63,637 nt of DNA from contig NIVC01004034.1 in the NCBI GenBank assembly GCA_002269645.1, forward strand, positions 1 through 63,637. The letters are read 5' to 3'. The translations under genes and the position numbers were made by a program. How positions within the stretch are numbered: the first letter of the stretch is position 1; every line of letters begins with the position of its first letter. This stretch comes from Macrostomum lignano. Lineage: Eukaryota. The notes beneath the pieces were generated by a model. The model saw only the letters and a list, made by a program, of their open reading frames with translations. It was not told the DNA's origin and did not search any database. This document shows, in pieces, positions 1 through 63,637 of the stretch.

Positions 1-1106
1 TTCAGGATTTTTAGCGCTTAATTCTCAATATCTCTCAACTTCTGGACCTTTGAATTGCAAACGGAGCAATTATGGTTTTGTCAAAGTTCGATTCACGAAA
101 TTGTGAATCAACGTGGGACCAAACGAAATATAGCTCAGCTTGTACGGTGAGATGTTGTGAATTTAGTGCTCGAAACCTGAGACTGGCCTTCAGGAAATTA
201 TCTGTCCTCTCTGCAGATATTCGAATTCGGAACCCTCACTCACACTGAGATGTATTTTGGCTCGTTTAAATATACCATTGCTTTCGTGGTCAGGAAATTG
301 AAACCCAGAGATTGACTCAGCAATCATTCTGTCTGGTTGGGGTTTATTTCAATCAGTAGAACATACTTCAATGTTTTTCTTTCATGTAGAACCAAGCCAT
401 CCCTTCCTGAAGTCTATCTCACGTGGCTTTCCCGTGGCCAAAGGGGACAAGGGGGTCGTGACCTCTACCCCAGAAACTTATCAAAAATTTCATTCAACCA
501 GTCCGATGTGACCCCCTGACCAACTGCTGCTAGACATCCCAATGCTGAAAGTACAAGTCCCAAGGTAGTCTGTTTTGCAGCGATTATTGTGGCAGTCGGA
601 ATCACTATTTGCATCACAGATTCATTATACGCAGATTTGTCACTCCAGCATTCTTTAATGTATTTAGCGGCCATCTCCAGCGGCTGTCTCCGAGGCTAAA
701 AAACCCCGGGGCCACAGACATTGCAGCAAAGCGGCCATGTCAGTCAGGTTGCCGCAAACCACCAGTAATGGAAAGCGATTGCTCTCGCAGCTTTTCTTCG
801 AGTGCCAATGCTTGAGAGCAGCAGAATCTACAGTCTATGGTCAAAACCCCGGGGCCAGACAATGATGGTGTGAATATGGAACTAGCAGCATACTAAGAAG
901 ATGCGATTCAATGGTATATTCTTCTGCAGTCGGGATGCTTGATATTGTATTATCGCGCAAGCGCCGCAGGTATTAAAGTCTAAGCTGAGGCGAGATATCA
1001 AGCTCAGACTAATGCTAAATGCAGAACATTTTTATTTAAAAGCGAGACATATCGAAATCAACTAGACTTCTACCCATGTTACTTAACTACAAAGCTCTGC
1101 CAACGG

Positions 1107-1362
1107 ATGAGATTAGTGGCGTCACTGATAATGAGTTGGATATCATTACGAGATCTGTCTTCGAACGGCGATGAATGTCGCGAGCTTATCGACGACTTCA
1201 TGAACTTCCTGGCGAAGGAGACCGAACAACTTGTTGACGATTTACAGGAGTTCGAAGAACAACTAGCTGATAGCGGTGATCTGAGTGATGAGTTGCTCCA
1301 GTTAGATGGCATCGAGATTGAAGGTCTGCCCGCTAGCACCAGGCGGCAAATGGAGGAGAACG
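1107..1362 (+). CDS. Possible BAG-domain-like coding exon (orphan)
   Basis: Acidic helical peptide containing ELLQLDGIEIEG, resembling the BAG motif LLxLDGI(E/D)xxG; ends at a GT donor (aacg|gtaggc, 1362/1363). No partner exons found. Confidence 0.3.
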
Positions 1363-2075
1363 GTAGGCTATCTTGAATATTTCGTTAAACTGCTTTTTGA
1401 AACCTGTTATCCTTCGTATGCTTATTAGTTTTCTGTTATCTTAAAATATACCGATGGACAATAACACCAAATATGTCTATTAGACTTGAAAGGATTGAGG
1501 TTTTAACCATAGACAACGGCGTCTGCAGGAAGGGGCGAGCCATCCTTCACAGGCGTCTCTATAGTGTCTCTGACCCAACTGCGCAAGAAATCCCAGGGCG
1601 CAGTGCTCCCTCAGTTTGAGACAGAAGCGTCAGAGGCTGGCTCAGTTTTTAGCTGAGGATTTAGTATATAGGATTGCAATCTCTAGAGCGTTATGGACAT
1701 TCAAGCATACAAACCTTGGAGATTTAGTATATTTAGATTGAGAAATCGGGTACAAGAGAAGTTTTGTTAAAGTTTTACACAACGATTAGAGATTCGGTAT
1801 GGTCTGCTTGGGTGAGTACCCGCTCTGTGTTGGTAATATGCACCATGCTTATTTGTTTGCAATGGACTATTTAAAGTGCTTTGAAATTCTTGCAGTAATA
1901 TAGTATTTATGCAATTATAGCTCTTAGTCTTGGTATGTAGTAACTATGGGGTCGTACTATAAAGCTGTCGTAGCGTAAGTTCGATCGTACGTCGGAACTT
2001 TTACACGGCGGAGATAGGAGCTAAGAACGATTTTATCTTACGATGGCTTTATAGAACGGCCCTATATATCTAGTG

Positions 2076-2390
2076 GGAGGTTGTAGCCTAGTAGTTAGAG
2101 CGTCGGACTCACGACTTGAAAATTTGGGGTTCGATTCCCGATTCCACTGGAACAATTTGTGTCCTTAAGCAAGACACTCAACTCAACTCTGCATTTATTC
2201 AGTTTACCCAGCTGTAGAATGGGTGCCAGCGTTAGCTGGGGTAATTGAGGGTGTGTGTGGCGACCCCCCAGTCCTTGGACTGAACAGGCGTGCGCAGCCT
2301 TCAGATGCGCCGCGCAATAGCAGCGGCTGAGCTGTCGGTTTCGCATCTGCCCCAATTAGGCTAGGGCAGGTGTAATCAAATATAAATAGT
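2076..2390 (+). mobile_element. tRNA-derived CORE-type SINE, copy 1
   Basis: A-box (tagcctagtagttagagc) and B-box (ggttcgattccc), then tgtgtccttaagcaagacact...cagctgtagaatggg matching the MIR/CORE consensus. Colinear with the copy at 26193-26490. Confidence 0.85.
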
Positions 2391-4389
2391 AGTTACTATG
2401 CTTAACTACTTACAGGGGTCATTGTCGGTAATGAAGTTACAATTAATAGCGTTTAGTAGAGCCTAAAATCGTCTCGTGATTTTATTCTTATTTGTTACTT
2501 GTCGAGGAAGTCGGGGTTTAACCATTTATGCTGCTAGCGTTTAGCAAGAATTTAGAAAGTCTTGACCTTGTAATGCACTCCGCTTGGGCTTGCTATGATG
2601 ACTTAGGTACAACTGTAAGGTCGGCCATAGACCATTCTCTACGGCAATGCTGCATACCATTATTATATTATTATGCATTTTGCGCTTGTTATGACTTCCT
2701 CTCTGGCGGAAGACATTGAGCGAAGACCTCTTAATAATTGCTCTATTAACCGAGCGTCTTATTTCATGTTATCGTAACATTCATTTTTATTTTCCAAGCT
2801 TCAAGCATCGCTTCTTTAGCTTATGGCTGGGTGTGTGTGCGACTGAGTCGTCTATGGCCACACCCAACAGCGCTCTTATTAACGCAGCGAGCAAATAACA
2901 GTCGGCAGAAACCACACAGTCGACTTATAACTTTCGCGTATGAAGAAAAGTCAAATGTCGCGATATGGTGCTAGGCAGACATGAAAAAACTCAAAAGGCC
3001 GCTTGCACTGAGCAGGGCTGACTTGTATATTTGGCTAAGATAAATTGCGTGATAAATAAATTATTGAATTGAGTGTTGGCTGTACGTACTTGTACAGGGC
3101 AGTGATAACGCCGGAGGGATGCACTCTTGCGATGCCACATCTCCTCACCAACAAAGAGGGAGCCGCTCCGGAGGGACTCCTTTGTTTGTGCGATCACGCT
3201 GCGTCTTGGTGGTGACCGACGCATATCGATTGAAGGATCTGCATCATCCTTTGCATCCAGATCCACCGGCCTTGCGCTCTGTCTCCGGTTTATTGGTCCT
3301 TATAACGGGCCATCACAGCGGTATTGTGTCCCGCCTAGCACCTCCATCCAGTGGACTATGCTTTCCGGTCACTTCCTTCATTTCGGTCGTCTCGTCGAAC
3401 TCGAACCTTGACATCACGTCGACATACGGGATGTTCCTTCCCCTGACATAGGCAATCATAATCAACCAACAAGCTCACATAACAGTTGCACTCTTAGATG
3501 AGCGTTTTATTTTATTTCATCGTGAAAAATTTTCCTTTTATTTAAAGGCTCCAAGCATTTCTTCTTTAACTCATCACTGGGTGTGTATGCGACTTGTTGT
3601 ACTTTGTCTTTAAGTCTTCAATTTGAGCTTGACACAGTGCTCAGCTCTCAATCCATTTTATTATTCTTAATTCTTAGTTTGGTACGTTCGACCTCTTCAT
3701 TTCATCAACATAATTGCGCGCAGCAGGAAACCGAATGTGTCCATGGAAACAATCGTTTCACCCGCAACACGACTGAGTCGTCTATGGCCACAAAAAACAG
3801 AGATGATCTTCGAAGTCTTCAACTGCATTGTGGCATGCAGAGGCGGACTTGTCCCACAAAGACAGCAGTTACCCAAAGGTCAGTTGGTCAGTTGAGCAAG
3901 GCATCCAACTGGTCAGTTGAGCAGACTGGTCACAGTGCCAATCAGCTCAGCTAACTTCAGCACTTTCGGGGGGATTCCGTCGACTCAAGATGCAGCGTCC
4001 GCTCGCATTTTATTCAGGACTTTACCAACCTCCTGCCTTGGTCATGGTGATTGTGGTGCAACAAAAGGACTTAGCTGGGGCGGGTGTCAGGCCGGAGGCT
4101 GGTGGGGGAAGCAAGCCAGGATCGGGTGCGTTCAACACCAGCTGGTAGTGCGAGGCCACCAGCTGCTTGCGATCTTCCGGGGACTTGGCAGCGACGATGG
4201 TGTTGGACTTCTTTCTGCGATCGATCAACCTGTTGATGCAGCGCTAGGCGGCTGCATGCAGACAGTTCTCGCTGGCCAGATGGATCTCAGCTACCGCCTC
4301 TCTGGCGTGGATTTCAACCTGCTGCTCATGGCCACTGCTGCCTGTGCGATCCTGCAGGCGTTGGCGATTCTCGGCTGTAACAGCGGCAG

Positions 4390-4610
4390 TTGAAGCGTAC
4401 ACAAGTTATGTGCAGCCTCCTGTCCCGCAGGGCGAATATTGCATGCCTGCAACAGCATGTCGACATTGATGATGTCCTCAGAGTGCCTGTGGTGTTTCTG
4501 GACCACCAGGATGGAGATGGACGGTCAGCGGCCAGGTTAGTGAGCTCTTGTAGCTGCCAGCCAGCGGACAGAGTGCAGCAGTTGAAGGTGGCCACCTTTA
4601 TGTGGGCCGA
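4390..4610 (-). mobile_element. Degenerate non-LTR retrotransposon AP-endonuclease N-terminus
   Basis: IKVATFNCCTL...QLQEL followed by a frameshifted VQKH(R) segment, typical of the APE start of RTE-like LINEs. Confidence 0.45.
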
Positions 4611-4689
4611 GAGATGAGTTTTCTTGCAGCTGGCTGCTCCGTTAGTTTTAATTCGGGTGTCCATGCTACTCAAATTTTATGGAGTTGCG

Positions 4690-5290
4690 GCACCAGGTCA
4701 GTCAACGGTTTACAGATGGTACTCAAAGTTCTGTGGATGAAGCATTTCCCCTGGTCTCAGCTCCTCGGACTGGCCGGCCACGGTCAACAAGGACCCAAAG
4801 GAACTGATCTAGACCTGCCGTGCTCTTGTTGAAGAGGATCCAAAAGTTAGTGAGTGTCAAAGACCTCGCCGACTTTGTGAAAGTTGGAAAAACAGCAGTG
4901 CACGAAATTTCGACTGAGGATTTGCACCTTCGAAGAGTTTCTGCTGGCTGGGTTCCGCATGCTCTCCCCGAGGAGAACATATTCGCAGTCTTTTTTACAA
5001 CGATGGCATGAAAATAACTTTTCAACAAGTTGAAGGTGGAAGATGAGACGGGGTGTACATGAACAACACAGGTACAAAGTAAAGCAACAGGTGCAGGCTT
5101 GGCCAAGGTGAGATCAGCGACCACCAATGAAGTTCGAGAAGCTGCGTTGCAGTTTGCCAGAGGCCTTGATGATGATTGCTTGAAAAGAGAGGTTCAGCGA
5201 CTTGTTGAGCATTGCAAAGCTGTAATCAATGCAAGGGGAGATCACATTACCAACTAGTAAGACTGCTTTTTCAATACTTCGTACAATTTC
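4690..5290 (+). mobile_element. Internally deleted mariner transposase relic
   Basis: VYRWYSKF and TGRPRS (HTH1), VKDLA...VHEISTEDLHLRRVSAGWVPHAL (HTH2 plus WVPHEL motif), and C-terminal NEVREAALQFARGLDDDCLKREVQRLVEHCKAVINARGDHIT*. The DDD core is missing. Confidence 0.8.
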
Positions 5291-6940
5291 ACGACTTTCC
5301 GTACAGCCGAAGTATTCTTTGTTTCGAGTGCATGACGGGAGATAGAGTCAGGTGGAGGTCTCTGCCCTCGAGGCTCCGGTTGGCCAGACCGCGAGTCCTG
5401 GTGAAGACGTCGGGTTGCGGTACGGAGCGCCTTGTGTCGGCCATCGGCAGCCCCAGCACTTTGTCGTCCTCGGTGGGTTGCCACCTTAGTGGCCGCACAT
5501 TCAGGAGAAGGCGGCTCCGTTGGCACCTGCCCTGCGCTCAGGGATGGAGGTTGGGCAAATATTTTCCTGCTCAGCAGAGGTGAAAAATTATAGCCAAAGA
5601 AATGCTACTCTTTCAAAAGTAGTGTGCTGCGCAAATTTGATTGAATGGATCATAATGGGCCTTACGAGCCAAAGGGTTTGGTATCGAGTGCAGCCACGAA
5701 AGCGTAAATAAGGAGAAACTTGTAGGAAATAAGCGTCAGAAAAGCGAGTCAGAATGACTGTATCGTATACAGAGTTTTAGAGTAGAGTTGCCATGACAAC
5801 AAGAACAAAAAGATGGTTGCAGATCCCGAGACCCAACTGAGTAGCGACTGCTTCACTAGTTGATGAGGCTGAAACGCGTGAGAAAGAGAAAAAGCGGTTT
5901 GCGAGTTGCGCAGCTGTTTAGATTTTTGGCAAATGCTGCTTGCTGCTTCTCGTTAATTATTCAAAGGACGAAGCCGACAACTTCGGAAGCTCTTGAGAAG
6001 CTCTTGCTTTAGCGTTTGAGAAGCTTTGGACCAGAAATTTTGTGACAGATGGGAAAAAATGGAGAACAAGTGAAAGGCCGGCATCGCCTCGGCGAACGCT
6101 GCTGCTTTGTCAGCGACAAAATCAACTCCTGAGAGATGGAGACAGCTATCAGTAGCAATTGAAATTATAGCTGTTTGTTATACTTTAATATACGAAAAAC
6201 CGGACGCAAAAAGCTCACCTCGATTTCAATTTCGAGGTGTTTCGCTGGACATCCAAAACCTCTTTTTTCATTAGCAAATAAATTAGCCAGAAACCAGATG
6301 CCGGTAGAGATTAAATACTGGAGAGCCCGACTACAGGCAAGCGTTCCCAGTTCCCAGAATTTGCAAAGTTAGTGAAGTGAGAATGCATCGAGCCAGAGCA
6401 TGCGACAAATGGTTGGCAACCATTTGTAAGCAACTACGGGACAGTTTCAGCTTCAGTAGAGATGCATAGTCCCAGAGATGTGCTCATGCCGAGTCTTTTA
6501 GGTAGAAAGTTTCCTCATTTCTCTCAGCTGGGAAGTCATCAAGTGGTGAGCGGTGAGGCTACCGCCAGCATCAAAGCGCTGAAAAGTTACGAAATTAAAT
6601 AATTCAAAGGAGAGCCCGACTGCAGGCAAGCGTTCCCGGTGAAAAAAAGAATTTGAAAAAGTTAGTGAATTGAGGATGCATTGAGTCAGAGCAGCCAGGA
6701 AAATCTACCGGTGCTTGTTGCTAGGCTTCTAGTTGCTACATTTCTGCAATCTATTTTTATTGAGAAATCTTTGCAAACATATCTGCAAAACAGAAAACAA
6801 GGGAATAGAACTGATAACCTTTTTAAAAAGAAGTTTTACATGCTTTGACTCTTTCTGATAAGTTTTTGTTAAAAATTAAAATTCCTGGCTTTATGAGAGT
6901 TAAAAAGTTGCTGGTGAAAAAAAATCCAATTTTCTTCAGC

Positions 6941-7577
6941 TCAGTTGAAGGGCGACAGGCACTCGCAGAGACCGTAGCTGGTCGAAGACAAGTCAGTGAG
7001 GCCGCTCTTTCCGGAAAAGGCAGCGAGCTTGTCCTGCCCAGCCCCGTTATTGTCTGGCTCGCCATCGGCCCACAGGCTGGGCTCCACAGGGATGTTGCAG
7101 CCGACCCAGTACCAGCCGCCTGCCGGCTCCGCGCTGCCGGCCGGCTGGAAGCCTCCCAGCCACAGGGAGTTGCCGTGACGAAGCGACTCCACGTGGCTCA
7201 TCTCCGAGCTGCTCGTCACATCGGCCATGATCACCAGACCGCTCTCCGACTCGCATGTCGATTTTATGACGTTCCACGAGCCTCCATGCTGCTTGTACTT
7301 GACTCCGCAGAAGTCGTCTCCGTATCCGGGCGGACACAGCTGTCCCGCTGGCAGTCCCGGCTGCTGCCTCACGAACACCTGGCCTCGTCTGGAGCAGCCG
7401 CAGTCCCTCACAGACTTGCTGCACTTGTTGAACTCGAACAGCTTGGACGAAGTCGCTGTTGATGCACAGGGAGCCGTTGATGGGAGTGAACTTCAGGGAG
7501 CAGGACTGGCTGCCCAGAGCAGTGCTCAGCAGTGAGACAAAGACAAAGACAGTCCTGAGGCACTCAAGCTGATGCAT
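6941..7577 (-). CDS. Secreted C-type lectin, single exon, with one +1 frameshift at ~7445
   Basis: Signal peptide (TVFVFVSLLSTALG) in ORF 7047-7577; CTL motifs LWLGG, WYWVG, WADGEPDN and YGLCEC in ORF 6941-7411. GC3 bias switches frame at gac ttc gtc(c) aag ctg. Confidence 0.8.
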
Positions 7578-9580
7578 GGCTGCAGCAGGAGCTGCTTCTG
7601 CTGCGGCTTGATTGAGCTGATGGCTTTTATATGCATTCAGCTTTCTGTGAGTGATGCCATTGGCTTGCGGGGCCAGAGTTATTTTAGAAGAGGCAGAACT
7701 ATTTTACAGATATAGCTCACAGTTTCTAGAACAATACAGCCCATGAAATGGCTGTAAAATTTCAGGTTGCATTTTGGGCTTTATCAACCTGTTCCAATAT
7801 TTTTATCAGATTTCAAGTTAAGATTTAAGGATGTTTCGGCTTCAACCGTTAAAACCTTTAGAAATTTGAATGAGAAGAACTACCGGTAAAGGAGTGACTG
7901 AGACTCACTGAGACCAAGAGCTGCCATGCCAACTCTTAGGTCAACTCAGGTAAAAAATACGCTCGTAGCGAGTAGATTGGAAGATTTGCAGTCGCGCATC
8001 TCTTGCTGAGCTTTTTAGTACCGGCAATTCTGATCCAGAGAATATTTTTTCAGGGGAAAAGAGTTGCGAACAATGAGCTTGAACAGAAAGCACTGCCTTA
8101 CTTTGCTATCATGAAAAACCCCAGAGACCAACTGCAGATTGCTGCACTGGGTAGGCAGTGCTTTGCAGAGAAGCCCGGCTTTCTGCTCTCAGTGCTCAAG
8201 CATGTGACTGCGCAGGGCAGGGGAGCCTGGCTTCTTCTGGAGTTTCACCCACCAACTCCCGATGAGCTGCGAGAGCGAGCCAGAATTCTGCCCAACCCAT
8301 CTTGCTTTTGCTTAAGAAAGAGAAGCTTGTTTTTGATCAACAATTGTTTTCATCGCTATGGAAGAGGTCCTTGATTGACATGAAAGCCTTTTTGCGGTTC
8401 TAGCGTCAACTAAATATGCCGTGAGCTTCAAGCGGCTGTGGGTGAAAATTGCTCGAAAAAGAAGTGCGTTATTTTCTTGCCTCTTGCGTAACAATCTGGT
8501 AGCTTTCGCTCGATGAGAAAAAGCTGTTCTTGCAAAGTCAAAAAAGACAATTTTCCAAATTATTCACCTGAGAAGCAAGGGAGAATTGCTGAAGGCTGGC
8601 TTCATCAAAATAATCGCGATTCTGCTTATGCTGATAAAGAAGAAGAAACAAGTTGAATTTTTTTAGAAATGGCTCTTGATTTCTAAGCCGGAGAATGAGA
8701 TGCCGGTGCAGAACTTCAAGCCGAATGAGACTTGAGGCAGGCTCAGAAGAAATATGATAATATCTTGTATATCAAAGTACAATGCAAAATCTGCTGGCTA
8801 AGCACAGATATGCACAATGCTGGGCCTCCTATGTTCTCCTCGGCGTCGTTCCCATTCTCTGCTAGAAGGTGCGGCAGGCTATCAACCTCATTGAGCGTCT
8901 CCATGCTCAAACACTACTCATACACGTTCTTCTCCGCTCTGCTTCTTGCTACTCAGCGTTGAGTCCTGTTGAGACATTTCTTTGAAAGCTTTCCGTATTA
9001 AATTTCACTGTGGAAACAGCTTCACAGTTTGCACAGTTCAATGTGGAATTGTAGAGTGTTTTGAACGTTCGTCTTCGCTGCCATTTCTGCAGGAATGCCG
9101 AGCGTCACGCGAGTGGCGTATCAATATTGGCTTTTTCCCGTGCAGCTTAATTCGCTGCCTGAGAAAAGCTATTTTCCAGGGATATACAGTGAGCAGAGCC
9201 AACTGTCTCTTGCGGGGGCGTTCTCTTAACTGAATACATTTGAGCCTACGTCTTCAGCGCATGTCATATTAAGAGTGAGTCACTAATGAGTTCATGAGTG
9301 ACTCATAAGTGACTCATGAGTGAGTTTTTACAGGTCTGTACTGACCGGATCAATAACATGATCGGCCAGCATTGGTCGGCCATTGGTTGGTCGGTCGGTC
9401 GTTGGTAGGCCGTGGTCGGCCACCATACAGGGCTGTTGAGTCCCAGAGATCTCAAAAGTAAGGTTAGAAATCAAATGTTTTATTTTGATGGCAGGTGGCC
9501 AAAAAGATTATTGTGACTACGGTTGAAAAGTTTGGTGCCGGGAGCTTCAGTGCTCTATAACAATTAGAATGTTGCACGAG

Positions 9581-9760
9581 CTACTCACAGATAACTTCAG
9601 TCACAGAAGACACAACAAGGGCCATGGATAGACGCATCAAAAGCATTTGGGCCATCGCTTTCGCGTCCCATGCATATAACTGCACAACGATTGAAAATCT
9701 GTCGAACCACCTGGAGAAGTTGCTTCCAACCTCCAAGCGCTCGATTTCCATAGCACCTGC
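9581..9760 (-). mobile_element. Gag-like N-terminal fragment of an LTR element
   Basis: IERLEVGSNFSRWFDRFSIVVQLYAWDAKAMAQMLLMRL resembles Ty3/Gypsy gag N-termini. Confidence 0.4.
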
Positions 9761-10089
9761 CATTGGGCGCATTGGTCCATTTGCACTCTTCGTCGGTTGA
9801 CTTGTGGCTTGATACAAGTCTGTATAGACCGGATTAACAACACAGGGCTTGATGCCCTGAATCTGCGTACTTTTACGCGTGGTAGCACCTTCAGCTTTAT
9901 TTATGCCAAGGTCCGCTTTTCAATTGAGTCGTATTTATTTACTCATTTCACTCCGACGAGCTCTTAGTTAGGCTCTTGTGCTCTGGGTACGATACGCGCT
10001 CGTACAGGCAAATAAAATACGAGCTAGTCTACGACTTTAATTCAGTTAAAATTAACTTTATCTGTTCGGACAAAAGCCAGTCCGCAGCA

Positions 10090-10365
10090 GAGTTCATGAG
10101 TGCCTATGTCGTTAGGCGATCATCAGCGGTTCTGGAGCGAAGTAGTCTTTTCAGATCCTTGTATTCAGCTTCACTATGCTTTGCAGGAGCCAGTGTGTTT
10201 CTTACTTCAAATAGAAGACGGTATGCTGCTGATCCAATAGAGCTCAACAAATTCAGGCGATTCGGGCTGTCATTGATCCCGAATCTCTTGATACACGGCT
10301 CCCAATCTTCCCGGTGAACCGTGTTGAATGCTTTGGTGATTTTCGTCATCCTTGTTACCAATATT
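10090..10365 (-). mobile_element. Gypsy (K02A2.6/Mag-like) element B: PBS-like start plus gag N-terminus
   Basis: attggtaacaaggATG resembles the tggcgacgaggATG start; peptide EDWEPCIKRF...LLSSIGSAAYRLL...LAPAKHSEAEYKDL, with frameshifted APEPLMIA. Confidence 0.7.
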
Positions 10366-10395
10366 GAGTCTCAATAATCTCAACGAATAGCCTGG

Positions 10396-11424
10396 TCAGT
10401 TGTAGCAAGTAGCCATGAATTCGAGCGTATGTTTTAGCCGCATAATATTAACAATCGAGCGCCTGAGAGCACCGTTTGCCTTTCGAACGAGCACGATTGG
10501 AAGGGCCCATTGAGAGAAACTGACCTGGTTGACGATATCACTGTTGTTGAGACCGTCGATCCCCTTCTTGAGCTTTGCTTTCGATGCAAAGCTCAAGGAG
10601 CTCAAGGACGCGCCTTAATGTACTTCGACACAGCTCCTTCTACCAGCTGAAGCTTAGCTTTTTAACTGATCCATCTGTACCCGAGTGTGCCCGATTGTAA
10701 CATTTTGCAGGGCAATGTTGATAACGGTCGCGTCCCAGAAGAGCAAAGTTCCGGTAGGATTTAGCGACCTGATACCTGACACTCACGGATTTACCATTCC
10801 AAACTGTCTGGAGTGTGAATTGTCTCAGCAGGTCAAAGCGGTGACTACTACGCTCGTATCAGAGTATCCAATCAGAACTGCATCGCTAGGCTCTAGAACT
10901 GGTCTGCCAATGTCCGCCCAGAGACGAAAGCACCAGCATCGAGCTGACAGTTGATGAGCCTAAGTTGACCTTTGATCGCACACTTCAGCAATACTGCAAG
11001 ATGTGCTCCTTTCACAACTGGCGCATCAGAGACAGAAAGTACTTCCTTCAAATCCTGCATTTTAAAGTGATGCAGATTACCACACTTTCTGCATTATTTT
11101 TCATTGGCCGGACTTTGGGGTCTTGGGTGCTGCTCGCCTCCACAACGGTTACAGCGACTCTTTGTCTCTGCCTCTGACCAACCGGAGAGTTTCCTCGTAG
11201 GCTTCCCCGATGAAAATGACTTCCGTCCAACTTTCGTAACAGTTTCTTGTTTCTGGCTGGTGCCGACTGCATGATTTGCGTGCCTTTCAGCGAAGCAAAA
11301 GGCTTCGGCCACGGCCTGCTTGAAACTGAGTTCCTCGTGGTCCTTGATCAGAAGCTTCGCTACCAGAGATTTGTCATTAAGACTGCAAATGAACTGGTCT
11401 CGCAATCTTTCGTAAACTGACACT
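10396..11424 (-). mobile_element. Gypsy element B: gag C-terminus, Zn knuckle, protease and RT start (degenerate)
   Basis: ERLRDQFICSLNDKSLVAKLL; CNRCGGEQH; CQLDAGA and LLGRD (protease); FSQWALPIVLVRKANGALR (RT N-terminus). Confidence 0.75.
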
Positions 11425-11590
11425 TGTTTGCATATAAAATAGTTAGGCTCTGATTTTGAGCCGAGTGTGTGCCAGAGTATATTATATAAATGAAAACTGA
11501 GCCTGGTCGACTTAACTGCCGCGCTGCAGGCTTTAACATAGACAACAATACTCGTATAAAGTTCAACGTAAGCGCTTGTCACTACCAACA
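11425..11590 (-). mobile_element. 3' LTR (166 bp) of Gypsy element A
   Basis: On the - strand it begins TGTTGG right after the polypurine tract gaagaggggagg (11591-11602) and ends CAAACA, giving TGTT...AACA termini. Confidence 0.75.
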
Positions 11591-14500
11591 CCTCCCCTCT
11601 TCAGTTCATGCCTGTGGCTTAAGCAGGGTTTCCCAATTCATTATACGTGAGCCTCTGGGGTGGAACACCGCGAGTAGGTCTGGTACTCCTGGTCGGACCA
11701 ATCGGCTCATCCGCGGGCAATAGAATTGTATCTTGATGAGTTTTTGGCAGATCTGGTCTTGAGAAATCCGTTGTTGTCAACGGGCACAGCTCCTTAAGAA
11801 ACCGTCGGTTTCGGCGCAGAATTCTGCCGTTTGATAGTTTAATCCTATGGTCGCGAAATTTTTCTACCTCCACTACCCTTCCCTGGAGGTCCCACTTCTT
11901 GGTAACCGGTTTTTGGACAGTGACTGTTGATCCGCGTCCGATACCAGGCAGAGGTCTTGTGCTGCGGTTGTAGCTCCACATCACCTCATTCTGTTTATCG
12001 GCGGCTTTGGCCTCCATCTCAGTCGCAGCTTTGTGCCATTCCGGTGCGAAGCTTTTTCTATGAGCTGGTAGAGAATCTCTAGCAGGATGTTCAAACAGGA
12101 TGATAGATGAAACTCTACCGTCGTACTAGTCGTACCGTCGTACGCTTGCTAGTTGGTCTTTGTCAATGTCGCTCAGTTTTTCGTTCCACGATCCCCTGAT
12201 TATTTTCTTTGCGGTCTTGACGGCCGCCTCTGCTTTGCCGTTGCTTTGATGATAGTACGGCGACGAGTAGCAAACTTCCACACCCCATCTGGTCATGAAT
12301 TTTGTAAATGCGGTGGCTGTAAACTGAGGACCGGAATCGCACCAAAATTTCTGTGGGATCACCGTCTGACAAAACAGTTCTCTGAAGGCGTTGATGAGCT
12401 TATGGGTTGGTGCATGCTGGCCGAAATTCCATACGTTTAACCAGCCTGATAGTCCATCTACTATCACCAGAAACTTTCTAGTGTCGTACTCTCAGAAGTC
12501 TGCGTGAACTTCCTCAAAGCATCTAGCTGGCCGGGGTCGCTCGACCATCGGCTCCCGGGCCTGCGACGGTAAGGATTCTCGGCAGGATTTGCAATTGTTT
12601 ACTGCGTCGTCGATCTCTTTTTCCATGTTTGGCCAGAAGAGGAATTGCTTTGCTCTCAGTTTTGTCTTGTAGATCCCTGGTGGCTTGAATGAAGCATCGC
12701 ACCATTTCTCGGCGCAAGGCTTTTGGGATCACGCACCGACATCCGTATAATATGAGTCCATTTTCGGTTGTTAACTTTTCTCGGGCCTGCCAATATTGCC
12801 TTAGGTGCTCTGGAAGGTTGGATTTACAGTTGGGAAATCCATCAGCGATTAACTTGATCAAATCTTGCAGATCAGAATCGGTCGATGTTGCTTCTCTGAC
12901 TTTATGCAGGCTTGGATCGAAGTCAGCTTCCTGAATCTGTGCTGTTAAAATGTTCATCGTTTCAAATTCGTCTCGCTCTCCAATTTGATCTTGCACAGTC
13001 GCATCTGCAATCGGTGCTCTGGAGAGAGCGTCTGCATCAGCATTATCCTTTCCACTGACTCACTTGGCTTCGTAGTTGTAGCTATCCAATTTACCCCGTA
13101 GTCTTTGTAGTCGCGGATTTTCAATCTGATCAAGCTGATAAGTGTTGAGGATTGGTACTAAAGGCTGTGGTCAATGATGACAGTGAATTTCGACAGACCT
13201 TCCAGAAACAATCTGCACTTTGCTGCAGCCCAAGCGACAGCGAGTAGTTCTAACACAATCATCGCGTATCTGGTCTCAGCGTCTGAGAGGTAGCGAGAGC
13301 CAGCTTGGACAGTTCTCCACGATCCATCCGACTGTTGTTGTTTCAGGATGAACCTTAGGCCCTTTAACCTTGACACATCGGTGTGTAGTTCAGTTGGTTT
13401 CGACTAGTCGTAATACGCCAGCGATGGTGCTTGAGATCGATACCGTCGAGCTTCTTCGAAGGCTTGTTGATGACACAGTTGCCAGATGAACATATTTTTA
13501 CAGCTCAGAAAAGGTCTCAGTATAGCTTTAAAAGTAGTGAGTGGCATGCTTTCGTCGGCCAGGGGAATCTGATGATATCCCTTAAGAGCATCCACCACTG
13601 TGAACCAATTAGAGTTAGCCATGTCTGTGTTCGCGACAACTTCAAGGGGCGTTGGAGACTGATACCGTGCCCGAATGACGAATTTATTGAGCTGACGAAA
13701 GTCAATGCAGAGTTTGATCTTGTCTTGTGCCCTTCTTCGGGGCAACTAAAATAGGCGCGCACCATAGGGTTGGCTCCGAGACAGGGCAGATGACTTTCTG
13801 CTCTTCGAGAGCGTCTAGCTCGCTCTTAAGTTTTGCTGCAGAGGCATCGCTAAACGTCGCGGAGTCCAAACCGCGAAGGGCTGAGCGTCGTCCACCAACT
13901 GAGTTTTGAATTTCTCTCCTCTCATAGGGCGTATCTGCCCGTCGAAAACTGTAGGAAACTCTCTGATGAGCTGCTCCTCAGTGGTTGGTGGTTCGCTAAT
14001 GCCGCACGTCAACGGTGCAGGCTGTGGGAAATTCATCGGAATGATCCCCAGTTGCTGGCAGGTATGCCATGACAAGACTGGATTGACTAGCTTTTTCAGT
14101 ACATGCACCTCTGATAGAACAGTGCATGCATAGCCCGCAGCAGATGTGTCTTGAACTTCCCCACCACGGGAAGGTTTTGGCCGTTCGCGGCTGGAATGAT
14201 AGTTGAGTGTTTGAGCTCATGAGCGCCAATCTTGAGCCTTCGAAAGTCGATTTCGCTGATGGCGTCGATATTCGAGCCTGTATCCGGCATCATAGAGAAT
14301 GAGGTGCCCCTGATGTCTACGTCCAGCGTTGGAGTGCTTTGTGCGATGATGGTGGAAACTCTCTTGTTCATGCGCTTTTTTTCTGCACACAGAGTCAAAT
14401 GGCCACTCTTTCCACAACTGAAGCATGTTTTGTCTCTCGCTGGGCATGATGATCTTGGGTGCATTGACTTGCCACAGAATCCGCATGTTCCGGAAGCGTT

Positions 14501-15500
14501 GATCTTTGGTCTCGCAGCGCTCTGTCGGGATGAACTTCGTTGGTGCTTCTCTTGTCTGGGTTTTTTGAAATTGACTTTTGCTAATGACTTTGTTGTAGCG
14601 TCCTTTGTTGTGTTAATGTCAGATGCACAGATTTCGTCCCTTTGCTTTGTCGATGCCTCTTCTGCTCTGCAAATTTCGAGGGCTCCAGCTAGTGTTAGCT
14701 TCGGCTCCGATAGTAGCTTTTTAATTGCTTCTGGGCTGCTCACTCCCAGCACTATCTTGTCCCGCAGCAGGTCGTTCGAATGTTTGCAGAATGCACACGT
14801 CCTCATTAAGTCTCTGAGTTTCAATACATACTCATTGAAGGGTTCTCCGTCTTTCTGGTGTCACTTCCAGAACCTGTTGCGCTCCACAATGATGTTTGCT
14901 TGTCCCAATAGGTGCTGTCTAAGCGCGGAGATGACCTTTTCGGGGTCTTTGAAGTCTGCCTCCGACAATGGTAAGTTCTTGTACTTACTGAATCTTGCAG
15001 ACGAAAAAGCGTTCAGCATGCATGTGCGTCGGCTAGCTCTTTTCTGTGCCGTCACGTCTGCTGAATCAGTTGCCAGATGCTGGACGCCCATAGCCTCCAA
15101 ATAAGCTTCTAGGGTAGCTTGCCCTGCATCAAAATCGTCTAAATTGTCGGTTACAAGATCCAATCGAGGGATTTGCAATCCAGGGTGTCCGAACTTGAAC
15201 TTTTCTGGTTCACTGCTTCCGCTTGGTGGAGGGGTGGAGAGTTTCTCTTGATGCTGTCCAACTCACTCCCGACTCCCAGAGTTCATTCCTAGAGTCACAG
15301 CTCGGTCACTACTAACTTTTGCGCTCCTAAAACCTTCCAGAGCATGCTAAGCATTTGACTCTTGCTTCATAGCACGTACTTAGGCTAAAGTGTTACAGTT
15401 TGGAAACTCGAGACTCTTAATCATAGCTTAATAGCAGAGGCTCTTTCCGCCGTCTCCGTCTCCGTCCCTGTTTCTCTTGACGCTTGAGTTTATCTTACAA
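11591..15500 (-). mobile_element. Gypsy (Mag-like) element A internal region, inactive; no recognisable 5' LTR
   Basis: Gag (LRDKIVLG), two CCHC knuckles, protease DTGS, RT CIDFRQLN and VDALKGYHQIP (YxDD region deleted), RNase H (ETRYA..LELLAVAWA), integrase (DGLSGW, CDSGPQF, SNGKAEAAVK). Many frameshifts and stops. Confidence 0.9.
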
Positions 15501-15599
15501 AAGAGCTGCATCAATTGTGCATTAAAGACACGGTTTGCCGTACACCGCCCCAACACAGATTCTCAGCTTGTCTTGCTTCTCGCCACAAAAATGCATCCA

Positions 15600-15850
15600 A
15601 AACTCTCGAGCGGCGGGCACAGAGGACCATTCGGAACCGCTCCGCACTTAAACGGCTTCATTGTGCTCGGGGAGAGTCAGAACTCCTGCTCAGAGCAAGT
15701 TGGCTCATTTGCATCTTGCTCTGGCTAAATTAGGTAGAGAAATTATTTGCGGTAATTAGATTTATCACAATGCACTCGGTGACAATGTACGCTGTAAAAT
15801 AGGGAACTTGTCCAGTTTTTGTCCAGCGCACACAGCACTCTGTGACTTGA
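15600..15850 (+). promoter_or_regulatory. Upstream block shared by the tandem helical-protein genes (copy 1)
   Basis: Homologous to 19450-19680 and partly to 17740-17770. Contains caatgtacgcTGTAAAATagggaact; the 17751 copy reads TATAAAAA. Confidence 0.55.
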
Positions 15851-16017
15851 TGTAACAGCTGCAGTGTATATCATTGTGGCATCATTTGTACCGATGTGCG
15901 CAACCGACCCATCAGCCAATTCAGCGTAAAGCTGCTCAACGCAAAGCACAGAAAGTCTTTCGACATCTCTAGCCGGAGTTACTGCTGACTGGGTAGGCAG
16001 TGAAATCCTTTTTAGTC

Positions 16018-16926
16018 ATGGCAGATGACCCACTGGACAGACTGGCAAAGGACATTCAGAGAACTGCAGACATTGTCAAGAATGTAAAGTCGCTTCGACC
16101 CAAAATTAACGAGCTGTCCGAAATCATTGAAGCCTCTGGTCGCCATGCAGCTGAGTTGGTAACAATAGACCTGCCCGGTGAGCCACTTCTGGATGATTTG
16201 AAAGAAGAGCTGAGAAAGCTGCAGGAGTTCGGATCGATTCTTAAAAGACAACTCGATACCTTCGGTCAGAAGCTCACTGTTTTGGAGGATTTCGTGCACT
16301 CAAAGTTCTCAGGAAGGAGAGAAATTCCTTTAAATAATATTCAAGAGCTCTGCCAGAAACTGATAGCAACTTACAACACTTCTAATGTTTCATTAACGAA
16401 CTTGACCAACTTCATCGGCTGCTTCAGCGATTCACAGCTGCTCGCACAGAAGCTGGAGGAGAAGCTGAAGCAGCAGTCTAAGGATATGGACAAGAAAGCC
16501 AGCCGCTCCAGGAACTGGGGAGCCGCTGGCACCATCGGCCTGGCTGCTCTCGGAGCTGGCGCTGTGGCTCTCGGCTTCTTCACCGGCGGAGCCACCTGGG
16601 TTGCCGCTGGCGCCATCACTGGTACCGCCTGTGGCGCTGGAGCTGGGGCGGTGGCCAAATATACGTCGCGCAGCGTGAAAGAGATGCGAAGCATGGCAGC
16701 TGACATCAAAGAGAAGTCCAACAAGTTGCACGTGATCGCTAAGGAGCTGGAAGATGATGTCGGCAAGGCAATCCGCATGAATGGGGAAGCCACTCTGGAC
16801 CTGCAATGTGTGCTTGAGTTCTTTAGTAAGGACGAACTCATTGCCCAGCAACAAAAGGAGCTTGCCGCCAAGGATGAAATGATTGCGCGGCTGAATGAGC
16901 AGTTAAAGCAGCACGGCAAAATTTGA
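16018..16926 (+). CDS. Helical coiled-coil protein with Gly/Ala-rich hydrophobic hairpin (APOL-like / alpha-pore-former-like), paralogue P1
   Basis: Intronless ORF with ATG at 16018 just after ttttag; heptad-rich flanks; ~45-aa uncharged segment GAAGTIGLAALGAGAVALGFFTGGATWVAAGAITGTACGAGAGAVA; no signal peptide. Confidence 0.8.
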   Translation: MADDPLDRLAKDIQRTADIVKNVKSLRPKINELSEIIEASGRHAAELVTIDLPGEPLLDDLKEELRKLQEFGSILKRQLDTFGQKLTVLEDFVHSKFSGRREIPLNNIQELCQKLIATYNTSNVSLTNLTNFIGCFSDSQLLAQKLEEKLKQQSKDMDKKASRSRNWGAAGTIGLAALGAGAVALGFFTGGATWVAAGAITGTACGAGAGAVAKYTSRSVKEMRSMAADIKEKSNKLHVIAKELEDDVGKAIRMNGEATLDLQCVLEFFSKDELIAQQQKELAAKDEMIARLNEQLKQHGKI

Positions 16927-18029
16927 TTTGTTACTGAAGTGCAGGAGTGCACAACTGAAAGTTCTCTCGGACACGCCTCACGCAACTCATAACAGGTTTT
17001 TCTCCACTCCCGAACTTAATAGAAACCGTGTACGTGTAGTTACGGCAGTTGATAAACTTCTTTTAAAAGTTTTACTCTTTTCGATCTTACTCTTTCAGTG
17101 TTAGACACACATTCTGTCTATATTGTCTATATACTTAAAGTAGAAAGTAATAACTTGTCACAAAATCTTTCTTCAGCTCTAATCGTCATTCCACAATGTC
17201 CCATCAAAATCGTTAAATATCGAAGGCAAATTTCTTCTCCTAGACTGCATCGCGAGCAGTGAAGACTTGACATGAAGGTTTTTTACCGAAAGGCTGTGGG
17301 GGTGCAGACTTATCTGTCCTATTTGTTTGCTTTCACGTTTTTACAATTAAACAGTTTTAAACAGCAAATTACTCTTTGTTTTATCTTTTGTGAAATATTT
17401 GTCGTACAGAATTTTTTTAAGAATTACGAGAGAGACAGGCAGTTCCACACAGTTCTTAAGCACTCAGTGCTGCTTTGTCTGCGTGAAAAAGGCATGCACT
17501 GCTTTTGGATGGTTTAACTTCGCATGTAAGTAGCTTATGACTCAAATATTGACGCCTATTATGACGCATTTCTGTACAAAATCCTTGAATCGCGCAGCCG
17601 ACCCGCTCTTAACCGAACTCTTCATTGAACTGAGGGTGCGTCAGAACCTTTTGAGAAAAGTTATTTTTCATTTTATTCTATTCATAGCAATTATTCATTC
17701 GCAGGCACTGGGTGCGGTTAATGAAACCCTAAGGAAACGCCAATGTACGCTATAAAAAGGGAACTGTTGGTTACTTGGGGCAGTCGGCTCGGATTTAACA
17801 GAAAAGCAACACTGCCTTTCACTCGTGCGCTCTCGGACTTTAAAGTGTACTGGGTGTACTCTGAAACACAAGTTACTCAAAATAGAAAGGGAACTTCCGT
17901 TTCTTTCAATCTACACGGCTTATGCACTATTTAAGACCCCCAAAAGACTTCTCTGCATATTTTTAAGGCAAGAATAAATAGTGAAACTTTGCTGTTTAAC
18001 CTCTAATCGGATCGGAGAGGCTGGTCGTG

Positions 18030-18776
18030 ATGGACGAGGTGCTGATAAACATTGGTCAAGCAGCCAAGACCATGAAGCTGCTTCAAAGGAACAGTTCCGA
18101 GCTGTGCAACATTATTGAAAGCACGAAGGACAATGCCAGCAAAGTTGAAGCAATCAACCTGCCACAGGAGTCGCTGCTGGAGAGGCTGAAGCAGGAATTG
18201 CATAGGGTTCGGGAGTCCGGGGCAAAGCTTGAGGTCGGGCTCAAGGCATTTCTTGAGAAAATCAAGGATTTCGAGGACTTGCTTCGTGCAGCAAGAAACA
18301 TTCCTGTTAGAGAGTTTAGCGAAAAACTGGACAAGACCCACAACATGACTGAAAGCATCTACGACGCTTTCGACAGCTTCGTGGGCCACCTCAGTACGTC
18401 GCAGCAGCTCGCGGTGCAGCTGGAGGAGAAGCTGAAGCAGCAGTCTGAGGAGAAGGACAGGGCAGCCAGCCGCTCCAGGAACTGGGGAGCCGCTGGCACC
18501 GTCGGCCTGGCTGTTCTTGAAGACTTCTTTACCGGCGGAGCCACCTGGGTTGCTGCTGGCGCTTTCGCTGGTTCCGCATATGGTTCCGAACTGGAGCAGT
18601 GCATGGCCACCCACACGGTGCTCAGCGTGAAAAAGACGCAAAGCATGGCCGCTGACATCGAAGAGAAGTCTAGCAAGTTGCACGTGATTGCTAAGGAGCT
18701 GGAATCATGTGTTTACAAGGCGCGTGAATGTGAAAGGGAAGTGTGCTTGAGTTCCTTAGTAAGGACTGAGAACTAA
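18030..18776 (+). CDS. Paralogue P2 with a disrupted hydrophobic hairpin and frameshifted C-terminus (functional variant or pseudogene)
   Basis: Colinear with P1/P3; ancestral ATG position reads gga and a new ATG lies at 18030; hairpin reads LAVLEDFFTGG...GSELEQCMA; C-terminal DNA matches P1 in a different frame. Confidence 0.6.
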   Translation: MDEVLINIGQAAKTMKLLQRNSSELCNIIESTKDNASKVEAINLPQESLLERLKQELHRVRESGAKLEVGLKAFLEKIKDFEDLLRAARNIPVREFSEKLDKTHNMTESIYDAFDSFVGHLSTSQQLAVQLEEKLKQQSEEKDRAASRSRNWGAAGTVGLAVLEDFFTGGATWVAAGAFAGSAYGSELEQCMATHTVLSVKKTQSMAADIEEKSSKLHVIAKELESCVYKARECEREVCLSSLVRTEN

Positions 18777-19449
18777 GGAGTTCCTTAGTTCCTTAGGGAG
18801 CACTGGTCAGCAACAAGAGATAGCACAACAAAATGAATGAATTGTGTGGCGGAGAAGTTAAAGCATTAAGAAAAAAAATTAAAAATCTTTTAAATTTTAA
18901 ATTTTTTTTCGAGCTATTTCAGTGTTAGACACGCATGCTATCTATATTGCTTGCAGTACAAAATTATCACTTTTGTTACACAACTTTTGCCTCCGATATG
19001 TAATAAGCATCATTTTGTAATGTCCCCACAAAACCCTTAATAATCGAAGGCAAATTTCTGCTCCTAGATTGCATCGCGAGCATTGCAGACATAAAATGAA
19101 GTTTTTCATCAAAACTTATAAGTAGTGTTAGTTTCTCGCTGAGCTGCGAATTTCCTGGAGTCGCATTCAGGGATAGACATTGATAGTTTCTAATGTACCG
19201 CCAGCGTATGCCCAGTTTAATAATTTCGCATAGGAGTTAGAGAGGCCGAGGACAACTGGATTTTCCTGGCTTGGATTTGCATTTTCCAGGACTTTTTATT
19301 TTCTTAATGCATAAAAAATTTTTTATATTTTATTTTAGATGCATTTTCCTGGCTGGAGTTTGTGTATCTTTGTAGCTCTTGTGAAAAAAAAGCTTCATCA
19401 ACTGTGCTTTAAAAACACAGTTTGCCATGCGCCAATTCTACTCAGATTC

Positions 19450-19680
19450 AGAACTCTCGAACGGCGGGCACAGTGAGCCATTTCGAGCCGCTCCGAACAT
19501 ACGAGCTAAAACGGCGCGCTTCATTGCATTGAGAGAGAGTCAGAACTCAGAGTCAGAGCAAGTTGGCTCATTTGAATGCGCCATTATTAAGTTCATGGAA
19601 ATGCTCTCCGTAACAATGTACGCCATAAGAAAGGGAACTTCAGTTTTTGTCCAGCGTACACAGCACTCTGTGACCCTGTG
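19450..19680 (+). promoter_or_regulatory. Upstream block shared by the tandem genes (copy before P3)
   Basis: Aligns with 15600-15850 (actctcgaacggcgggcacag, gagtcagaactc, gagcaagttggctcatttg, gggaacttcagtttttgtccagcg). Confidence 0.55.
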
Positions 19681-19993
19681 TGGCAGCTGCAAGGCAAAGT
19701 GAGCCCTGCCGAAAAAGCAGTTGTTACAGACCCTAAACAAAGGCTCTGAGTTGAGTCAAAACAAGTTTTGCTATGCAGTCATTGGTTGGCTGGTGCAGGC
19801 ATTGTGCAGAGTGCGACAGTCGCTTTTTTATTTGCGCGACATCGCCGTCCCCAAGTGTACTCGTAGTTCAGCAGTATTTAAGACTCTGAGATACATATAC
19901 ATGATTTTAAAAGAAAGAAATTAATGTTATAAGAAGGCTAAACAAGTAAAATCAAAAGTGAAAGTGAAAGTTTCCTGTTTAACTAATTGAATC

Positions 19994-20920
19994 ATGTCAG
20001 AGAACCTGAGCGATATCGGCAAGGTGCTGGCTGGCCTTGGTGACGCAGTCAAGACCATGAAGCTGCTTCAAAAAAAAAATTCCGAGCTGGAAATTATTGC
20101 TGAAAGCACGAGGGACAATGCCAGACAAGTTGAAAAAATCAACCTTCCACATGAGCCGCTGATGGAGAAGCTGAAGCAGGAGTTGCAGATGGTTCTTGAC
20201 TCAGGGGAAAAGCTTGAGGTTTGGCTTAAGAAATTCCCTGAGAAAATCAAGGATTTTGAGGACTGTCTTCGTTCGAAAATCTTGGGTCGGTTCAACATTC
20301 CACCTGCGAATATTAAAGAGTTTAGCGACGAACTGGACAAGGCCCATAGAATGGCCAAAGACTTCTTCGGTGCTTTCGACAGCTTCGTGGGCCACCTCAG
20401 TAAGTCGCAGCAGCTCGCGGTGCGGCTGGCGGAGAAGCTGAAGCAGCAGTCTGAGGAGACGGACAGGGCAGCCAGCCGCTCCAGGAACTGGGGAGCCGCT
20501 GGAACAGTCGGCCTGGCGGCTCTTGGAGCTGGCGCTTTGGCTTTCGGCTTCTTCACCGGGGGAGCCACCTGGGCTGCTGCTGGCGCCATCACTGCTGGTG
20601 CCGTCTGTAGCGCTGGAGCTGGGGCGTTGGCCGCCCATACGGTGCTCAATGTGAAAGAGATGCGACAGCTGGCCGCTGACATCAAGATAAACTCAAGCAA
20701 GCTGCACACCATCGCCTCTGATCTGAAGAGCAGCGTCGACATAGCCGGAGCCATCCAGCTGAACGGGGAGACCGAGGAGGCCCTGAAAACGGCGCTGGAG
20801 TTCTTTAAGCGGGACATGGAGAAGGATGGCCGGATCGCTGAGCTGCAGATGGAGAGCAGTGCCAAGGATGCCCGGATCGCTGAGCTGGAGGAGAAGGTGA
20901 GGCGGCAAGGCCTGCACTAG
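19994..20920 (+). CDS. Helical coiled-coil protein with hydrophobic hairpin, paralogue P3
   Basis: 308-aa intact ORF sharing SRSRNWGAAGT and FFTGGATW with P1 and P2. Confidence 0.8.
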   Translation: MSENLSDIGKVLAGLGDAVKTMKLLQKKNSELEIIAESTRDNARQVEKINLPHEPLMEKLKQELQMVLDSGEKLEVWLKKFPEKIKDFEDCLRSKILGRFNIPPANIKEFSDELDKAHRMAKDFFGAFDSFVGHLSKSQQLAVRLAEKLKQQSEETDRAASRSRNWGAAGTVGLAALGAGALAFGFFTGGATWAAAGAITAGAVCSAGAGALAAHTVLNVKEMRQLAADIKINSSKLHTIASDLKSSVDIAGAIQLNGETEEALKTALEFFKRDMEKDGRIAELQMESSAKDARIAELEEKVRRQGLH

Positions 20921-21196
20921 GAAGAACTTCGCCAATCTGCACAGGAAGATCGCGATTTTGTTACTAGAAGTTCTAAAAAATTACTTTTTTAGTATTCGTA
21001 GCTCTTTAATAAGTTTTCTGAACATCCAAATACACTAAATGTCTTATCCTTGTTTGTATGTCTGTCTGTCTGTATGTATGTACTAAGCTTCATATCATAA
21101 GACACTGAACTCTACTTCCATTGCCAAAAAAAATTGTACATGATTTCGTCTATGTACGCTCGTACCTAAGAACCCAAAACTGGAAATAGGCTCAAA

Positions 21197-22583
21197 GGGG
21201 ATGTCAACTTAAGCACCAGAATGGAGCCCGAAGTTCAGCTCCGGACCAAACCGACTGCAATCGATAACTTGTCGGCCCAGACGACTAGAATCGCCGAGAC
21301 ATCCCATCCGGCTCCCTTCCTTGGGCTGACTGAAACTCCTCTCGCTGGCCGCTAGGCTGTTGCTCAGTAGGCTTTCGCTGCTGTGGTAAAGCATTTTCTC
21401 TGGCATAAAGTCTGGCAACAAGACTGCGTGGAAGAGCGGAATCAACAAAGCGAAGGCTAGCACCAGACCTTCGATAGCTATCTTGGTGGTAAGCGTAGCA
21501 GCCCAGGAGTTTGAGCACTGCCATTGCATGACAATCGCAGCCTGCAGTCCTACTTCCAGCTTTTGCTGATGAGTAGTAGCCATGAAGAAGTTGCAATCCT
21601 GGATCTCTAAAACCAAAGCGATTGTCCGCTGCTGTCGCACACTCTAAGAATCACGCGGTAGGATTTCGAATTATGGCGCGAGAAAACGACAGCTAGAAAA
21701 ATCCAAGACGGATGCCACCGACCGAGTAGGTTGCTCCAGTTTTCTAGCGGCGTCTCTTGCCGAAACTTCCAATACTCCCGGCGGCTCGGATGTGTAACTC
21801 AAAGTCTCTCCAGGAGTCACCTTCGTAGCTACCGAGAACCTCCTTGACACGAATGTTTTGAATGTAATCAGCGGCTTGATCTAGTTGATACGGACCCACC
21901 GAAACCTCTGTCAAATTCTCTGTGTGAATTCGGAGAACCCCGAGCTTTTTGGATCCAGCGGGTTGACAGCAATCCATGCCCTTGTGTTAGCAGGGGGGCA
22001 CGCTTCAGATCACAGTTAAAGCGTAGCTGCTCAATTTCGTCCAGTTCGTTGGACAAGAGCACTCGGCGCATGAAATTCTGACCGAATTCGAACAACGATA
22101 GCCCTGTCCATGACGGTGGCAGCTGTTTAAATGATTCAAAACCTGGATGCGCCCGGTTATACTTTGCCATCGAGGTCTCGATAACAACGTCTAATCGGGT
22201 GGGCTCACTGAAGCCGGCTGACGGCAGCCACTGATACGGTTTGTGCCTCTCGTTAACACATTAGTCCTGCTTAATGGCAGCAAAGCAGCACATAGCGGAA
22301 CATAGTGGCACAGCGGATGTCTCTGCGATTCTAGTCGTCTGGGCCGACAAGTTATCGATTGCAGTCGGTTTGGTCCGGAGCTGAACTTCGGGCTCCATTC
22401 CAGAGCCTTAAATTGACATGAGATCCCCATTTTATCCCCTTTATCCCCTGGGACCCCAAGGAAGGGAGCCGGATGGGATGTCTCGGCGATTCTAGTCGTC
22501 TGGGCCGACAAGTTATCGATTGCAGTCGGTTTGGTCCGGAGCTGAACTTCGGGCTCCATTCTGGTGCTTAAGTTGACATCCCC
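21197..22583 (-). mobile_element. Non-autonomous TIR DNA transposon (129-bp TIRs) inserted at AAA|TTT with no TSD; Spy/PHIS-like
   Basis: 21197-21325 is the reverse complement of 22455-22583 (GGGGATGTCAACTTAAG...); flanks are ctcAAA and TTTacg. Internal relic peptides VGPYQLDQAADYI, SRHNSKSYRV and SWIM-like GYYSSAKAGSRTAGCDCHAMAVL. Confidence 0.8.
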
Positions 22584-22842
22584 TTTACGCTTGGAATTCT
22601 GCTTCGAGTTCTAATAAATTCTTTTCAATCGCCTCCAAACTCTCTACCAGTGCTTTGTCCCCCTGCCAATTTGACTTGTAATTCAATAAAAACAATTTCG
22701 TCCGTATAATTTATTGGAATACATGTGCATGCTAAAAGCTGTCTTCCACTATACTATGACTGCCTATTAGACAAAATACTCGTAAACCCGAAAAATCCTC
22801 AACTTTGAGTTCTTTTTCTGGTTTTCATTTCCTTTCCTGACC

Positions 22843-22881
<39 letters not shown>

Positions 22882-23265
22882 TTGGATTATATTTAGTTGG
22901 TTTCGCATTCACCTCTTGAATAAATTCCAATAAGCAGACGTAGTTGCACTACTGACAGTAGAGTAGTAAACTTATGCTTTTATTTACTCAGACTACAGAA
23001 CGTATACCGAATAATTTGATTTAGGAATTTCAAAGAAAATAATCAGGACAAAATTATATGCACCACTGCAGACAGACCTTGCCTCTACTGAATTCACATT
23101 GTACTTTAATAAATCACAGAACCCGTGCAAACACATTGTACTTTAATAAATCACAGAACCCATGTAAAAAATTTGTACTTTAATAGACCACAGTCTCAGT
23201 GTCAGACTTTAGCGCGACGGCAGCTCGGAGCTCCTCAGTCGAGACCGCGCAGCCCGAGGCCGCCG

Positions 23266-26200
23266 TCACTCTCCCAGCGAGATGTTGCCGCCGTAGACGG
23301 CCAGCATCAGGATGGCGACGAATCCGACCAGCAGGCCGAGATTCTGCAGGGCGAACAGCTTCGCCCTGCCGGACTGCAGGGCCTCTGGCTGCTCCAGCGA
23401 GCTGCTCACCGCGGGCAGCTGGAAACGGCGGAGGAGGCTTCACTGTTCCACACTGTCTCAGCAACTCCTTTATAATATCCAACAGTGCTGTTCTCAGAAC
23501 CCCAACCAGCAGATTTAAGATGGCCATCCCGGACCCACCAGACACCCCGCACCCCGGACCTCATCGGACACCCCGGACCCCATCGGACACCCCGGACCTC
23601 ATCGGACACCCCGGACCCCATCGGACACCCCGGACCTCATCGGACACCCCGGACCCCATCGGACACCCCGGACCTCATCGGACACCCCGGACCCCATCGG
23701 ACACCCCGGACCTCATCGGACACCCCGGACCCCATCGGACACCCCGGACCCCATCGGACACCCCGGACCCCATCGGACACCCCGGACCCCATCGGACACC
23801 CCGGACCCCATCGGACACCCCGGACCCCATCGGACACCCCGGACCTCATCGGACACCCCTGATCCCAGCAGACGCCCGGGAGCCCATCGGACACCCCCGA
23901 CCCCATCGGACACCCCGGATCCCATCGGACACCCCGGACCCCATCGGTCACCCTGAAACCTATCCGACACCCCGGACCCCACCAGACACAGGATGCCAGC
24001 CCCAAGCTCACCATGTCCACCAGGCCGATGTACAAGAACATGCCGCTGGCGATGGCGAAGATCCACACGCTGGCGTCGGTTTCGCCCAGTGCGACGCCCA
24101 GCGCGAAGCCAAGGTAGCAGGTGCAGGCGGACAGGAAGTTGCACAGCAGCGCCATCGGCATGGACATCCCGGCCGACAGCAGGATGGCGAAGTCACCGAG
24201 CTCGTGCGGCAGCTCCTCGCACAGCACCGCCAAGGAGATACTGACGCCGCTGAGGGTGGAGCGGCTGAAGGCCACCCCGATGCTCAGGCCGTCGACGAAG
24301 TTGTGCAGCGCGTCGCCCAGCAGGATCATCCAGGCCACCGGCTGCACCTTCACCAGACGGGTGGCCACGGAGCCCGCGTTGCTGCCGCTGCCGCTGCCAG
24401 CAGCCGCGCCGTCGCTACAGCAGCCGGCGCCGTCAACGGCGACCTCCACCGGCAGGACGGTGGCCGCCCCGTACGCCGCCGGCTCCCCGGACGGCGGAGC
24501 CTCTTTTTGGCGCGGCGACTCCGCATCGACTGGCGGGGCCGGGGAGACGCGGGCGGACTTGTAGCTGGCCAGGGCGGTGGACGAGTCCTCCTGCTGCAGC
24601 TGCGGCTCCGGCAGCGCGTGCGAGTGACCGTGGCCGAAGCTGCCGCCTCCCTGTGGGGAATTTGGTTGCGTCAGCCAATCAGAGCAGCCCAGCGATGTCT
24701 TGGAAAATGAGTTTTAAAAGCCGAACTCCTTTACAAAATCCAACAATGCTGTTCTCAGAACCCCACCAACAGATTCAAAATCTGATTGGCTGAAGTTGAA
24801 AAGTTATTATCGCTACATATCGGCAGCTTTTCAGGTGCTCTCGAATTGGACTTGCCTTCATCCGGATGAGCTCTTTGAGCAGGCGTTCGATGAGGAAGAA
24901 CATATAGATGCCCCCGAACACGGTGCAGCAGCGCCACAGGTACCACGGGTGCTCGGAGAGAAAGTCCTCCCAGCTGGTGTGGGCAGAGCCATGGAACGCG
25001 TGGTGATCATGGTGGTCATGGTGGTCATGGTCGTGATGGTGATGGATGAGGCTGGAGTTCTCCTTGTTCACCTCCTCGTGTATGAATTCCAGCTGCAAGC
25101 ACTGCGGAGAAAAACATGGACTTTAATGTTTAAAATCTAGGCTGACCACAGACTGCACTGATCAATCTAGGCTGACCACAGACTGCACTGATCAATCTAG
25201 GCTGACCACAGACTGCACTGATCAATCTAGGCTGACCACAGACTGCACTTATCAATCTAAACTGTAGGCTGACCACAGACTGCACTTATCAATCTAAACT
25301 GTAGGCTGACCACAGACTGCACTGATCAATCTAGGCTGACCACAGACTGCACTGATCAATCTAGGCTGACCACAGACTGCACTGATCAATCTAGGCTGAC
25401 CACAGACTGAACTTATCAATCTAGGCTGACCACAGGCTGCACTGATCAATCTAGGCTAACCACAGACTGCACTGATCAATCTAGGCTGACCACAGACTGC
25501 ACTGATCAATCTAGGCTAACCACAGACTGCACTGATCAATCTAGGCTGACCACAGACTGCACTGATCAATCTAGGCTGACCACAGACTGCACTGATCAAT
25601 CTAGGCTGACCACAGACTGCACTGATCAATCTAGGCTGACCACAGACTGCACTGATCAATCTGAGATGGTGGAATACGAACTGGTGGACTCAGACTGCAG
25701 GACCCTGTGGCAGCACATACCGTTATCAATACCCAGTGACCCAGCGAGCAAAGCCCAATAAAAGTCTGCAACGCACAGCTGTGCAATAAAGATTCGCGGC
25801 CCGAATCTAGCCAGCCCTCACAGCCCTGTTATCTCTAAGATAGCGCAGCGGTAAGCATGCATGCACTGAGCAGCTCTGCGTAGCACCCAAGGAACACAAT
25901 GGGCATTGGTTTCTGTTGGTGACTCTGCTGACGCAGACGACATTCTCCAAGCGCGGCCACGCTCAGGTCCATCGCGCCATTCTAAATCATGCTATCACCG
26001 CTGCTGAGTGCCATGGCAACAGGAAAATAAACACCGAACTGGTCTGACCGTTGACTAAATTCTTTTAAACCAGCTACACTTAAAAATTACTAAAAAAATT
26101 GCTGATAAAATTCAACCTACGCTCGCTTGCGACCAACGAGGCACCCAAAATTTCCATGATTTCCTAAAGCTCTGTGGGGGGTTGCAGCTCCAGGGGTTGT

Positions 26201-28472
26201 AGCCCAGTGGTCAGAGCGTCGGACTCACGACTCGAAGGTAGGGGGTTCGATTCTCGACCCACTCGAAACAGTTTGTGTCCTTGAGCAAAGTGCTTAACAC
26301 TGCATTGCTTCAGTTCAACCAGCTGTAAAATGGGTGCCAGCATTAGCTGCGGTAATTGAGGGTGTTCGACTCCCCAGTCATTGGACTGAACAGCCGTACG
26401 CAGTCTTCAGATGCGCCGCGCAACAGCTGCGGCTGAGCTGTCGGTTGCACATCTGCCCATTAGGGCAGGTGCAATCAATTAATATTATTAAAGTTGTGCA
26501 TTGTTGGCAAGGAGGCAAAGCGTCTGGATTGGGTGGCGCTCAAACTGATGGCATGGCACTCAAACTGATGGCATGGCACTCAAACTGATGGCATGGCACT
26601 CAAACTGATGGCATGGCACTCAAACTGATGGCATGGAACTCAAACTGATGGCATGACACTCAAACTGATGGCATGGCACTCAAACTGATGGCATGGCACT
26701 CAAACTGATGGCATGGCACTCAAACTGATGGCATGGCACTCAAACTGATGGCATGGCACTCAAACTGATGGCATGGCACTCAAACTGATGGCATGGCACT
26801 ACAGGGACCCCAAGGCTGGAGCCCCCCAGACGTACCTCAGGCAGCAGGACCAGCAAGGCGGTGGCAGTCAGCGAGCTCACGGCCAGGGCCGTCATGAAGG
26901 CCATCAGCAGGTTGAACAGCCGGCGGCCGATGCACGGCAGGAAGCTGATGCCCACCAGGGCGCACAGGTTGATGAGGGTGACGAACAGCAGGCCGAAGCC
27001 CCACACTGCGGGCAGGGGGGGGGGTCGCCAATCCTGCTGAACAAGCCCGGTTGAGCAGCTCAACTGGAGACTCAAATATTCACGTCTCTCACCTTGAGCT
27101 GGACTTGGAGCACCGTGACTGTGACCGTCTCCGTGACCGCCTCCGTGACCGCCTCCGAACCCGTTGCCCAATTCAAAGCCAGGAAGCGGCGCACCCGCGC
27201 TGAGTCCTGAAGTCGGCAGGCGCCCGTCGTAGCAGGCCGGGGTTTGAATTCCCGCCAGCAGGGTGGCGACCAGGTGGCTGGCATTGTGCGGAGTCCAGGC
27301 CAGGGGCATCAGGCTGGATGGCTGGCTGGGGCACTGCGAGGGGTTGCGGGTTGGGCTGCGTCTGAGACTGAATTCTGTGTCTGAGCTGCATGGCAACCAC
27401 TCTATGGGGATGAATTCAGTGTCTGAGCTGCATGGCAACCACTCTATGAGACTGAACTCAGTGTCTGAGCTGCATAGCAACCACTCTATGAGACTGAACT
27501 CAGTGTCTGAGCTGCATGGCAACCACTCTATGAGGCTGAATTCAGTGTCTGAGCTGCATGGCAACCACTCTATGAGGCTGAATCCAGTGTCTGAGCTGCA
27601 TGGCAACCACTCTATGAGGATGAATTCTGTGTCTGAGCTGCATGGCAACCACTCTATGAGGCTGAATCCAGTGTCTGAGCTGCATGGCAACCACTCTATG
27701 AGGATGAATTCTGTGTCTGAGCTGCATGGCAACCACTCTATGGGGATGAATTCAGTGTCTGAGCTGCATGGCAACCACTCTTTGGGGATGAATTCAGTGT
27801 CTGAGCTGCATGGCAACCACTCTATGGGGATGAATTTAGTGTCTGAGCTGCATGGCAACCACTCTATGGGGATGATTTGGGTAGCTGAGCAGCATAGCAA
27901 CCACTCTATGGGACTGAATTCAGTGTCTGAGCTGCATAGCAACCACTCTATGGGACTGAATTCAGTGTCTGAGCTGCATGGCAACCACTATGGGGATGAA
28001 TTCAGTGTCTGAGCTGCATAGCAACCACTCTATGGGGATGAATTGGGTAGCTGAGCTGCATAGCAACCACTCTATGGGGATGAATTGGGTAGCTGAGCTG
28101 CATAGCAACCACTCTACAAACAACAACAAATTATGCGACCCCGTAAGCAAAGTCAGTTAAAGCAGGGCGCGTCAGATGGCGCGCCGCAGAGCCTGGGAGC
28201 GAACGAAGTCTGCTCCGTTGGCAGTGTCGGGCGCCCCAGCGTCGCACAGCAGGCAGTCCACGTACGTGGACAACCACTCTATGGTTATGATTTGCTCACC
28301 TCCAGCTGGGCGCCGGCCGCGGCCGCCTTGCTCAGCAGGCCGGGGCTCATGCTGATGCCGGCCAAGAAGTCGGTGACATTGCGGCCGTAGGCGATGCCGG
28401 AGCGACCGTAGAGGCGGATGAAGTCTGCGGCCAGCGCAGAGATCCGAGCTGCCTCTCCCGAGTTCGACATGC
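23266..28472 (-). CDS. LIV-1 family ZIP metal transporter, ZIP8/ZIP14-like (SLC39); 5' exon(s) not fixed
   Basis: Phase-consistent exons 28472-28300, 27333-27093, 27005-26836, 25101-24856, 24650-24012 and 23418-23266. Motifs [11 protein letters not shown] and [11 protein letters not shown] (E-variant of HExPHExGD, as in ZIP8/14), His-rich loops, and terminal QNLGLLVGF. Confidence 0.9.
23525..23990. repeat. 19-bp minisatellite (catcggacaccccggaccc)
   Basis: Direct tandem periodicity in a ZIP intron. Confidence 0.95.
25134..25662. repeat. 30-bp minisatellite (tctaggctgaccacagactgcactgatcaa)
   Basis: Tandem periodicity with a few longer variant units. Confidence 0.95.
26193..26490 (+). mobile_element. 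tRNA-derived CORE-type SINE, copy 2
   Basis: tagcccagtggtcagagcg and ggttcgattctc boxes; tgtgtccttgagcaaagtgcttaac...cagctgtaaaatggg; homologous to 2076-2390. Confidence 0.85.
26541..26800. repeat. 20-bp minisatellite (caaactgatggcatggcact)
   Basis: About 13 near-identical tandem units. Confidence 0.95.
27365..28115. repeat. 39-bp minisatellite (tgaattcagtgtctgagctgcatggcaaccactctatggg-type)
   Basis: 13-codon periodicity in the spurious ORFs on both strands. Confidence 0.95.
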
Positions 28473-28559
28473 CTGCGGGTTGACAGGGGCGGCGAGTTGG
28501 CAATCGTTTTGAATCGTTGGTGGTAATGTTCTATGGGCTCGACACCTCACAAACTCGAA

Positions 28560-29330
28560 ATTCACTAGCTCAACCTTCACTAGGTCAACCTTCACTAGCT
28601 CAACCTTCACAAGCTCAACCTTCACAAGCTCAACCTTCACTAGCTCAACCTTCACTAGCTCAACCTTCACTAGCTCAACCTTCACTAGCTCAACCTTCAC
28701 TAGCTCAACCTTCACAAGCTCAACCTTCACAAGCTCAACCTTCACAAGCTCAACCTTCACTAGCTCAACCTTCACAAGCTGAACCTTCACAAGCTCAACC
28801 TTCACTAGCTCAACCTTCACAAGCTGAACCTTCACAAGCTCAACCTTCACTAGCTCAACCTTCACTAGCTCAACCTTCACTAGCTCAACCTTCACTAGCT
28901 CAACCTTCACTAGCTCAACCTTCACTAGCTCAACCTTCACTAGCTCAACCTTCACTAGCTCAACCTTCACTAGCTCAACCTTCACTAGCTCAACCTTCAC
29001 TAGCTCAACCTTCACTAGCTCAACCTTCACTAGCTCAACCTTCACTAGCTCAACCTTCACTAGCTCAACCTTCACTAGCTCAACCTTCACAAGCTCGAAC
29101 TTCACAAGCTCAAAATTCACAAGCTTGAGCTTCAAAAGATCACCCTTTACAAGCTCCACCTTTACAAGCTCAACCTTCACAAGCTCAACCTTCACTAGCT
29201 CAACCTCCACAAGCTCGAACTTCACAAGCTCAAAATTCACAAGCTTGAGCTTCAAAAGATCACCCTTTACAAGCTCCACCTTCACAAGCTCCACCTTTAC
29301 AAGCTCGAAATTCACAAGCTCAAACTGTGA
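28560..29330. repeat. 15-bp minisatellite (ttcactagctcaacc)
   Basis: 5-codon periodicity (AQPSL / VKVEL); the degenerate 3' end is duplicated as a higher-order block. Confidence 0.95.
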
Positions 29331-29914
29331 GCTACAAAAAATGAAACATGCATTGAACTCACTGTGCAATCCAAAACTCCCGCGGGCACTTGAGCTCAGG
29401 CAATCTCACAGGTCTGACCGCAGTCTGCTTTAAACCGTGCGCCTCTCTGCAATGCACCTGAGCTGCAATTATAGGCAGCTCCAGAGGCGAAGTCCAACCT
29501 GGTGCGAGATTTTCCCCAGCAACGCCTGAGCCAAACTTATCTCTAAGATAGCGCAGCGGTAACCGAGCATGCACTGAGCAGCTCGGTATGGCACACAATG
29601 AGCACTTGGAGACCTGCTGCTGCTGCTGCCGCAGGCGCCACTCTCCAAGCACGGCCACCCTCGGATCAAAGGTCCATCGCGCCATTCCCCAAAGCAATCA
29701 TTTGCAATCATTTAGTGCTGCTAGGTTGCCATGCCGACCGAAAAATACTTGCAGTAAGCATTCTGGATGAAGTCTTTGACCGCTAACCCGAAGCTGTGCA
29801 GTGCCAGCCAGAATTGGCAACAGTTTTTCAGAAGGCCGTTGATAACTAAGCAACGTTATGAAACATGGAGCACTGTGATTCTACGAGCGTATTAACTACT
29901 AAATTTGTCTGTGT

Positions 29915-31345
29915 GGTATGGTGGAATTGTGCTTAGATTTGGTGGAATTGCGCTTACACTGGGTGGAATTGCGCTTACACTGGGTGGAATTGGGCTTAGA
30001 TTGGGTGGAATTGGGCTTACACTGGGTGGAATTGCGCTTACACTGGGTAGAATTGGGCTTACACTGGATGGAATTGCGCTTACACTGGGTGGAATTGCGC
30101 TTACACTGGGTTGAATTGCGCTTACTGGGTGGAATTGCGCTTACACTGGGTGGAATTGCGCTTACTGGGTGGAATTGCGCTTATACTAGGTGGAATTGCG
30201 CTTACACTGGGTGGAATTGGGCTTAGATTGGGTGGAATTGCGCTTAGATTTGGTGGAATTGCGCTTACACTGGGTGGAGTTGCGCTTAGATTTGGTGGAA
30301 TTGCGCTTACACTGGGTGGAATTGCGCTTACACTGGGTTGAATTGCGCTTACTGGGTGGAATTGCGCTTACACTGGGTGGAATTGCGCTTACTGGGTGGA
30401 ATTGCGCTTACACTGGGTGGAATTGCGCTTACTGGGTGGAATTGCGCTTATACTAGGTGGAATTGCGCTTACACTGGGTGGAATTGCGCTTACTGGGTGG
30501 AATTGCGCTTACTGGGTGGAATTGCGCTTAGAGTTGGTGGACTCGCGCTTAGATTTCGTTGACTTTTGCCTCGATTTGGTGGTATTGTGCTTAGATCTTG
30601 TGGACTTTTGCCTCGATTTGGTGGTATTGCGCTTAGATCTTGTGGACTTTTGCCTCGATTAGGTGGTATTGCGCTTAGATCTTGTGGACTTTTGCCTCGA
30701 TTTGGTGGTATTGCGCTTAGATCTTGTGGACTTTTGCCTCGATTTGGTGGTATTGTGCTTAGATTTGATGGACTTTTGCCTCGATTATTGCGCTTGGATT
30801 TGATGGACTTTTGCCTCGATTATTGCGCTTGGATTTGATGGACTTTTGCCTCGATTATTGCGCTTGGATTTGATGGACTTTTGCCTCGATTTGGTGGTAT
30901 TGTGCTTGGATTTTATGGACTTTTGCCACGATTTGGTGGTATTGTGCTTGGATTTGATGGACTTTTGCCTCGATTATTGCGCTTAGATTTGATGGACTTT
31001 TGCCTCGATTATTGCGCTTGGATTTGATGGACTTTTGCCTCGATTTGGTGGTATTGTGCTTGGATTTTATGGACTTTTGCCTCGATTGGGTGGTATTGTG
31101 CTTGGATTTGATGGACTTTTGCCTCGATTATTGCGCTTAGATTTGATGGACTTTTGCCTCGATTTGGTGGTATTGTGCTTGGATTTGATGGACTTTTGCC
31201 ACGATTTGGTGGTATTGTGCTTGGATTTTATGGACTTTTGCCACGATTTGGTGGTATTGCGCTTAGATTTGATGGACTTTTGCCTCGATTTGGTGGTATT
31301 GGGCTTGGATTCGGTGGAATTGCGCTTAGATTTGGTGGTATTGCG
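29915..31345. repeat. Compound minisatellite: 21-bp (gggtggaattgcgcttacact) grading into 42-bp and 35-bp derivatives
   Basis: Unit changes visible at ~30545 and ~30780. Confidence 0.9.
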
Positions 31346-32064
31346 CATACAGTATCGCTAAAACTAATGGCAGGGCAATAGAAATTAATGTTGTGTTTCA
31401 AGTTTACACAATATTACAAACGCAGATAACTTTAATGCATACAGTATACAACCGAAGCACAAAGACGCCGCGCCATACTCGCAGATCTTTCCAGTTGCAA
31501 AATGCAAAGGCGAGAAGCATGGCTTCTTTCAATTTTTTTAGATATGAAAATAGTCAAGTTTCTTTAACAAAGTAAAAGACCGCTACCTAAGCACAGTTAA
31601 ATTTCAACTATTCTTATCTGTTGCATTTTTCGCCATAACTCTGAGGGACACCCCTCGTAGAGAGCACATGTATAAATTATCTTTATTTGATCTGCAACTC
31701 GGCAGCTCAGGTGAAATTAGCAGCTTAGGCCTTGAGCTGAAATATGCCCATCTCACTAATACCTTTCTTACAGCAGAGTTATCAATCAGTGTAAGCTTAG
31801 CTGAAAGTGGACTCGAACCCTGGCCATACTTGCCAGTTTCTTTCCCCATCGATTTTCCTCAGCTGGCCTGGCCAAGGCTTCACCAATTAGCCAGGCTGAA
31901 CAAAACTACGAGTACATGCTTTATGCATTCGCGCCCTCTCGCATGAACTCCGCGCTGTCTGCTTATCAGCAGACGAACTCCGACAGTCAGTGCGGGAACA
32001 AATGCTGGAATCACCTGCAGTCCTGCACGAGCCGCATCTTCAAATAGCGGCACACCAGCGACCC

Positions 32065-32530
32065 GGAGGCATGTGAAAGCTACAGAATCAACCGCAGTTC
32101 ACACAGCACAGGCATGTGAAAGCTACAGAATCACACGCAGTTCACACAGCACAGGCATGTGAAAGCTACAGAATCACACGCAGTTCACACAGCACAGGCA
32201 TGTGAAAGCTACAGAATCACACGCAGTTCACACAGCACAGGCATGTGAAAGCTACAGAATCACACGTAGTTCACACAGCACAGGCATGTGAAAGCTACAG
32301 AATCACACGTAGTTCACACAGCACAGGCATGTGAAAGCTACAGAATCACACGTAGTTCACACAGCAAAAGCATGTGAAAGCTACAGAATCACACAGCACA
32401 GGCATGTGAAGGCTACAGAATCACACGCAGTTCACACAGCACAGGGATGTGAAGGCTACAGAATCACACAGCACAGGCATGTGAAAGCTACAGAATCACA
32501 CAGCACAGGCATGTGAAGGCTACAGAGTCA
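32065..32530. repeat. 43-bp minisatellite (ggcatgtgaaagctacagaatcacacgcagttcacacagcaca)
   Basis: Unit starts at 32111 and 32154; later units are shortened. Confidence 0.95.
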
Positions 32531-32894
32531 CACGCAAACTTGGCACAGAGCAAGCAGGTGCATGCTGCCTCGCTCAGAATTTAAATAAACAGCAAACAGG
32601 AGCAACACAATGCTGACCATGAGTTTGCAGCACAGCCGCTCAGTACGGTAGCCGACATTAATATGACTAGAACAGCCAATGATTTATTTACAAATACAAT
32701 CAAACTTGAGCGCAAAGCGAACAGGGGACCAGTCAGGGAGGAAGCGAGAAAACAGTTAAAAAAATCAGTTAGCGAATCACATGGACACTGACTGGCCGGC
32801 GTGAATTGTGACAGATTCAGGTCGATGGGGGCACGAATGCGGGGTGACCCGGGCTCGAATCCCGGCGATAGCTGCCACATACGTAGGGGAATGG

Positions 32895-34710
32895 GGAGGG
32901 ATTCAGACGGGGGGAGACTCAGACGGGAGGGGGGAGACTCAGACTGCAGGGGGGAGAGATTCTGACGGGAAGGGGAGACTCGGATAGGGGGAGACTCAGA
33001 TGGGAGGGGGAGATTCAGACGTAGGGGGATGAGACTCGGATGGGAGGGGGGAGACTCAGATGGGAGGGGGAGACTCAGACTGGAGGGGGGAGAGATTCAG
33101 ACGGGAAGGGGAGACTCAGATAGGGGGAGACTCAGACGGGAGGGGGAGACTCAGATGGGAGGCGGAGACTCAGACGGGAGGGGGGAGACTCAGATGGGAG
33201 GGGGGAGACTCAGATGGGAGGCGGAGACTCAGATGGGAGGGGGGAGACTCAGACTGGAGGGGGAGACTCAGATGGGAGGGGGAGACTCAGATGGGAGGGG
33301 GAGACTCAGACTGGAGGGGGGGGAGATTCAGACGTAGGGGGATGAGACTCGGATGGGAGGGGGGAGACTCAGATGGGAGGCGGAGACTCAGACGTAGGGG
33401 GATGAGACTCGGATGGGAGGGGGGAGACTCAGATGGGAGGGGGAGACTCAGATGGGAGGGGGAGACTCAGATGGGAGGGGGAGACTCAGACTGCAGGGGG
33501 GAGAGATTCAGACGGGAAGGGGAGACTCGGATAGGGGGAGACTCAGACTGGAGGGGGGGGGAGATTCAGACGGGAAGGGGAGACTCGGATAGGGGGAGAC
33601 TCAGACGGGAGGGGGAGACTCAGATGGGAGGGGGGAGACTCAGATGGGAGGCGGAGACTCACACGGGAGGGGGGAGACTCAGATGGGAGGGGGGAGACTC
33701 AGATGGGAGGCGGAGACTCAGATGGGAGGGGGAGACTCAGACTGGAGGGGGAGACTCAGATGGGAGGGGGAGACTCAGATGGGAGGGGGAGACTCAGACT
33801 GGAGGGGGGGGGAGATTCAGACGGGAAGGGGAGACTCGGATAGGGGGAGACTCAGACGGGAGGGGGAGACTCAGATGGGAGGGGGGAGACTCAGATGGGA
33901 GGCGGAGACTCAGATGGGAGGGGGGAGACTCAGACTGGAGGGGGAGACTCAGATGGGAGGGGGAGACTCAGATGGGAGGGGGAGACTCAGATGGGAGGGG
34001 GGAGACTCAGATGGGAGGCGGAGACTCAGATGGGAGGGGGGAGACTCAGATGGGAGGGGGAGACTCAGACTGGAGGGGGAAACTCAGACTGGAGGGGCAG
34101 ACTCAGATGGGAGGGGGGAGACTCAAACTGGAGGGGGAAACTCAGACTGGAGGGGGAGACTCAGACGGGAGGGGGAGACTCAGATGGGAGGCGGAGACTC
34201 AGATGGGAGGGGGGACACTCAGACTGGAGGGGGAGACTCAGATGGGAGGGGGAGACTCAGACTGGAGGGGGAGACTCAGACTGGAGGGGGAGACTCAGAC
34301 GGGAGGGGGAGACTCAGATGGGAGGGGGGAGACTCAGACTGGAGGGGGAGACTCAGATGGGAGGGGGGAGACTCAGACGGGAGGGGGAGACTCAGATGGG
34401 AGGGGGGAGACTCAGACGGGAGGGGGAGACTCAGATGAGGGGAGACTCAGATGGGAGGGGGAGACTCAGATGAGGGGAGACTCAGATGGGAGGGGGAGAC
34501 TCAGATGGGAGGGGGGAGACTCAGACTGGAGGGGGAGACTCAGATGGGAGGGGGGAGACTCAGACGGGAGGGGGAGACTCAGATGAGGGGAGACTCAGAT
34601 GGGAGGGGGAGACTCAGATGGGAGGGGGGAGACTCAGACTGGAGGGGGAGACTCAGATGGGAGGGAAGAGACTCAAATGAGGGGAGACTCAGATGGGAGG
34701 GGGAGACTCA
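32895..34710. repeat. G-rich ~19-21-bp minisatellite (ggggagactcagatgggagg), ~1.8 kb
   Basis: Tandem G-run units; source of spurious GGGDSD/RLRWEG ORFs. Confidence 0.95.
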
Positions 34711-36881
34711 AAACGCGGAGCTGGTGGGGTCGGAGCGGACGGCCCAGTCAGGAGCTCCCGGGGGCGGCCCCCGGTTGCTTTCAGCGCCGTCGAAACGCTG
34801 GCAGCGGGCGAGCTGGGCGCGCTGCTTGACGGTGGCGAAGCGGGCATAGAAGGTGTCATCCAGGCGGCGCTTGATGTCGGCGACGGCGGCGGATTCCCAC
34901 ACCAGGCTGCGCACCCGCAGATTCGCCTGCTCGTCCTCGGCCTCACCGCTGCCTGAGGCGGTCTCGTCTTCCTCGTCTGAGGAGGTGAAATCCCGGGACA
35001 GCACGGCGCGGAACTGGTTGAGCTCGTCTGGGGACAGGTGCGGCAGCAGAGACTCGAATGCCTTCTGGCGCCGGCCGAGCTTCTGCGATGCGATGGGGAT
35101 TGGCGATTCTCACTAGGTGTACGGGGCGATTCTCACTTGGTGTACGGGGCGATTCTCACTAGGTGTACGGGGCGATTCTCACTTGGTGTACGGGGCAATT
35201 CTCACTTGGTGTACGGGGCGATTCTCACTAGGTGTACGGGGCGATTCTCACTAGGTGTACGGGGCGATTCTCACTAGGTGTACGGGGCGATTCTCACTAG
35301 GTGTACGGGGCGATTCTCACTAGGTGTACGGGGCGATTCTCACTAGGTGTACGGGGCGATTCTTGCTAGGTGCACGGGCGATTCTCAATTGGTGTAGGGG
35401 GGGGGGGGCGATTTTTACTCAGTTAATGGGGGCTAATTCTGGCTAGCACCACGGTTACGGACACAAATGAGAATCTGTATTCCAAAAAGCCTCACCGCCT
35501 TCATCCGGTTGCAGCGGGCGGCAGTCCGCCTGTTGCACTGGACCCGCTTGCTCTCCCGCAGGTAGTACTGGTACAGCTCTGCGGGCGGCATTCCGGTTTG
35601 ACTATGACTGACTCGAGAGTCGCGCAAGCAATGCAGCAACAAAGACTGGCTAAAGACTCACTTTTCCAGGTGTCCTCGTCGGCCTCGATGCCAGATTCAT
35701 CCCTCACCAAGTCCAAGACGCTGCGAGCCGCGTCCTGATTGATCGAGTGCTCCCAGCTGAGGGCGGCAAGGGAAAGCGGCTTGCAGGGCTTGGGGAGGTG
35801 GCTGAGTGAGCACTGATTGAGTAGCCAACTAGGCGCGCACCCTACCTCTTGGAGAAGTCGAACAAGTGAGGACCGCTGCCTCGGAGCTTCTTGTAAGCAT
35901 CTTGCAGTATGTTCTGTGGGCAAATTTCTGCTTCTGCTTGATTTCATTCAACTGAAACTCTCAAACTAGAGTGCCCAGACACAGACTAGAGTGCTCAGAC
36001 ACTAATGAGTGCACAGACTAACGAGTGCCCAGACACAGACTACAGTGCTCAGACACTAACGAGTGCCCAGACAATGATTAGAGTGCTCAGACACTAACGA
36101 GTGCCCAGACAATGATTAGAGTGCTCAGACACTAACGAGTGCCCAGACAGACTACAGTGCTCAGACACTGAGTGCCCAGGCACAGACTAGAGTGCTCAGA
36201 CACTTAACGAGTGCCCAGGCACAGACTAGAGTGCTCAGACACTAACGAGTGCCCAGACACAGACTAGAGTGCTCAGACTAGCCAGGCCAGCAGGCTCACC
36301 CGAACGTTGCCGCTCCAGCAGTTGTTGGCAGAGCTGGAAAATTCTCCGCCGCTGCAGCTCAAGATTGATGGACAGCCGGCAGTTCGGTGCGCGGCAGACT
36401 CCGAATCGTCAACGAGCGCCGCTTCATCGTCAGCTGCCTCGTTGAAGTTGTCGGCGGAGTTGACTTGGTGGACGAGAATGCCGCAGCCGCCGCCGCCAGC
36501 CTCGCCGTTAGTGTCAGCCAAGCGAACCTTGGACTCGCGGAATTCTTCAGCAGAATGTTGCAGAGGCCGCTTCCGATCTGCTGGGATCTGCGGCTCAGAC
36601 TCCTGCGCAGACGGCTGCTGCACAGGCAGCGGCAGCGGCGCCGCCTCGGCCAGTCGGTGCTCGGCGCGGACGAGCCGGAGCTGCACATCGGCGGCCGAGG
36701 GCTGCATGATGTCCACCAGCTGCAGGTGCAGGTTGTTGATGAGGCGCAGCGCGGCGCACAGGTCGTCCAGAGTCATGCTGTCCAGCAGCATGCCCGCGTT
36801 CATCAGGGTGGACTCGAACAGGGTCAGCGTAGAGAAAGCCGGCTGCTGCTGCTGCTGGTGCTGAAGGACGGCGGCGGCCAT
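34708..36881 (-). CDS. C14orf93-like putative nuclear protein, gene B (single exon at the position of gene A's array)
   Basis: Phase-consistent exons 36881-36300 (ends phase 0), 35913-35846 (0 to 2), 35756-35662 (2 to 1), 35578-35496 (1 to 0) and 35082-34708. Reads ...DAYKKLRGSGPHLFDFSKSWEHSINQ...TWKKLYQYYLRESKR...KA|KLGRRQK...DFTSSDEE...VRSLVWES...IKRRLD...GPPPGAPDWA. Confidence 0.8.
35100..35395. repeat. 23-bp minisatellite (ggcgattctcactaggtgtacgg)
   Basis: Tandem periodicity in the last intron of gene B. Confidence 0.95.
35965..36280. repeat. ~38-bp dimeric minisatellite (actagagtgctcagacactaacgagtgcccagacacag)
   Basis: Alternating gagtgctcagac / gagtgcccagac half-units in intron 1 of gene B. 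Confidence 0.9.
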
Positions 36882-37389
36882 TGCTGGGCAAACTAGTCGG
36901 TCTGCTGCAAAAATGGTTTTCAACACAGCTGTGACTACAAATCCACACAATGCAAAAAATGCATCTAGTTCTACTGGCCTACTTTTACTCATGGGCATAT
37001 TGAGTGCGAATTACTGGCGGAATTTGCTAAGACGAGTCAGATTTGGTCATAGACAAAACCAACGAACCTCAGTGACTGAGCAGTTGGTCATAAAAACGAA
37101 CGAACCTCTGAGCAGTTTTGCATTGCTTAAACTGGCCATGAATCGGTTCTGGACTCTGACTGCTATCTAGGGATTAATAAGTAGTATTAAGCCTACTTAC
37201 TGCTGAGGAATTCAGCAACAAATTCATATTTTTGCTTTACTGTCAAGTCGGTGGTCACAGAGCAGAGCAGTGTGACCGGGTGAGTAAATACAGGTGCTAA
37301 GATGATAGACTGGCCGTATATTTGAGAACTGATTGAGAACACAACAGCACAGCATAGTCAATAGCAGAACAGTGACAGTAATGAAATAC

Positions 37390-37930
37390 ATAGCAGTAAT
37401 CATTTATAATAAGCAAAGACGAACATCAGCCGCCAGACAGGGCGGAAGCGAATTACAAAAGCGAAAATGCGCCCGGAGTCCGGGCGATCAAGCGGAACCC
37501 AAAGATTGCGGATGTGCCGGACAACCATTGGGGGAGAATTACAGTTGAACAATGGGAGGAAAATGCAAACAATTAGGGGGCTTGTGGCAGTGTTAAAAAG
37601 CAGTCAGTTCACAGCAATGAGCGACTTGACATTATACAATACTCGACTCGCGAATAGGGATTCGACCATACGGGGTGTGAGGGGCCCGGTTCTACTGCAG
37701 TGAAGGGCGAAGCACTCTCAATTTTGAGTTGGTCTCGTTAAATCAGTTTGCCAAAGGAGGGTTTGTCACAGTCAAGCTTGGCTGGGAGTAAATCCTCTGG
37801 ACAAACATCCAGACCAGTCAACCGATTTTCTAAATCCTGCCAGCGCAATTTAATGGGGAGAGCCGCCAATGGAATTTGTATGAGCTGGAGGAGCAGCGCC
37901 CCATCTTCAGTAGCCAGAAAATGAGAATAT
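37390..37930 (-). mobile_element. Possible degenerate 3' end of an L2/CR1-type LINE
   Basis: Scattered peptides TNSKLRVLR, SRVEYC and PAHPQSL...RFCNSLPP resemble ORF2 C-termini; heavily disrupted. Confidence 0.35.
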
Positions 37931-38222
37931 GATGAGGACATTAGAAGGGGGAATGAGGGGTTGGGGAAGTGAAGAGAGATGAGCAAATGAGGGGATAAGG
38001 AAAAAGGGATGGGGAAATGAAGAGCGATGGGGAAATAAGGGGATGGGGAAATGAAAAGATGGGGGATCAGGGGATGGAGAAAAAGAAGGATGGGAAATGA
38101 AATGGGGAAATAAGGGGATGGGGAAATAAGATGGGGAAATGAGGAGATGGGGAAGGTGGGAAAATACGGAGGGGTAGGGAAGGAGTCAAGTCAGTTCTCC
38201 GCAGTCCTTGGCGCCGTCTCAG

Positions 38223-41200
38223 TTATTGAGTGGCGCCGCCAGGCGGATGAGACGCCGTCCAGGCTGGGTCGCGCGCCCAGTCGAGCTGGTCGGCGGGAGG
38301 CGGGCGGCTGGACAGCACAGCTGGGTCCCGCTGCAGCCGCAAAACGTCCGCACGCTGCTTGTCGTCGGCGAGGCGTTCGAGGAAAACTTCGTCTAATCGA
38401 CGCTTCATCTCGCGCAGCTCGGCGCTCTCCCAAGGGAGGCTGCGCACCTTCATCTCAGAGTCCAAGTCGGCACCGCCTTCTTCATCCGAGCTGGTGTAGT
38501 CCCTGTTGAGCACGCTCTCGTATTTTGTCTGGGCGGTCTGGTCGAGGTTGGGCTTCAGGGCCTCGTAGCTCTTCTGGCGCCGGTTCAGCTTCTGCGGGGG
38601 GACCGGCGGGTCAGGATGGGATTCTCGGGCTGGACGAGATGGGATTCTGGGGCTGGATGAGATGGGATTCTCGGGCCGGATGAGATGGAATTCTGGGGCT
38701 GGATGAGATGGAATTCTCGGGCTGGACGAGATGGGATTCTCGGACTGGATGAGATGGGATTCTGGGGCTGATGGGATGGGGATTCTCAGGTAGGTGAGAT
38801 GGGATTCTCGGGGTGATGGGATGGAGTTTCTCAAATAGGTGAGATGGGATTCTCAGGGTGATGGGATGGGGATTCTCAGGTAGATGAGATGGGATGGGAT
38901 TCTCAGGTAGATGGGATGGGATTCTCGGGCTGGTGGGATGGGGATTTACTAAATTAGAAGCCAGTTACCAAGAGTTCTCGGCAGAACGCGGATAGAGCAG
39001 CCGGGAGAGTCGTACAATAGACTTACCCTCGGCAGTTCAAACAAGGAAAATAGCTTTAGCAGCAGACACAACTGAACCAGACAAATCAGGCTCTCACCCC
39101 TGCTCAGACAGTGCGAATGCTCACTGCTATTCATCACCACAACACAGCGCAAAGCCAAGTCCGCACTCACAGTTTGCACAAGAAAGATTGAGTTCAGCTT
39201 GCTCTGCTGCTGCTGCTGTTTAAAATCCCGCTTGAGATTCTTATTAAACCAGCTGCCAAGGTACTTGAATCCGGCCTCTATAAAGAATTGCTAACACAGA
39301 ATTAGCCTAGACAAGCGCAGTGAGAGCTGCCTTTCCGAGAGTTGCTGGGCCGATCAGCTCTAACAAACAAATCAGGAAACGCACTAACTGACCAGGCTAA
39401 TCCGAACAATGCTTCGAGTGTCCGACTGCCGCTTGTTGACCTTAAATGCGCACTGCAGATTCTTGCGATAATGCCCGCCAAAGTACTTTAGCGACTGGGC
39501 TGCAGGGGCGGGGAAGGAGTTTCTTAGCAGTGATTTTCTCAACCAAGTGCAAGGGGAAGCATTGCAGGCGCCCGAGCCCCAACTGGCAGGGGAGGCGCAA
39601 CTTACTATAAGACTGAGCACCGTGTGCCGACACTGCTGGCTGCGCTCTGAGCTGACATATTTAAACTTTAGGTACCTGCGATAGTAGGAGCTAAGGTAGG
39701 CGGAGCAGCCTCCTGCAACAACAGGCAGTTCAGGGTCAGTCAGCCCCCTAACAAACAATGGAGCAACAAAAATTGGCTGGGACGTTGCAGAGAGCCGGCG
39801 GCAGAATGGAGGGACACAGCCTGGTCTGCCAATGCCCGCTTCACTCAATATGCTATGCACATTGTTGATATCGATCGCCCCTCAAACCCTATCATTCCAG
39901 ACCCGTGCTGCTTACCCCACTCTCATCATCGCCTCCTATCCACAAAACCCGCCGAATTTTCCGAGCCCCTATTGCCCTGTCTAGAATCAAATGTACTATT
40001 ATCACACTCTGCCAGACACCAGCTGCTGAACTCTTCGCTTTACGAAGTGCCAGACATGCTCGATGGGGTTCGTGTCTGGAGACTTTGACGTTCCTGTCCC
40101 TGAAGCCGCACTTTGCGCAGCCTTCGCCCATTTCTCAATCACCGATGGAATGCAAAACTTTTGGCCCTTGTGGCAGCGTGAGTGGGGGGGGGGGTGGTTA
40201 GCTGTTGCTGAGTATGCATCTTGTGAGCCAGACACGGTAGGGTTTGGCTACACGGGGCGCAGACACGTACCCAGATTCGATGGAAGCTATTCTTTAGATA
40301 ATCCTGCCTATAATCGCGCCGCAATACGCAGCGGAAATAGCCCGAGTAGTAACTCAGCGCCCGCTCTGCAACAATACACATTATATGCATGGAATTGTGC
40401 ATCTTCAAAAACTCGCCAATCGGGCTAACGTAGCGGGCAGGTGCTGGGCGCTGATCAGCTGCGCACACCTACCAGGACGCGGTGGAACACTTTGTCGCAT
40501 ATGCGCTGCTGGTGCTGCACTTTATAATCTCGTTTGAGCACAGCGCTAAAGTACACTTTAAAGTATTTTTCGGCTACAACTGGAAGTGCAAAAACAATTG
40601 AATTGCGGAGCGGACACAGAAATTGCTGGGGATTCGCTGCGGGCATTCCAGGCCTGGGAGCAAGTGCTGGTCACCAAAAGCTAAGCCTTACTGAGCCCAG
40701 GTATTTGAAGCGATCCATCCGCTGCTGCAGCTGCGCCTGCTCAAGGAGCTTCTTGGCCGATGGCTTCAGCGTCCAAGAGAAATAGGTGCTCAGGTAGCTG
40801 TAGCAGAGCCCTGCAAAGCAGCCCGACCCCCCGAAGTGTTGCAGGGCTGCTACACAATTTCTACCCTAGACTGAGGTGCAAAGGGCGTTGCCAGGGGACA
40901 GGAGACGAGGTCGGCAGGCTGTAGGTCTTACCAAGCTGAAAAGGAATTGCCTCTTCCAGCGAGAGGCCATGTGCAGCTTCTTGACGCCGGGCTTCAGCGT
41001 GCAGCCGAAGTACACGGACATGTACCGGTTGCAGCCGCCTGAAACAGCGCCGGATGGCCAGCTGCGAGTCTCTGGTGATGAGTGCGAATTCCCCTGCCAG
41101 CTGAGCGAGAATTCCCCTGCCAGCTGAGCGAGAATTCCCCTGCCAGCAAAGCGAGAATTCCCCTGCCAGCTGAGCGAGAATTCCCCTGCCAGCAAAGCGA

Positions 41201-42973
41201 GAATTCCCCTGCCAGCTGAGCGAGAATCCCCCCGTTGCTTAGCGGAGGGTTTTTGGGAAGCGGCGACGCTGAATAGGCATTAATAAATTATGATAATTAG
41301 TTGATTAGGTTGTCATACAAGGAGAGCATTGGTGCAGCGGGGGCGGCCCCCGATACCCCCCGATTTGCAACGGGGCCGATTATTATTATTACTATAGTTA
41401 TATTTTAAAGCTCCACAGCGCGGCAGCTGCACGGCTCAGCCAATATCGCAGCATTTTTTTATTTCGGACCAATAACTTTAAATATTTGCACAACTCATCA
41501 GGCCCTGCAACGCCCTTTTTTGTAGTCTGTTTTATAGTGAAATTAAATTCGATAATGCACAGACAATCACATGCTAATATGCAATGAGACCGCTGGGGAG
41601 GCACACTTCAGGCCAATGTAGTGATCAATGGATCATTGGGCACAAGTGCAATAATAAAGGCATTTAATATTTGCAGTATGCATTATTCAAATAGTTTGAT
41701 TTTAATTCCAAATTTAGATAATCTCTTTATGGTGGCAATATACCGCCAACAGTGTGCCAACCCGCCGCTCCCAGATATAAGCGTACTACTAGCAGTAGCC
41801 TACACAGAATATGACAGGAAATGACTTGAAAGACCCACTTCTCCAGGCGGACAGGTTCGCGGGCTGGTATTGGCTGAGGCTGAGCGCTCGGTCGATCACG
41901 CGGTTGGCGGCCAGGACGTTGACGCGGGCGGAGTAGGGCAGGGAGAAGTCGAACACGTTGGTGCCAGTCTCGTCCTTCAGCACTCGGTAGGCCTTGCGCA
42001 GCGTGGCCTTCCAGTCGTTGGACAGCTCGCCGGAGTCGGACAGGTCGGAGCCGCCGCCGCCGCCGCCACCGCCGCCTGGGCCGAGACGGGGCAGCTTGGC
42101 GGGCGGGCTCTGGCCGAAGGCAGCGGCGCCAGCACCGGAGCCGTCGTACACCAGATCCGCCTCCATCAGGACGCAGTCGTCGTCGGAATCGGCGCCCGGC
42201 TCCGACTTGACACCGGAGAAGGACGGCTCCGGCTTGCCCAGCTTCGACGTGCCCGGAGCTCCGGCGGCAGCGGCAGCGGCAGCAGCGGCGGCCACACCGG
42301 CCAGGCCGCCAGAGCCGCTTGTTGATCGCGAGGCGGGCGGCGGGCACTGCGAGGGATGGCGAGGGAAGCCATGGGCTGGTTTCCTGCTGTTTGGGCCTGG
42401 GCGATTCCAAAGGGGTGGTGCAGGGGCAGAGGCGATTCCATAGGGGTGGTGCAGGGGCAGAGGCGATTCCAAAGGGGTGGTGCAGGGGCAGAGGCGATTC
42501 CAAAGGGGTGGTGCAGGGGCAGAGGCGATTCCATAGGGGTGGTGCAGGGGCAGAGGCGATTCCATAGGGGTGGTGCAGGGGCGATTCCATAGGGATAGTG
42601 CAGGGGCGATTCCATAAGGGTGGTGCAGGGGTGATTCCATAGGGGTGGATCACGGTCAGTATATCTTGGGCCAATCCCGAGGCGGTGGTCAAGGCGCAGT
42701 TTACAGGTGATCTATACTGCACTGGATTGAGCTTACCTGGCTGTGCTCATCAGCCACAGTAGCCAGCCGCTGCACAGTGGGGTCCAGCACCTCCAGCAGG
42801 TGGCCGTGCAGCTGGGCCACAATCTTGAACGCCATGAGCAGGTCTCGCACTGCCATGCTGTCAATGAGCATGGTGGCGCTGCTGATGGTGCACTCAAACA
42901 TGGTCAGCGGAGAGAAGCTGCCGCCGCCCTGGCCGCCGGCCGGGGTAGGCGGAAATCCCATAGCGATTGACAT
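38223..42973 (-). CDS. C14orf93-like putative nuclear protein, gene A, with a seven-exon mutually exclusive cassette array
   Basis: Constant exons 42973-42737 (ends phase 0), 42346-41839 (0 to 1; ends AWR a|gtgggt) and 38591-38223 (cgcag|KLNRRQK...DYTSSDEE...VRSLPWES...MKRRLD...SSRPPP...WA*). Only a phase 1-to-0 exon joins them in frame, and seven are present. Confidence 0.85.
38610..38945. repeat. ~23-bp minisatellite (gggctggatgagatgggattctc)
   Basis: Tandem units just upstream (- strand) of the terminal exon acceptor. Confidence 0.9.
39171..39277 (-). CDS. Gene A cassette exon V7 (107 nt)
   Basis: ctttatag|ag...act|gtgagt; (K)AGFKYLGSWFNKNLKRDFKQQQQQSKLNSIFLVQT. Confidence 0.8.
39393..39499 (-). 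CDS. Gene A cassette exon V6 (107 nt)
   Basis: cccctgcag|cc...ctg|gtcagt; (T)QSLKYFGGHYRKNLQCAFKVNKRQSDTRSIVRISL. Confidence 0.75.
39606..39712 (-). CDS. Gene A cassette exon V5 (107 nt)
   Basis: tgttgcag|ga...ata|gtaagt; (R)GCSAYLSSYYRRYLKFKYVSSERSQQCRHTVLSLI. Confidence 0.8.
40000..40150 (-). mobile_element. Tc1 transposase fragment inside the exon array
   Basis: SPDTNPIEHVWHFVKRRV matches the Tc1 SPDLNPIExxW motif. Confidence 0.7.
40271..40365 (-). CDS. Gene A cassette exon V4 (95 nt)
   Basis: tgttgcag|ag...tgg|gtacgt; (K)RALSYYSGYFRCVLRRDYRQDYLKNSFHRIW. Confidence 0.8.
40473..40579 (-). CDS. Gene A cassette exon V3 (107 nt)
   Basis: cacttccag|tt...ctg|gtaggt; (I)VAEKYFKVYFSAVLKRDYKVQHQQRICDKVFHRVL. 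Confidence 0.8.
40692..40810 (-). CDS. Gene A cassette exon V2 (119 nt)
   Basis: ctttgcag|gg...tca|gtaagg; (R)LCYSYLSTYFSWTLKPSAKKLLEQAQLQQRMDRFKYLGS. Confidence 0.8.
40932..41038 (-). CDS. Gene A cassette exon V1 (107 nt)
   Basis: tgtttcag|gc...ttg|gtaaga; (S)GCNRYMSVYFGCTLKPGVKKLHMASRWKRQFLFSL; very high GC3. Confidence 0.8.
41083..41232. repeat. 23-bp minisatellite (ctgagcgagaattcccctgccag)
   Basis: About 6 units in the intron preceding V1. Confidence 0.95.
42400..42650. repeat. 31-bp minisatellite (gattccataggggtggtgcaggggcagaggc)
   Basis: Tandem units in intron 1 of gene A. Confidence 0.95.
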
Positions 42974-43484
42974 GACGGAGATTTAGGCTGGTTGGATGGC
43001 GGAGGCCGCGAGGCTGCACTGCAAACGTGGCGGTGGGTTTGGAAGGGGCTGCCTTGGTGACTGAACTCTGTGCATGCTCAAGCCTTCACTAGATGGCTAG
43101 TCTCTAAACACAAGGTGCTGAATACTAGCTAAGCATGAGACAACTTTAGCTATTTATATAGTAGTCTAACCAACAGCATAGAATTGGGTAGTGGTACTGA
43201 GATATCCAGATATGAAACTATTTGATACTTGGCCGCATTGTGCATTTAACCCTAAGCAGGGGAGGGAAGCGCCCTTCTCGATTCCGCTTTATAAGTGCCA
43301 ATGTAATTTGGGAGTCGATCCAAAGCTTAAACACAATGGATTATATAAGATGGCCATCATGCTAGCAGTTCTTCATGCTAGCGTTACTTCCGTGAGTGAC
43401 GGATGGCAGAAAGGCAACCTACTTAAGAAGCAGATTGCGGAGTGACAGCTTTCATACTAGTAGCTGACAACTTCCTTGCTGGGT

Positions 43485-44155
43485 GACAACTTTAGGGACT
43501 GATTAGAGTGACAGCTTTCCTAAGTGACGGATTGCCGAGTGACAACTTTAGGGACTGATTAGAGTGACAGCTTTCCTAAATGACGGACTGCCGAGTGACA
43601 ACTTTAGGGGCTGATTAGAGTGACACCTTTCCTAAATGACGGATTGCCGAGTGACAACTTTAGGGGCTGATTAGAGTGACAGCTTTCCCAAGTAACGTAT
43701 TGCCGAGTGAAAACTTTAGGGGTTGATTAGAGTGACAGCTTTCCTAAATGACGGATTGCCGATTGACAACTTTAGGGGCTGATTAGAGTGACAGCTTTCC
43801 CAAGTGACGTATTGCCGAGTGAAAACTTTAGGGACTGATTAGAGTGACAGCTTTCCTAAATGACGGATTGCCGAGTGACAACTTTAGGGGTTGATTAGAG
43901 TGACAGCTTTCCTAAATGACGGATTGCCGAGTGACAACTTTAGGGGCTGATTAGAGTGACAGCTTTCCCAAGTGACGTATTGCCGAGTGAAAACTTTAGG
44001 GACTGATTAGAGTGACAGCTTTCCTAAATGACGGATTGCCGAGTGACAACTTTAGGGGTTGATTAGAGTGACAGCTTTCCTAAATGACGGATTGCCGAGT
44101 GACAACTTTAGGGGCTGATTAGAGTGACAGCTTTCCTAAATGACGGACTGCCGAG
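43485..44155. repeat. 56-bp minisatellite (gacaactttaggggctgattagagtgacagctttcctaaatgacggattgccgagt)
   Basis: Unit starts at 43485 and 43541; about 12 copies. Confidence 0.95.
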
Positions 44156-46285
44156 TAAGAAATCCACTAATTTACACATTGACAACTTTAATCCCGTGTA
44201 AAGTGACACATGCAGCGACGGATCACATAAAAAAATCATCTGCTGCAGATGGACGGCTTTAACAAGAGGCTTGTTCAAAGCTAACTAAGCCAAGTCAAAA
44301 CTACTAACTGAGAAGGCAAAAATAAGTTTAAAAGCACCGGGGTGGTGAGGAATTTTGCGACACCTGACAACTGGGGAATAGCAGATGCAATCATCCACAC
44401 GAGAACTCAAGATTATATCCTTAATTAAATCAATTGATACCAAGAGTATTTACCAGGCTTATTTTTGACAGCGTGTAACAGCAAAGTCAACTGACATTCC
44501 TGTGAACTAGCACAGCAAAGCATTGATCAAACTTTCTTACCCGACAGCTCGCCATGATTGAAATTCGTTGTGCGCATAGCGACAGAATCAAGCCTGTTGG
44601 TCCAGACTTGCCGACAGTGAGCGGTAGTCAAAACTGTACATAGGGTTGCCTACATTCTAAATTTGTATGACATTAGGGCTGAGATGATCGTTTGCTACAC
44701 ATCGCTAGTGACCCATGTGGCTACGCTCTGGCTGATACTAATGGACAAAAATTACAGCAGACAAGTATTGCCGAAGCAGTCTTCTACTGTGAGACAGTTG
44801 GACAGTCCTCCAATAACTATCAATGCAAAAAAGTTCCCAATATTTTGATTTCCCTCAGCACTTCGGGTGCTTCGTTAAGGACGCACGCCAATTTAGGACG
44901 GAAACGGTGACTTTAAGAATACTTTCAAGTCTTTTGTCATCACGAAGAGACCCAATAGCCTCTGAAACTCTTGCTCTCTCTAGGTCTGCGACCCCCTGTA
45001 CAAGTTCCCTGCCTTACCCAGTTTAAGGCGCGCCCCTGCACGGCACCAGACATAACTGCTCTGCGGCAGGGGTGCCCGCTTTGCACTCCTCAGTGGCACC
45101 GCGATTACAAAAGTATAAGGGATAATGCAAGTATCAGGATGCCAGCCACTTTGTGTTAATACGAAGTCATCTAAATAGCAAAACAGGGACCCGTGATACA
45201 AATAGAAAATAACTTTAAGCATTGGCTCTAGACAAGCCTTTTTACTAAAGCAGCAGAACCCGAGCTCTGAGCCTATAAAATTCTCAGACCTTGACCCAAA
45301 ACCATTAAAAAAGTCAAACGACTAAGCAGTCGAAGCCCAGTAAGTAAGCCCAAATGCGTCAGCATGATGTGCGCTGCGCTGTGGTAAGGAATGAAATTGG
45401 ACTTTAAGGACAAATAAAAATAAAACTAAGGATAAACTTTGAGAATCCTCAGCATTATCGTTTTACCCGCCAACTATGCACCTTAAACTTTATGGATAAA
45501 GGACAATCAATAACGCAGAGTTCGCTCAAATCGCAGCCCAGAATCGTTATTAACAACATTGGGGTCGCTTGTATTTCGAGTACAAATTAGTTATTGAACT
45601 TTTCAAGACAAATAGTTTAAAACAGAACATTTAGGCAGGACTAATGGGCCAGGGCGATAATTATTAGTACACTATATATACGAGTAGAAACAGTATGATA
45701 TAAGCATAAAGCCAACAAAAAACAGGTGAGTCAGTTCGAACATGCAGCATTTCTGCAAATTTAATTTCACAAATTAAGGATTCGACTGAACAATAAGTAC
45801 AGAAAAGCAACAGGGACGTTGAACTAATAATAAGGGTTACTAAATTTGCACACAGTATTTGTACGACTGCGATGACAGAAGGCTTAGGAAACAAACAATA
45901 GAAATTAGAGTAATATATGGGCAGTATTTCAATTCAAATCACTGGTATGCAAAGGGGGAGATTAAGCAAAGATTATCTAAAAGCTATTAAACTAATTGCA
46001 AAATTTTATAAAGATTATAATAACTTGATCCTCATGGCCTACTGCGTCCGAATCTAATAGTTAGTTAAAAAGACAAACCAAAGCTACAATCCTGCTTGTA
46101 GGACATACACCAATCCGTTTTTACAATTTAATCTGAGTTTAACCCTAACTGATGGGACCTAATTAACAAGAGCTTATGGGGGGCATAAGTTAAAAAGCGA
46201 ATATTTGCTGCATGAAAATGATAAATAGCATTTCATAATGCGAGTTTGCAGACAAAGCTGTCACAACTACCGGTACGCTTGCCCC

Positions 46286-48103
46286 TTAAAACCGAAAAGG
46301 ACGAGGTGGAGGTGCCGACTGTCCAAATCTGGAATTCGCCGGAGGCTGCAGCAGGCCCTGGTTGCTTACAGGCCTAGGAGTTCCAAAGGGTCTGATGCCT
46401 GGGCCGGCTGGCGCTGGATTGGCGTAGGGCTGGCCAAATTGCGGCCCGGGAGCAGAGCGGCCAGTCTGCTGTGAGTACTCCGGACCTCTGCTCATGTCGG
46501 ACCTATCAGCGCTGCCGGATTCAAACGAAGCATTGCGCCCGGGAACGTAGCCGCGGCCCACAGGTTGCATGGGTTCATCCATGCGCGGTCGTTTTATTTC
46601 GCCACCATGGGCGCTGTTCGAATCTAAGGAATTCCTTTTCCCAAAAGCAGCGTTCTGCTGTTGCTGCTGCTGTAGTTGAACGTCAGGTACGTTTCGTGAC
46701 TGACGCGGAAAAGTTGAATGCTGCTGGCCAATATTTGAAAAACCTGGAGCAGGCGCTCTTGAGGCTGGTGACGCAAAAGGGTTGCTTAGCTGCTGAGCAG
46801 ATCCAGCAATACCAATGGATGGCGTCGAACCGTATGGACGAACCTGCTTTTGCTGCTGGCCAGCTTGAGGCATGGACTGCTGCGGAGGATTGCTGGGAGT
46901 TGCAAAGCGAGGACCAGCTGACTGAGCAGGCGTGCTTGACTGAGGCTGAGTCGGTTTAGTGAAGTCGCTAGCAAACAAGCTCGGAATGTCTCCTTGCGAC
47001 CGATTTCCATGCCTAGCAGAGCCTCTTGCTGACGGACCAACTGATTTCTGATTCGATCCCGATCCAAAAGATGAGCTAGTGCTCTGTTTGGAATTTTGCA
47101 CATTGCCAGAAGCCTTGTTACCGGAGAAACTACCGGCTGGACTACCAGCAACATTCCTTTGCGTAGGAGTGGTTGAAGCACTCTTAGAGACAGGGGCATT
47201 CTTGTTTGCTGGACTAGCTTTGCTAGCCGAGCTGGGTGCGGCTGCAGAGCCAGACTGGGCCGCTTTGCTGCCAGCCGTTGCTGAGCTAGATGCGTCAGCA
47301 TTAGCTGCGTTGCTAGCTGCAGGTTGCTGCCCTTTGCCTAATAGCAGCGCCCCGCCAAGCAGCAAGTCCTTCTGCTTCATCCAGGGGAACATGCTGATAG
47401 GAATGAAAGTGGCGCCATCGTTCGCATCCCAGTACTTTTTGAAGTAAGAGTTGGCAATGCCAGAATTCAGTTCCCAAGAAACTGACAATGGTCGAGTTTT
47501 TGGAACGCCAGAAATAGCCTTGAATGCTTCAGATCGGCTCTTAAATGTTACTGCTGCTGTGTTTAAGAACGCCTTATAGTCGATGCGGGTCACTGTGCCA
47601 AATTCTTCTGCTCTCTCCTTCACCTTCTTTTCGCTCCAAAACTTTGGTATCTGCTTTATCATGATGGAGGTACTGCAAACAGCCACGTGACCATCTCTGG
47701 GCTTCGGGAGACCAAGCTCTTCAACGCTAGAGTCCCCAGACTTGCTTACGCCATTAGCTGCGTCTTTCGAAGCTGGGGTCCCCTGGGCGGTGGATGAACT
47801 TTGCTCGGCCTGCTTTGCTACTGGCTGCTTAGAGGACGAATCACTAGATGACTGTTGCTGTGATTGACTCTTAGCGTCAGGGGCGGTGGTTTCAGGCTTC
47901 TCAGCAGCTGTCGCTGAGGTGTCTTCACTACTAGCTTGGGCCATTTGAGCCCCCATCTGTCTAAAGGCATACTCATTCACGGTGCTAAAAAACTGATTAA
48001 CTTCTTTTAAGCCTGTAACTAAGGCATCGCCCTTAGATGACTTAATGCACTCAAGAACCTGGCTCAGAAGAGTTGGGATTTTTGTCGAATTGTCCGCTGC
48101 CAT
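46286..48103 (-). CDS. Intronless SCAF4/SCAF8-type RRM protein lacking a recognisable CID domain
   Basis: 605-aa ORF. STSIMIKQI...EEFGTV...AAVTF...EAFKAI...SVSWELNSGI...KKYWDANDGATFIP matches the SCAF4/8 RRM and its WD..G.T.IP extension; low-complexity S/Q/P tail; tttcag acceptor 4 nt before the ATG. Confidence 0.8.
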   Translation of the reverse strand: MAADNSTKIPTLLSQVLECIKSSKGDALVTGLKEVNQFFSTVNEYAFRQMGAQMAQASSEDTSATAAEKPETTAPDAKSQSQQQSSSDSSSKQPVAKQAEQSSSTAQGTPASKDAANGVSKSGDSSVEELGLPKPRDGHVAVCSTSIMIKQIPKFWSEKKVKERAEEFGTVTRIDYKAFLNTAAVTFKSRSEAFKAISGVPKTRPLSVSWELNSGIANSYFKKYWDANDGATFIPISMFPWMKQKDLLLGGALLLGKGQQPAASNAANADASSSATAGSKAAQSGSAAAPSSASKASPANKNAPVSKSASTTPTQRNVAGSPAGSFSGNKASGNVQNSKQSTSSSFGSGSNQKSVGPSARGSARHGNRSQGDIPSLFASDFTKPTQPQSSTPAQSAGPRFATPSNPPQQSMPQAGQQQKQVRPYGSTPSIGIAGSAQQLSNPFASPASRAPAPGFSNIGQQHSTFPRQSRNVPDVQLQQQQQQNAAFGKRNSLDSNSAHGGEIKRPRMDEPMQPVGRGYVPGRNASFESGSADRSDMSRGPEYSQQTGRSAPGPQFGQPYANPAPAGPGIRPFGTPRPVSNQGLLQPPANSRFGQSAPPPRPFRF

Positions 48104-49199
48104 GGGCTGAAATAAAGCAAGAAGGAAAAACTACTTTACTAAACTACTAACACATTATTTTAAACCCACTCCAGACCTAATGGATTACAATGATGCTTGC
48201 AATAGAATACAAATAAATTTCATAGACTAACTTCCTGGCCAATGAAAACAAAAGAAAATTAACTATAAAATTACACCCTTTCTTTCCAAATTTATTGCTG
48301 CATCTCAAGTTGAAGGCTTCAGTTTTTTGTAGGAAGGCAATCTAAATTTGAAAGAAAAAACTATATGCTTAATCATCTATTCGGGTCTCTTACAATCTTA
48401 GCCTCTCAAAGTAAGAAATTTCATCACCAATGATTACACTTTTAACAAGAGATTGGGGAATTAATGCAAGTTATTTCAACCCTATGTACTTTATAAAGCA
48501 ATCATACACTTTTGTAACTTAAAGTATATTTTTTCAAGATTCATTAATTTTTAGAAGATAGATTTTTAGTATATAGAGGTACATTTTACTTTTTGCTTTT
48601 GCTTTATAACCCTTAGATTGTGCATATTTGGGCATATTATAAAGGCTTGTCAATTTTTGCATGTAAAACAGACATAACCAAATGATGTCTCATTTAGAAG
48701 AGCATATCTCTCCAAACAAAACTATTTTTAAGTCTAATAAATGCTTCCAATCACTGCAATGCTGCTGAAATGAGTTCCACTAGCTGTGACAATCTGAAAC
48801 ACTATTAGAAGCTTGGCTTTATAGAATTTATGTAGCTTATGTAGTTTAGACCTTGGCTGCAATAGTGCTCTACAAGACAATACAATTGACTATTAATTTA
48901 TTGTCACTTTTCAAACTTTAATTTATAAATAAATAAGCTGTAAGACATACAGATTTTGAACTTGTGGAATTCCAATCCCTGGAAGTATTTTAGCATACAT
49001 TCTTAAATTTGAAGTCTTACTCAAACAAAAACTTATTAATAAAGTTAGGATAAGGTTTGAAAAAATAATGAATTTGTGCTAAAATAAAAATTTTAGGCAA
49101 GCATTGATCTTATCAGCTGGGATACCACATAGAATGAGTCTCTAAATGTGTCTATCTAAAGCAAATGTTGGCAAACTCTGGCTTTTGACTCTTTCTGTC

Positions 49200-49650
49200 T
49201 ATCTAGTTCTTTGAAACTTCTCTTCTCTCTCCTTTGTTTTCTTATCTCATCTATCATGTTGCCTTTTTTCTCTTCTTTCTTCTTTTCTCTCTTATCCTTC
49301 CTTTTTTATCTCATCTCAGAAGAGGTCATCTTTGCCTTTTCCTATCTACTCATTTTTCCCTCTCCTTTCTTCTCTCTTTTTCTTCTTTCTTTTCTTCCCT
49401 CTTCTTATATATATATATATTCCTTTATCTCCCTTCACTTTTATCTCTATTCTCATTTTTTTCTCTTTTCTCCTCTCTTCCCTCTCGTATCTTACCTTAT
49501 CTCTTCTCTTATCTCATCTCTCTCATCTTGCTTCTCCTCTCCCCTTCTTCTCCCTCCCTTTCTCTCATTGTCCTCACCCCCTTATTTCTCTTATCTTCTC
49601 TCTCTCTTTGAATCATCTATTCTTTTTTCTTTCTGTTCATCTATTTTTTA
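49200..49650. repeat. CT-rich low-complexity tract
   Basis: Polypyrimidine run; source of spurious F/S/L ORFs. Confidence 0.9.
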
Positions 49651-50899
49651 GCCATGAGCTAGATTCTTTAACTGGCCTTTGAGGTAAAAGTCTGCCTATC
49701 TCTGGTTGGAAAGCCAGTTTGTAGGACCTAGTACTCTCATGGTTGTTTTCATACTTTGATTATGTCATCTTTCTTGCCAATTTTTCTTGCCTTGAAAGGA
49801 ATTTGTGTATTTTCAGCTCCACTGCAGTCTGCATCAGTCTAACAAACAAGGAAATGCACATTTCTTAAGAGGCCATTCAAGTTTTTAAGTACCTTTAAGA
49901 GAAACTTAAAATTTCCATGGTATGACTAATTTAATAGGGTGGTATTGCATTGCATTGCCTTTTTATAAATATTTTGCTTTTACAAACCATGCTAAATTTC
50001 CTTGATTTGCAAAGTTTAATTGCTGCGGAGTTTACCTATAGAAGGCAATGGTTAGATTTTTCTCACTAAATAATTATGGCTCAATAGCCTCTCCATGAGG
50101 TGCATAGGCTATAAATAAAGTTATTCTAGAACATTCTACATTTGATATATATATTCAGCACTATGGCCTAACCCTTGGTCTGGCTTTAGGGGAATAAGTG
50201 GATGGCACAAACAACAGAAAAAGCAGACTAACTTAAAATGCTTATAGTTTCTATTCTGATTGAGTTACAAAGTTGAAACTTTACATTTAGACAAAGAATG
50301 TCAATGAAAAATTGTGAAGTTTGAAGTCTATTCTTTTATATGGAGCAAACTTGTAGCAGCCAAAAGTTAGCCAATTTTACAACCTTTTTTATACACCTAG
50401 GCCTAGATTGGAAAAGAGGCAAGTGGGCAAAGGTTGGGATGGTAGCTTTGCTAACAAAAAACAGCTAAGTTTTTGCACTACTAGGTAGGAAGACTTAATT
50501 TAGGAAATTTTACTAGCTATTTAGCCCCTTTCTAGGTGGCTTTTTAGCATTTAAGCATTGGTCTATAAGCAGTTTTATATAGTTGCTAAACAAATGACAC
50601 TAATCTCCAAGCAGTTCTGCAATAGCAAATCTTTAAGCAATTTATACTGAGACTAAAAAAATCTTAGAGGTATATTTTCAATGTTTATAACTTTGAAATG
50701 TAAATTAATTTATAGTTGTCTTATTGTTATTGATATTCTTTGTATAAGTTAGTCTAATTATGTATTATTATTAGTATTAAATTATTAGTTTTATGTATTA
50801 TATTACATTTTGCAATAATTGACAATAAACCTAGCACAAGGATTACTATTAGAGTTGCTTTACTCTCCCCAGTTTAGTACCACTGCTATCCTGATTAGT

Positions 50900-51190
50900 A
50901 CCACTCCTTCAGATAAGCTCTACTCCTTTAGATTAGCTCCATTCCTTCAGATGAGTTCTATTCCCCTAGATTAGCTCCACTTTTTTGGATTAGCTCTATT
51001 CCTTTAGATTAGTTCCACTCTTTCATATTAGTTCCACCCCTTCAGATTATTTCCACCCCCAGATTAGCTCCACTCCTTTAGATTAGCTCCACTCCTTTAG
51101 ATTAGCTCCACTCCTTTAGATTAGCTCTACTCCTTTAGATTAGCTCCACTCCTTTAGATTAGCTCCACTTTTTCAAATTAGCTCTATTCC
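50900..51190. repeat. 19-bp minisatellite (agattagctccactccttt)
   Basis: Tandem periodicity, degenerate at the edges. Confidence 0.9.
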
Positions 51191-54100
51191 CAAACTGCCA
51201 TTAGGCTATTATTATTGCCTCAGAAGTTGAAATTAACCAACCCTCAATTTGCAATTATCCCCACTGCAGCCTAAAATTATCCCCTTTAATCCCCTATAAT
51301 AGACTATAAACATACTCTTAGAAGCCTGCAATCATCTTCTTTTTAGTCTACAACTTTCATTAGCATTAAGTCTTTATCCCCTTAGTGGCCTAGAATTGTT
51401 CCTACAGCAAACTAAAAAATTTGTTTTGTAGTTGGCAGTTATCCTCCTAACTTGCATTTAATCCTCTATAGTTAAAAAATCCTTCAAAACTCTATAGTTA
51501 TTTATCCTCCACAGAAGTCTACCATTATCCTTTAAGTAGTCTGCAGTTACCTTTCCTCTAGCAGTTTGTAGCAATATATTCATAAATCTGGAAGTAGTCT
51601 CATTTATCTTTTTAGCAATCTGCTTAGCAGCAATTTCCTATAACATAGCATTTAGCAATGCCTTCAGCAGTTTAGCAGCAATTTTATACTTTCATAGAGC
51701 TAGGCAATACCCATTGATGTGATCAGTAATAATTAAGGTAGTTTTTTACAAATATAATTTTGCTTAGCAACTTGTGGCAATTAGCCAAAATAATTCATAA
51801 ACTCTGCTTAGCTAATTAATCAAAAAATGTTTCAGTTGGTTGAGGCATGAATAAATTCAATTTTAATTATCTACTAGAGTCAGGACTTGAACCTGGAACA
51901 TTTTGCTTAGCCTAATGCCTATAGTGCAGCTACTCTGCCTATTGATGGGAAGGAGATAAAATCAGCCATATATGCTTTGGCACTGCAATAAAATACATAA
52001 CAGTGATAGGCTGTTCAGTGTGCAAACAGAGCCAATGTACAGTTGCGTGAAATCTATAAATAGCTAAGAATTATCAATGTAGTCCATCAATTAATCAGGG
52101 TTAGAATATACACACAGCCACTGAGCATTATTTACCCTTGCACATGGCAGCTAGTTTTGAGGCCTATACTACATAGTAAAAAGAAAAGTTATGGCACAAT
52201 CTCAATTGGGATTGAATTCAGTCAGTCAAGATTTTGACCTTTTCTAGCTGCCTATTGAAAGCATTGGGAAAATTCATTTTTCAAATATTTAACCAAATAT
52301 TTATATTTATATTTAAAATATTTAAAATATCTTCCCATTTAGATTTTTCAATGCAATTTGATCTACACAATTTCATAGGAATTTGCAATTAAATAAAGCA
52401 AGTTTAAAAAAATTGGTTTAGGCATTCAGGCTATAGACTGAAATACTAGTCAGACAGACATAGCTTAGAGATTTAGTATATTGATGAATGATGATGAAGG
52501 TAGCCTATAACACATTCTGTGGTGAATTTAGAATGGATACAAAATTTGGTTGAACAGTTTGAGAGTCTATAGCAAAGTAATTTCTACATAGATAGACAGA
52601 CAGTAAACATGGATTTTTAGTTTTTTTAGGTATAGATAGATTAATATATTTCTAATTCTTTAAAGAGAGCCTAAAAATGCCTAACATGAGGCAAAGTATA
52701 TTGCTTATTAGAAGATGTTAATGCTTGCATTTTTACTACGCTTTAAGTAAATATAAATACAAAAGTTATAATAAACCTAAACTCTAAAATAAAAAAGTAT
52801 TAGCTATTAAATTTCATTTTAAGCTACACTAAAAAAACAACTAAGATATTTACAATTTAGAATAGGATAGGATTTAGACTAAGGAAGTCTAGAGTAGGGA
52901 GAAATGAAAAACTTTGGTGAGTTTATCTTATTTTTTGAAAACATTTCTTCAAGATAAACAGTATAAAGCTTTAAAATATTATATAAATATACATATTTTT
53001 ACTTTTAAAACTTATATACTAAGTATCAAATATAATAAATTATGAATATAAAAATATAGAAATAACTTAATTCATGAACCAAAATATATATATTTTTACA
53101 AGCTGTTGAAACCCGCTGATTTTGAACCCGGGGAACTCTATTCCCCAGAATTATTTTTTGCATGTATTCTAAAATCTGAGGTCAAACTCAAACAAAAACT
53201 TGTTTATAGTTAGGACAGAGTTAAACATAAAATAGAGTACATTCGTGTAAAATTAGGATTTGAGGCAAACATTTGTATTGTTGGCTGGAGTGCTGCATAG
53301 AATGTCAGGCAAACTTTAGTCTCTGCCTCTCCCTGTCCCTTGGATCCTTTGGAGCCCACGGGCAGAGGTTAGGGTGGCTATTTTTACAAACTGGCTGCAG
53401 CCCTAGTCAGAGTGGCCAAAGAAGATTGTTGTGGGTTAAAAAAAGCAGTTTTCTGCTTTTTTAGGGATGTTAAAATGTGAAAATTAAAAATTAAAATAGC
53501 CTAAAGCCTGCTCCGGAAAATTTGCAGTTTTCCCATATAAGTTTTGATGCTGACTTGGCAGAATTGTAGGAGTTCACTTGCTACATACATACAGACAGAC
53601 AAACATCGCGTCAGTTTTAGTATTAGGAGAGTTGAAATATTTGATAATTAATTTGGCTTTTTTAAAATATATAGTCAAATTTGATTTATTCAAAATTTAT
53701 TTCATTTTATTTCATTTAAAAATTTCAAATTTCAAGATTGCAATTACAAAGAATCTAGCAAATAGTTATCTAATAATTGTTAGGCCTATTATTTTATTAG
53801 ATTTACTTTTTTCAATATAAGTATATAGTTCTTGGTTTGCTTTGCCATTAGAAAAAGCCTAGGTTAGTTATAATAAAACTAAAATAAAATTGGTGGTTAT
53901 CTAATTTATCTTGCTTTTAATATAGTATAGGGCTTATTATATTATATGTTATAAGTTATATTATATTATATTATAATTATAGTGATGAATATAGAGATAT
54001 CAATAGACAGCAAAGAAATTTATTTTATTTTTAATAACACAATCAATATTTATAACATCATTATATAATCATAATTAGAATTACTTTACTATATATATTT

Positions 54101-55929
54101 CTACTATCAGTTCCAACTATCTACCAATATAGACAAAAAACAACTTTAATACAGTATTTAATATATTTAGACTATTATTTTAATTTAGGACTTTTCATAT
54201 TAACTTTATTTTATATAATATAGGCCTATTATAGAATTTTAAAGTTTTATTATAAAGATATTCAATTTATTTACTGCTTTACTACTATAGCCTATAGACC
54301 TAAACTATATTATAGCCAATGGCCATTATTATAAACTATGTTTAATGAAAATTGCAAATTGGTTATCAGCAATCTAATATTTTTATAAATAATGTGTTAC
54401 ATAAGAAAAAACTTAAAAAAGGGTATCTGGCATAGTTTTAACCTTGGCTATAATAGAGTAGAGAACCTTAATTTTTATGCATGTTTATATTTAATTTTTT
54501 ATTTGTTTTTCAAAAATGTTCACTTTTGATTAGTTCATTATTATTATTATCTTAATTAATTGTTAATAAATTTTTAACATTTATTTTTATTAAAGTTATA
54601 CATATGATTTAATAGCTTTTTCAATATAACATAGTTACTTGATATAAGGAATATTAGTAATATTAAAACCTTATCTCTTATTATACACCAAGACTAAAAC
54701 AAGAAATATAATAATAAAAATATTATTAAATTTACACCTTTATACCTATACATATAACTTAGGGCTATATTATTCCAAATTTAGCCACTAGTATCCTAAC
54801 AACACAATATATATAAGGCATTGCTCAATTTTAAGGGACTAAAGAGCTCCCCTTGCATTAGTTATCTGTTACTGAAGAACCTGTTACCAAAAGCAAAATG
54901 ACCTGCAACTGCAATTATTTGCTTTTGCACTTGCCTTATAGTACAGAGTTACAGAATACTTTCTTTTAAAATAATGAAAATTATATACTGTGCTTATACA
55001 TGAAATTAATAATTACTACTAATAAGTTATGATCAAATGAATCATTACTTAGGGCCTAGGCCTACATTACAAAAAAGAAACGTCACTGCAAATGTTTGAA
55101 TATAGCTTTCTGCAAAATCAGTTTATTAGGCCTATTAAATCCAAAAGTGATGTAACTTTTCGCAAACATTCAAACATCGATACATATATTTTTAGAGTAA
55201 GTGAACGACGTAACCAGTTTCCATCCAACAAAATACGCGGGAGTAGTCACCCTATAGCGTAAGCTAGAATGATACAACTAAATAAAAAACACCAATTGAA
55301 TTAGTTCGTGAATAGTGGACAGCAAGCACTACAAATTTTTGTCGTTAAAACAAACTATACTAACAATGCGAATTAATCAGCCACCATACAATATTTGTAA
55401 TAGGTTATAAATATTAAAATCAGTACTTTTTATTTTTTATACTTTAATAACATTGGCACATTACCGTTAACGATCCTAAAAGAGTTGTCCACCTAACGAT
55501 AACGTATTAGTATAAGTCTGACTGAGTATATCCGTACTGCACTGTGCGGAATAGGACGACTTAAGTATAGTTTATTAAGTGGTTTTTCTTAAGTATAGCC
55601 CTTGTGGAACGATCCTGAATATTTTTGCGGGTTGGCCAACCTTAAGACAAATTGAATTTCATGTGTCTATTACTAAGCGCCCTCTAAAAATATTTATCAT
55701 CATAGCTCGTATCAACTAAATAATAAAGTTCTTTGTTAAAATGCTAAAATGATGTAGCGAAAAATTGCCCGCAATGCTCTCTTTGCTCACCTCTGGATCC
55801 GCCACTGTGACCGCGCAGGCAAACTTTTTTGTGGTCTTATGCAATATTGTTAATCCCTTAAAAACAAAAACAACATGGACTAACCAATTGATATAGGATG
55901 CTGTCAAAAAGAACAGCGAGTCCGCGAGG

Positions 55930-56950
55930 GTCAGAGAACTCAGCGTCTCTTAGAAGCAGCCAGGTCTAGCAGTCGTTGAGTTCCTTAAGCTGAGAGCTAG
56001 ACAGCTTGTGCAGCGCTTGGTTTGTCCGCGTACGCTAGGACGGAGAGTCGCTTCTCGGGGTGTCGTCTGCAATTTTCTACGACGTCCAGAGCAAAAATCC
56101 GTTGGGAGTTGTCAGGGAGGCCAGTGTGCAGTACCAGTCCCAGGACCAAGGACGAACAGAAATGAATGGGGCCAAGTAGGTATCCCCTTGGATAACGCGC
56201 TGAAAGACGTGTCGAAAAAGTCGGAATTAGGCCATCCAACTGCCGCCTTAGTCGATCCTGGTACAGAGCGATCATCTCACAGCCGTCACCAGATGTTCAG
56301 GTACACTGTACGTGATACACGCGGAGGATATTCGCCCCTCCTCGACACTGAGTCAAAGGCCTTCGACAGGAAGTCCACAAAGATGCAGATGATGGTCGAC
56401 TGGTGGATCCAGCGGGTCCGCGGGTCCAGCACCGGCTGCAGCCGCTACAGCAGAACCCTGTTCAACAACTTGCGTGAGCCGTGCAGGACATCAGTTATAG
56501 TGAGATCCTGAGATACTCTTCGATCTTGACGGAGCCTGGTTTCTTTGGGATCCCGACGATATGCGCAGTCCGCTCCCAGCTAGCACGCAGTTCATCACGA
56601 TCGCGTGACTCCCAACGCGACCTTCTGCGGGAAGCGCAGCACCTAGACGAACACATTTTCGGGCCCAGTAGCCTTGTTGTCTGGCGTCTTCTTTGTAAGT
56701 TGGAACACCGATCGTCGATGGTGATGGGGCTGGTGTTAAAAGAGCTGTCCTCTGCATATCAGCGCAGCCTCTCCATGGGCAATGACATATCGTCCCTTTG
56801 CGGCCGCGGAGGTACGTTGACGATACCAGAGGAAGAAGGTCCGCAGCTCGTTTCGCCTCTTCGTGCGCGGGCACCCGCCAGGTTCAGAGCTGAGGACATG
56901 CAGGGAAAACAGGGTGGGAACAGGAACAGAGAGCAAAAAAAGGTGAGCTG
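55930..56950 (-). mobile_element. Degenerate RTE-like LINE reverse transcriptase
   Basis: TAHIVGIPKKPG, KLLNRVLL.RLQPVLDP, IFVDF(L)SKAFDSVSR and RRHPEKRLSVLAYAD, with frameshifts and stops. Confidence 0.8.
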
Positions 56951-57837
56951 TGCACCAGCGGCAGCTGGCGACAGCTCAGAGCTAGGGCACGGGACCTGCT
57001 GACTAGTGAGACACCAAACAGTAGTTCTAATACCCCAAATAAAAAATTTCGACTAAAATTTGACTAAAAGTCATCTTGTGCAAGCTTCGAAGATGACTTT
57101 TAGTCAATAATTTTTATTGTACATGTTACAATAAGCGGAGCCACTACATTGTACATGATTGTACATGTTGTGGCTCCACTACAAAATTAAAAGATAAAGC
57201 TGTGTGCAATCATGTGATGATCATAAAATATTTTCCTGATAATTGCATCAAATTGTCAATCAAGCATTATATTCTTGCTAGTGTATTTTTTTATCGAAAA
57301 CCAGCCTTATAATAGTGGCTCCCTTCCTGAAAATGCGATTGTCGTGTCCTTTTTTAGTACGTACGTCATCCTTGAATCAAAACTTGCGGCAAAAACTGAA
57401 TCTGCAGCCTTCTACGGTAGTATAAAACTAACTTCAGGAAACGGTTCATCGCTGTGAAGAATGTGAATAAATGTCCCACAAAATGCTTCTGTTTTTATTT
57501 TTTCTATTTTTTCGAAAGTCAAAACTTTGACTGATGTGTCCAATGTCCAATTGACGAACTGCACACCGGAAAACTAATACTAGCCAAACAACGTTTAGAT
57601 TTTTTTCTTGCAAAAGGTTTTGTAAAATTTCTGCTCGGATGCTTTAAGGATAAAGCATAATATTTATTAAAAATATGCTCATAAAATATACTCGTGAGGT
57701 ATGTGCATAATGTAAAACTAATGTACATAGACATTCCGAACGTTGTCTATCGATCCATTAATGTCAGTCAACGTTTTCGTGTAAAAGCAATTATCTAACC
57801 AGACAAAAGGCGCCAGGCTTCAGATTGAATCTTTAAT

Positions 57838-60800
57838 ATGACACTCTCTTTGACCTTGGATTGGATAATAGAAAAATTGGAGTTAAAAGAAGAGAATCTT
57901 GGTAAGATTTTCATTTTAATAGCTTGAAGCTTTGTATAAAAGAAACCTTGCCTTGGTAGCATAAATTCCTTTTAAATTCCCAAAATGACCATGAATATTT
58001 ATTGTAAGAGTAAAAAAAATTATCATCCTTTTCCTTTAGGTTTCATATAATAATAGCAGTTGCCGAGACATTTTATTGTCATTTAAGATTCTTCAGAATA
58101 TGGAAAAAAATTGACCTTCACTTACTGAAATATTTCACGATTTAACAATTAGTTTGCGAAGTTACGCTCGTAATATAAAGTTTTTTTGTTAAAAGACATA
58201 AAAGGTGGAAACAAAAAAACTATAAAAAAATTCTGACTTTGAATTGTCAATTCTAAACTTGATTTCCATATTTAATTATGGCATATGCTTTCGAACTTTA
58301 TAATTTAATACTTTTCAGATAATATCAAATCACTTTCATTACCCGGCCGGTACGATGAGAAGATTTCTGTCCTGGGTTCATCACTTGTTATGTTTAGCCG
58401 TTTAAAAAATCTCGACCTTTCAAGAAATGCGCTGTGCTCGCTAAGTGTGAGTTTTGACAAAATTTTATTTTCATAAAAGTCTCTAACTTGGGCATGTGAA
58501 TGCCTGTTCCCCGCAGGTGTTCTGAGATTTTATTCTAATTGCATTCTTCTCGGTTTTCCCACCTAAAATGCGCTAGACCTAGCTTGCCCGTGCATCAGCA
58601 ATCAATTTACGAGTATTACAAGCTTCTGAGATAAACCTCAGACTACCTGATTTCACAAACACGAGCGCCATTCCCCCAGTACTTAGCTTTGTGCTCTGTT
58701 TGCATTAGCTTGAAAAATGGCTTACGTAAAGAGAATTCTGTCAAAGAAGTTTGACTATGTAAAAGCAAATACCGCCGCTCCTGACTTCGGAAGAAAAATT
58801 AAGCGCAGTTATAGGCTTGAACAAATTTGACTCATTAGCAAATTGACCTAAACCGATTTCGGGGTCATGACTGAGGCTGTGCTGCATGCCATACCTGTTA
58901 CCTCTGCCCAAGCCAGTACATGTGTATCAGGCAGTGCATACAGCGACCACCTGTGAAAGTGCAAGAAAATTTCACTGCCAAAATCCTCACCGGAGCAGGG
59001 CCTGGATAGCCTGGCCCAGCTGGAGTCGCTAAATCTCTACTATAACTGCATCGACTCAATGTCCGAACTGCTCAAGCTGAGGAAGAATGTCCGCCTGCAG
59101 CAGCTCGATCTGCGGCTCAACCCAGTGTCACGGAGCGAGCCAGACTACAGGCTGTACCTCATCCAGATGCTGCCCGACCTCAAGCGGCTCGGTAGGGCTC
59201 GCAGGTTTTCAGAGTTTCACTTGAGCGAGAATACCATGAAAGAAATATCAATCTAAGAAACTTAGTGAATCTCATCCTTTAGGATAATCTCATTCTTAAA
59301 ATCCTATCCTCAATACATTTTTATTTATCTCAGCTGGGAAAACCTTCACAATCTTGTCATCTTGATAATCCTACTTAACAATCTCACCTTGATAATCCTA
59401 ATCAAAAATCTCACCTTGATAATCCTGCTTAACGATCTCACCTTGATACTCCTACTCAACAATCTCACTTGGATAATCTCACTCAACAATCTCACCTTGA
59501 AAATCTTACTCAAAAATCTCACTTTGATAATCCTACTCAACAATCTCACTTCGATAATCCTACTCAACAATCTCACCTTGATAATCCTCTACTCAACAAT
59601 CTCACTTCGATAATCCTACTCAACAATCTCACTTCGATAATCCTACTCAAAAATCTCACTTCGATAATCCTACTCAAAAATCTCTTCTTGATAATCCTAC
59701 TCAACAATCTCACCTTGATAATCCTCTACTCAAAAATCTCACTTCGATAATCCTACTCAACAATCTCACTTTGATAATCCTACCCAAAAATCTCTTCTTG
59801 AAAATCCTACTCAACAATCTCACTTCGATAATCCTACTCAACAATCTCACTTCGATAATCCTACTCAACAATCTCACCTTGATAATCCTCTACTCAAAAA
59901 TCTCACTTCGATAATCCTACTTAACAATCTCACCTTGATAATCCTCTACTCAAAAATCTCACTTGGATAATCCTACTTAACAATCTCACCTTGATAATCC
60001 TACACAAAATCTCACCTTGATAATCCTACACAAAATCTCACTTCGATAATCCTACTCAACAATCTCAGTTCGATAATCCTACCAAAGAATCTCACTAATA
60101 GTCTATTCGTACCTTGATAATCTCTCCCGGATAGCGGCACCCTGATATTATCCCCAGCCAAAGCTTTCCTTGATAATCTCGCGAATAAATAAGCCAGAGC
60201 TGGCCAAGTGAATGCAGGCGCGCCTGTTTCGCCATCGCCTTCGTCGTTCCAGACGATCGCAGCGTGGCCGAGACCGAGCGCAACTCGGCGTTGCTGCACT
60301 TCACAACTGAGCAGGCGGCCGGCCTGCGGGGACTTCGGCCTGGCAGAGATTCCCGGACTCCCAGGTGCGAGCGGGGCCAATACTGTGGGAAACTGGTGGG
60401 GTACCGACTTGTGGAAAACTGGGTTGTGAGATTAGTGGGGAACTGGGTTGTGAGCTTGGTGGGGAACCGGGTTGTGAGATTGGTGGGGAACCGAATTGTG
60501 AGCTTGGTGGGGAACCGGGTTGTAAGATTGGTGGGGAACCGGGTTGTGAGATTGGTGGGGAACCGGGTTGTGAGATTGGTGTGGAACCGGGTTGTGAGAT
60601 TGGTATGGAACCGGGTTGTGAGATTGGTGGGGAACTGGGTTGTGAGATTAGTGGGGAACTGGGTTGTGAGCTTGGTGGGAACCGGGTTGTGAGCTTGGTG
60701 GGGAACCTGTAGGGAACCGGGTGGGGAACACTGGGGGCAAATGGATTGGCAAACCGGGTGCTTTCTCAACCTAGTGAAAAGTAAGCTAAGCTCCAAATTA

Positions 60801-63637
60801 TGAGCTCCTGACACTTGGGAAAGCTCCCTGTCCTATTACTACTAGCTAGCAGCATGGTGCACAAATTCTATTTTATTTGCCCCTGTACTTGCAATCTCAA
60901 CTGACTCTGCAGCGTCATCGAAGACGACTTGGAGGAAGCTGCCAGCGAGCCCGCACCCTCGCCGAGGCAGCCACAGTCGTCGCCGTCGCCGCCGCCGCCT
61001 CCGCCGCAGTCTCGATCGCAGCAGCCCGCCTGGCAGCCACTCGAGTCTCCAAATCGTCAAGGTCGAGACGAGGCCTACAGCGAATGGCTGTCCGAGGTGC
61101 AGGCTCAGGCCCGCTGGACGGCCGCTGACGCGCCGACGCCGCAGCCTCAGCAGCGGCACCAGCAGTCAGCGTCGCAGCCTCAGCAGCGGCACCAGCAGTC
61201 AGCGTCGCAGACATCAGCGACGGCACCCCGACGGTTCCACTTGGAGACCTACGGCAGCCGTGAGTCTGCGAGGCTCTCTGGTTTTTACTGAATGTTTTCA
61301 TCAGAGGCATTCATCCTCCGCCATCTGCAGCCTCCCTGTCCTCCGCCATCTGCAGCCTCCCTGTCCTCCGCCATCTGCAGCCTCCTCGTCCTCCGCCATC
61401 TGCAGCTTCCCTGTCCTCCGCCATCTGCAGCCTCCCCGTCCTCCGCCATCTGCAGCCTCCCCGTCCTCCGCCATCTGCAGCCTCCCTGTCCTCCGCCATC
61501 TGCAGCCTCCCTGTCCTCCGCCATCTGCAGCCTCCCTGTCCTCCGCCATCTGCAGCCTCCCTGTCCTCCGCCATCTGCAGCCTCCCCGTCCTCCGCCATC
61601 TGCAGCTCCCTGTCCTCCGCCATCTGCAGCCTCCCTGTGCTCCGCCATCTGCAGCCTCCCTGTCCTCCGCCATCTGCAGCCTCCCTGTCCTCCACCATCT
61701 GCAGCCTCCTTGTCCTCCGCCATCTGCAGCCTCCCTGTCCTCCGCCATCTGCAGCCTCCCTGTCCTGCTCATCTGCAGCCTCCCTGTCCTGCCCATCTGC
61801 AGCCTCCCAGCCAGGAAAGTTGCATAGTTTCGGATCAAGCAGCCCTGCAAAATCAGCAAGGCTGTCTTCCCAGCCCCAAATGCCGAAGCATCTCCCCAAA
61901 TCAAATACAAAGCAGTTTTCGGTAAAATTTGTTCAGCCCGGCCGGAATTTCGCCCGCCTGCGCCTTCGTGCCAGGCAAGTTGCTCCGTGACAGGAAGGTG
62001 ACTCAGCCGGAAGTGCGCTGGAAAGCGCTCACCGATAATCAGAGGGGGGTTGGGGCTAAACAAAAGCGCCAAAAGACCGCGAAGCTCAAGCACGAATGAG
62101 AAAATTCACTAAAAGGATTTTTCCTCCCGCTGCCTCCTTCCGCGCCGTCACCCCAGAGACTCAGGCGAGCCACAGCGCCAGCGACAGAGCGGCCAGTCAG
62201 CAACTGCAGCAGCAGCGGCGGCGCCCGGGCGACCTCCAAGCAGCGAGTCGTCGCAGCCGAACTCAGACACCGAGGCCAAGGCCGCGGAGGCATCAGCGGC
62301 GCCGAGGCAGCGGGCGAGCGGCGCTCCTCCTTCTCGACATCCTTCAACGCAGACGGCGGCGTCCCGCGGCTCGTCCTGAGCGACTCGGGCCGGTCAGCGG
62401 CCAACCAGCCGGTGCGGACAGGCAGCGCGTGCTGAAGAAGCGTCTGCCCCGAGCCCGTTGGGAGAAGCCGCCCGCCCAGCAGCAGCAGCAGCAGCAGCAG
62501 CAGCTGCCTCCTCCGGTGCCCGCAGGCCGCGGGAGAAAGGAGGTCGCCGCAGACGCCGCCTCAGCGGAGATGGCGGCACAGCAGTCTCAGCAGGCGCAGC
62601 CGCAGCTGCAGTGCGGCGAGTGCCCCGGCCTGGACCTCAGCAAGCCGTGCCCCTTTCTGAACGAGCTGGCCTCGCTGGCCGAGAAGCACTGGGCCGGGCG
62701 GGCTCCCTGCTCCGCAGCCGCCGCTTCAAGAGGCCGGTCGGTCGGTGCTGATGCAGCTGGCGCAGTTCATCCGCTCCGAATCGGCGTCTGAGACCGTGGC
62801 GCTGAGCTCGCGGCTGGCCCACTAGAGCAGGAGAACACCCGCCTGCTGCGCGAGGTCGGACAGCTGGCCGGGGGGGCGCGGCGGCCCGGTCCACGCTGCG
62901 ATCGCACCAGTTCGACGAGTCCGGCTACCAGAGCGGGCTGGCCAGCAGAGCCAGGTGGATGAGCTCACCAAGGAGATCGACCGGCTGAAGGTGAAGCTGC
63001 GGTCCCTGGAGCAGGTCGAGGTGAGTGCGAAATTCGGTACTGAGCTGCAGCCAACCTACTCTACTCCAGTCAACCTACTCTACTCCCAGTCAACCTATCT
63101 ACTCCCAGTCAGCCTACTCTATTCCCAGTCAACCTACTCTACTCCCAGTCAACCTACTCTACTCCCAGTCAACCTACTCTACTCCCAGTCAACCTACTCT
63201 ACTCCCAGTCAACCTACTCTACTCCCAGTCAGCCTACTCTATTCCCAGTCAACCTACTCTACTCCCAGTCAACCTATCTACTCCCAGTCAACCTACTCTA
63301 CTCCCAGTCAACCTACTCTACTCCCAGTCAACCTACTCTACTCCCAGTCAACCTACTCTACTCCCAGTCAACCTACTCTACTCCCAACTAACCTGCTCTA
63401 CTCCCATTCAACCTTACTCTACTCCCATCCAACCTACTCTACTCCCAGTCAATCTACTCTACTCCCAACTAACCTACTCTACTCCCAGCTAACCTACTCT
63501 ACTCCAACTAACCTGCTCTACTCCCAACACCTCCCCTCATGCCCGTCCAGCTGATCAGGGATGCTGCAGGAGTCGCACAAGTCGCTGCTGCCTCACCAAC
63601 GAGCACCTGATGTCGGAAGCTGCGCCTCATGCGCCGC
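57838..63637 (+). CDS. CEP72: CEP72/LRRC36-like LRR centrosomal protein, 3'-truncated by the window
   Basis: Exons 57838-57901, 58319-58446, 58999-59191, 60253-60364, 60913-61259, 62157-63020 and 63551 to the end. SLSLPGRYDEKI, LDLSRNAL, LNLYYNCI, LDLRLNPV...EPDYRLYLIQMLP, AEKHWAGR(G)SL and MLQESHKSL(L)LTNEHL match CEP72. 1-nt indels occur in the last two exons. Confidence 0.9.
59345..60120. repeat. 27-bp minisatellite (ataatcctactcaacaatctcaccttg)
   Basis: 9-codon periodicity with 29-bp variants. Confidence 0.95.
60415..60710. repeat. 24-bp minisatellite (gggttgtgagattggtggggaacc)
   Basis: 8-codon periodicity in a CEP72 intron. Confidence 0.95.
61310..61810. repeat. 25-bp minisatellite (ctccgccatctgcagcctccctgtc)
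   Basis: Tandem periodicity in a CEP72 intron. Confidence 0.95.
63050..63530. repeat. 20-bp minisatellite (ctcccagtcaacctactcta)
   Basis: Tandem periodicity in a CEP72 intron. Confidence 0.95.

Follow-up and report, generated by a model that had tools for sequence, protein, structure and literature searches.

The locus raises the question of what is encoded by three paralogous open reading frames on the + strand of a 63,637-nt stretch of Macrostomum lignano DNA (the window, meaning the whole stretch that was analysed), whose starts lie about 2.0 kb apart. An earlier note on this DNA had proposed a trio of intronless genes for pore-forming proteins, similar both to apolipoprotein L (ApoL) and to bacterial ClyA/Hbl/Nhe-type toxins. 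The reading preferred here, to which we give an even chance, is a tandem family expanded in Macrostomum, whose all-helical proteins of about 300 amino acids carry an ApoL-related hairpin that is proposed to insert into membranes.

Tandem genes in the window

The number of paralogues and their spacing of about 2 kb agree with the open reading frames, with pairwise alignments and with tblastn, which finds exactly three copies in the window, but only copies 1 and 3 are intact genes, while copy 2 is decayed.

16018-16926, + strand: copy 1, an intact single-exon gene for 302 amino acids counted from the ATG (ORF, translation and alignment).
18030-18870, + strand: copy 2, a decayed gene whose open frame, 18030-18776, encodes 248 amino acids (alignment and DNA-level comparison).
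19994-20920, + strand: copy 3, an intact single-exon gene for 308 amino acids (ORF, alignment and AlphaFold2 model).

In protein alignments, copy 3 is 42% identical to copy 1 (E 6e-59) and 56% identical to copy 2 (E 2e-78). The genes are indeed intronless: the coding sequences of the window ORFs run without interruption, and the annotated M. lignano counterparts are single-exon genes (846 nt for 281 amino acids and 954 nt for 317 amino acids), in a genome that has a mean of 4.9 introns per gene (PMC5730564). The window shows synteny with a M. lignano contig, and copy 1 is 72% identical to an intact unannotated ORF at positions 4988-5875 of M. lignano locus L001. Relatives are arranged in tandem at L001 and also at L012 and L002. 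The proteins of copies 1 and 3 have no exact match in public gene calls. Antisense ORFs lie over each gene (16371-16985 and 20068-20865, for example) and were set aside as by-products of Gly/Ala codon bias; Rfam and tRNA scans of the window are empty.

Protein architecture and hairpin

In copy 1, three long helices lead to a Gly/Ala hairpin, after which come two helices at the C-terminus. The AlphaFold2 model of copy 3 (pLDDT 76.9), with helices at residues 2-47, 55-95, 104-173, 209-253 and 259-305, likewise has three long helices, then the hairpin, then two helices. Confidence is lowest in the hairpin in both AlphaFold models (pLDDT 28-39), and in copy 3 the low-confidence region covers residues 169-212. 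Amphipathicity, which the earlier note had described for the long helices, is significant for those predicted at 55-95 (z 3.5) and 104-165 (z 5.0) and weaker for the others. The N-termini of copies 1 and 3 are not hydrophobic, so these proteins have no signal peptide, as the earlier note had said.

16513-16656, + strand: hairpin segment of copy 1, residues 166-213, uncharged, with an FFTGGA turn and a Kyte-Doolittle maximum of 1.78.
20486-20653, + strand: hairpin segment of copy 3, residues 165-220, uncharged, with an FFTGGA turn.

The uncharged Gly/Ala hairpin with its FFTGGA turn is thus present in copies 1 and 3, where it measures 48 and 56 residues, respectively, has the turn at its centre and is 66-71% Gly, Ala, Ser and Thr, whereas its flanks are 33-35% charged. 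It is marginally hydrophobic: on an approximate membrane-insertion energy scale, the summed energy is positive for the best 19-mer. The description fails for copy 2, whose uncharged stretch is only 21 residues long and which has charged residues within the second hairpin arm. Compared with its paralogues, copy 2 has lost residues in frame once within the first hairpin arm and also carries one or more frameshifts, a premature stop and a truncated C-terminus, remnants of which reach about 18.87 kb in two frames, with five gap openings at the DNA level. We infer that copy 2 is decaying and lacks the hairpin length needed for membrane insertion.

Family members in sequence databases

Neither the single proteins nor the family profile gave anything above curated thresholds in Pfam, NCBIfam and PDB sequences. 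A word-indexed protein search returned just two or three family members, since its candidate list fills up with Gly/Ala words, and an exhaustive profile search of 1.84 billion representative proteins was needed to find the family. This search gave 15 matches, eight of them strong. Seven of the strong ones were looked up by name and, like P0001 and P0002, proved to be M. lignano proteins without a name. Four further matches are weaker full-length relatives, and one is a protein of Rotaria sordida that passes the Pfam ApoL model (40.7 bits, cutoff 25.9). The turn motif and the length of the uncharged stretch are kept in relatives down to 19-25% identity (P0009-P0012), and the hairpin is decayed in P0006, as it is in copy 2.

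Large, unrelated proteins of bacteria and a tape-measure-like protein of a phage contain the GGFFTGGATW turn as well, so convergence of the hairpin motif is possible. Matches from a metagenome scan, to bacterial polymorphic-toxin-like and tape-measure-like proteins, were at the level of the motif only and were rejected as homologues. No full-length bacterial homologue occurs among the 1.84 billion representatives; horizontal transfer from bacteria was accordingly rejected, there being no sign of a donor.

The M. lignano gene models of the relatives come from a transcriptome-based annotation (PMC5730564), which indicates that the family is transcribed. Searches by M. lignano gene identifier found no expression data in the literature or in paper supplements, and a literature search found no localisation or membrane data on the family.

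Possible relationship with apolipoprotein L

In APOLs, a bundle of helices at the N-terminus is followed by a flexible transmembrane hairpin with many helix-breaking residues, then by another helix hairpin and lastly by a C-terminal leucine zipper; APOL1 is the only one with a signal peptide (PMC10937811). The window proteins resemble ApoL (PF05461) in the order of their parts, with a helical N-terminal region, a Gly/Ala two-helix hairpin with an xFTGGx turn, further helices and a coiled-coil-like C-terminus, and they resemble the APOLs other than APOL1 in having no signal peptide. In detail, ApoL has a four-helix N-terminal bundle before its transmembrane hairpin and a membrane-addressing helix hairpin with the leucine zipper after it, while the model of copy 3 shows three long helices before the hairpin and two after it. 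When the family was aligned by hhalign with 15 ApoL proteins, the match had a probability of 96.1% (E 3.6e-9, score 73.8, 120 columns), while reversed and block-shuffled controls scored at most 40.3; the Macrostomum-only subset still gave a probability of 94.3% (E 1.1e-7, 144 columns). An ApoL HMM gives 24.7 bits to copy 3 and 23.5 bits to copy 1, with reversed decoys at 3.1 or below, and with the family HMM 20 ApoL proteins outscore every decoy. Over the two reciprocal searches, real sequences reach 21-38 bits, while decoys do not exceed 17 and 3 bits. In the alignment, the GFFTGGAT turn of the window proteins falls on the turn that is almost invariant in the ApoL set, for example APFTGGAS in P0013.

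This match is confined to about 120-144 columns, which comprise the hairpin and the adjacent helices with the compositionally biased hairpin at the centre, and it reaches only the first helix after the hairpin. The Pfam ApoL model, for which P0013 served as positive control (40.7 bits, cutoff 25.9), gave no match to any window copy (E up to 1) or to any of the 13 members searched (E up to 10). A rotifer-type ApoL profile searched against solved structures at E up to 1 found no APOL chain. The window proteins also differ from ApoL in several features. Their hairpin comes after about 165 residues of helix, while that of the rotifer ApoL proteins compared here occupies residues ~45-85 of 282; in the turn they have F and T/A where ApoL has proline and serine; and the flanking domains are not recognisably ApoL. 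The proposed likeness to ApoL therefore stands for the hairpin module, in view of the profile-profile match, the reciprocal HMM scores and the rotifer ApoL match, and fails at the level of the Pfam model. As no Pfam ApoL or ClyA-type model was passed, family membership is not established. It is plausible, from these profile comparisons, that the hairpin and adjoining helices are a remote relative of the ApoL transmembrane hairpin module and that the family is divergent and ApoL-like. A literature search found no description of ApoL in flatworms.

ClyA-type toxins and other explanations

ClyA is a helical rod of about 300 residues with a hydrophobic hairpin between its third and fourth long helices. 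The window proteins, which we take to be like ClyA in size and helix order, share with the ClyA superfamily the helical build of about 300 residues and the position of the hairpin after the third long helix, and differ from it in their eukaryotic origin and in a hairpin that is longer and much richer in Gly/Ala. They could accordingly be read as eukaryotic alpha-pore-forming toxins of the ClyA superfamily (ClyA, XaxA/YaxA, Hbl/Nhe, Ahl/Smh, Mak), which we consider unlikely; such proteins would be soluble rods whose head hairpin inserts to form oligomeric pores, possibly with the paralogues as a multi-component set, a mode of action that is equally doubtful. In PDB fold searches, ClyA chains are the top seven or eight matches for both AlphaFold models, with full-length alignments (300-324 columns) and Foldseek probabilities of 0.95-0.99, and AhlC, AhlB, Hbl-B and MakB are found lower in the list. 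These ClyA matches, however, have E-values of 0.016-0.035, TM-scores of 0.28-0.40 (0.34-0.38 for the top match) and an rmsd of about 15 A, and neither model has a match at E 0.001 or better. At the sequence level, collinear matches to alph_xenorhab_A, all below threshold, occur in 4 of 13 members (E 2.1e-5 for copy 1), and there are single sub-threshold matches to HblD, MakA, MakE and Pfam Bacillus_HBL. The best match to alph_xenorhab_A (XaxA) reaches 24 bits where 125 is the cutoff, and SMC coiled-coil models give E-values of a similar level (4.8e-5), so this signal may be noise. The HblD and Mak matches likewise do not rise above coiled-coil noise. None of the window proteins passes Pfam HlyE or Bacillus_HBL or NCBIfam XaxA, HblD or Mak, and a search of PDB sequences with the family profile yields no ClyA-type chain, even with E up to 10. 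The likeness to ClyA/Hbl/Nhe toxins is thus hinted at by the first place of ClyA in the fold search and not supported by the sequence models; the models make the overall build of the family weakly ClyA-like, and the ClyA lead is only suggestive. Since these flatworm proteins are linked to ApoL by profile comparison and to ClyA by fold search, the family might even be an evolutionary bridge that unites animal ApoL hairpin proteins and bacterial ClyA-type alpha-pore-forming toxins in one superfamily, which seems quite improbable. Among solved structures, the best match of the ApoL profile, which is non-significant, falls in the hairpin region of SmhB, a component of a ClyA-type toxin; a literature search found no link between ClyA and APOL1.

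Recurrent sub-threshold matches over the helix-hairpin-helix core also recall the SLATT 2TM effector domain and holin-like two-helix hairpins (SLATT_1 in 5 of 13 members, best E 1.9e-5; Phage_holin_3_6 in 7 of 13). The best SLATT scores are 24.6 bits for NCBIfam NF033634 (cutoff 41) and 19.1 bits for Pfam PF18181 (cutoff 26.3), and domains of this kind are short, bacterial, belong to conflict systems and are without the long flanking helices of the window proteins. The proteins might instead be resident membrane proteins that are anchored by the hairpin, keep their coiled-coil ends in the cytosol and act in tethering, fusion or fission of organelle membranes rather than in lysis. The central two-helix hairpin, the lack of a signal peptide and the long coiled-coil flanks fit monotopic hairpin proteins, and residues 18-128 match the syntaxin-1A Habc domain (profile, E 0.002), although this is a weak match within a generic region of three helices. 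The hairpin of APOL3 has been likened to that of STX17 (PMC10937811), so that syntaxin-17 or the proposed non-lytic role of APOL3 would be the comparison. Lineage restriction, tandem arrays, fast evolution and decay of copies are unusual for core trafficking machinery, and the marginal hydrophobicity of the hairpin argues against permanent anchoring; this explanation too has a low probability. A purely structural role is very improbable; the proteins would then be lineage-specific coiled-coil components, with the Gly/Ala stretch as a flexible, low-complexity linker that has no function at membranes. Long coiled-coil axonemal proteins are among the many fold matches, although with TM-scores of about 0.2, and the very low confidence of the modelled hairpin, its decay in copy 2 and P0006 and the weak constraint described below point the same way. 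Against it stand the conservation of turn and uncharged length in P0009-P0012 and the directional match to the ApoL hairpin, which beats composition-preserving controls.

Homogenised tract and selection

The stretch SRSRNWGAAGT, which leads into the hairpin, is identical in all three window copies when these are aligned, as the earlier note had observed, and differs in P0001, the nearest M. lignano relative. It had been taken, together with the diverged flanks, as a mark of immune or toxin effectors.

20410-20650 (approximate), + strand: homogenised tract of copy 3, common to copy 1 (~16440-16680) and copy 2 (repeat families D1 and D4).

The tract spans the end of the long helix and the hairpin. 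Sliding identity between copies 1 and 3 is 0.88-0.92 in this block of about 250 nt, against about 0.5 elsewhere, and the longest identical run is 33 nt (permutation p < 0.0002). The dS between these copies is 0.147 in the tract and 1.2 and 1.09 in the flanks. As synonymous sites are conserved in the block as well, the invariance of SRSRNWGAAGT reflects mainly homogenisation at the DNA level, and the tract appears to be mainly gene-conversion-like rather than a sign of effector-type selection. Pairwise dN/dS, which had been suggested as a check, has values of 0.5-0.9 and does not exceed 1 among the intact copies. Such values indicate weak constraint; they leave positive selection on the flanks unsupported, and the effector interpretation is not upheld.

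Proposed mode of action

In the preferred ApoL-related reading, the protein would be synthesised in the cytosol and stay soluble there as a helical bundle, in which the marginally hydrophobic hairpin is shielded and the two helices after the hairpin end in a coiled-coil-like tail. On contact with a target membrane the hairpin would insert, associate through its small-residue faces and permeabilise or remodel the membrane, as proposed for intracellular APOLs. Membrane insertion by copies 1 and 3 is plausible from their sequences, while the hairpin of copy 2 would be too short. The array would evolve through duplication, loss and gene conversion across the hairpin. At present, these proteins are best described as an uncharacterised lineage-restricted family with a plausible, putative membrane role. 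If the reading is true, free-living flatworms carry an expanded ApoL-like family of fast turnover that all domain databases have missed, and the ApoL-type hairpin module extends to a much more divergent architecture. M. lignano, which is open to transgenesis, would then be a tractable model for where and when such proteins are expressed, and the family would bear on whether the ancestral function of ApoL was lysis or membrane dynamics.

Shared upstream sequences

Sequence similarity between the copies is also found outside the coding regions.

15595-15863, + strand: upstream block of copy 1, common to copy 3 (19446-19691; repeat families D6-D9, alignment A4).

This block is a candidate shared regulatory region and may be part of the duplicated unit. 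A core, CAATGTACGC, is located 5' of all three genes, at 15783-15792, 17741-17750 and 19614-19623.

Three tandem hairpin-protein genes

The window carries exactly three paralogous genes of the hairpin protein, all on the forward strand:

16018-16926, + strand: copy 1, ORF of 302 aa from ATG
18030-18776, + strand: copy 2, ORF of 248 aa
19994-20920, + strand: copy 3, ORF of 308 aa

Their starts are spaced about 2.0 kb apart, as the earlier note had described, and the upstream sequence is part of the repeat unit. Copy 3 shares 42% identity with copy 1 (E 6e-59) and 56% with copy 2 (E 2e-78). All three start codons have the decamer CAATGTACGC 230-380 nt on their 5' side (15783-15792, 17741-17750 and 19614-19623), with an A-rich stretch and GGGAAC after it, and this conserved decamer is a candidate promoter element shared by the three genes.

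Copies 1 and 3 have the uncharged hairpin attributed to them earlier, with stretches of 48 and 56 uncharged residues, respectively, which are 66-71% Gly/Ala/Ser/Thr and have FFTGGA at the centre; charged residues make up 33-35% of the flanks. The N-termini of both are non-hydrophobic, which bears out the absence of a signal peptide. The proposed long amphipathic helices are clear for the predicted helices 55-95 (z 3.5) and 104-165 (z 5.0) and less so for the others, the amphipathicity and hydrophobicity estimates being based on approximate hydrophobicity and insertion scales. Copy 2, read only as its open frame stands and not past its stop, is decayed, so the trio holds as three paralogous genes but not as three intact ones. 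Compared with its paralogues, its first hairpin arm has one in-frame loss, the second arm carries charged residues and only 21 uncharged residues are left; its frame is also shifted at least once and stops early, and remnants of the C-terminus lie in a second frame.

Evolution of the array

Pairwise dN/dS is 0.5-0.9, whether the window copies are compared with each other or with their counterparts in M. lignano, and exceeds 1 only in comparisons with P0006, an annotated family protein with a degenerate hairpin. By these estimates constraint is weak, and the intact genes never exceed 1, so this check, which the earlier note had proposed, lends no support to effector-type selection. When copies 1 and 3 are compared, the hairpin block has a dS of only 0.147, against 1.2 for the N-terminal part and 1.09 for the C-terminal part; nucleotide identity in the block is 88-92% versus about 50% elsewhere, with significant identity runs. 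The invariant hairpin approach, previously taken as a sign of immune or toxin effectors, is therefore a homogenised, gene-conversion-like tract, and its invariance does not count as evidence for such selection. Distant relatives keep both the turn and the uncharged length, and the hairpin is thus also under protein-level constraint in living genes. The overall pattern is one of birth-and-death evolution with conversion.

Similarity to apolipoprotein L

Searches of Pfam, NCBIfam and PDB sequences with single proteins and the family profile give nothing over a curated threshold. The APOL-like architecture claimed earlier stands at the level of the hairpin module. With hhalign, the 13-member family alignment matches 15 ApoL proteins (probability 96.1%, E 3.6e-9, score 73.8) over 120 columns, which span the end of a long helix, the hairpin and the next helix, whereas reversed and locally block-shuffled controls score at most 40.3. 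The Macrostomum-only subset gives a probability of 94.3% over 144 columns. The ApoL HMM assigns 24.7 bits to copy 3 and 23.5 to copy 1 versus at most 3.1 to reversed decoys, 20 ApoL proteins rank over the first reversed decoy with the family HMM, and the turn of the window proteins is aligned to the near-invariant turn of the ApoL set. At the level of sequence profiles the ApoL link is reproducible, and the match is limited to a compositionally biased module.

APOL proteins have a helical N-terminal bundle, then a flexible transmembrane hairpin with many helix-breaking residues, another helix hairpin and finally a C-terminal leucine zipper; APOL1 alone among them carries a signal peptide (PMC10937811). 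As modelled, the flatworm proteins appear to have their parts in the same order, but the profile match is confined to the hairpin module (120-144 columns). The most fitting description of the family is a new, divergent form of ApoL-type hairpin protein. Among the papers searched, none joins ApoL with flatworms or with ClyA.

The turn motif GGFFTGGATW is also found within hydrophobic hairpins of unrelated large bacterial proteins and a phage tape-measure-like protein (loci L003-L006, L011 and L007). The bacterial proteins have, in their own sequences, a metallopeptidase-like N-terminal motif and a nuclease-like C-terminal end. Such a turn may be in wide use among hairpins. As the motif recurs in these unrelated proteins, the likeness to ApoL may reflect convergence.

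Possible relationship to ClyA-type toxins and proposed mechanism

Copy 3 was modelled twice with AlphaFold2, from alignments of 5 sequences (pLDDT 65.7) and 13 sequences (pLDDT 76.9, pTM 0.64), and in both models five long helices are predicted, while the hairpin, residues 169-212, is modelled with low confidence. The best PDB fold matches of both are ClyA chains, aligned over the full length with a Foldseek probability of 0.95-0.99, but the matches are weak (E 0.016-0.09, TM 0.28-0.40), and AhlC, AhlB, Hbl-B and MakB rank lower amid many generic coiled-coil proteins. The XaxA NCBIfam model gives sub-threshold collinear matches in four of the 13 members (copy 1: E 2.1e-5, 24 bits versus a cutoff of 125), and SMC coiled-coil models score at the same level. 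Because these fold and XaxA scores are weak and SMC coiled coils score alike, the ClyA relationship is only suggestive.

An ApoL-like, membrane-inserting protein is the reading we favour, at roughly even chances. The protein would start as a cytosolic soluble bundle shielding a marginally hydrophobic hairpin, the hairpin would then enter a target membrane, and inserted hairpins would self-associate, so that the membrane is permeabilised or remodelled. A true ClyA-superfamily toxin is unlikely, given those weak scores, even with ClyA as the leading fold match. A resident hairpin-anchored protein of membrane dynamics, to which the uncharged hairpin would also be suited, is improbable to a similar degree. 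A non-membrane coiled-coil protein with the Gly/Ala stretch as a flexible linker, against which the preserved turn and the ApoL match speak, is in our view the least probable account. An immune or toxin role is possible but speculative.

The rotifer-type ApoL profile, searched against PDB at E up to 1, retrieved no solved APOL chain; its best match, not significant at E 0.25, is residues 147-227 of SmhB, the hairpin region of this component of a ClyA-type tripartite toxin. That the family bridges ApoL and ClyA-type toxins is very unlikely.

Counterpart locus and distribution of the family

The window is syntenic with M. lignano contig NIVC01000020.1 (GCA_002269645.1). Identity is 90-94% in the flanks, including the downstream ZIP-transporter gene region, and drops to 80-84% in the gene cluster. 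The window is therefore either a diverged copy of this locus, homeologous or of another kind, or DNA of a very close relative. Gene content also differs, since the counterpart has two copy-1-like genes, one fragment and one copy-2/3-type gene (P0001). One copy-1-like gene is annotated (P0006, the protein with the degenerate hairpin); the other is intact and absent from the called genes of the locus:

4988-5875 of the counterpart locus: intact unannotated paralogue of 296 aa

This paralogue is the closest counterpart of copy 1 (72% identity). An exact look-up of the window proteins of copies 1 and 3 in public gene calls returned no record.

Only 15 matches came from an exhaustive profile search covering 1.84 billion representative proteins. 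Eight are strong; seven of them were looked up by name, and all seven, like P0001 and a further family protein, P0002, are M. lignano proteins without a name. Four others are weaker full-length relatives (P0009-P0012), which hhalign joins to the Macrostomum set (probability 99.7%, E 9.5e-26, 294 columns). One match, a protein of Rotaria sordida, passes Pfam ApoL. The family lacks annotation and is missing from domain libraries. The gene models of the relatives rest on a transcriptome-based annotation, and the genome has 4.9 introns per gene on average (PMC5730564). The family is thus transcribed, and its single-exon genes are unusual.

A paralogue lies 2.5 kb upstream of P0002, and P0009 lies within its own cluster of intronless paralogues. 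At 4914-13951 of the P0009 locus (contig ENA ERZ25072196, GC 0.40), P0009 is accompanied, over both strands, by three similarly sized neighbour ORFs, and at least two of these encode a comparable hydrophobic hairpin. The arrangement resembles a second tandem cluster of the family, independent of the first.

Remaining sequence of the window

The other features of the window are:

11094-15178, - strand: degenerate LTR-type retroelement remnant, in separate short ORFs
23550-44156 and 59357-63526: dense minisatellite arrays, periods of 15-56 nt, up to 94 copies
48001-56000: AT-rich block, GC 0.29-0.34 versus 0.45-0.60 elsewhere in the window

The retroelement was annotated solely from its separate ORFs, which match gag-aspartyl protease, reverse transcriptase and integrase core; as these lie on separate ORFs, pol is interrupted by several breaks of frame. 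Some 3.9 kb here (~10.7-14.65 kb) has nothing equivalent at the corresponding position of the syntenic locus. Long ORFs in the minisatellite regions, such as 33060-34586 and 28347-29369, are mostly repeat artefacts, and the pentapeptide match of the latter is spurious. Several minisatellite arrays fall within the stretch that shares synteny with the counterpart locus at its ZIP-transporter gene.

What the first reader, a model, noticed from the sequence alone, without database searches (positions are those of the whole stretch)
34708..36881. Adjacent paralogue B keeps a single exon where gene A has the array
Gene B shares the N-terminal motif, the FDFS...W segment and the terminal exon with gene A. 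It has one 83-nt phase 1-to-0 exon (35578-35496, KLYQYYLRESKRVQCNRRTAARCNRMKA) flanked by the same intron positions. This independently supports the splice model and suggests the array expanded after the gene duplication. B also has two extra introns in a region that is one exon in A.
Basis: seen in the sequence. Interest (0 to 1): 0.7.

Follow-up and report, generated by a model that had tools for sequence, protein, structure and literature searches.

The report
Single-cassette paralogue beside an exon array
Gene B is a real, expressed flatworm (Macrostomum lignano) gene that carries one copy of an exon that its neighbour gene A holds as seven alternative copies; B keeps the ancient five-exon layout of an uncharacterised animal gene family, and it most likely once had a second alternative copy that it lost.

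Summary
The window is a whole 63,637-bp contig of Macrostomum lignano. This is identical to the RNA-seq-derived GenBank model PAA48861.1.

The 83-nt phase 1-to-0 exon sits between the same two introns as cassettes V1-V7 of gene A.

- B's two "extra" introns are ancestral, not gained. Brachiopod and starfish homologues have all four B introns at the same alignment columns and phases, plus one 110-nt exon. Gene A lost two introns.
- A and B are not recent duplicates. They belong to separate, well-supported clades, and A-then-B tandem pairs occur at four or more loci.
- A's array does post-date its split from the single-cassette gene D.
- B's clade also has arrays (B2 has 3 cassettes, B3 has 6 or more). 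B's cassette belongs to one class (beta). Paralogue B1 keeps another class (alpha), and B3 has both. B therefore most probably lost a cassette (about 0.7).
- Profile comparison finds no direct similarity between B exon 4 and V1-V7. The homology is positional, through the ancestral exon.

The protein family has no Pfam domain, and its confidently predicted fold has no neighbour in the PDB.

The parts
36300..36881 (-). Gene B exon 1 (CDS, 582 nt, phase 0-0). It encodes the N-terminal helical motif FSTLTLFESTLMNAGMLLDSM... followed by an acidic, low-complexity linker.
   Evidence: Identical to PAA48861.1. The AlphaFold2 model has helices at residues 25-86.
36882..36906 (-). Short 5' leader of B. 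It is preceded by a polypyrimidine-CAG acceptor (tttttgcag|ca...) about 23 nt upstream of the ATG. This is probably a spliced-leader trans-splice site.
   Evidence: Sequence. The annotated partial ORF starts right after this AG (DRLVCPAM...). The trans-splicing reading is an inference.
35914..36299 (-). Intron 1 of B (phase 0). It is ancestral and is filled by a 38-nt minisatellite (35965-36278).
   Evidence: The same intron column (666) occurs in Lingula and, in the raw exon mapping, in Patiria.
35846..35913 (-). Gene B exon 2 (68 nt, phase 0-2): NILQDAYKKLRGSGPHLFDFSK.
35757..35845 (-). Intron 2 of B (phase 2, inside FDFSK|S). It is ancestral and has been lost in the A clade.
   Evidence: Column 699/700 is shared by B, B1, B2, C1-C3, D, Lingula and Patiria.
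35662..35756 (-). Gene B exon 3 (95 nt, phase 2-1): (S)WEHSINQDAARSVLDLVRDESGIEADEDTWK.
35579..35661 (-). Intron 3 of B (83 nt, phase 1). It has no room for, and shows no trace of, a further cassette.
35496..35578 (-). Gene B exon 4, the single cassette (83 nt, phase 1-0). It encodes (K)LYQYYLRESKRVQCNRRTAARCNRMKA and belongs to class beta of the B clade.
   Evidence: Class assignment: Smith-Waterman z = 8.2 to B2_13089 and 7.8-8.1 to three B3 cassettes. It lies inside a 47-residue helix with pLDDT 85-98.
35083..35495 (-). Intron 4 of B (phase 0). It consists mostly of a 23-nt minisatellite (35102-35401, 13 copies).
34708..35082 (-). Gene B exon 5 (375 nt including the TGA stop). It encodes the conserved C-terminal domain KLGRRQKAFE...TSSDEE...RVRSLVWES...PDWA. 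An alternative acceptor lies 3 nt downstream at 35079.
33000..34710 (.). A 19-nt minisatellite of about 89 copies that abuts B's stop codon and must form the start of the 3' UTR or flank.
38223..42973 (-). Gene A, given as context. Exons: 42973-42737 and 42346-41839. Cassettes: V1 41038-40932, V2 40810-40692, V3 40579-40473, V4 40365-40271, V5 39712-39606, V6 39499-39393, V7 39277-39171. Last exon: 38591-38223.
   Evidence: The RNA-based model P0011 equals exons 1-2 plus V7 plus the last exon.

Best explanation
Gene B (BOX15_Mlig000817g3) is an intact, transcribed member of an uncharacterised bilaterian protein family that has multiplied in Macrostomum lignano.

Gene structure. B's five-exon structure is the ancestral one for the family. 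Exon 4 is the descendant of an ancient 110-nt, phase 1-to-0 exon. That exon encodes the end of one helix and the start of the following basic helix in the conserved C-terminal domain. In B it reads as one continuous 47-residue helix that runs into the invariant KLxRRQK motif.

Arrays. In several Macrostomum paralogue lineages this exon was tandemly duplicated into arrays. One cassette per mRNA is then required by frame arithmetic: every cassette has length 2 mod 3, so inclusion of 0 or 2 cassettes gives a premature stop. Gene A's seven-cassette array arose in the A lineage after it split from the single-cassette gene D and before the A-type paralogues diverged.

B's history. B belongs to a different clade whose ancestor already had at least two cassette classes, alpha and beta. 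B retains only beta and lost alpha. Its paralogue B1 retains only alpha, and B3 still has both. In B, exon 4 is therefore a constitutive exon. Skipping it would shift the frame (stop at codon 295).

Shown versus inferred. Shown: the exon structure, RNA support, conserved intron positions, arrays in paralogues and cassette classes. Inferred: the loss of alpha in B, mutual exclusivity enforced by frame and mRNA surveillance, and any biochemical role of the basic helix.
For: - Exon model and identity to the GenBank and UniProt proteins.
- The annotation is RNA-seq derived: PMC5730564.
- A second genomic copy has the same structure.
- Family membership: a profile search finds 524 proteins with E <= 1e-3, including Patiria, Branchiostoma, Lingula, Glandiceps, Ptychodera, Apostichopus, Owenia, Lineus and Potamilus, all 'uncharacterized'.
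- Intron conservation: B, B1, B2 and Lingula share columns 666 (phase 0), 699 (phase 2), 738 (phase 1) and 779 (phase 0). Patiria has the same layout with a 110-nt exon, as does Lingula. Neither outgroup has extra cassettes.
- D and E each have one 110-nt cassette.
- Arrays in paralogues: the scan gave 104 sense-strand candidates with Smith-Waterman score >= 35 against 1 on the reverse-strand decoy.
- Cassette classes by shuffle z-score: B to B2_13089 8.2; B1 to B3_9396 12.3; alpha versus beta about 0.
- Rooted tree: B clade 100%, (B1,(B,(B2,B3))) at 67%/96%; A clade 100%; D sister to A at 98%.
- RNA-based isoforms that use different single cassettes: P0014/P0018, P0013/P0020, P0005/P0010.
- Frame arithmetic.
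- Helix location.
Against: - The branch that places B1 outside (B,B2,B3) has only 48-67% bootstrap support in neighbour-joining trees. If B is the earliest branch instead, B could be primitively single.
- The A tree and the B tree are not fully congruent for the tandem pairs (A with A4, but B2 with B3). Pairs therefore did not always duplicate as units, or conversion occurred.
- Cassettes are 26-40 aa long, so class assignments rest on short alignments.
- Cassettes other than those in annotated models have no RNA evidence in hand.
- No direct sequence similarity links B exon 4 with V1-V7.
- No read-level junction counts were available.
Confidence: 0.7

Rival explanations
1. One reading: B preserves the primitive one-exon state and never had an array. 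Arrays such as A's (and those of B2 and B3) all expanded after the duplications that separated them from B.
For: - The ancestral state of the family is one exon (Lingula and Patiria; D and E).
- A-type cassettes share a clade-specific length (107 nt) and a clade-specific motif.
- B's cassette is about equally similar to all beta cassettes of B2 and B3, as expected if beta diversified after B branched off.
- The branching order within the B clade is weakly supported (48-67%).
Against: - Alpha (B1, B3_9396; z = 12.3) and beta (B, B2_13089, four B3 cassettes; z = 5-8) are mutually dissimilar (z about 0), yet both are present in B3.
- With B1 as the outgroup, which is also the position of its tandem partner A1 in the A tree (97%), alpha must have been present in B's ancestor.
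Confidence: 0.22
2. One ancient array: the exon was amplified once, before the Macrostomum paralogues diverged. Every single-cassette gene (B, B1, D, E) is a reduction, and clade-specific cassette features reflect divergence or concerted evolution.
For: Arrays occur in at least four clades: A; B2/B3; C1; and C2 with its neighbour on L006. A single origin needs fewer gains.
Against: - The A-type and B-type cassette profiles show no similarity.
- Each clade has its own cassette length (107, 86, 95-110 or 77 nt) and its own C-terminal motif.
- D and E keep the exact ancestral length of 110 nt, as Lingula and Patiria do.
- Cassettes within an array are too diverged for ongoing homogenisation.
Confidence: 0.06
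3. Artefact or pseudogene: B's single cassette results from an assembly collapse in the repeat-rich intron 4, or B is a decaying copy.
For: Intron 4 is mostly a 23-nt minisatellite whose copy number differs between the two genomic copies. The assembly is known to be redundant (PMC5730564).
Against: - Two independently assembled copies show the same exon set with exons 99-100% identical.
- The ORF is intact, all family-invariant residues are present, and transcript-derived models exist for both copies.
Confidence: 0.02

Closest known systems
Dscam exon clusters in arthropods versus the single-exon DSCAM/Dscam-like paralogues (PMC1397879)
   Same: One gene carries a tandem array of same-phase, same-size alternative exons of which one is used per mRNA. 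A paralogue has a single constitutive exon at the homologous position. Arrays grow by tandem exon duplication after lineage splits.
   Different: Here the protein is a small, probably intracellular protein of unknown function with a basic helix, not an Ig-domain receptor. Arrays are small (3-8 cassettes). The same exon appears to have been amplified separately in several paralogues of one genome. No conserved docking/selector RNA pairing was found.
Subfunctionalisation of splice forms after gene duplication (PMC4417111), and loss of duplicated exon 5a/5b in some SCN-alpha paralogues (PMC12772994)
   Same: Paralogues derived from an alternatively spliced ancestor each keep a different alternative exon. 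B keeps beta, B1 keeps alpha, and B3 keeps both.
   Different: The ancestral state is inferred from short cassettes and a moderately supported tree. Expression and function of the isoforms are untested.
Uncharacterised bilaterian proteins such as Lingula anatina XP_013412708.1, Patiria miniata XP_038047259.1 and Branchiostoma lanceolatum CAH1250442.1
   Same: They share the C-terminal domain (profile E-values 1e-12 to 1e-19 for these three proteins; invariant N, W, SS-D/E, W-E-S and P-x-W-A motifs). Lingula and Patiria also share the four intron positions and phases.
   Different: Outside Macrostomum the N-terminus is a coiled coil rather than the FSxLTLFE motif. The cassette-equivalent exon is 110 nt and single in the two outgroup genes examined.
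bZIP basic region
   Same: A long, arginine/lysine-rich helix. B's NRRTAARCNRMK superficially recalls the N-x7-R basic motif.
   Different: There is no Pfam bZIP match at E <= 1. By my own reading, the spacing of the conserved N, AA and C/S-R positions is off by one. No leucine zipper follows. It is not a member.

Membership tests
Cluster of mutually exclusive, tandemly duplicated exons | Two or more adjacent exons with the same phase and size class at one position in the gene | tested here: not met
   B has one such exon (35578-35496). No other candidate or relic lies in introns 3 and 4. The same holds in the second genomic copy. The feature is met by gene A (7 cassettes) and by paralogues B2, B3, C1 and C2.
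Cluster of mutually exclusive, tandemly duplicated exons | Sequence similarity between the exons of the cluster and the candidate homologous exon | tested here: not met
   B exon 4 against V1-V7: pairwise z between -1.2 and 0.8. hhalign against the 25-sequence A-type profile gives probability 0.3%. Only weak in-register matches of each type to the ancestral exon profile remain (P = 0.009 and 0.004). Homology is positional: same introns and phases.
Cluster of mutually exclusive, tandemly duplicated exons | Exactly one exon of the cluster is present per mature mRNA | tested here: inconclusive
   RNA-derived models carry one cassette each: A with V7 (P0011), A1 with the first (P0014) or last (P0018) cassette, and B3 with 9396-9481 (P0005) or 9612-9696 (P0010). 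Inclusion of 0 or 2 cassettes shifts the frame. No read-level or long-read data were available.
Uncharacterised bilaterian family (Lingula XP_013412708 / Patiria XP_038047259 type) | Significant profile match over the C-terminal domain, including the invariant motifs | tested here: met
   Profile search: 524 proteins with E <= 1e-3 and 128 with E <= 1e-10 across at least seven phyla. Invariant or near-invariant N229, K282, R286, S315/S316, W343, S383, R385, P388 and W394 are present in B.
Uncharacterised bilaterian family (Lingula XP_013412708 / Patiria XP_038047259 type) | Shared intron positions and phases | tested here: met
   All four B introns coincide in column and phase with those of Lingula. 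Patiria shows the same layout, including a 110-nt phase 1-0 exon.
bZIP transcription factors | Match to the bZIP basic-region/leucine-zipper profile | tested here: not met
   No bZIP family was reported by Pfam at E <= 1 for A or B, nor for nine distant homologues at E <= 0.1.
Subfunctionalised splice forms among paralogues | Paralogues each retain a different alternative exon of a multi-exon ancestor | tested here: inconclusive
   B has beta only, B1 has alpha only, and B3 has alpha plus beta. The polarity depends on a branch with 48-67% bootstrap support. No expression data were examined.

The most novel reading that the evidence does not exclude
One ancient 110-nt exon of an unstudied bilaterian protein, whose confidently predicted fold has no PDB neighbour, has been amplified independently into mutually exclusive exon arrays in at least three or four paralogue lineages of a single flatworm genome. 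The cassettes were then partitioned among daughter genes (B keeps beta, B1 keeps alpha). The family would then be a natural birth-and-death series of exon arrays that diversifies one basic helical hairpin, perhaps a binding surface.
Probability: 0.45. Interest if true: 0.65.

Novelty: new member of a known kind. Interest (0 to 1): 0.45.

Why it matters
Taken alone, gene B is an ordinary five-exon gene that is already annotated as a hypothetical protein. Its value is as a reference point.

B shows that the two introns flanking the array in A are ancient: they are shared with a brachiopod and a starfish. It also shows that the array slot corresponds to a single 110-nt exon in other animals.

Together with its paralogues, B documents gain, divergence and loss of alternative cassettes within one gene family. 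Such series are rare outside arthropod Dscam and a few ion-channel genes, and I found none described for flatworms.

M. lignano can be made transgenic and is amenable to RNAi. Single-cassette genes (B, B1, D, E) and array genes (A, B3) could therefore be compared experimentally to ask what the variable helix does.

Tried and rejected
- Pfam on A and B and on nine distant homologues: no family found; only sub-threshold coiled-coil noise.
- PDB by sequence profile: nothing below E = 0.24.
- Foldseek with the B model (pLDDT 72.7) and with a compact homologue (pLDDT 95.4, pTM 0.80) against PDB and BFVD: best E = 0.68, 1.4 and 0.98. No neighbour.
- bZIP idea for the basic helix: rejected.
- Docking/selector RNA pairing: the 23-nt minisatellite upstream of V1 is about 70-76% complementary to the minisatellite downstream of V7, and a 14-nt element after V5 is 93% complementary to it. 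No such pairing flanks the arrays of A2, A4, B2, B3 or C2, and the hits for A3 and C1 are short and non-significant. I treat it as incidental.
- Relic cassettes in B: tblastn with 16 cassette peptides found only exon 4. One weak alpha-like match at 37462-37430 (E = 0.004 before correction for 16 queries) lies upstream of B's ATG without splice sites, and I judge it to be chance.
- dN/dS between the two B copies: too few differences, since the exons are 99-100% identical.
- Literature searches for mutually exclusive exons in Macrostomum or flatworms found nothing on this family.
Full report
**What the window is.** The spliced product of the proposed gene B is 99% identical to GenBank BOX15_Mlig034464g4 of Macrostomum lignano. 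It is identical over all 400 residues to PAA48861.1 (BOX15_Mlig000817g3), which lies on a contig of exactly 63,637 bp, the length of the window. The window is therefore a whole contig of the Mlig_3_7 assembly of this free-living flatworm. A second copy of the locus, 94-99% identical, lies on NIVC01000020.1 (locus L009). This fits the known redundancy of that assembly (PMC5730564).

**Check of the observation.**
- On the minus strand there is an ATG at 36881 and five exons: 36881-36300, 35913-35846, 35756-35662, 35578-35496 and 35082-34708. All have AG/GT borders. They give a 1203-nt ORF.
- The GenBank models derive from a genome-guided RNA-seq transcriptome, not from ab initio prediction (PMC5730564). 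The junctions therefore have RNA support.
- The model for the sister copy (P0001) uses an AG 3 nt downstream at the last exon (cagAAG) and lacks the otherwise invariant K. This is a NAGNAG site, and both acceptors are represented.
- tblastn of B against the window recovers gene A at 42973-38223. A has exons 42973-42737 and 42346-41839, seven cassettes V1-V7, and a last exon 38591-38223.
- The cassettes measure 107, 119, 107, 95, 107, 107 and 107 nt. All have length 2 mod 3 and all are open in phase 1.
- The RNA-based model P0011 is exons 1-2 plus V7 plus the last exon.

**The family and the ancestral gene structure.**
- Neither A nor B has a Pfam domain.
- A profile of ten M. lignano members finds 524 proteins with E <= 1e-3.
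- The named hits are all 'uncharacterized'. They come from a starfish, a sea cucumber, amphioxus, hemichordates, a brachiopod, an annelid, a nemertean and a mussel.
- I fetched the genes of Lingula XP_013412708 and Patiria XP_038047259 and mapped their exons. In a 44-sequence alignment, the four introns of B and of Lingula fall on the same columns with the same phases: 666 phase 0, 699 phase 2, 738 phase 1 and 779 phase 0. Patiria has the same layout.
- In both outgroups the exon between the last two introns is 110 nt, phase 1-to-0. No second copy lies in the flanking introns.
- B therefore has the ancestral bilaterian architecture.
- Gene A lacks the introns at columns 666 and 699, and it has an A-type intron (DEHSQ|CPPP, column 386) that D, B and the outgroups lack.

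**Arrays elsewhere in the family.** I fetched nine paralogous loci.
- A-type followed by B-type genes in tandem occur in the window and L009, in L001, in L002 and in L008, where D, A4 and B4 lie in a row.
- I scanned the interval between the phase-1 donor and the last exon. The criteria were AG...GT segments, length 2 mod 3, open in phase 1, and a Smith-Waterman score against annotated cassettes.
- The scan gave 104 sense-strand candidates with score >= 35 against 1 on the reverse-strand decoy.
- Cassette counts per gene: A 7; A2 at least 6; A3 at least 7; A4 at least 4; B2 3; B3 at least 6 (86 nt each); C1 about 5; C2 4 (77 nt); its neighbour on L006 4 (77 nt). B, B1, D and E have one each.
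- Transcript-derived or database models use different single cassettes of the same gene: P0014 versus P0018, P0013 versus P0020, and P0005 versus P0010.
- P0010 uses an 85-nt exon of B3 spliced directly to the last exon, which gives the frameshifted end ...GKQS*.

**Phylogeny and polarity.**
- In an outgroup-rooted neighbour-joining tree of the non-cassette parts, the A clade has 100% support, with D as its sister (98%). The B clade also has 100% support and groups with C1 and P23, not with A (unrooted version).
- A and B are therefore old paralogues, not a recent pair.
- D keeps one 110-nt cassette that carries the A-type motif.
- Cassette classes and their order are shared among A, A1, A2 and A4: TLKP-type first, V7-type last.
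- A's array therefore expanded after the D/A split and before the A-type genes diverged.
- Within the B clade the picture differs. By shuffle z-scores, B's cassette groups with B2_13089 (8.2) and with B3_9846, B3_10892 and B3_12733 (7.8-8.1). I call this class beta.
- B1's cassette groups with B3_9396 (12.3). I call this class alpha. Alpha and beta are unrelated by this measure (z about 0).
- The tree is (B1,(B,(B2,B3))) with 67% and 96% support. B1's tandem partner A1 is likewise outside (A2,A,A4), at 97%.
- On that topology alpha was present in B's ancestor, and B lost it. B1 either never had beta or lost it.
- The key branch is only moderately supported, so I put this at about 0.7.

**Direct similarity of B exon 4 to V1-V7.**
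- None is detectable. Pairwise z-scores lie between -1.2 and 0.8. hhalign of the 25-sequence A-type profile against B exon 4, or against the 12-sequence B-type profile, aligns one column at probability 0.3%.
- A profile of the 37-residue equivalent segment from 29 non-Macrostomum proteins matches the A-type profile weakly on the Y-F motif (P = 0.009). It matches the B-type profile over ten in-register columns, LYQYYLRESK against CKxYFxSLKD (P = 0.004).
- Homology of B exon 4 and the V cassettes therefore rests on position, phase and descent from the same ancestral exon, not on direct similarity.

**How it works.**
- Every cassette has length 2 mod 3 and lies between a phase-1 and a phase-0 intron. 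One cassette (or four, or seven) keeps the frame.
- Skipping B exon 4 gives a stop at codon 295. In A, zero or two adjacent cassettes give stops at codons 285-312.
- B's exon 4 is therefore obligatory and constitutive. In the array genes the frame rule, probably together with mRNA surveillance, would remove wrong products. That last step is inferred.
- I looked for competing RNA pairings. Inverted minisatellites flank A's array, but nothing comparable flanks the arrays of the paralogues, so I do not rely on them.
- AlphaFold2 with a 44-sequence alignment places B's cassette inside a 47-residue helix (residues 250-296, pLDDT 85-98) that continues into KLGRRQKAF.
- In a compact homologue (pLDDT 95.4, pTM 0.80) the equivalent exon spans the end of one helix, a glycine turn and the start of a basic helix.
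- No neighbour was found in the PDB or BFVD, nor by sequence profile. The biochemical function remains open. A basic helix that is swapped between isoforms suggests a variable binding surface, but that is speculation.

**Verdict.** The interpretation needs three corrections: the introns are ancestral, A and B are deep paralogues, and B is probably a reduced rather than an unexpanded gene. As a single finding it is a new member of a known kind, namely a constitutive paralogue of a gene with mutually exclusive exons. The wider pattern, repeated amplification of one ancient exon in a family with an unknown fold, is the more interesting lead.

Noticed in passing
window 1-63637: The window is a complete contig of the M. 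lignano Mlig_3_7 assembly. PAA48861.1 lies on a contig of exactly 63,637 bp. A copy of the A-B locus, 94-99% identical, exists on NIVC01000020.1, with differing minisatellite copy numbers.
   Followed up: yes
window 35079-35084 (minus strand): There is a NAGNAG acceptor (cagAAG) at B's last exon. The window's own model keeps the invariant K of KLxRRQK. The model of the sister copy uses the distal AG and lacks it.
   Followed up: partly
window 36882-36910 (minus strand): A polypyrimidine-CAG acceptor lies about 23 nt upstream of B's ATG, and the annotated partial ORF begins just after it. In the sister copy, A and B are genes g3 and g4 of one transcriptional unit (Mlig034464). This suggests a polycistronic precursor resolved by spliced-leader trans-splicing.
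   Followed up: partly
window 38615-38942, 41079-41232, 42400-42648, 35102-35401: Intronic minisatellites of 23-31 nt in A and B share a core (GAGAATC/GGAATCGCC). The one upstream of V1 is in inverted orientation and is 70-76% complementary to the one downstream of V7. A 14-nt element after V5 (39580-39593) is 93% complementary to it. No comparable pairing was seen around the arrays of the paralogues.
   Followed up: partly
window 33000-34710: A 1.7-kb array of a 19-nt repeat (about 89 copies) starts at B's stop codon, so B's 3' UTR must begin inside a minisatellite. A similar repeat (37947-38154) follows A's stop.
   Followed up: no
window 40020-40163 (minus strand): A remnant of a Tc1/mariner-type transposase (…SPDTNPIEHVWHFVKRRV…; Pfam DDE_3, E = 3.5e-4, below the gathering score) sits in the enlarged V4-V5 intron of gene A.
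   Followed up: partly
L003 9612-9696 (paralogue B3): The RNA-derived model P0010 uses an 85-nt cassette-like exon (one nt short of the 86-nt class) spliced to the last exon. The result is a frameshift and the end ...GKQS*. It is either a 'poison' cassette or a 1-nt assembly error in an A-run.
   Followed up: partly
L010 6388-6497 (Lingula), L011 8377-8486 (Patiria): The cassette-equivalent exon is exactly 110 nt, phase 1-to-0, in a brachiopod and a starfish, and also in M. lignano genes D and E. This is an unusually stable small exon in an unstudied family.
   Followed up: yes
protein family (model mb8b8427724e0 of P0061): The C-terminal domain is predicted with very high confidence (pLDDT 95.4, pTM 0.80), yet it has no Foldseek neighbour in PDB or BFVD and no Pfam entry. 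It is a candidate for a new domain family.
   Followed up: partly
window 48001-56000: An AT-rich block (GC 0.29-0.34) contrasts with GC of 0.51-0.61 across the A-B gene region (34-44 kb). It was not examined.
   Followed up: no
window 37430-37462 (minus strand): A weak peptide match (AFVIRFRPVWR) to the alpha cassette of B1 lies in the A-B intergenic region. It has no splice sites and E = 0.004 before correction for 16 queries. I judge it to be chance.
   Followed up: partly

What the first reader, a model, noticed from the sequence alone, without database searches (positions are those of the whole stretch)
39171..41038. Array of seven mutually exclusive cassette exons (Dscam/lola-like) in gene A
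Seen: constant exon 2 ends in phase 1 (41839) and the terminal exon starts in phase 0 (38591). Between them lie seven AG...GT-bounded segments of 107, 119, 107, 95, 107, 107 and 107 nt. All are open, all have length 2 mod 3, and all share a pattern of about x3-Y-[LFM]-x2-[YWH]-[FY]-x3-L-[KRQ] followed by a basic/Gln helix, while differing strongly in sequence. Including none or two shifts the frame, so a productive mRNA carries exactly one (four or seven would also restore frame but are unlikely). Inference: exon duplication produces seven isoforms of one protein. I know of no such array in this family.
Basis: partly seen in the sequence, partly recalled or inferred. Interest (0 to 1): 0.96.

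Follow-up and report, generated by a model that had tools for sequence, protein, structure and literature searches.

The report
Seven-exon mutually exclusive array, flatworm gene
A gene of the flatworm Macrostomum lignano carries seven alternative copies of one small exon, of which a working mRNA can hold only one, plus an intron element that looks like the RNA "docking site / selector" switch so far known mainly from the insect Dscam gene.

Summary
Seven AG...GT-bounded segments (107, 119, 107, 95, 107, 107, 107 nt) lie between a phase-1 donor (41839) and a phase-0 acceptor (38591) on the minus strand. Each is open only in the required frame and all share a K-Y-[LF]-x2-[WY]-[FY]-x3-L-K motif.

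The organism is Macrostomum lignano. The RNA-seq-derived GenBank model BOX15_Mlig034464g3 equals exon 1 + exon 2 + cassette 7 + terminal exon exactly.

Any two cassettes together give a stop codon inside the second one, so only single inclusion is productive.

Four paralogous loci carry colinear arrays of 3-8 cassettes, so the array is older than the gene duplications and the cassettes are under selection.

New here: a 15-nt element, GGGCGTTGCAGGGCC (41515-41501), in the intron after exon 2. It is the only conserved island in that intron across the paralogs. It is complementary to a sequence ending 50-70 nt upstream of cassettes 2-7, and it shows locus-specific compensatory changes. This is the Dscam exon 6 type docking-site/selector layout.

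Use of cassettes 1-6 at this locus and the role of the pairing still need RNA data. The protein family is found widely in animals, is uncharacterised and matches no Pfam family. Verdict: a real new member of a known kind.

The parts
42737..42973 (-). Constant exon 1 (ATG at 42973; 79 codons; ends in phase 0; donor CAG|GTAAGC)
   Evidence: The spliced product equals P0001.
41839..42346 (-). Constant exon 2 (508 nt, ends in phase 1, donor GAA|GTGGGT)
41494..41518 (-). Candidate docking site AAAGGGCGTTGCAGGGCCTGATGAG. Its core, GGGCGTTGCAGGGCC, is at 41515-41501. It lies in the 800-nt intron between exon 2 and cassette 1.
   Evidence: It gives the best score of 1612 candidate 23-mers for pairing with the regions upstream of the cassettes. 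The core is exact in L003 and L005 and nearly so in L001 and L002, inside introns that otherwise cannot be aligned. There is no Rfam match.
40932..41038 (-). Cassette 1 (107 nt): SGCNRYMSVYFGCTLKPGVKKLHMASRWKRQFLFSL. No convincing selector upstream.
40880..40896 (-). Selector for cassette 2: CCCTGGCAACGCCCTTT
   Evidence: Duplex with the dock -29.0 kcal/mol, p=0.02 against shuffles; alignment
40692..40810 (-). Cassette 2 (119 nt): RLCYSYLSTYFSWTLKPSAKKLLEQAQLQQRMDRFKYLGS
   Evidence: Reciprocal best match to L002 cassette 2, also 119 nt.
40641..40660 (-). Selector for cassette 3: CTCCCAGGCCTGGAATGCCC
   Evidence: -28.5 kcal/mol, p=0.01
40473..40579 (-). Cassette 3 (107 nt): IVAEKYFKVYFSAVLKRDYKVQHQQRICDKVFHRVL
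   Evidence: Reciprocal best match to L005 cassette 2.
40435..40458 (-). Selector for cassette 4: CTGATCAGCGCCCAGCACCTGCCC
   Evidence: -27.5 kcal/mol, p=0.02. It matches the window-specific dock flank CTGATG.
40271..40365 (-). Cassette 4 (95 nt): KRALSYYSGYFRCVLRRDYRQDYLKNSFHRIW
39779..39798 (-). Selector for cassette 5: CCGGCTCTCTGCAACGTCCC
   Evidence: -27.4 kcal/mol, p=0.03
39606..39712 (-). Cassette 5 (107 nt): RGCSAYLSSYYRRYLKFKYVSSERSQQCRHTVLSLI
39551..39575 (-). Selector for cassette 6: TCGGGCGCCTGCAATGCTTCCCCTT
   Evidence: -31.7 kcal/mol, p=0.02
39393..39499 (-). Cassette 6 (107 nt): TQSLKYFGGHYRKNLQCAFKVNKRQSDTRSIVRISL
   Evidence: Reciprocal best match to L003 cassette 2 (57% amino-acid identity).
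39337..39357 (-). Selector for cassette 7: CTGATCGGCCCAGCAACTCTC
   Evidence: -24.7 kcal/mol, p=0.05
39171..39277 (-). Cassette 7 (107 nt): KAGFKYLGSWFNKNLKRDFKQQQQQSKLNSIFLVQT. This is the cassette present in the transcript-derived GenBank model.
   Evidence: Orthologous type in L005 (cassettes 5 and 6) and L002 (cassette 3).
38223..38591 (-). Constant terminal coding exon. It starts in phase 0 (KLNRRQKSYEAL...), and its stop codon ends at 38223.

Best explanation
Gene A (GenBank BOX15_Mlig034464, Macrostomum lignano) contains a tandem-duplicated cluster of seven mutually exclusive exons. Each exon encodes an alternative version of the first two thirds of a long alpha-helix (residues about 248-284 of 406) in an uncharacterised protein family found widely in animals.

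A productive mRNA carries exactly one cassette. This follows directly from the sequence:
- With no cassette, the frame shifts in the terminal exon.
- With any two cassettes, a stop codon falls inside the second cassette, upstream of the last exon junction. Such an mRNA would be a likely target of nonsense-mediated decay (inferred).

The choice among cassettes 2-7 is most likely made by competing RNA base-pairing (inferred from complementarity, conservation and covariation). One docking site lies in the intron after constant exon 2 (41518-41494). It can pair with only one of the selector sequences, each of which ends 50-70 nt upstream of a cassette acceptor. As in the Dscam1 exon 6 model, the paired selector would bring its cassette next to exon 2 and activate it, while the other cassettes stay silent or are looped out.

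Cassette 1 has no selector. It may be a default choice, or it may be controlled some other way.

My estimates: the one-of-seven MXE array about 0.85; the docking/selector pairing as its control about 0.6-0.65.
For: Architecture: coordinates, phases, splice sites and frame-specific openness are all as reported. All 21 cassette pairs and the seven-cassette chain stop inside the second cassette.

Homology beyond chance: a profile built only from paralogue cassettes picks the seven window cassettes as the top seven of 1830 ORF pieces. There are no further copies anywhere in the window.

Transcripts: P0001 is identical to the cassette-7 isoform, and the GenBank models are built from RNA-seq with StringTie, TACO and TransDecoder (PMC5730564). 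In the paralogues, models with single cassettes use different positions: L001 cassette 5 (P0003) and cassette 7 (P0010), and L002 cassette 1 (P0004) and cassette 3 (P0008).

Selection:
- Arrays of 8, 3, 3 and 6 cassettes sit in L001, L002, L003 and L005.
- Cassette types are colinear and are reciprocal best matches across loci.
- dN is 0.37-0.57 with dS saturated. For L005 cassette 5 versus cassette 6, dN is 0.26 and dS is 3.0.
- The only two cassette differences between the window and L006 are synonymous.

Docking and selectors:
- The dock gives the best score of 1612 23-mers: mean of the best six duplexes -29.4, against a distribution of -15.8 +/- 4.1.
- The core is conserved as an island in the paralogues.
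- 16 of 27 cassettes across the five loci have an upstream site that pairs with their own dock at p<=0.05 against dinucleotide shuffles. This includes cassettes 2-7 of the window. In the window these sites end 51-69 nt from the acceptor; across all five loci the significant ones end 50-98 nt away.
- The own-locus dock is the unique best match for 12 of 21 selectors, where 4.2 are expected (p=2e-4).
- In register, 73.6% of cells pair, against 35-53% when slid. There are compensatory changes: the L001 dock G->A is matched by U in five of its selectors, and the L002 dock G->A is matched by a U.

Protein: in the AlphaFold2 model, residues 181-320 have pLDDT of about 90 and the cassette lies in helix 244-299.
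Against: - I found no RNA-level evidence for use of cassettes 1-6 at this locus. A search with all cassettes chained found only P0001 and the badly chained prediction P0002.
- Cassette 1, and the first cassette of three of the four paralogue arrays, lack a significant selector.
- Selectors were located by similarity to the dock, so the pair counts lean towards the structure.
- The dock core contains TTGCAG|G, which looks like a 3' splice site, so the motif could have another meaning.
- Selectors within a locus share ancestry, so the tests do not count independent events.
- Local folds upstream of the cassettes are not unusually stable.
- One paralogue model (P0006) skips all cassettes, so skipping may occur.
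Confidence: 0.75

Rival explanations
1. The array is a real MXE cluster, but exclusivity is enforced only by the reading-frame rule (with decay of mRNAs carrying two or more cassettes) together with ordinary splice-site competition or protein regulators. Under this reading the conserved GGGCGTTGCAGGGCC element and the CTGCAAC-type motifs are protein-binding intronic elements, decoy 3' splice sites, or relics of an inverted duplication. They would not be a functional RNA duplex.
For: The frame rule alone makes multi-cassette mRNAs unproductive. The dock core resembles an acceptor, TTGCAG|G. Cassette 1 has no selector. Only 16 of 27 cassettes reach p<=0.05.
Against: The dock scores best of 1612 sites for complementarity to the upstream regions, and it is also the one island conserved among the paralogues. 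Selectors follow the locus-specific flanks of the dock and its point changes. A protein-binding motif would be expected in the same orientation at every site, not as a reverse complement at one site.
Confidence: 0.17
2. Only cassette 7, or a small subset, is ever spliced in. The other cassettes are decaying duplicated pseudo-exons that happen still to be open.
For: Only the cassette-7 isoform of this locus is found in the protein collections. The transcriptome pipeline kept dominant isoforms only (TACO isoform-frac 0.75), so nothing is known about minor isoforms either way.
Against: All seven keep both splice sites and are open only in the required frame. Cassette types 2, 3 and 6 have reciprocal-best orthologues at colinear positions in paralogous loci, and cassette 1 also has related types there, although synonymous sites are saturated. 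They have therefore been kept by selection since before the gene duplications. Paralogue transcript models use first or internal cassettes.
Confidence: 0.07
3. The seven segments are constitutive exons that are spliced in series, or the array is an assembly or annotation artefact.
For: The WormBase-derived model P0002 strings together cassette 1, part of cassette 2 and cassette 3.
Against: P0002 keeps its frame only by using an internal acceptor and by reading through intron sequence. True serial splicing stops in cassette 2. The same array is present in an independent copy or assembly of the locus (L006) and in four paralogues.
Confidence: 0.01

Closest known systems
Drosophila/arthropod Dscam1 exon 6 cluster (docking site - selector sequences; Graveley model)
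   Same: - A tandem array of homologous cassette exons between two constant exons.
- A single conserved docking site in the intron just downstream of the upstream constant exon.
- A selector upstream of each variable exon, complementary to overlapping nucleotides of the dock, so only one can pair at a time.
- The dock is the most conserved intronic element.

According to PMC6071210, the upstream-dock layout is otherwise described only for this cluster.
   Different: - 7 cassettes rather than 48.
- The cassettes encode part of a helix in an uncharacterised protein that is not an Ig protein.
- The host is a flatworm (Platyhelminthes), not an arthropod.
- The first cassette has no selector.
- Cassette length is 2 mod 3, so the frame adds a second safeguard, whereas Dscam exon 6 variants keep the frame.
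- The same dock is shared by at least five paralogous genes.
- There is no experimental proof here.
Insect 14-3-3zeta, Mhc and MRP1 MXE clusters (competing RNA pairings with a downstream docking site)
   Same: Small clusters of 3-8 exons made by tandem exon duplication, with competing intronic pairings proposed to enforce the choice of one exon (PMC6071210).
   Different: In those genes the dock lies downstream of the cluster and the selectors lie downstream of each exon. Here the dock is upstream. I found no comparable site in the last intron.
Frame-incompatible MXE pairs policed by nonsense-mediated decay (for example FGFR2 IIIb/IIIc; from my own knowledge)
   Same: Exon lengths are not multiples of three, so double inclusion or double skipping shifts the frame and gives premature stops.
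   Different: Those are two-exon systems chosen by tissue-specific protein regulators. Here there are seven exons and a candidate RNA switch. Decay of the multi-cassette mRNAs was not tested.
Drosophila lola / mod(mdg4)
   Same: Many isoforms share a constant N-terminal part.
   Different: lola and mod(mdg4) use alternative 3' terminal exons, some joined by trans-splicing. Here the cassettes are internal, have both splice sites, and are followed by a common terminal exon. The comparison does not fit.

Membership tests
Tandem-duplicated mutually exclusive exon (MXE) cluster | Adjacent candidate exons of similar length, in the same splice phase, with intact splice sites | tested here: met
   Lengths are 95-119 nt, all 2 mod 3. 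All enter in phase 1 and leave in phase 0. All have AG/GT.
Tandem-duplicated mutually exclusive exon (MXE) cluster | The candidate exons are homologous to one another | tested here: met
   They share a motif. An independent profile built from paralogue cassettes ranks them as the top seven of 1830 ORF pieces.
Tandem-duplicated mutually exclusive exon (MXE) cluster | Mature mRNAs contain exactly one exon of the cluster, and several of the exons are used | tested here: inconclusive
   The cassette-7-only model equals the RNA-seq-derived P0001. Paralogue models use different single cassettes. No transcripts for cassettes 1-6 of this locus were found, and no read data were available.
Tandem-duplicated mutually exclusive exon (MXE) cluster | Inclusion of none or of several exons is unproductive, or is prevented | tested here: met
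   Skipping all cassettes shifts the frame. All 21 pairs give a stop inside the second cassette. Decay of these mRNAs was not tested.
Docking-site / selector-sequence control (Dscam exon 6 type) | One docking site in the intron next to the constant exon, conserved in related genes | tested here: met
   GGGCGTTGCAGGGCC lies at 41515-41501. It is exact in L003 and L005 and near-exact in L001 and L002, inside introns that cannot be aligned. Conservation was tested among paralogues, not among species.
Docking-site / selector-sequence control (Dscam exon 6 type) | A selector next to every variable exon, complementary to the dock and overlapping the same dock nucleotides | tested here: inconclusive
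   Met for cassettes 2-7 (p 0.01-0.05; all share the CTGCAAC-type core). Not met for cassette 1. Across the five loci, 16 of 27 cassettes are significant.
Docking-site / selector-sequence control (Dscam exon 6 type) | Compensatory evolution of dock and selectors | tested here: met
   The own-locus dock is the best match for 12 of 21 selectors (p=2e-4). Pair col7-54 is GC in 6 rows and AU in 5; pair col9-52 has one AU. The alignment was fitted to the pairing, so this evidence is supportive and not decisive.
Docking-site / selector-sequence control (Dscam exon 6 type) | Disrupting the pairing changes exon choice, and compensatory mutations restore it | not testable with these tools
   This needs minigenes or transgenic worms.
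Dscam / Ig-superfamily receptor | Ig and FN3 domains and a transmembrane receptor architecture | tested here: not met
   No Pfam domain was found. The predicted structure is all-helical. The relatives are uncharacterised proteins of cnidarians, echinoderms, a hemichordate, amphioxus and a bivalve.
lola-type alternative 3' exon array | The variable units are alternative terminal exons, each with its own stop codon and poly(A) site | tested here: not met
   Every cassette has a GT donor and no in-frame stop, and is followed by a shared terminal exon.

The most novel reading that the evidence does not exclude
A Dscam-exon-6-type RNA switch, with one upstream docking site competing for several selectors, arose independently in flatworms. 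It has been kept through repeated gene duplication. A whole subfamily of at least five Macrostomum genes would then each pick one of 3-8 versions of the same helix, giving a combinatorial set of variants of an uncharacterised protein family found widely in animals. This would be the first large upstream-dock MXE system outside arthropod Dscam. It would also sit in an organism where transgenesis can test it.
Probability: 0.5. Interest if true: 0.82.

Novelty: new member of a known kind. Interest (0 to 1): 0.72.

Why it matters
Large mutually exclusive exon clusters governed by competing RNA pairings are textbook cases, but they are known almost only from insects and other arthropods. The upstream-dock layout is tied to Dscam exon 6 (PMC6071210).

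A compact seven-exon cluster of about 2.7 kb, with a 15-nt dock and short introns, would be a small and tractable second system for three reasons:
- M. lignano can be made transgenic (PMC5730564).
- Four paralogous arrays act as natural replicates.
- The result would bear on whether tandem exon duplication readily produces dock/selector control by itself, as Ivanov and Pervouchine proposed (PMC6071210).

The finding also marks out a functional hot spot, a variable helix next to a basic KLxRRQK stretch, in a protein family found widely in animals that has no known function. Finally, it shows that current M. lignano annotations give only one isoform of these genes, or mis-chain the cassettes.

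Tried and rejected
1. Exact k-mer reverse-complement matches shared by at least three introns: none at k=7-10. An ungapped pattern search with 3 mismatches found only one selector. The pairings contain bulges, so RNAduplex and gapped alignment were needed.
2. The first RNAduplex scan timed out.
3. MAFFT alignment of the upstream introns was uninformative.
4. A docking site in the last intron (the downstream type seen in 14-3-3zeta): no window there beat the shuffles.
5. Protein function:
   - Pfam gave no hit for the window protein or for 10 relatives.
   - A PDB sequence-profile search gave nothing significant.
   - Foldseek of the AlphaFold2 model against the PDB gave no hit with E<=0.001.
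6. Rfam across the gene: only one sub-threshold snoRNA-like hit, inside a tandem repeat.
7. More isoforms in the protein collections: none.
8. Literature on flatworm MXEs or on these gene IDs: none found.
9. The idea that selectors mask their own acceptors in local hairpins: cassette 2 shows such a hairpin, but the local folds are not more stable than shuffles, with z from -1.25 to +0.9. I make no claim here.
10. An array in the distant paralogue L004: it has only one cassette-equivalent exon.
11. dN/dS could not be quantified for most orthologous cassette pairs, because dS is saturated.
Full report
**1. What is in the sequence.** The gene runs on the minus strand.

- Exon 1 (42973..42737) starts with ATG and ends in phase 0 at CAG|GTAAGC.
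- Exon 2 (42346..41839, 508 nt) ends in phase 1 at GAA|GTGGGT.
- The terminal coding exon starts at 38591 in phase 0, and its stop codon ends at 38223.
- Between exon 2 and the terminal exon lie seven segments starting at 41038, 40810, 40579, 40365, 39712, 39499 and 39277. Their lengths are 107, 119, 107, 95, 107, 107 and 107 nt.
- Each segment is preceded by a pyrimidine-rich tract plus AG and followed by GT(A/G/C)(A/C/G)G.
- Each is open only in the frame handed over by exon 2. Every cassette has a stop in frame 0, and five of seven have one in the third frame.
- All encode x3-(K/R/S/A)-Y-(L/F/M/Y)-x2-(Y/W/H)-(F/Y)-x3-L-(K/R/Q), followed by a basic or Gln-rich stretch.

**2. Chance.** I built a profile HMM only from 20 cassettes found in paralogous loci, with none from the window. 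I searched all 1830 stop-to-stop pieces of at least 20 aa in the six frames of the window. The seven cassettes are the top seven hits, with independent E-values from 6e-13 to 0.085. The eighth hit is at 3.4. A profile that includes the window cassettes finds exactly seven copies in the window, all in the array.

**3. Frame logic.**

- Each single-cassette mRNA gives an uninterrupted protein of 402-410 aa.
- Skipping all cassettes shifts the frame and ends the protein after 36 wrong residues in the terminal exon.
- All 21 ordered pairs of cassettes, and the chain of all seven, meet a stop codon inside the second cassette.

Only single inclusion is productive. That the multi-cassette mRNAs are degraded by nonsense-mediated decay is inferred, not shown.

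**4. Organism and transcripts.**

- The protein's close hits come only from Macrostomum lignano.
- The cassette-7 isoform is identical over all 406 residues to GenBank BOX15_Mlig034464g3 (P0001).
- GenBank models of that assembly come from RNA-seq (StringTie + TACO + a de novo transcriptome, with ORFs called by TransDecoder). An isoform-fraction filter of 0.75 removes minor isoforms (PMC5730564).
- The junctions exon 2->cassette 7->terminal exon are therefore transcript-supported. The lack of other isoforms in that annotation says little.
- A WormBase-derived model (P0002) strings together cassette 1, part of cassette 2 and cassette 3. It does so only by using an internal acceptor and reading through intron sequence, so I treat it as a prediction artefact.
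- A last search with all cassettes chained found no further isoforms of this locus.
- L006, the GenBank copy of this locus, differs from the window by 22 substitutions. Only two are in cassettes, and both are synonymous. It also differs in minisatellite copy number.

**5. The array is old and under selection.** I fetched the loci of the paralogues.

- L001 has about 8 cassettes, L002 has 3, L003 has 3 (plus one weak candidate) and L005 has 6. All have the same phase and motif.
- Independent annotations of the same paralogue use different single cassettes. For L001, P0003 uses cassette 5 and P0010 uses cassette 7. For L002, P0004 uses cassette 1 and P0008 uses cassette 3.
- One model, P0006 at L005, skips the array.
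- For window cassettes 2, 3, 6 and 7, the closest relative is a cassette at the colinear position of another locus, not a neighbour in the same array. The pairs are cassette 2 with L002 cassette 2, cassette 3 with L005 cassette 2, cassette 6 with L003 cassette 2, and cassette 7 with L005 cassette 5 and L002 cassette 3. The first three of these are reciprocal best matches.
- For these pairs dN is 0.37-0.57, while synonymous sites are saturated. The young pair L005 cassette 5 / cassette 6 has dN 0.26 and dS 3.0.

The array therefore predates the gene duplications, and individual cassette types have been kept by purifying selection. This argues against relic pseudo-exons. A more distant family member (L004) has one cassette-equivalent exon and no array.

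**6. A docking-site / selector layout (not in the original finding).**

*The dock.* In the 800-nt intron after exon 2 lies AAAGGGCGTTGCAGGGCCTGATGAG (41518-41494).

- I scanned all 1612 23-mers of the variable region for duplex formation with the sequences upstream of the seven cassettes. This site is the global best: the mean of its best six duplexes is -29.4 kcal/mol, against a distribution of -15.8 +/- 4.1. The next independent site is at -26.4 (earlier scan).
- Independently, the 15-nt core GGGCGTTGCAGGGCC is the only alignable island in the corresponding intron of the paralogues. It is exact in L003 and L005, reads AGGACGTTGCAGGGCT in L001 and reads GCGCATTGCAAGGCC in L002. In every case it sits a few hundred nt upstream of the first cassette, in AT-rich sequence that cannot be aligned.

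*The selectors.* Upstream of window cassettes 2-7, ending 51-69 nt before each acceptor, are sequences related to the reverse complement of the dock. Examples are CCCTGGCAACGCCCTTT, CTGATCAGCGCCCAGCACCTGCCC and CTGATCGGCCCAGCAACTCTC.

- Each pairs with the dock better than dinucleotide shuffles of its region do (p 0.01-0.05).
- Across the five loci, 16 of 27 cassettes reach p<=0.05, where 1.4 would be expected. The mean z is -2.1.
- The first cassette usually lacks such a site.

*Covariation.* The dock flanks differ between loci: CTGATG, TCTCT, GTTTA, GTTAG and ATCGC.

- Selectors follow their own dock. The own-locus dock is the unique best match for 12 of 21 selectors, where 4.2 are expected (binomial p 2e-4).
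- In the energy matrix, the own dock is best for four of five loci.
- On an alignment of dock-plus-selector chimeras, 73.6% of cells pair in register, against 35-53% when the partner is slid.
- The G->A change in the L001 dock is matched by U in five L001 selectors. The G->A change in the L002 dock is matched by a U.
- That alignment was fitted to the pairing, so I weight it less.

No Rfam family covers the element.

*Comparison with the literature.* The layout has one dock just after the upstream constant exon and selectors upstream of each variable exon, all overlapping the same dock nucleotides. This is the arrangement described for Dscam1 exon 6. The other insect clusters (14-3-3zeta, Mhc, MRP1) have downstream docks (PMC6071210). 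I found no paper on such a system in flatworms.

**7. The protein.**

- It matches no Pfam family.
- A profile search of 1.84 billion representatives found 359 relatives. Those I looked up are uncharacterised proteins of a hemichordate, echinoderms, a bivalve and amphioxus. Cnidarians are also represented.
- These relatives share several blocks: C..R..Y..L, F.F, N..V, a single (K/R)(R/T)YF.S.(K/R)D stretch at the cassette position, KL.RRQK, (Y/F)(M/T)SSEE, L.WES..L...K..LD, and S.RP.P..P.WA.
- None of 10 relatives has a meaningful Pfam hit.
- AlphaFold2 with a shallow alignment gives a confident helical domain (residues 181-320, pLDDT about 90). The cassette forms the first two thirds of helix 244-299, which continues into the basic KLNRRQK stretch.
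- There is no structural or sequence match in the PDB.

What the variable helix does is unknown. An exchangeable interaction surface next to a basic segment is my guess only.

**8. Verdict.** It is a seven-member MXE cluster made by tandem exon duplication.

- It is not lola-like, and the protein is unrelated to Dscam.
- In mechanism it is closest to Dscam exon 6.
- It is a new member of a known kind, in a new phylum and a new gene family, repeated across at least five paralogues.
- Still unproven: use of cassettes 1-6 at this locus, decay of multi-cassette mRNAs, and the causal role of the dock/selector pairing.
- My estimates: MXE array about 0.85; pairing-based control about 0.6-0.65.

Noticed in passing
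window 35501-36998 (-), continuing downstream to about 32000: The next gene downstream on the same strand is a divergent member of the same family. It has the N-terminal FSTLTLFESTLMNAGMLLDSM helix, and it is fused with the end of gene A in the database models P0011 and P0049. It has no cassette array. In every paralogous locus the array gene is likewise followed by another gene of 400-560 aa, which looks like a conserved tandem pair.
   Followed up: partly
window 42400-42648, 41079-41232, 38615-38942; also 28561-29323, 29919-31346, 32910-34710, 35102-35401, 43476-44000: The introns of gene A and the surrounding sequence are full of minisatellites with periods of 15-56 nt. The array at 38615-38942 in the last intron differs from GenBank copy L006 by indels of 234 and 396 nt. 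The 23-nt repeat at 41079-41232 lies directly upstream of cassette 1, the one cassette without a selector.
   Followed up: partly
window 40002-40235 (-): The one long inter-cassette intron (558 nt, between cassettes 4 and 5) holds a fragment resembling the C-terminus of a Tc1/mariner-type DDE transposase (...NPIEHVWHFVKRRV...; Pfam DDE_3, E=5.8e-4, below the curated cut-off). It is probably an old insertion that stretched this intron.
   Followed up: partly
window 41027-41043 (-) and 40800-40850 (-): The dock can also pair with the acceptor and first bases of cassette 1 (cag|GCGGCTGCAACCGG; -25 kcal/mol). Cassette 2 has a second selector-like copy, GCAGCCCTGCAAC, about 25-40 nt upstream of its acceptor, which folds into a hairpin with the cassette's own acceptor, TTTGCAG|GGCTCTGC. 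The dock core itself looks like a 3' splice site (TTGCAG|G). Masking of acceptors by selectors is therefore possible. However, local folds are not more stable than shuffles.
   Followed up: partly
L003 7438-7547 and L005 5820-5914 (+): The genes upstream of the array genes in two paralogous loci each contain a single cassette-like exon (for example MRYWFKDILRRNYRRQHQ and TRYLEQWYRKTLKPTH). They are therefore further family members without arrays.
   Followed up: no
L001 14180-25857: The paralogue L001 gene spans 16 kb, because about 11 kb separate its last cassette from the terminal exon. I did not examine what fills this intron.
   Followed up: no
window 48000-56000: A block of much lower G+C (29-34%, against 45-60% elsewhere in the window). 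I did not examine it.
   Followed up: no

What the first reader, a model, noticed from the sequence alone, without database searches (positions are those of the whole stretch)
38223..42346. The variable exon replaces the predicted recognition helix of a C14orf93-like domain
The spliced product reads ...KAYRVL...FDFSLPYSARVN...W-[cassette]-KLNRRQK...DYTSSDEE...VRSLPWES...RRLD...SSRPPP. From recall, this parallels the C-terminal domain of vertebrate C14orf93 (...KGACVAYFLTKRREY...RSRRYRLF...ELMSDEED...RPPRFR...LD...PSDRLP). V5 (RGCSAYLSSYYRRY) maps onto the GACVAYF helix. The Tyr/Lys/Arg-rich cassettes, NLS-like PAKLPRL and the SUMO-consensus VKSE suggest a nuclear nucleic-acid binder whose specificity is switched by splicing. 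DNA binding is an inference; the family is poorly characterised.
Basis: partly seen in the sequence, partly recalled or inferred. Interest (0 to 1): 0.85.

Follow-up and report, generated by a model that had tools for sequence, protein, structure and literature searches.

The report
Seven-way exon switch, C14orf93-like gene
A flatworm (Macrostomum lignano) gene, distantly related to the poorly understood human gene C14orf93, carries seven tandem copies of one small ancient exon, only one of which can be spliced in at a time, so it can make up to seven proteins differing in a 32-40-residue, strongly basic stretch of one long helix; what that helix binds is unknown.

Summary
On the minus strand, exon 2 (42346-41839) ends in phase 1. 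Seven paralogous cassettes (V1-V7, 41038-39171) follow, all AG|..|GT and all 3n+2 nt, then a phase-0 last exon (38591-38223).

Only the V7 isoform is publicly annotated (PAA93852.1). V1-V6 are nevertheless conserved like coding exons against a second copy of the locus: 2 synonymous changes in 642 nt versus 2.3 % in introns.

The C14orf93 link is real but remote:
- No isoform hits Pfam DUF4616.
- The flatworm family joins a bilaterian invertebrate family (hhalign 100 %), which matches C14orf93 at 95-97 % probability.
- Shark C14orf93 and an amphioxus relative carry the homologous segment on one exon with the same phases (113 and 110 nt).

'Recognition helix' and DNA binding are not supported. 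A confident AlphaFold model (pLDDT 93.5) puts the cassette in the middle of a 56-residue helix, with no significant PDB match (Zeste Myb/SANT prob 0.09).

Most likely this is a mutually exclusive exon array that swaps a basic surface or NLS-like segment of a nuclear protein. It is a new member of a known kind.

The parts
42737..42973 (-). Exon 1 coding part (MSIAMGF...ADEHSQ), N-terminal helical region conserved among flatworm paralogues; donor |gtaagc
   Evidence: identical to residues 1-79 of PAA93852.1 (P0171)
41839..42346 (-). Exon 2 (508 nt, ends in phase 1): low-complexity linker, psiKxE site VKSE, acidic-hydrophobic SIM-like DSDDDCVLME, PAKLPRL, then helices 1-2 of the conserved domain up to ...ANLSAWR
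   Evidence: 0 differences in 508 nt versus the second copy L006
40932..41038 (-). Cassette V1, 107 nt (3n+2): SGCNRYMSVYFGCTLKPGVKKLHMASRWKRQFLFSL ('TLKP' type)
   Evidence: 1 synonymous difference versus L006
40692..40810 (-). Cassette V2, 119 nt (3n+2): RLCYSYLSTYFSWTLKPSAKKLLEQAQLQQRMDRFKYLGS
40473..40579 (-). Cassette V3, 107 nt with acceptor ccag| at 40579 (alternative acceptor tag| gives 40573, 101 nt; both 3n+2): (IV)AEKYFKVYFSAVLKRDYKVQHQQRICDKVFHRVL
   Evidence: 1 synonymous difference versus L006
40271..40365 (-). Cassette V4, 95 nt (3n+2): KRALSYYSGYFRCVLRRDYRQDYLKNSFHRIW
39606..39712 (-).
39393..39499 (-). Cassette V6, 107 nt (3n+2): TQSLKYFGGHYRKNLQCAFKVNKRQSDTRSIVRISL; orthologous cassette in paralogous locus L002:13784-13890
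   Evidence: pN 0.30 with saturated synonymous sites versus the L002 cassette
39171..39277 (-). Cassette V7, 107 nt (3n+2): KAGFKYLGSWFNKNLKRDFKQQQQQSKLNSIFLVQT; the only cassette used in a public gene model
   Evidence: PAA93852.1 = V7 isoform
38223..38591 (-). Last exon coding part (starts phase 0): KLNRRQK...YTSSDEE...VRSLPWESAELREMKRRLD...SSRPPP...stop; the most widely conserved part of the domain
   Evidence: 0 differences in 369 nt versus L006
41039..41838 (-). 800-nt intron between exon 2 and V1, with a 23-nt minisatellite (41079-41232)
38592..39170 (-). 579-nt intron between V7 and the last exon, with a 23-nt minisatellite (38615-38942)

Best explanation
This locus is a Macrostomum lignano gene (Mlig034464; the V7 isoform is PAA93852.1). 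It encodes a member of an unnamed, bilaterian-wide helical domain family whose divergent vertebrate representative is the C-terminal half of C14orf93/RTFC (Pfam DUF4616).

One ancient small exon has been tandemly duplicated to seven copies here. That exon has phase 1 in, ~110 nt (3n+2), phase 0 out, and is present as a single constitutive exon in shark C14orf93 and in amphioxus. Because every copy is 3n+2 nt between a phase-1 donor and a phase-0 acceptor, only inclusion of exactly one copy keeps the conserved last exon in frame. The array therefore behaves as a mutually exclusive exon cluster that can yield up to seven isoforms.

The cassette encodes residues 71-106 of the domain, which is the middle of one 56-residue helix. 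All cassettes keep a hydrophobic/aromatic stripe (Y76, Y/H/W80, F/Y81, L85, then 98, 101/102, 105/106) and basic positions 75, 86 and 90. They differ almost everywhere else, above all at 91-97, while all stay at net +5 to +7.

The most likely effect (inferred) is that splicing keeps the fold and swaps an exposed, basic surface of a nuclear protein. That surface would be a partner-, nucleic-acid- or import/sub-nuclear-targeting surface, so each isoform has a different target.

Shown: exon anatomy, frame logic, constraint on V1-V6, homology, exon conservation, helix location.
Inferred: that V1-V6 are spliced into mRNA, nuclear localisation, and what the surface binds.
For: Anatomy and frame logic:
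- Seven AG|..|GT cassettes, all 3n+2.
- All 21 pairwise double inclusions give a stop inside the second cassette, and skipping frameshifts the last exon.

Cassettes are real coding exons:
- HMM E 1e-12 to 2e-16, with only these seven hits in the window.
- Against a 98.2 %-identical second copy (L006), introns differ at 69/2992, constant exons at 0/1114, and V1-V6 at 2/642, both synonymous (Poisson P 4.7e-5).
- The V6-type cassette is conserved in a paralogue despite saturated synonymous sites (pN 0.30, 57 % aa identity).
- Arrays of 3, 5 and >=6-7 cassettes with shared cassette types occur in three paralogous loci.
- In L001, two annotation sources use different cassettes of the same array.
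- The V7 isoform equals PAA93852.1.

Homology:
- Exhaustive profile search returns 243 proteins. Named hits come from molluscs, a brachiopod, echinoderms, a hemichordate and amphioxus.
- hhalign: flatworm vs invertebrates 100 %; invertebrates vs C14orf93 97.2 % (E 3e-11); cross-phylum vs C14orf93 95.4 %; reversed controls E 0.1-0.4.
- Identical intron phases and exon size in shark C14orf93 (113 nt) and amphioxus (110 nt), each with a single copy.

Structure:
- AF2 with a 76-sequence alignment gives pLDDT 93.5 and pTM 0.79, with the cassette inside H66-121.
- Amphipathic periodicity and a hypervariable 91-97 stretch.

Nuclear context:
- C14orf93 is nuclear in HEK293. It has a predicted bipartite NLS at residue 369 which, by my numbering, lies in the homologous exon (PMC10163356).
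- It was recovered in an RNA-binding-protein screen (PMC5322522).
Against: - No transcript evidence was available for V1-V6. Exact look-ups of the six predicted isoforms find nothing in public protein sets.
- No docking-site/selector RNA pairing above shuffled controls. Exclusivity rests on frame logic alone, and its efficiency is unknown.
- Direct flatworm vs C14orf93 profile comparison is not significant (2-5 %), and no isoform reaches Pfam DUF4616. The homology is transitive.
- No structural neighbour indicates what the domain binds.
- I had no model coordinates, so the 'exposed face' is inferred from sequence periodicity only.
- C14orf93 is also reported as secreted (PMC10163356). The flatworm protein lacks that N-terminus, so function may not transfer.
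Confidence: 0.72

Rival explanations
1. One reading: the domain is a helix-turn-helix or Myb/SANT-like DNA-binding domain, the cassette is its recognition helix, and splicing switches DNA-sequence specificity.
For: - The cassettes are very basic and aromatic-rich.
- The first three helices have a faint Foldseek resemblance to the Zeste Myb/SANT-like DNA-binding domain (5cqq, TM 0.47-0.48 normalised to the 74-residue target).
- C14orf93 is nuclear and appeared in an RNA-binding screen.
Against: - The Foldseek hit has E 8.3 and probability 0.09, and no PDB or BFVD hit reaches E 0.001.
- No Myb, MADF, HTH or any other Pfam family is hit by 19 family members at E<=10.
- PDB sequence-profile searches are empty.
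- The cassette is the middle of a 56-residue helix with hydrophobic contacts at both ends, unlike a short third helix of a three-helix bundle.
Confidence: 0.12
2. The cassette is mainly a targeting signal (bipartite NLS, nucleolar or other sub-nuclear signal). The isoforms differ in import efficiency or sub-nuclear address, not in ligand specificity.
For: - The homologous exon of C14orf93 (KRREYRNSLNPFKGLKEKEEKKLRSRRYR) coincides with the predicted bipartite NLS starting at residue 369, and the protein is nuclear but excluded from nucleoli (PMC10163356). The mapping comes, and the numbering offset is my inference.
- All cassettes keep K/R at positions 75, 86 and 90 and a net charge of +5 to +7.
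Against: - The segment is predicted as a rigid, well-packed helix (pLDDT >90), whereas classical NLSs are usually disordered.
- A simple NLS would not need seven deeply diverged versions kept under selection in several paralogues.
Confidence: 0.2
3. Only V7 is functional. V1-V6 are unused relics of exon duplication (pseudo-exons), and the gene makes one protein.
For: - Only the V7 isoform is in public protein sets.
- No regulatory RNA pairing was found.
Against: - All six keep open frames, AG/GT sites and 3n+2 length despite only 12-38 % pairwise identity, i.e. they are old duplicates.
- They show 2/642 differences, both synonymous, versus 2.3 % in introns between two copies.
- V6-type and 'TLKP'-type cassettes are conserved in paralogous loci with saturated synonymous divergence.
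- In paralogue L001, different gene models use different cassettes.
Confidence: 0.06
4. The C14orf93 resemblance is convergent. Both are basic/acidic low-complexity helical proteins, and the flatworm family is unrelated.
For: - Direct flatworm vs C14orf93 hhalign is not significant.
- There is no DUF4616 HMM hit.
- Sequence identity in the alignments is only 16-20 %.
Against: - The alignments are colinear over ~175 columns and agree between two independent query profiles.
- Reversed-column controls score E 0.1-0.4 over <=34 columns.
- The same small exon with the same phases and nearly the same length occurs in flatworm, amphioxus and shark C14orf93.
- Shared motifs appear in the same order: Y-F in the small exon, SDEE, hydrophobic-x-S..L...LD, S-x-R-x-P.
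Confidence: 0.07

Closest known systems
Vertebrate C14orf93 / RTFC / mouse 4931414P19Rik (Pfam PF15394, DUF4616), C-terminal half
   Same: - Remote but colinear homology of the whole ~200-residue domain, seen through an invertebrate bridge profile (hhalign 95-97 %).
- Same order of motifs.
- The cassette-equivalent segment (GACVAYFLTKRREY...RSRRYR) lies on its own exon with phase 1 in, 3n+2 nt, phase 0 out (113 nt in shark vs 95-119 nt here).
- That segment is basic and NLS-like.
   Different: - The flatworm proteins do not reach the Pfam DUF4616 model.
- The N-terminal halves are unrelated. The flatworm protein has no Cys-rich, signal-peptide-like start. It has its own helical N-terminus plus psiKxE and SIM-like motifs.
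- C14orf93 has one copy of the exon, whereas this gene has seven.
- The molecular function of C14orf93 is itself unknown. It is reported as nuclear, secreted, and a hit in an RNA-binding-protein screen.
Unnamed bilaterian family of 'uncharacterized proteins' (e.g. Branchiostoma XP_/CAH1250442, Lingula LOC106158935, Acanthaster LOC110985748, Apostichopus, Glandiceps LOC144453630, Potamilus, Gigantopelta)
   Same: - Clear homology over the full domain (HMMER E down to 1e-11; hhalign 100 %, E 4e-40).
- Same exon structure in amphioxus.
- This is the family the window gene actually belongs to.
   Different: - These genes have a single copy of the small exon where checked (amphioxus).
- The family has no Pfam model, no name and no literature.
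Mutually exclusive exon clusters made by tandem exon duplication (e.g. insect Dscam1 exon 4/6/9 clusters, Mhc, 14-3-3zeta; vertebrate ion-channel and tropomyosin pairs; from established knowledge)
   Same: - A tandem row of homologous exons of the same phase and near-identical length sits between constant exons.
- Each exon encodes the same structural element.
- Inclusion of two exons breaks the frame.
   Different: - No docking-site/selector complementarity was detectable.
- Inter-cassette introns of 106-121 nt are not obviously too short for splicing.
- The organism is a flatworm and the protein is uncharacterised.
- The array recurs in several paralogues (3-7 cassettes each).
- Isoform usage has not been shown.
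Myb/SANT-like (MADF/Zeste-type) DNA-binding domains
   Same: Three N-terminal helices followed by a basic, aromatic-rich helix. There is a faint Foldseek hit to the Zeste DBD.
   Different: The hit is not significant (prob 0.09), there is no Pfam or PDB sequence-profile match, and helix 3 is 56 residues long and continues into a C-terminal sub-domain with two short strands.

Membership tests
Pfam PF15394 DUF4616 (C14orf93 family) | Protein scores above the curated gathering threshold (27 bits) of the DUF4616 HMM | tested here: not met
   The model is in the library: C14orf93 bait scores 538 bits. There is no hit at E<=1 to 10 for window isoforms, flatworm paralogues or 19 cross-phylum members.
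C14orf93 superfamily (remote homology) | Significant profile-profile match to an alignment of authentic C14orf93 orthologues over the whole domain | tested here: met
   - Cross-phylum profile including flatworm rows: 95.4 %, E 1.9e-8, 174 columns.
- Invertebrate-only profile: 97.2 %, E 2.8e-11.
- Flatworm vs invertebrate: 100 %, E 4e-40.
- Reversed controls: E 0.1-0.4.
- Flatworm-only vs C14orf93 alone is not significant (2-5 %), so the link is transitive.
C14orf93 superfamily (remote homology) | Conserved gene structure: the YF-containing basic segment on its own exon, phase 1 in, 3n+2 nt, phase 0 out | tested here: met
   Shark C14orf93 L003:1484-1596 is 113 nt, amphioxus L004 ~5243-5352 is 110 nt, and the flatworm cassettes are 95-119 nt, all with the same phases.
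C14orf93 superfamily (remote homology) | Same three-dimensional fold as C14orf93 | not testable with these tools
Mutually exclusive exon cluster | Two or more adjacent exons that are homologous, of similar length, and splice-phase compatible with the same flanking exons | tested here: met
   Seven cassettes, all 3n+2, with canonical splice sites and a shared Y76/F81/L85 scaffold.
Mutually exclusive exon cluster | Inclusion of none or of more than one exon is non-productive | tested here: met
   All 21 pairs give a premature stop in the second cassette, and skipping frameshifts the last exon.
Mutually exclusive exon cluster | Transcripts show exactly one cassette per mRNA, with several cassettes used | not testable with these tools
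   - No RNA-seq was accessible, and only the V7 isoform is annotated.
- Indirect support: V1-V6 are constrained like exons, and two gene models of paralogue L001 use different cassettes.
Mutually exclusive exon cluster (Dscam-type regulation) | A docking site complementary to selector sequences next to each cassette | tested here: not met
   - There is no shared intronic k-mer of 8 nt or more.
- The longest complementary stems fall within the shuffled range, apart from one 16-bp match to an intronic minisatellite.
- This was a simple ungapped search, so a weak or gapped structure could have been missed.
HTH / Myb-SANT-like DNA-binding domain | Significant structural or profile match to a known HTH/Myb/SANT/MADF domain | tested here: not met
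   - Foldseek best hit: Zeste DBD, E 8.3, prob 0.09.
- No Pfam Myb/MADF/HTH hit in 19 members at E<=10.
- No hit in the PDB profile search.
Pfam DUF4211 (UniRef label of paralogue P0002) | Match to the DUF4211 HMM | tested here: not met
   P0002 has no Pfam hit at E<=10. UniRef labels of the flatworm family members are mutually inconsistent.

The most novel reading that the evidence does not exclude
The Macrostomum expansion of this family has at least 15 diverged paralogue clusters, at least four of which have their own arrays of 3-7 cassettes. It could be a combinatorial recognition system: a nuclear scaffold whose long basic helix is diversified both by gene duplication and by mutually exclusive splicing. 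That would give dozens of variant surfaces that each recognise a different nucleic-acid or chromatin target, for example different repeat or transposon families. In effect it would be a nuclear counterpart of Dscam-type isoform diversity, and it would give the first handle on the molecular function of human C14orf93.
Probability: 0.12. Interest if true: 0.85.

Novelty: new member of a known kind. Interest (0 to 1): 0.55.

Why it matters
- C14orf93/RTFC is a human gene linked to familial thyroid cancer and to cortical development. It has no recognised domain, and published InterPro and HHpred analyses found none (PMC10163356).
- This analysis shows that its C-terminal half belongs to an ancient bilaterian domain family with a confidently predicted fold that has no significant match among solved structures.
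- The family has a conserved small exon encoding a basic helix segment, and a flatworm has turned that very exon into a seven-way splice switch in several paralogues.
- Evolution has thereby marked this segment as the functionally tunable part of the domain. That gives a concrete target for mutagenesis in C14orf93 and a natural allelic series (seven isoforms) for binding and localisation assays in a transgenic-tractable flatworm.
- It also adds a multi-exon mutually exclusive cluster outside arthropods and vertebrates, and it flags wrong public gene models.

Tried and rejected
- Pfam and NCBIfam scans of isoforms, paralogues and cross-phylum members found no family, including DUF4616, DUF4211, Myb and MADF.
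- PDB sequence-profile searches found only chance hits with E>0.05.
- Foldseek of the confident model against the PDB and BFVD found nothing with E<2.
- The first AF2 run with 5 sequences was poor (pLDDT 62) and was superseded by the 76-sequence run.
The V1 isoform and then the annotated V7 isoform were used instead, so per-isoform models could not be made.
- The word-indexed search with the cross-phylum profile did not reach C14orf93. I therefore used my recollection of the human C-terminus only as bait. It proved 100 % identical to chimpanzee C14orf93, and all tests used the retrieved database sequences.
- The docking/selector RNA search was negative: shared k-mers and the longest complementary stems did not exceed shuffled controls. 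An RNAduplex version timed out.
- dN/dS between the window and L002 cassettes could not be computed because synonymous sites are saturated. It was replaced by the comparison with the 98 % copy.
- UniRef names of flatworm relatives (Exo70, DUF4211, BEN, FHA, Rab-GAP, kinase, MADF-like) were rejected as unreliable, because none is reproduced by Pfam.
- Literature searches for DUF4616, Mlig034464, and Macrostomum with 'mutually exclusive' found nothing relevant.

Full report
1. WHAT IS THERE

The window is eukaryotic, with introns and minisatellites. By near-identity to database proteins it comes from the flatworm Macrostomum lignano.

The feature lies on the minus strand. Translating that strand and reading the splice sites gives the following gene:
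- Exon 1 coding part, 42973-42737 (MSIAMGF...ADEHSQ).
- Exon 2, 42346-41839, 508 nt, ending in phase 1 (...ANLSAWR plus one base).
- Seven short exons, V1 to V7, listed below.
- A last exon, 38591-38223, starting in phase 0 with KLNRRQK.

| Cassette | Coordinates | Length |
|---|---|---|
| V1 | 41038-40932 | 107 nt |
| V2 | 40810-40692 | 119 nt |
| V3 | 40579 or 40573-40473 | 107 or 101 nt |
| V4 | 40365-40271 | 95 nt |
| V5 | 39712-39606 | 107 nt |
| V6 | 39499-39393 | 107 nt |
| V7 | 39277-39171 | 107 nt |

Every cassette has an AG acceptor with a pyrimidine tract, a GT donor, an open frame when read from phase 1, and a length of 3n+2.

A profile built from the cassettes finds exactly these seven places in all six frames of the 63.6-kb window, with E 1e-12 to 2e-16.

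Joining exon 1, exon 2, V7 and the last exon gives, residue for residue, NCBI protein PAA93852.1 (BOX15_Mlig034464g3, 406 aa). Another public model of this locus (P0003) wrongly strings V1, part of V2 and V3 in series.

2. ARE V1-V6 REAL EXONS, AND IS THE ARRAY MUTUALLY EXCLUSIVE?

No RNA data could be queried. The six predicted isoforms with V1-V6 are not in public protein sets. The evidence is therefore indirect, but it is consistent.

(a) Frame logic. All 21 pairwise double inclusions create a stop inside the second cassette. Skipping all cassettes shifts the frame of the last exon. Only single inclusion yields the conserved C-terminus.

(b) Constraint. The public assembly holds a second copy or haplotype of the locus (L006) at 98.2 % identity. 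The differences are distributed as follows:

| Region | Differences |
|---|---|
| Introns | 69 of 2992 positions (2.31 %) |
| Constant exons | 0 of 1114 |
| V7 | 0 of 107 |
| V1-V6 | 2 of 642, both synonymous (TCT>TCG in V1, ATA>ATC in V3) |

At the intronic rate about 14.8 changes would be expected in V1-V6, giving Poisson P 4.7e-5.

(c) Age. The cassettes share only 12-38 % identity, yet all have kept their frame, splice sites and length class.

(d) Paralogues. Three other M. lignano loci of the family carry their own arrays:
- L001 has at least 6-7 cassettes.
- L002 has 3.
- L005 has 5.

Cassette types are shared between loci: the 'TLKP' type like V1/V2, the 'YFGGHY' type like V6, and the '...SKLNS.F.VQT' type like V7. 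The V6-type pair between the window and L002 is 57 % identical in protein although synonymous sites are saturated (pN 0.30). In L001, two annotation sources use different cassettes of the same array (P0001 versus P0008/P0017). Neighbouring family genes have a single copy of the exon.

(e) Regulation. A search for a docking site and selector sequences of the insect type found nothing above shuffled controls. Inter-cassette introns are 106-121 nt, or 558 nt where a transposase remnant sits. The only exclusivity mechanism visible in the sequence is frame incompatibility, presumably with nonsense-mediated decay (inference).

3. IS THE DOMAIN C14orf93-LIKE?

Direct tests fail:
- No Pfam family, including PF15394 (DUF4616, the C14orf93 family), is hit by any isoform, flatworm paralogue or relative, even at E<=10.
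- The model is present and works, because a C14orf93 sequence scores 538 bits against it.

An exhaustive profile search with flatworm sequences then found 243 proteins. Beyond many M. lignano paralogues they come from molluscs (Potamilus, Gigantopelta), a brachiopod (Lingula), echinoderms (Acanthaster, Apostichopus), a hemichordate (Glandiceps) and amphioxus. All are 'uncharacterized'.

They share, in order, the motifs below:
- a Y-F...L-K/R-D segment
- KL.RR..AL
- Y/F-x-SS-D/E-E
- VR.L.WES..L...K..LD
- S.RP.P...P.WA

To obtain authentic C14orf93 sequences I used my recollection of the human C-terminus only as bait. It was 100 % identical to chimpanzee C14orf93, and it retrieved named orthologues from mammals to hagfish.

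Profile-profile comparisons:

| Query profile | Target | Probability | E-value | Columns |
|---|---|---|---|---|
| Cross-phylum (with flatworm rows) | C14orf93 | 95.4 % | 1.9e-8 | 174 |
| Invertebrates only | C14orf93 | 97.2 % | 2.8e-11 | 178 |
| Invertebrates without amphioxus | C14orf93 | 97.2 % | 3.4e-11 | 181 |
| Flatworm | Invertebrates | 100 % | 4e-40 | 204 |
| Flatworm only | C14orf93 | 2-5 % | 0.007-0.025 | 22-157 |
| Column-reversed controls | C14orf93 | <=0.5 % | 0.1-0.4 | <=34 |

The flatworm-only comparison is not significant. With the wide 19-paralogue profile, however, it is colinear over 157 columns and gives the same residue mapping as the significant comparisons.

Gene structure provides independent confirmation:
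- In the white-shark C14orf93 gene the upstream exon ends in phase 1 (...ELK G|gtaagt). A 113-nt exon encodes GACVAYFLTKRREYRNAMNPYKSLKEREDKKLRSRRYR, and the last exon starts in phase 0.
- In amphioxus the same exon is 110 nt (DAAVRYFRSQRDD...RQRLVQ), with the same phases.
- These match the flatworm cassette: phase 1 in, 3n+2 nt, phase 0 out.
- Shark and amphioxus each have one copy.

The relationship is at superfamily level and is transitive. The flatworm array is a tandem multiplication of one ancient constitutive exon.

4. STRUCTURE, AND WHAT THE CASSETTE DOES

With a 76-sequence alignment AlphaFold2 gives a confident model of the V7-isoform domain, with mean pLDDT 93.5 and pTM 0.79. Its elements are:
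- helices 11-28 and 42-58
- one very long helix, 66-121
- helix 124-133
- a short strand, 153-157
- helices 163-180 and 183-190
- a strand, 192-199

The cassette is residues 71-106, which is the centre of the 56-residue helix. It is not a separate short helix.

Across 13 cassettes the sequence pattern is as follows:
- Hydrophobic or aromatic positions 72/73, 76/77, 80/81, 85 and 89, then 98, 101/102 and 105/106, are conserved. Y76 and L85 are invariant.
- Basic positions 75, 86 and 90 are conserved.
- Positions 91-97 are polar and fully variable.
- All seven window cassettes carry net +5 to +7 (pI 9.8-10.6).

Foldseek finds no significant neighbour in the PDB or BFVD. The Zeste Myb/SANT-like DNA-binding domain appears at E 8.3 and probability 0.09, which is a lead only. 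Sequence-profile searches of the PDB are empty. The 'recognition helix', HTH or Myb fold, and DNA binding are therefore not supported by any test here.

What the data do support is that splicing preserves the packing stripe and exchanges the rest of a basic helical surface.

Context favours the nucleus:
- The psiKxE site (VKSE) and the following acidic-hydrophobic DSDDDCVLME motif recur in paralogues (and visual inspection). This is inference.
- C14orf93 is nuclear in HEK293. It has a predicted bipartite NLS at residue 369 which, by my mapping, lies in the homologous exon, and it was a hit in an RNA-binding-protein screen (PMC10163356, PMC5322522).
- C14orf93 is also reported to be secreted.

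5. VERDICT

The locus is an unannotated seven-way mutually exclusive exon array in a flatworm member of an unnamed bilaterian domain family that includes C14orf93. Anatomy, constraint and homology are shown. Isoform usage and the biochemical role are inferred.

My estimates for the rival readings are:

| Reading | Probability |
|---|---|
| Cassette is a targeting-signal switch | ~0.2 |
| Cassette is a Myb/HTH recognition helix | ~0.12 |
| V1-V6 are relic exons | ~0.06 |
| C14orf93 resemblance is convergent | ~0.07 |

The finding is a new member of a known kind, namely tandem-duplication MXE clusters. It also links C14orf93 to a wider family and points to its tunable segment. Interest is moderate, at 0.55.

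Noticed in passing
window 34735-35916, minus strand: A second gene of the same domain family lies immediately downstream. Its exons read ...NILQDAYKKLRGSGPHLFDFSK, ...EHSINQDAARSVLDLV..., and KLGRRQKAFESLLPHLSPDELNQFRAVLSRDFTSSDEE... It resembles P0016 (405 aa). Family genes also sit in tandem in L002 and L005.
   Followed up: partly
window 40005-40247, minus-strand frame (intron between V4 and V5): A remnant of a Tc1/mariner-type transposase (...SPDTNPIEHVWHFVKRRV...; Pfam DDE_3, E 6.5e-4, below the gathering score). It explains why this inter-cassette intron is 558 nt instead of ~110 nt.
   Followed up: partly
window 37947-38154, 38615-38942, 41079-41232, 42400-42648: Four minisatellites (units of 16/29, 23, 23 and 31 nt) lie in the 3' flank and in three introns of the gene. 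The 41079-41232 repeat has a 16-bp complementarity to the V5-V6 intron, the only stem exceeding shuffled controls. The window and the public copy differ most in the 38615-38942 repeat.
   Followed up: partly
window 46289-48103, minus strand: A long single-exon ORF (605 aa from MAADNSTKIP...) lies upstream. It has a weak RRM_1 match (E 0.0015, below the gathering score) and a long Ser/Gln/Pro-rich tail. It is a separate gene of unknown identity.
   Followed up: partly
window 48000-56000: An AT-rich block (GC 29-34 %) contrasts with 45-60 % GC elsewhere in the window.
   Followed up: no
window 40573-40579 and 40265-40271: V3 has two possible acceptors 6 nt apart (ccag| at 40579, tag| at 40573). 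V4 has two possible donors 6 nt apart (gtacgt after 40271, gtctgc after 40265). Each alternative keeps the 3n+2 length, so they would add or remove two residues in frame.
   Followed up: partly
L006 (GCA_002269645.1, NIVC01000020.1:1048648-1060067) versus window 38100-43100: The window is not identical to the public assembly copy. Identity is 98.2 %, with all coding exons identical apart from two synonymous sites. It is therefore another haplotype, a recent duplicate, or another assembly of the same gene.
   Followed up: yes
Database entries P0002, P0003, P0006, P0008, P0014, P0017, P0020, P0156-P0158, P0161: UniRef names for M. lignano members of this family are mutually inconsistent: DUF4211, Exo70, Ras-GEF, Rab-GAP TBC, Rubis-subs-bind, protein kinase, MADF-like, FHA and BEN. 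Pfam scans of P0002, P0003, P0014 and P0020 gave no match; the other named entries were not scanned. These labels look unreliable. Model P0003 of this very locus joins cassettes in series.
   Followed up: yes
window V6 39393-39499 versus L002:13784-13890: Every synonymous site differs between these two orthologous cassettes (pS about 1.0), which is more than saturation alone predicts. It may reflect a strong shift in codon/GC usage between the two paralogous loci. This is unexplained.
   Followed up: no
one search hit list (P0042-P0150): Many ~90-150-aa database 'proteins' consist only of the last-exon part of the domain. They start a few residues before KL.RR (for example M..LQKL.RR..AL). This suggests that gene finders in many species start a model at this conserved phase-0 exon boundary and miss the upstream exons.
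   Followed up: no
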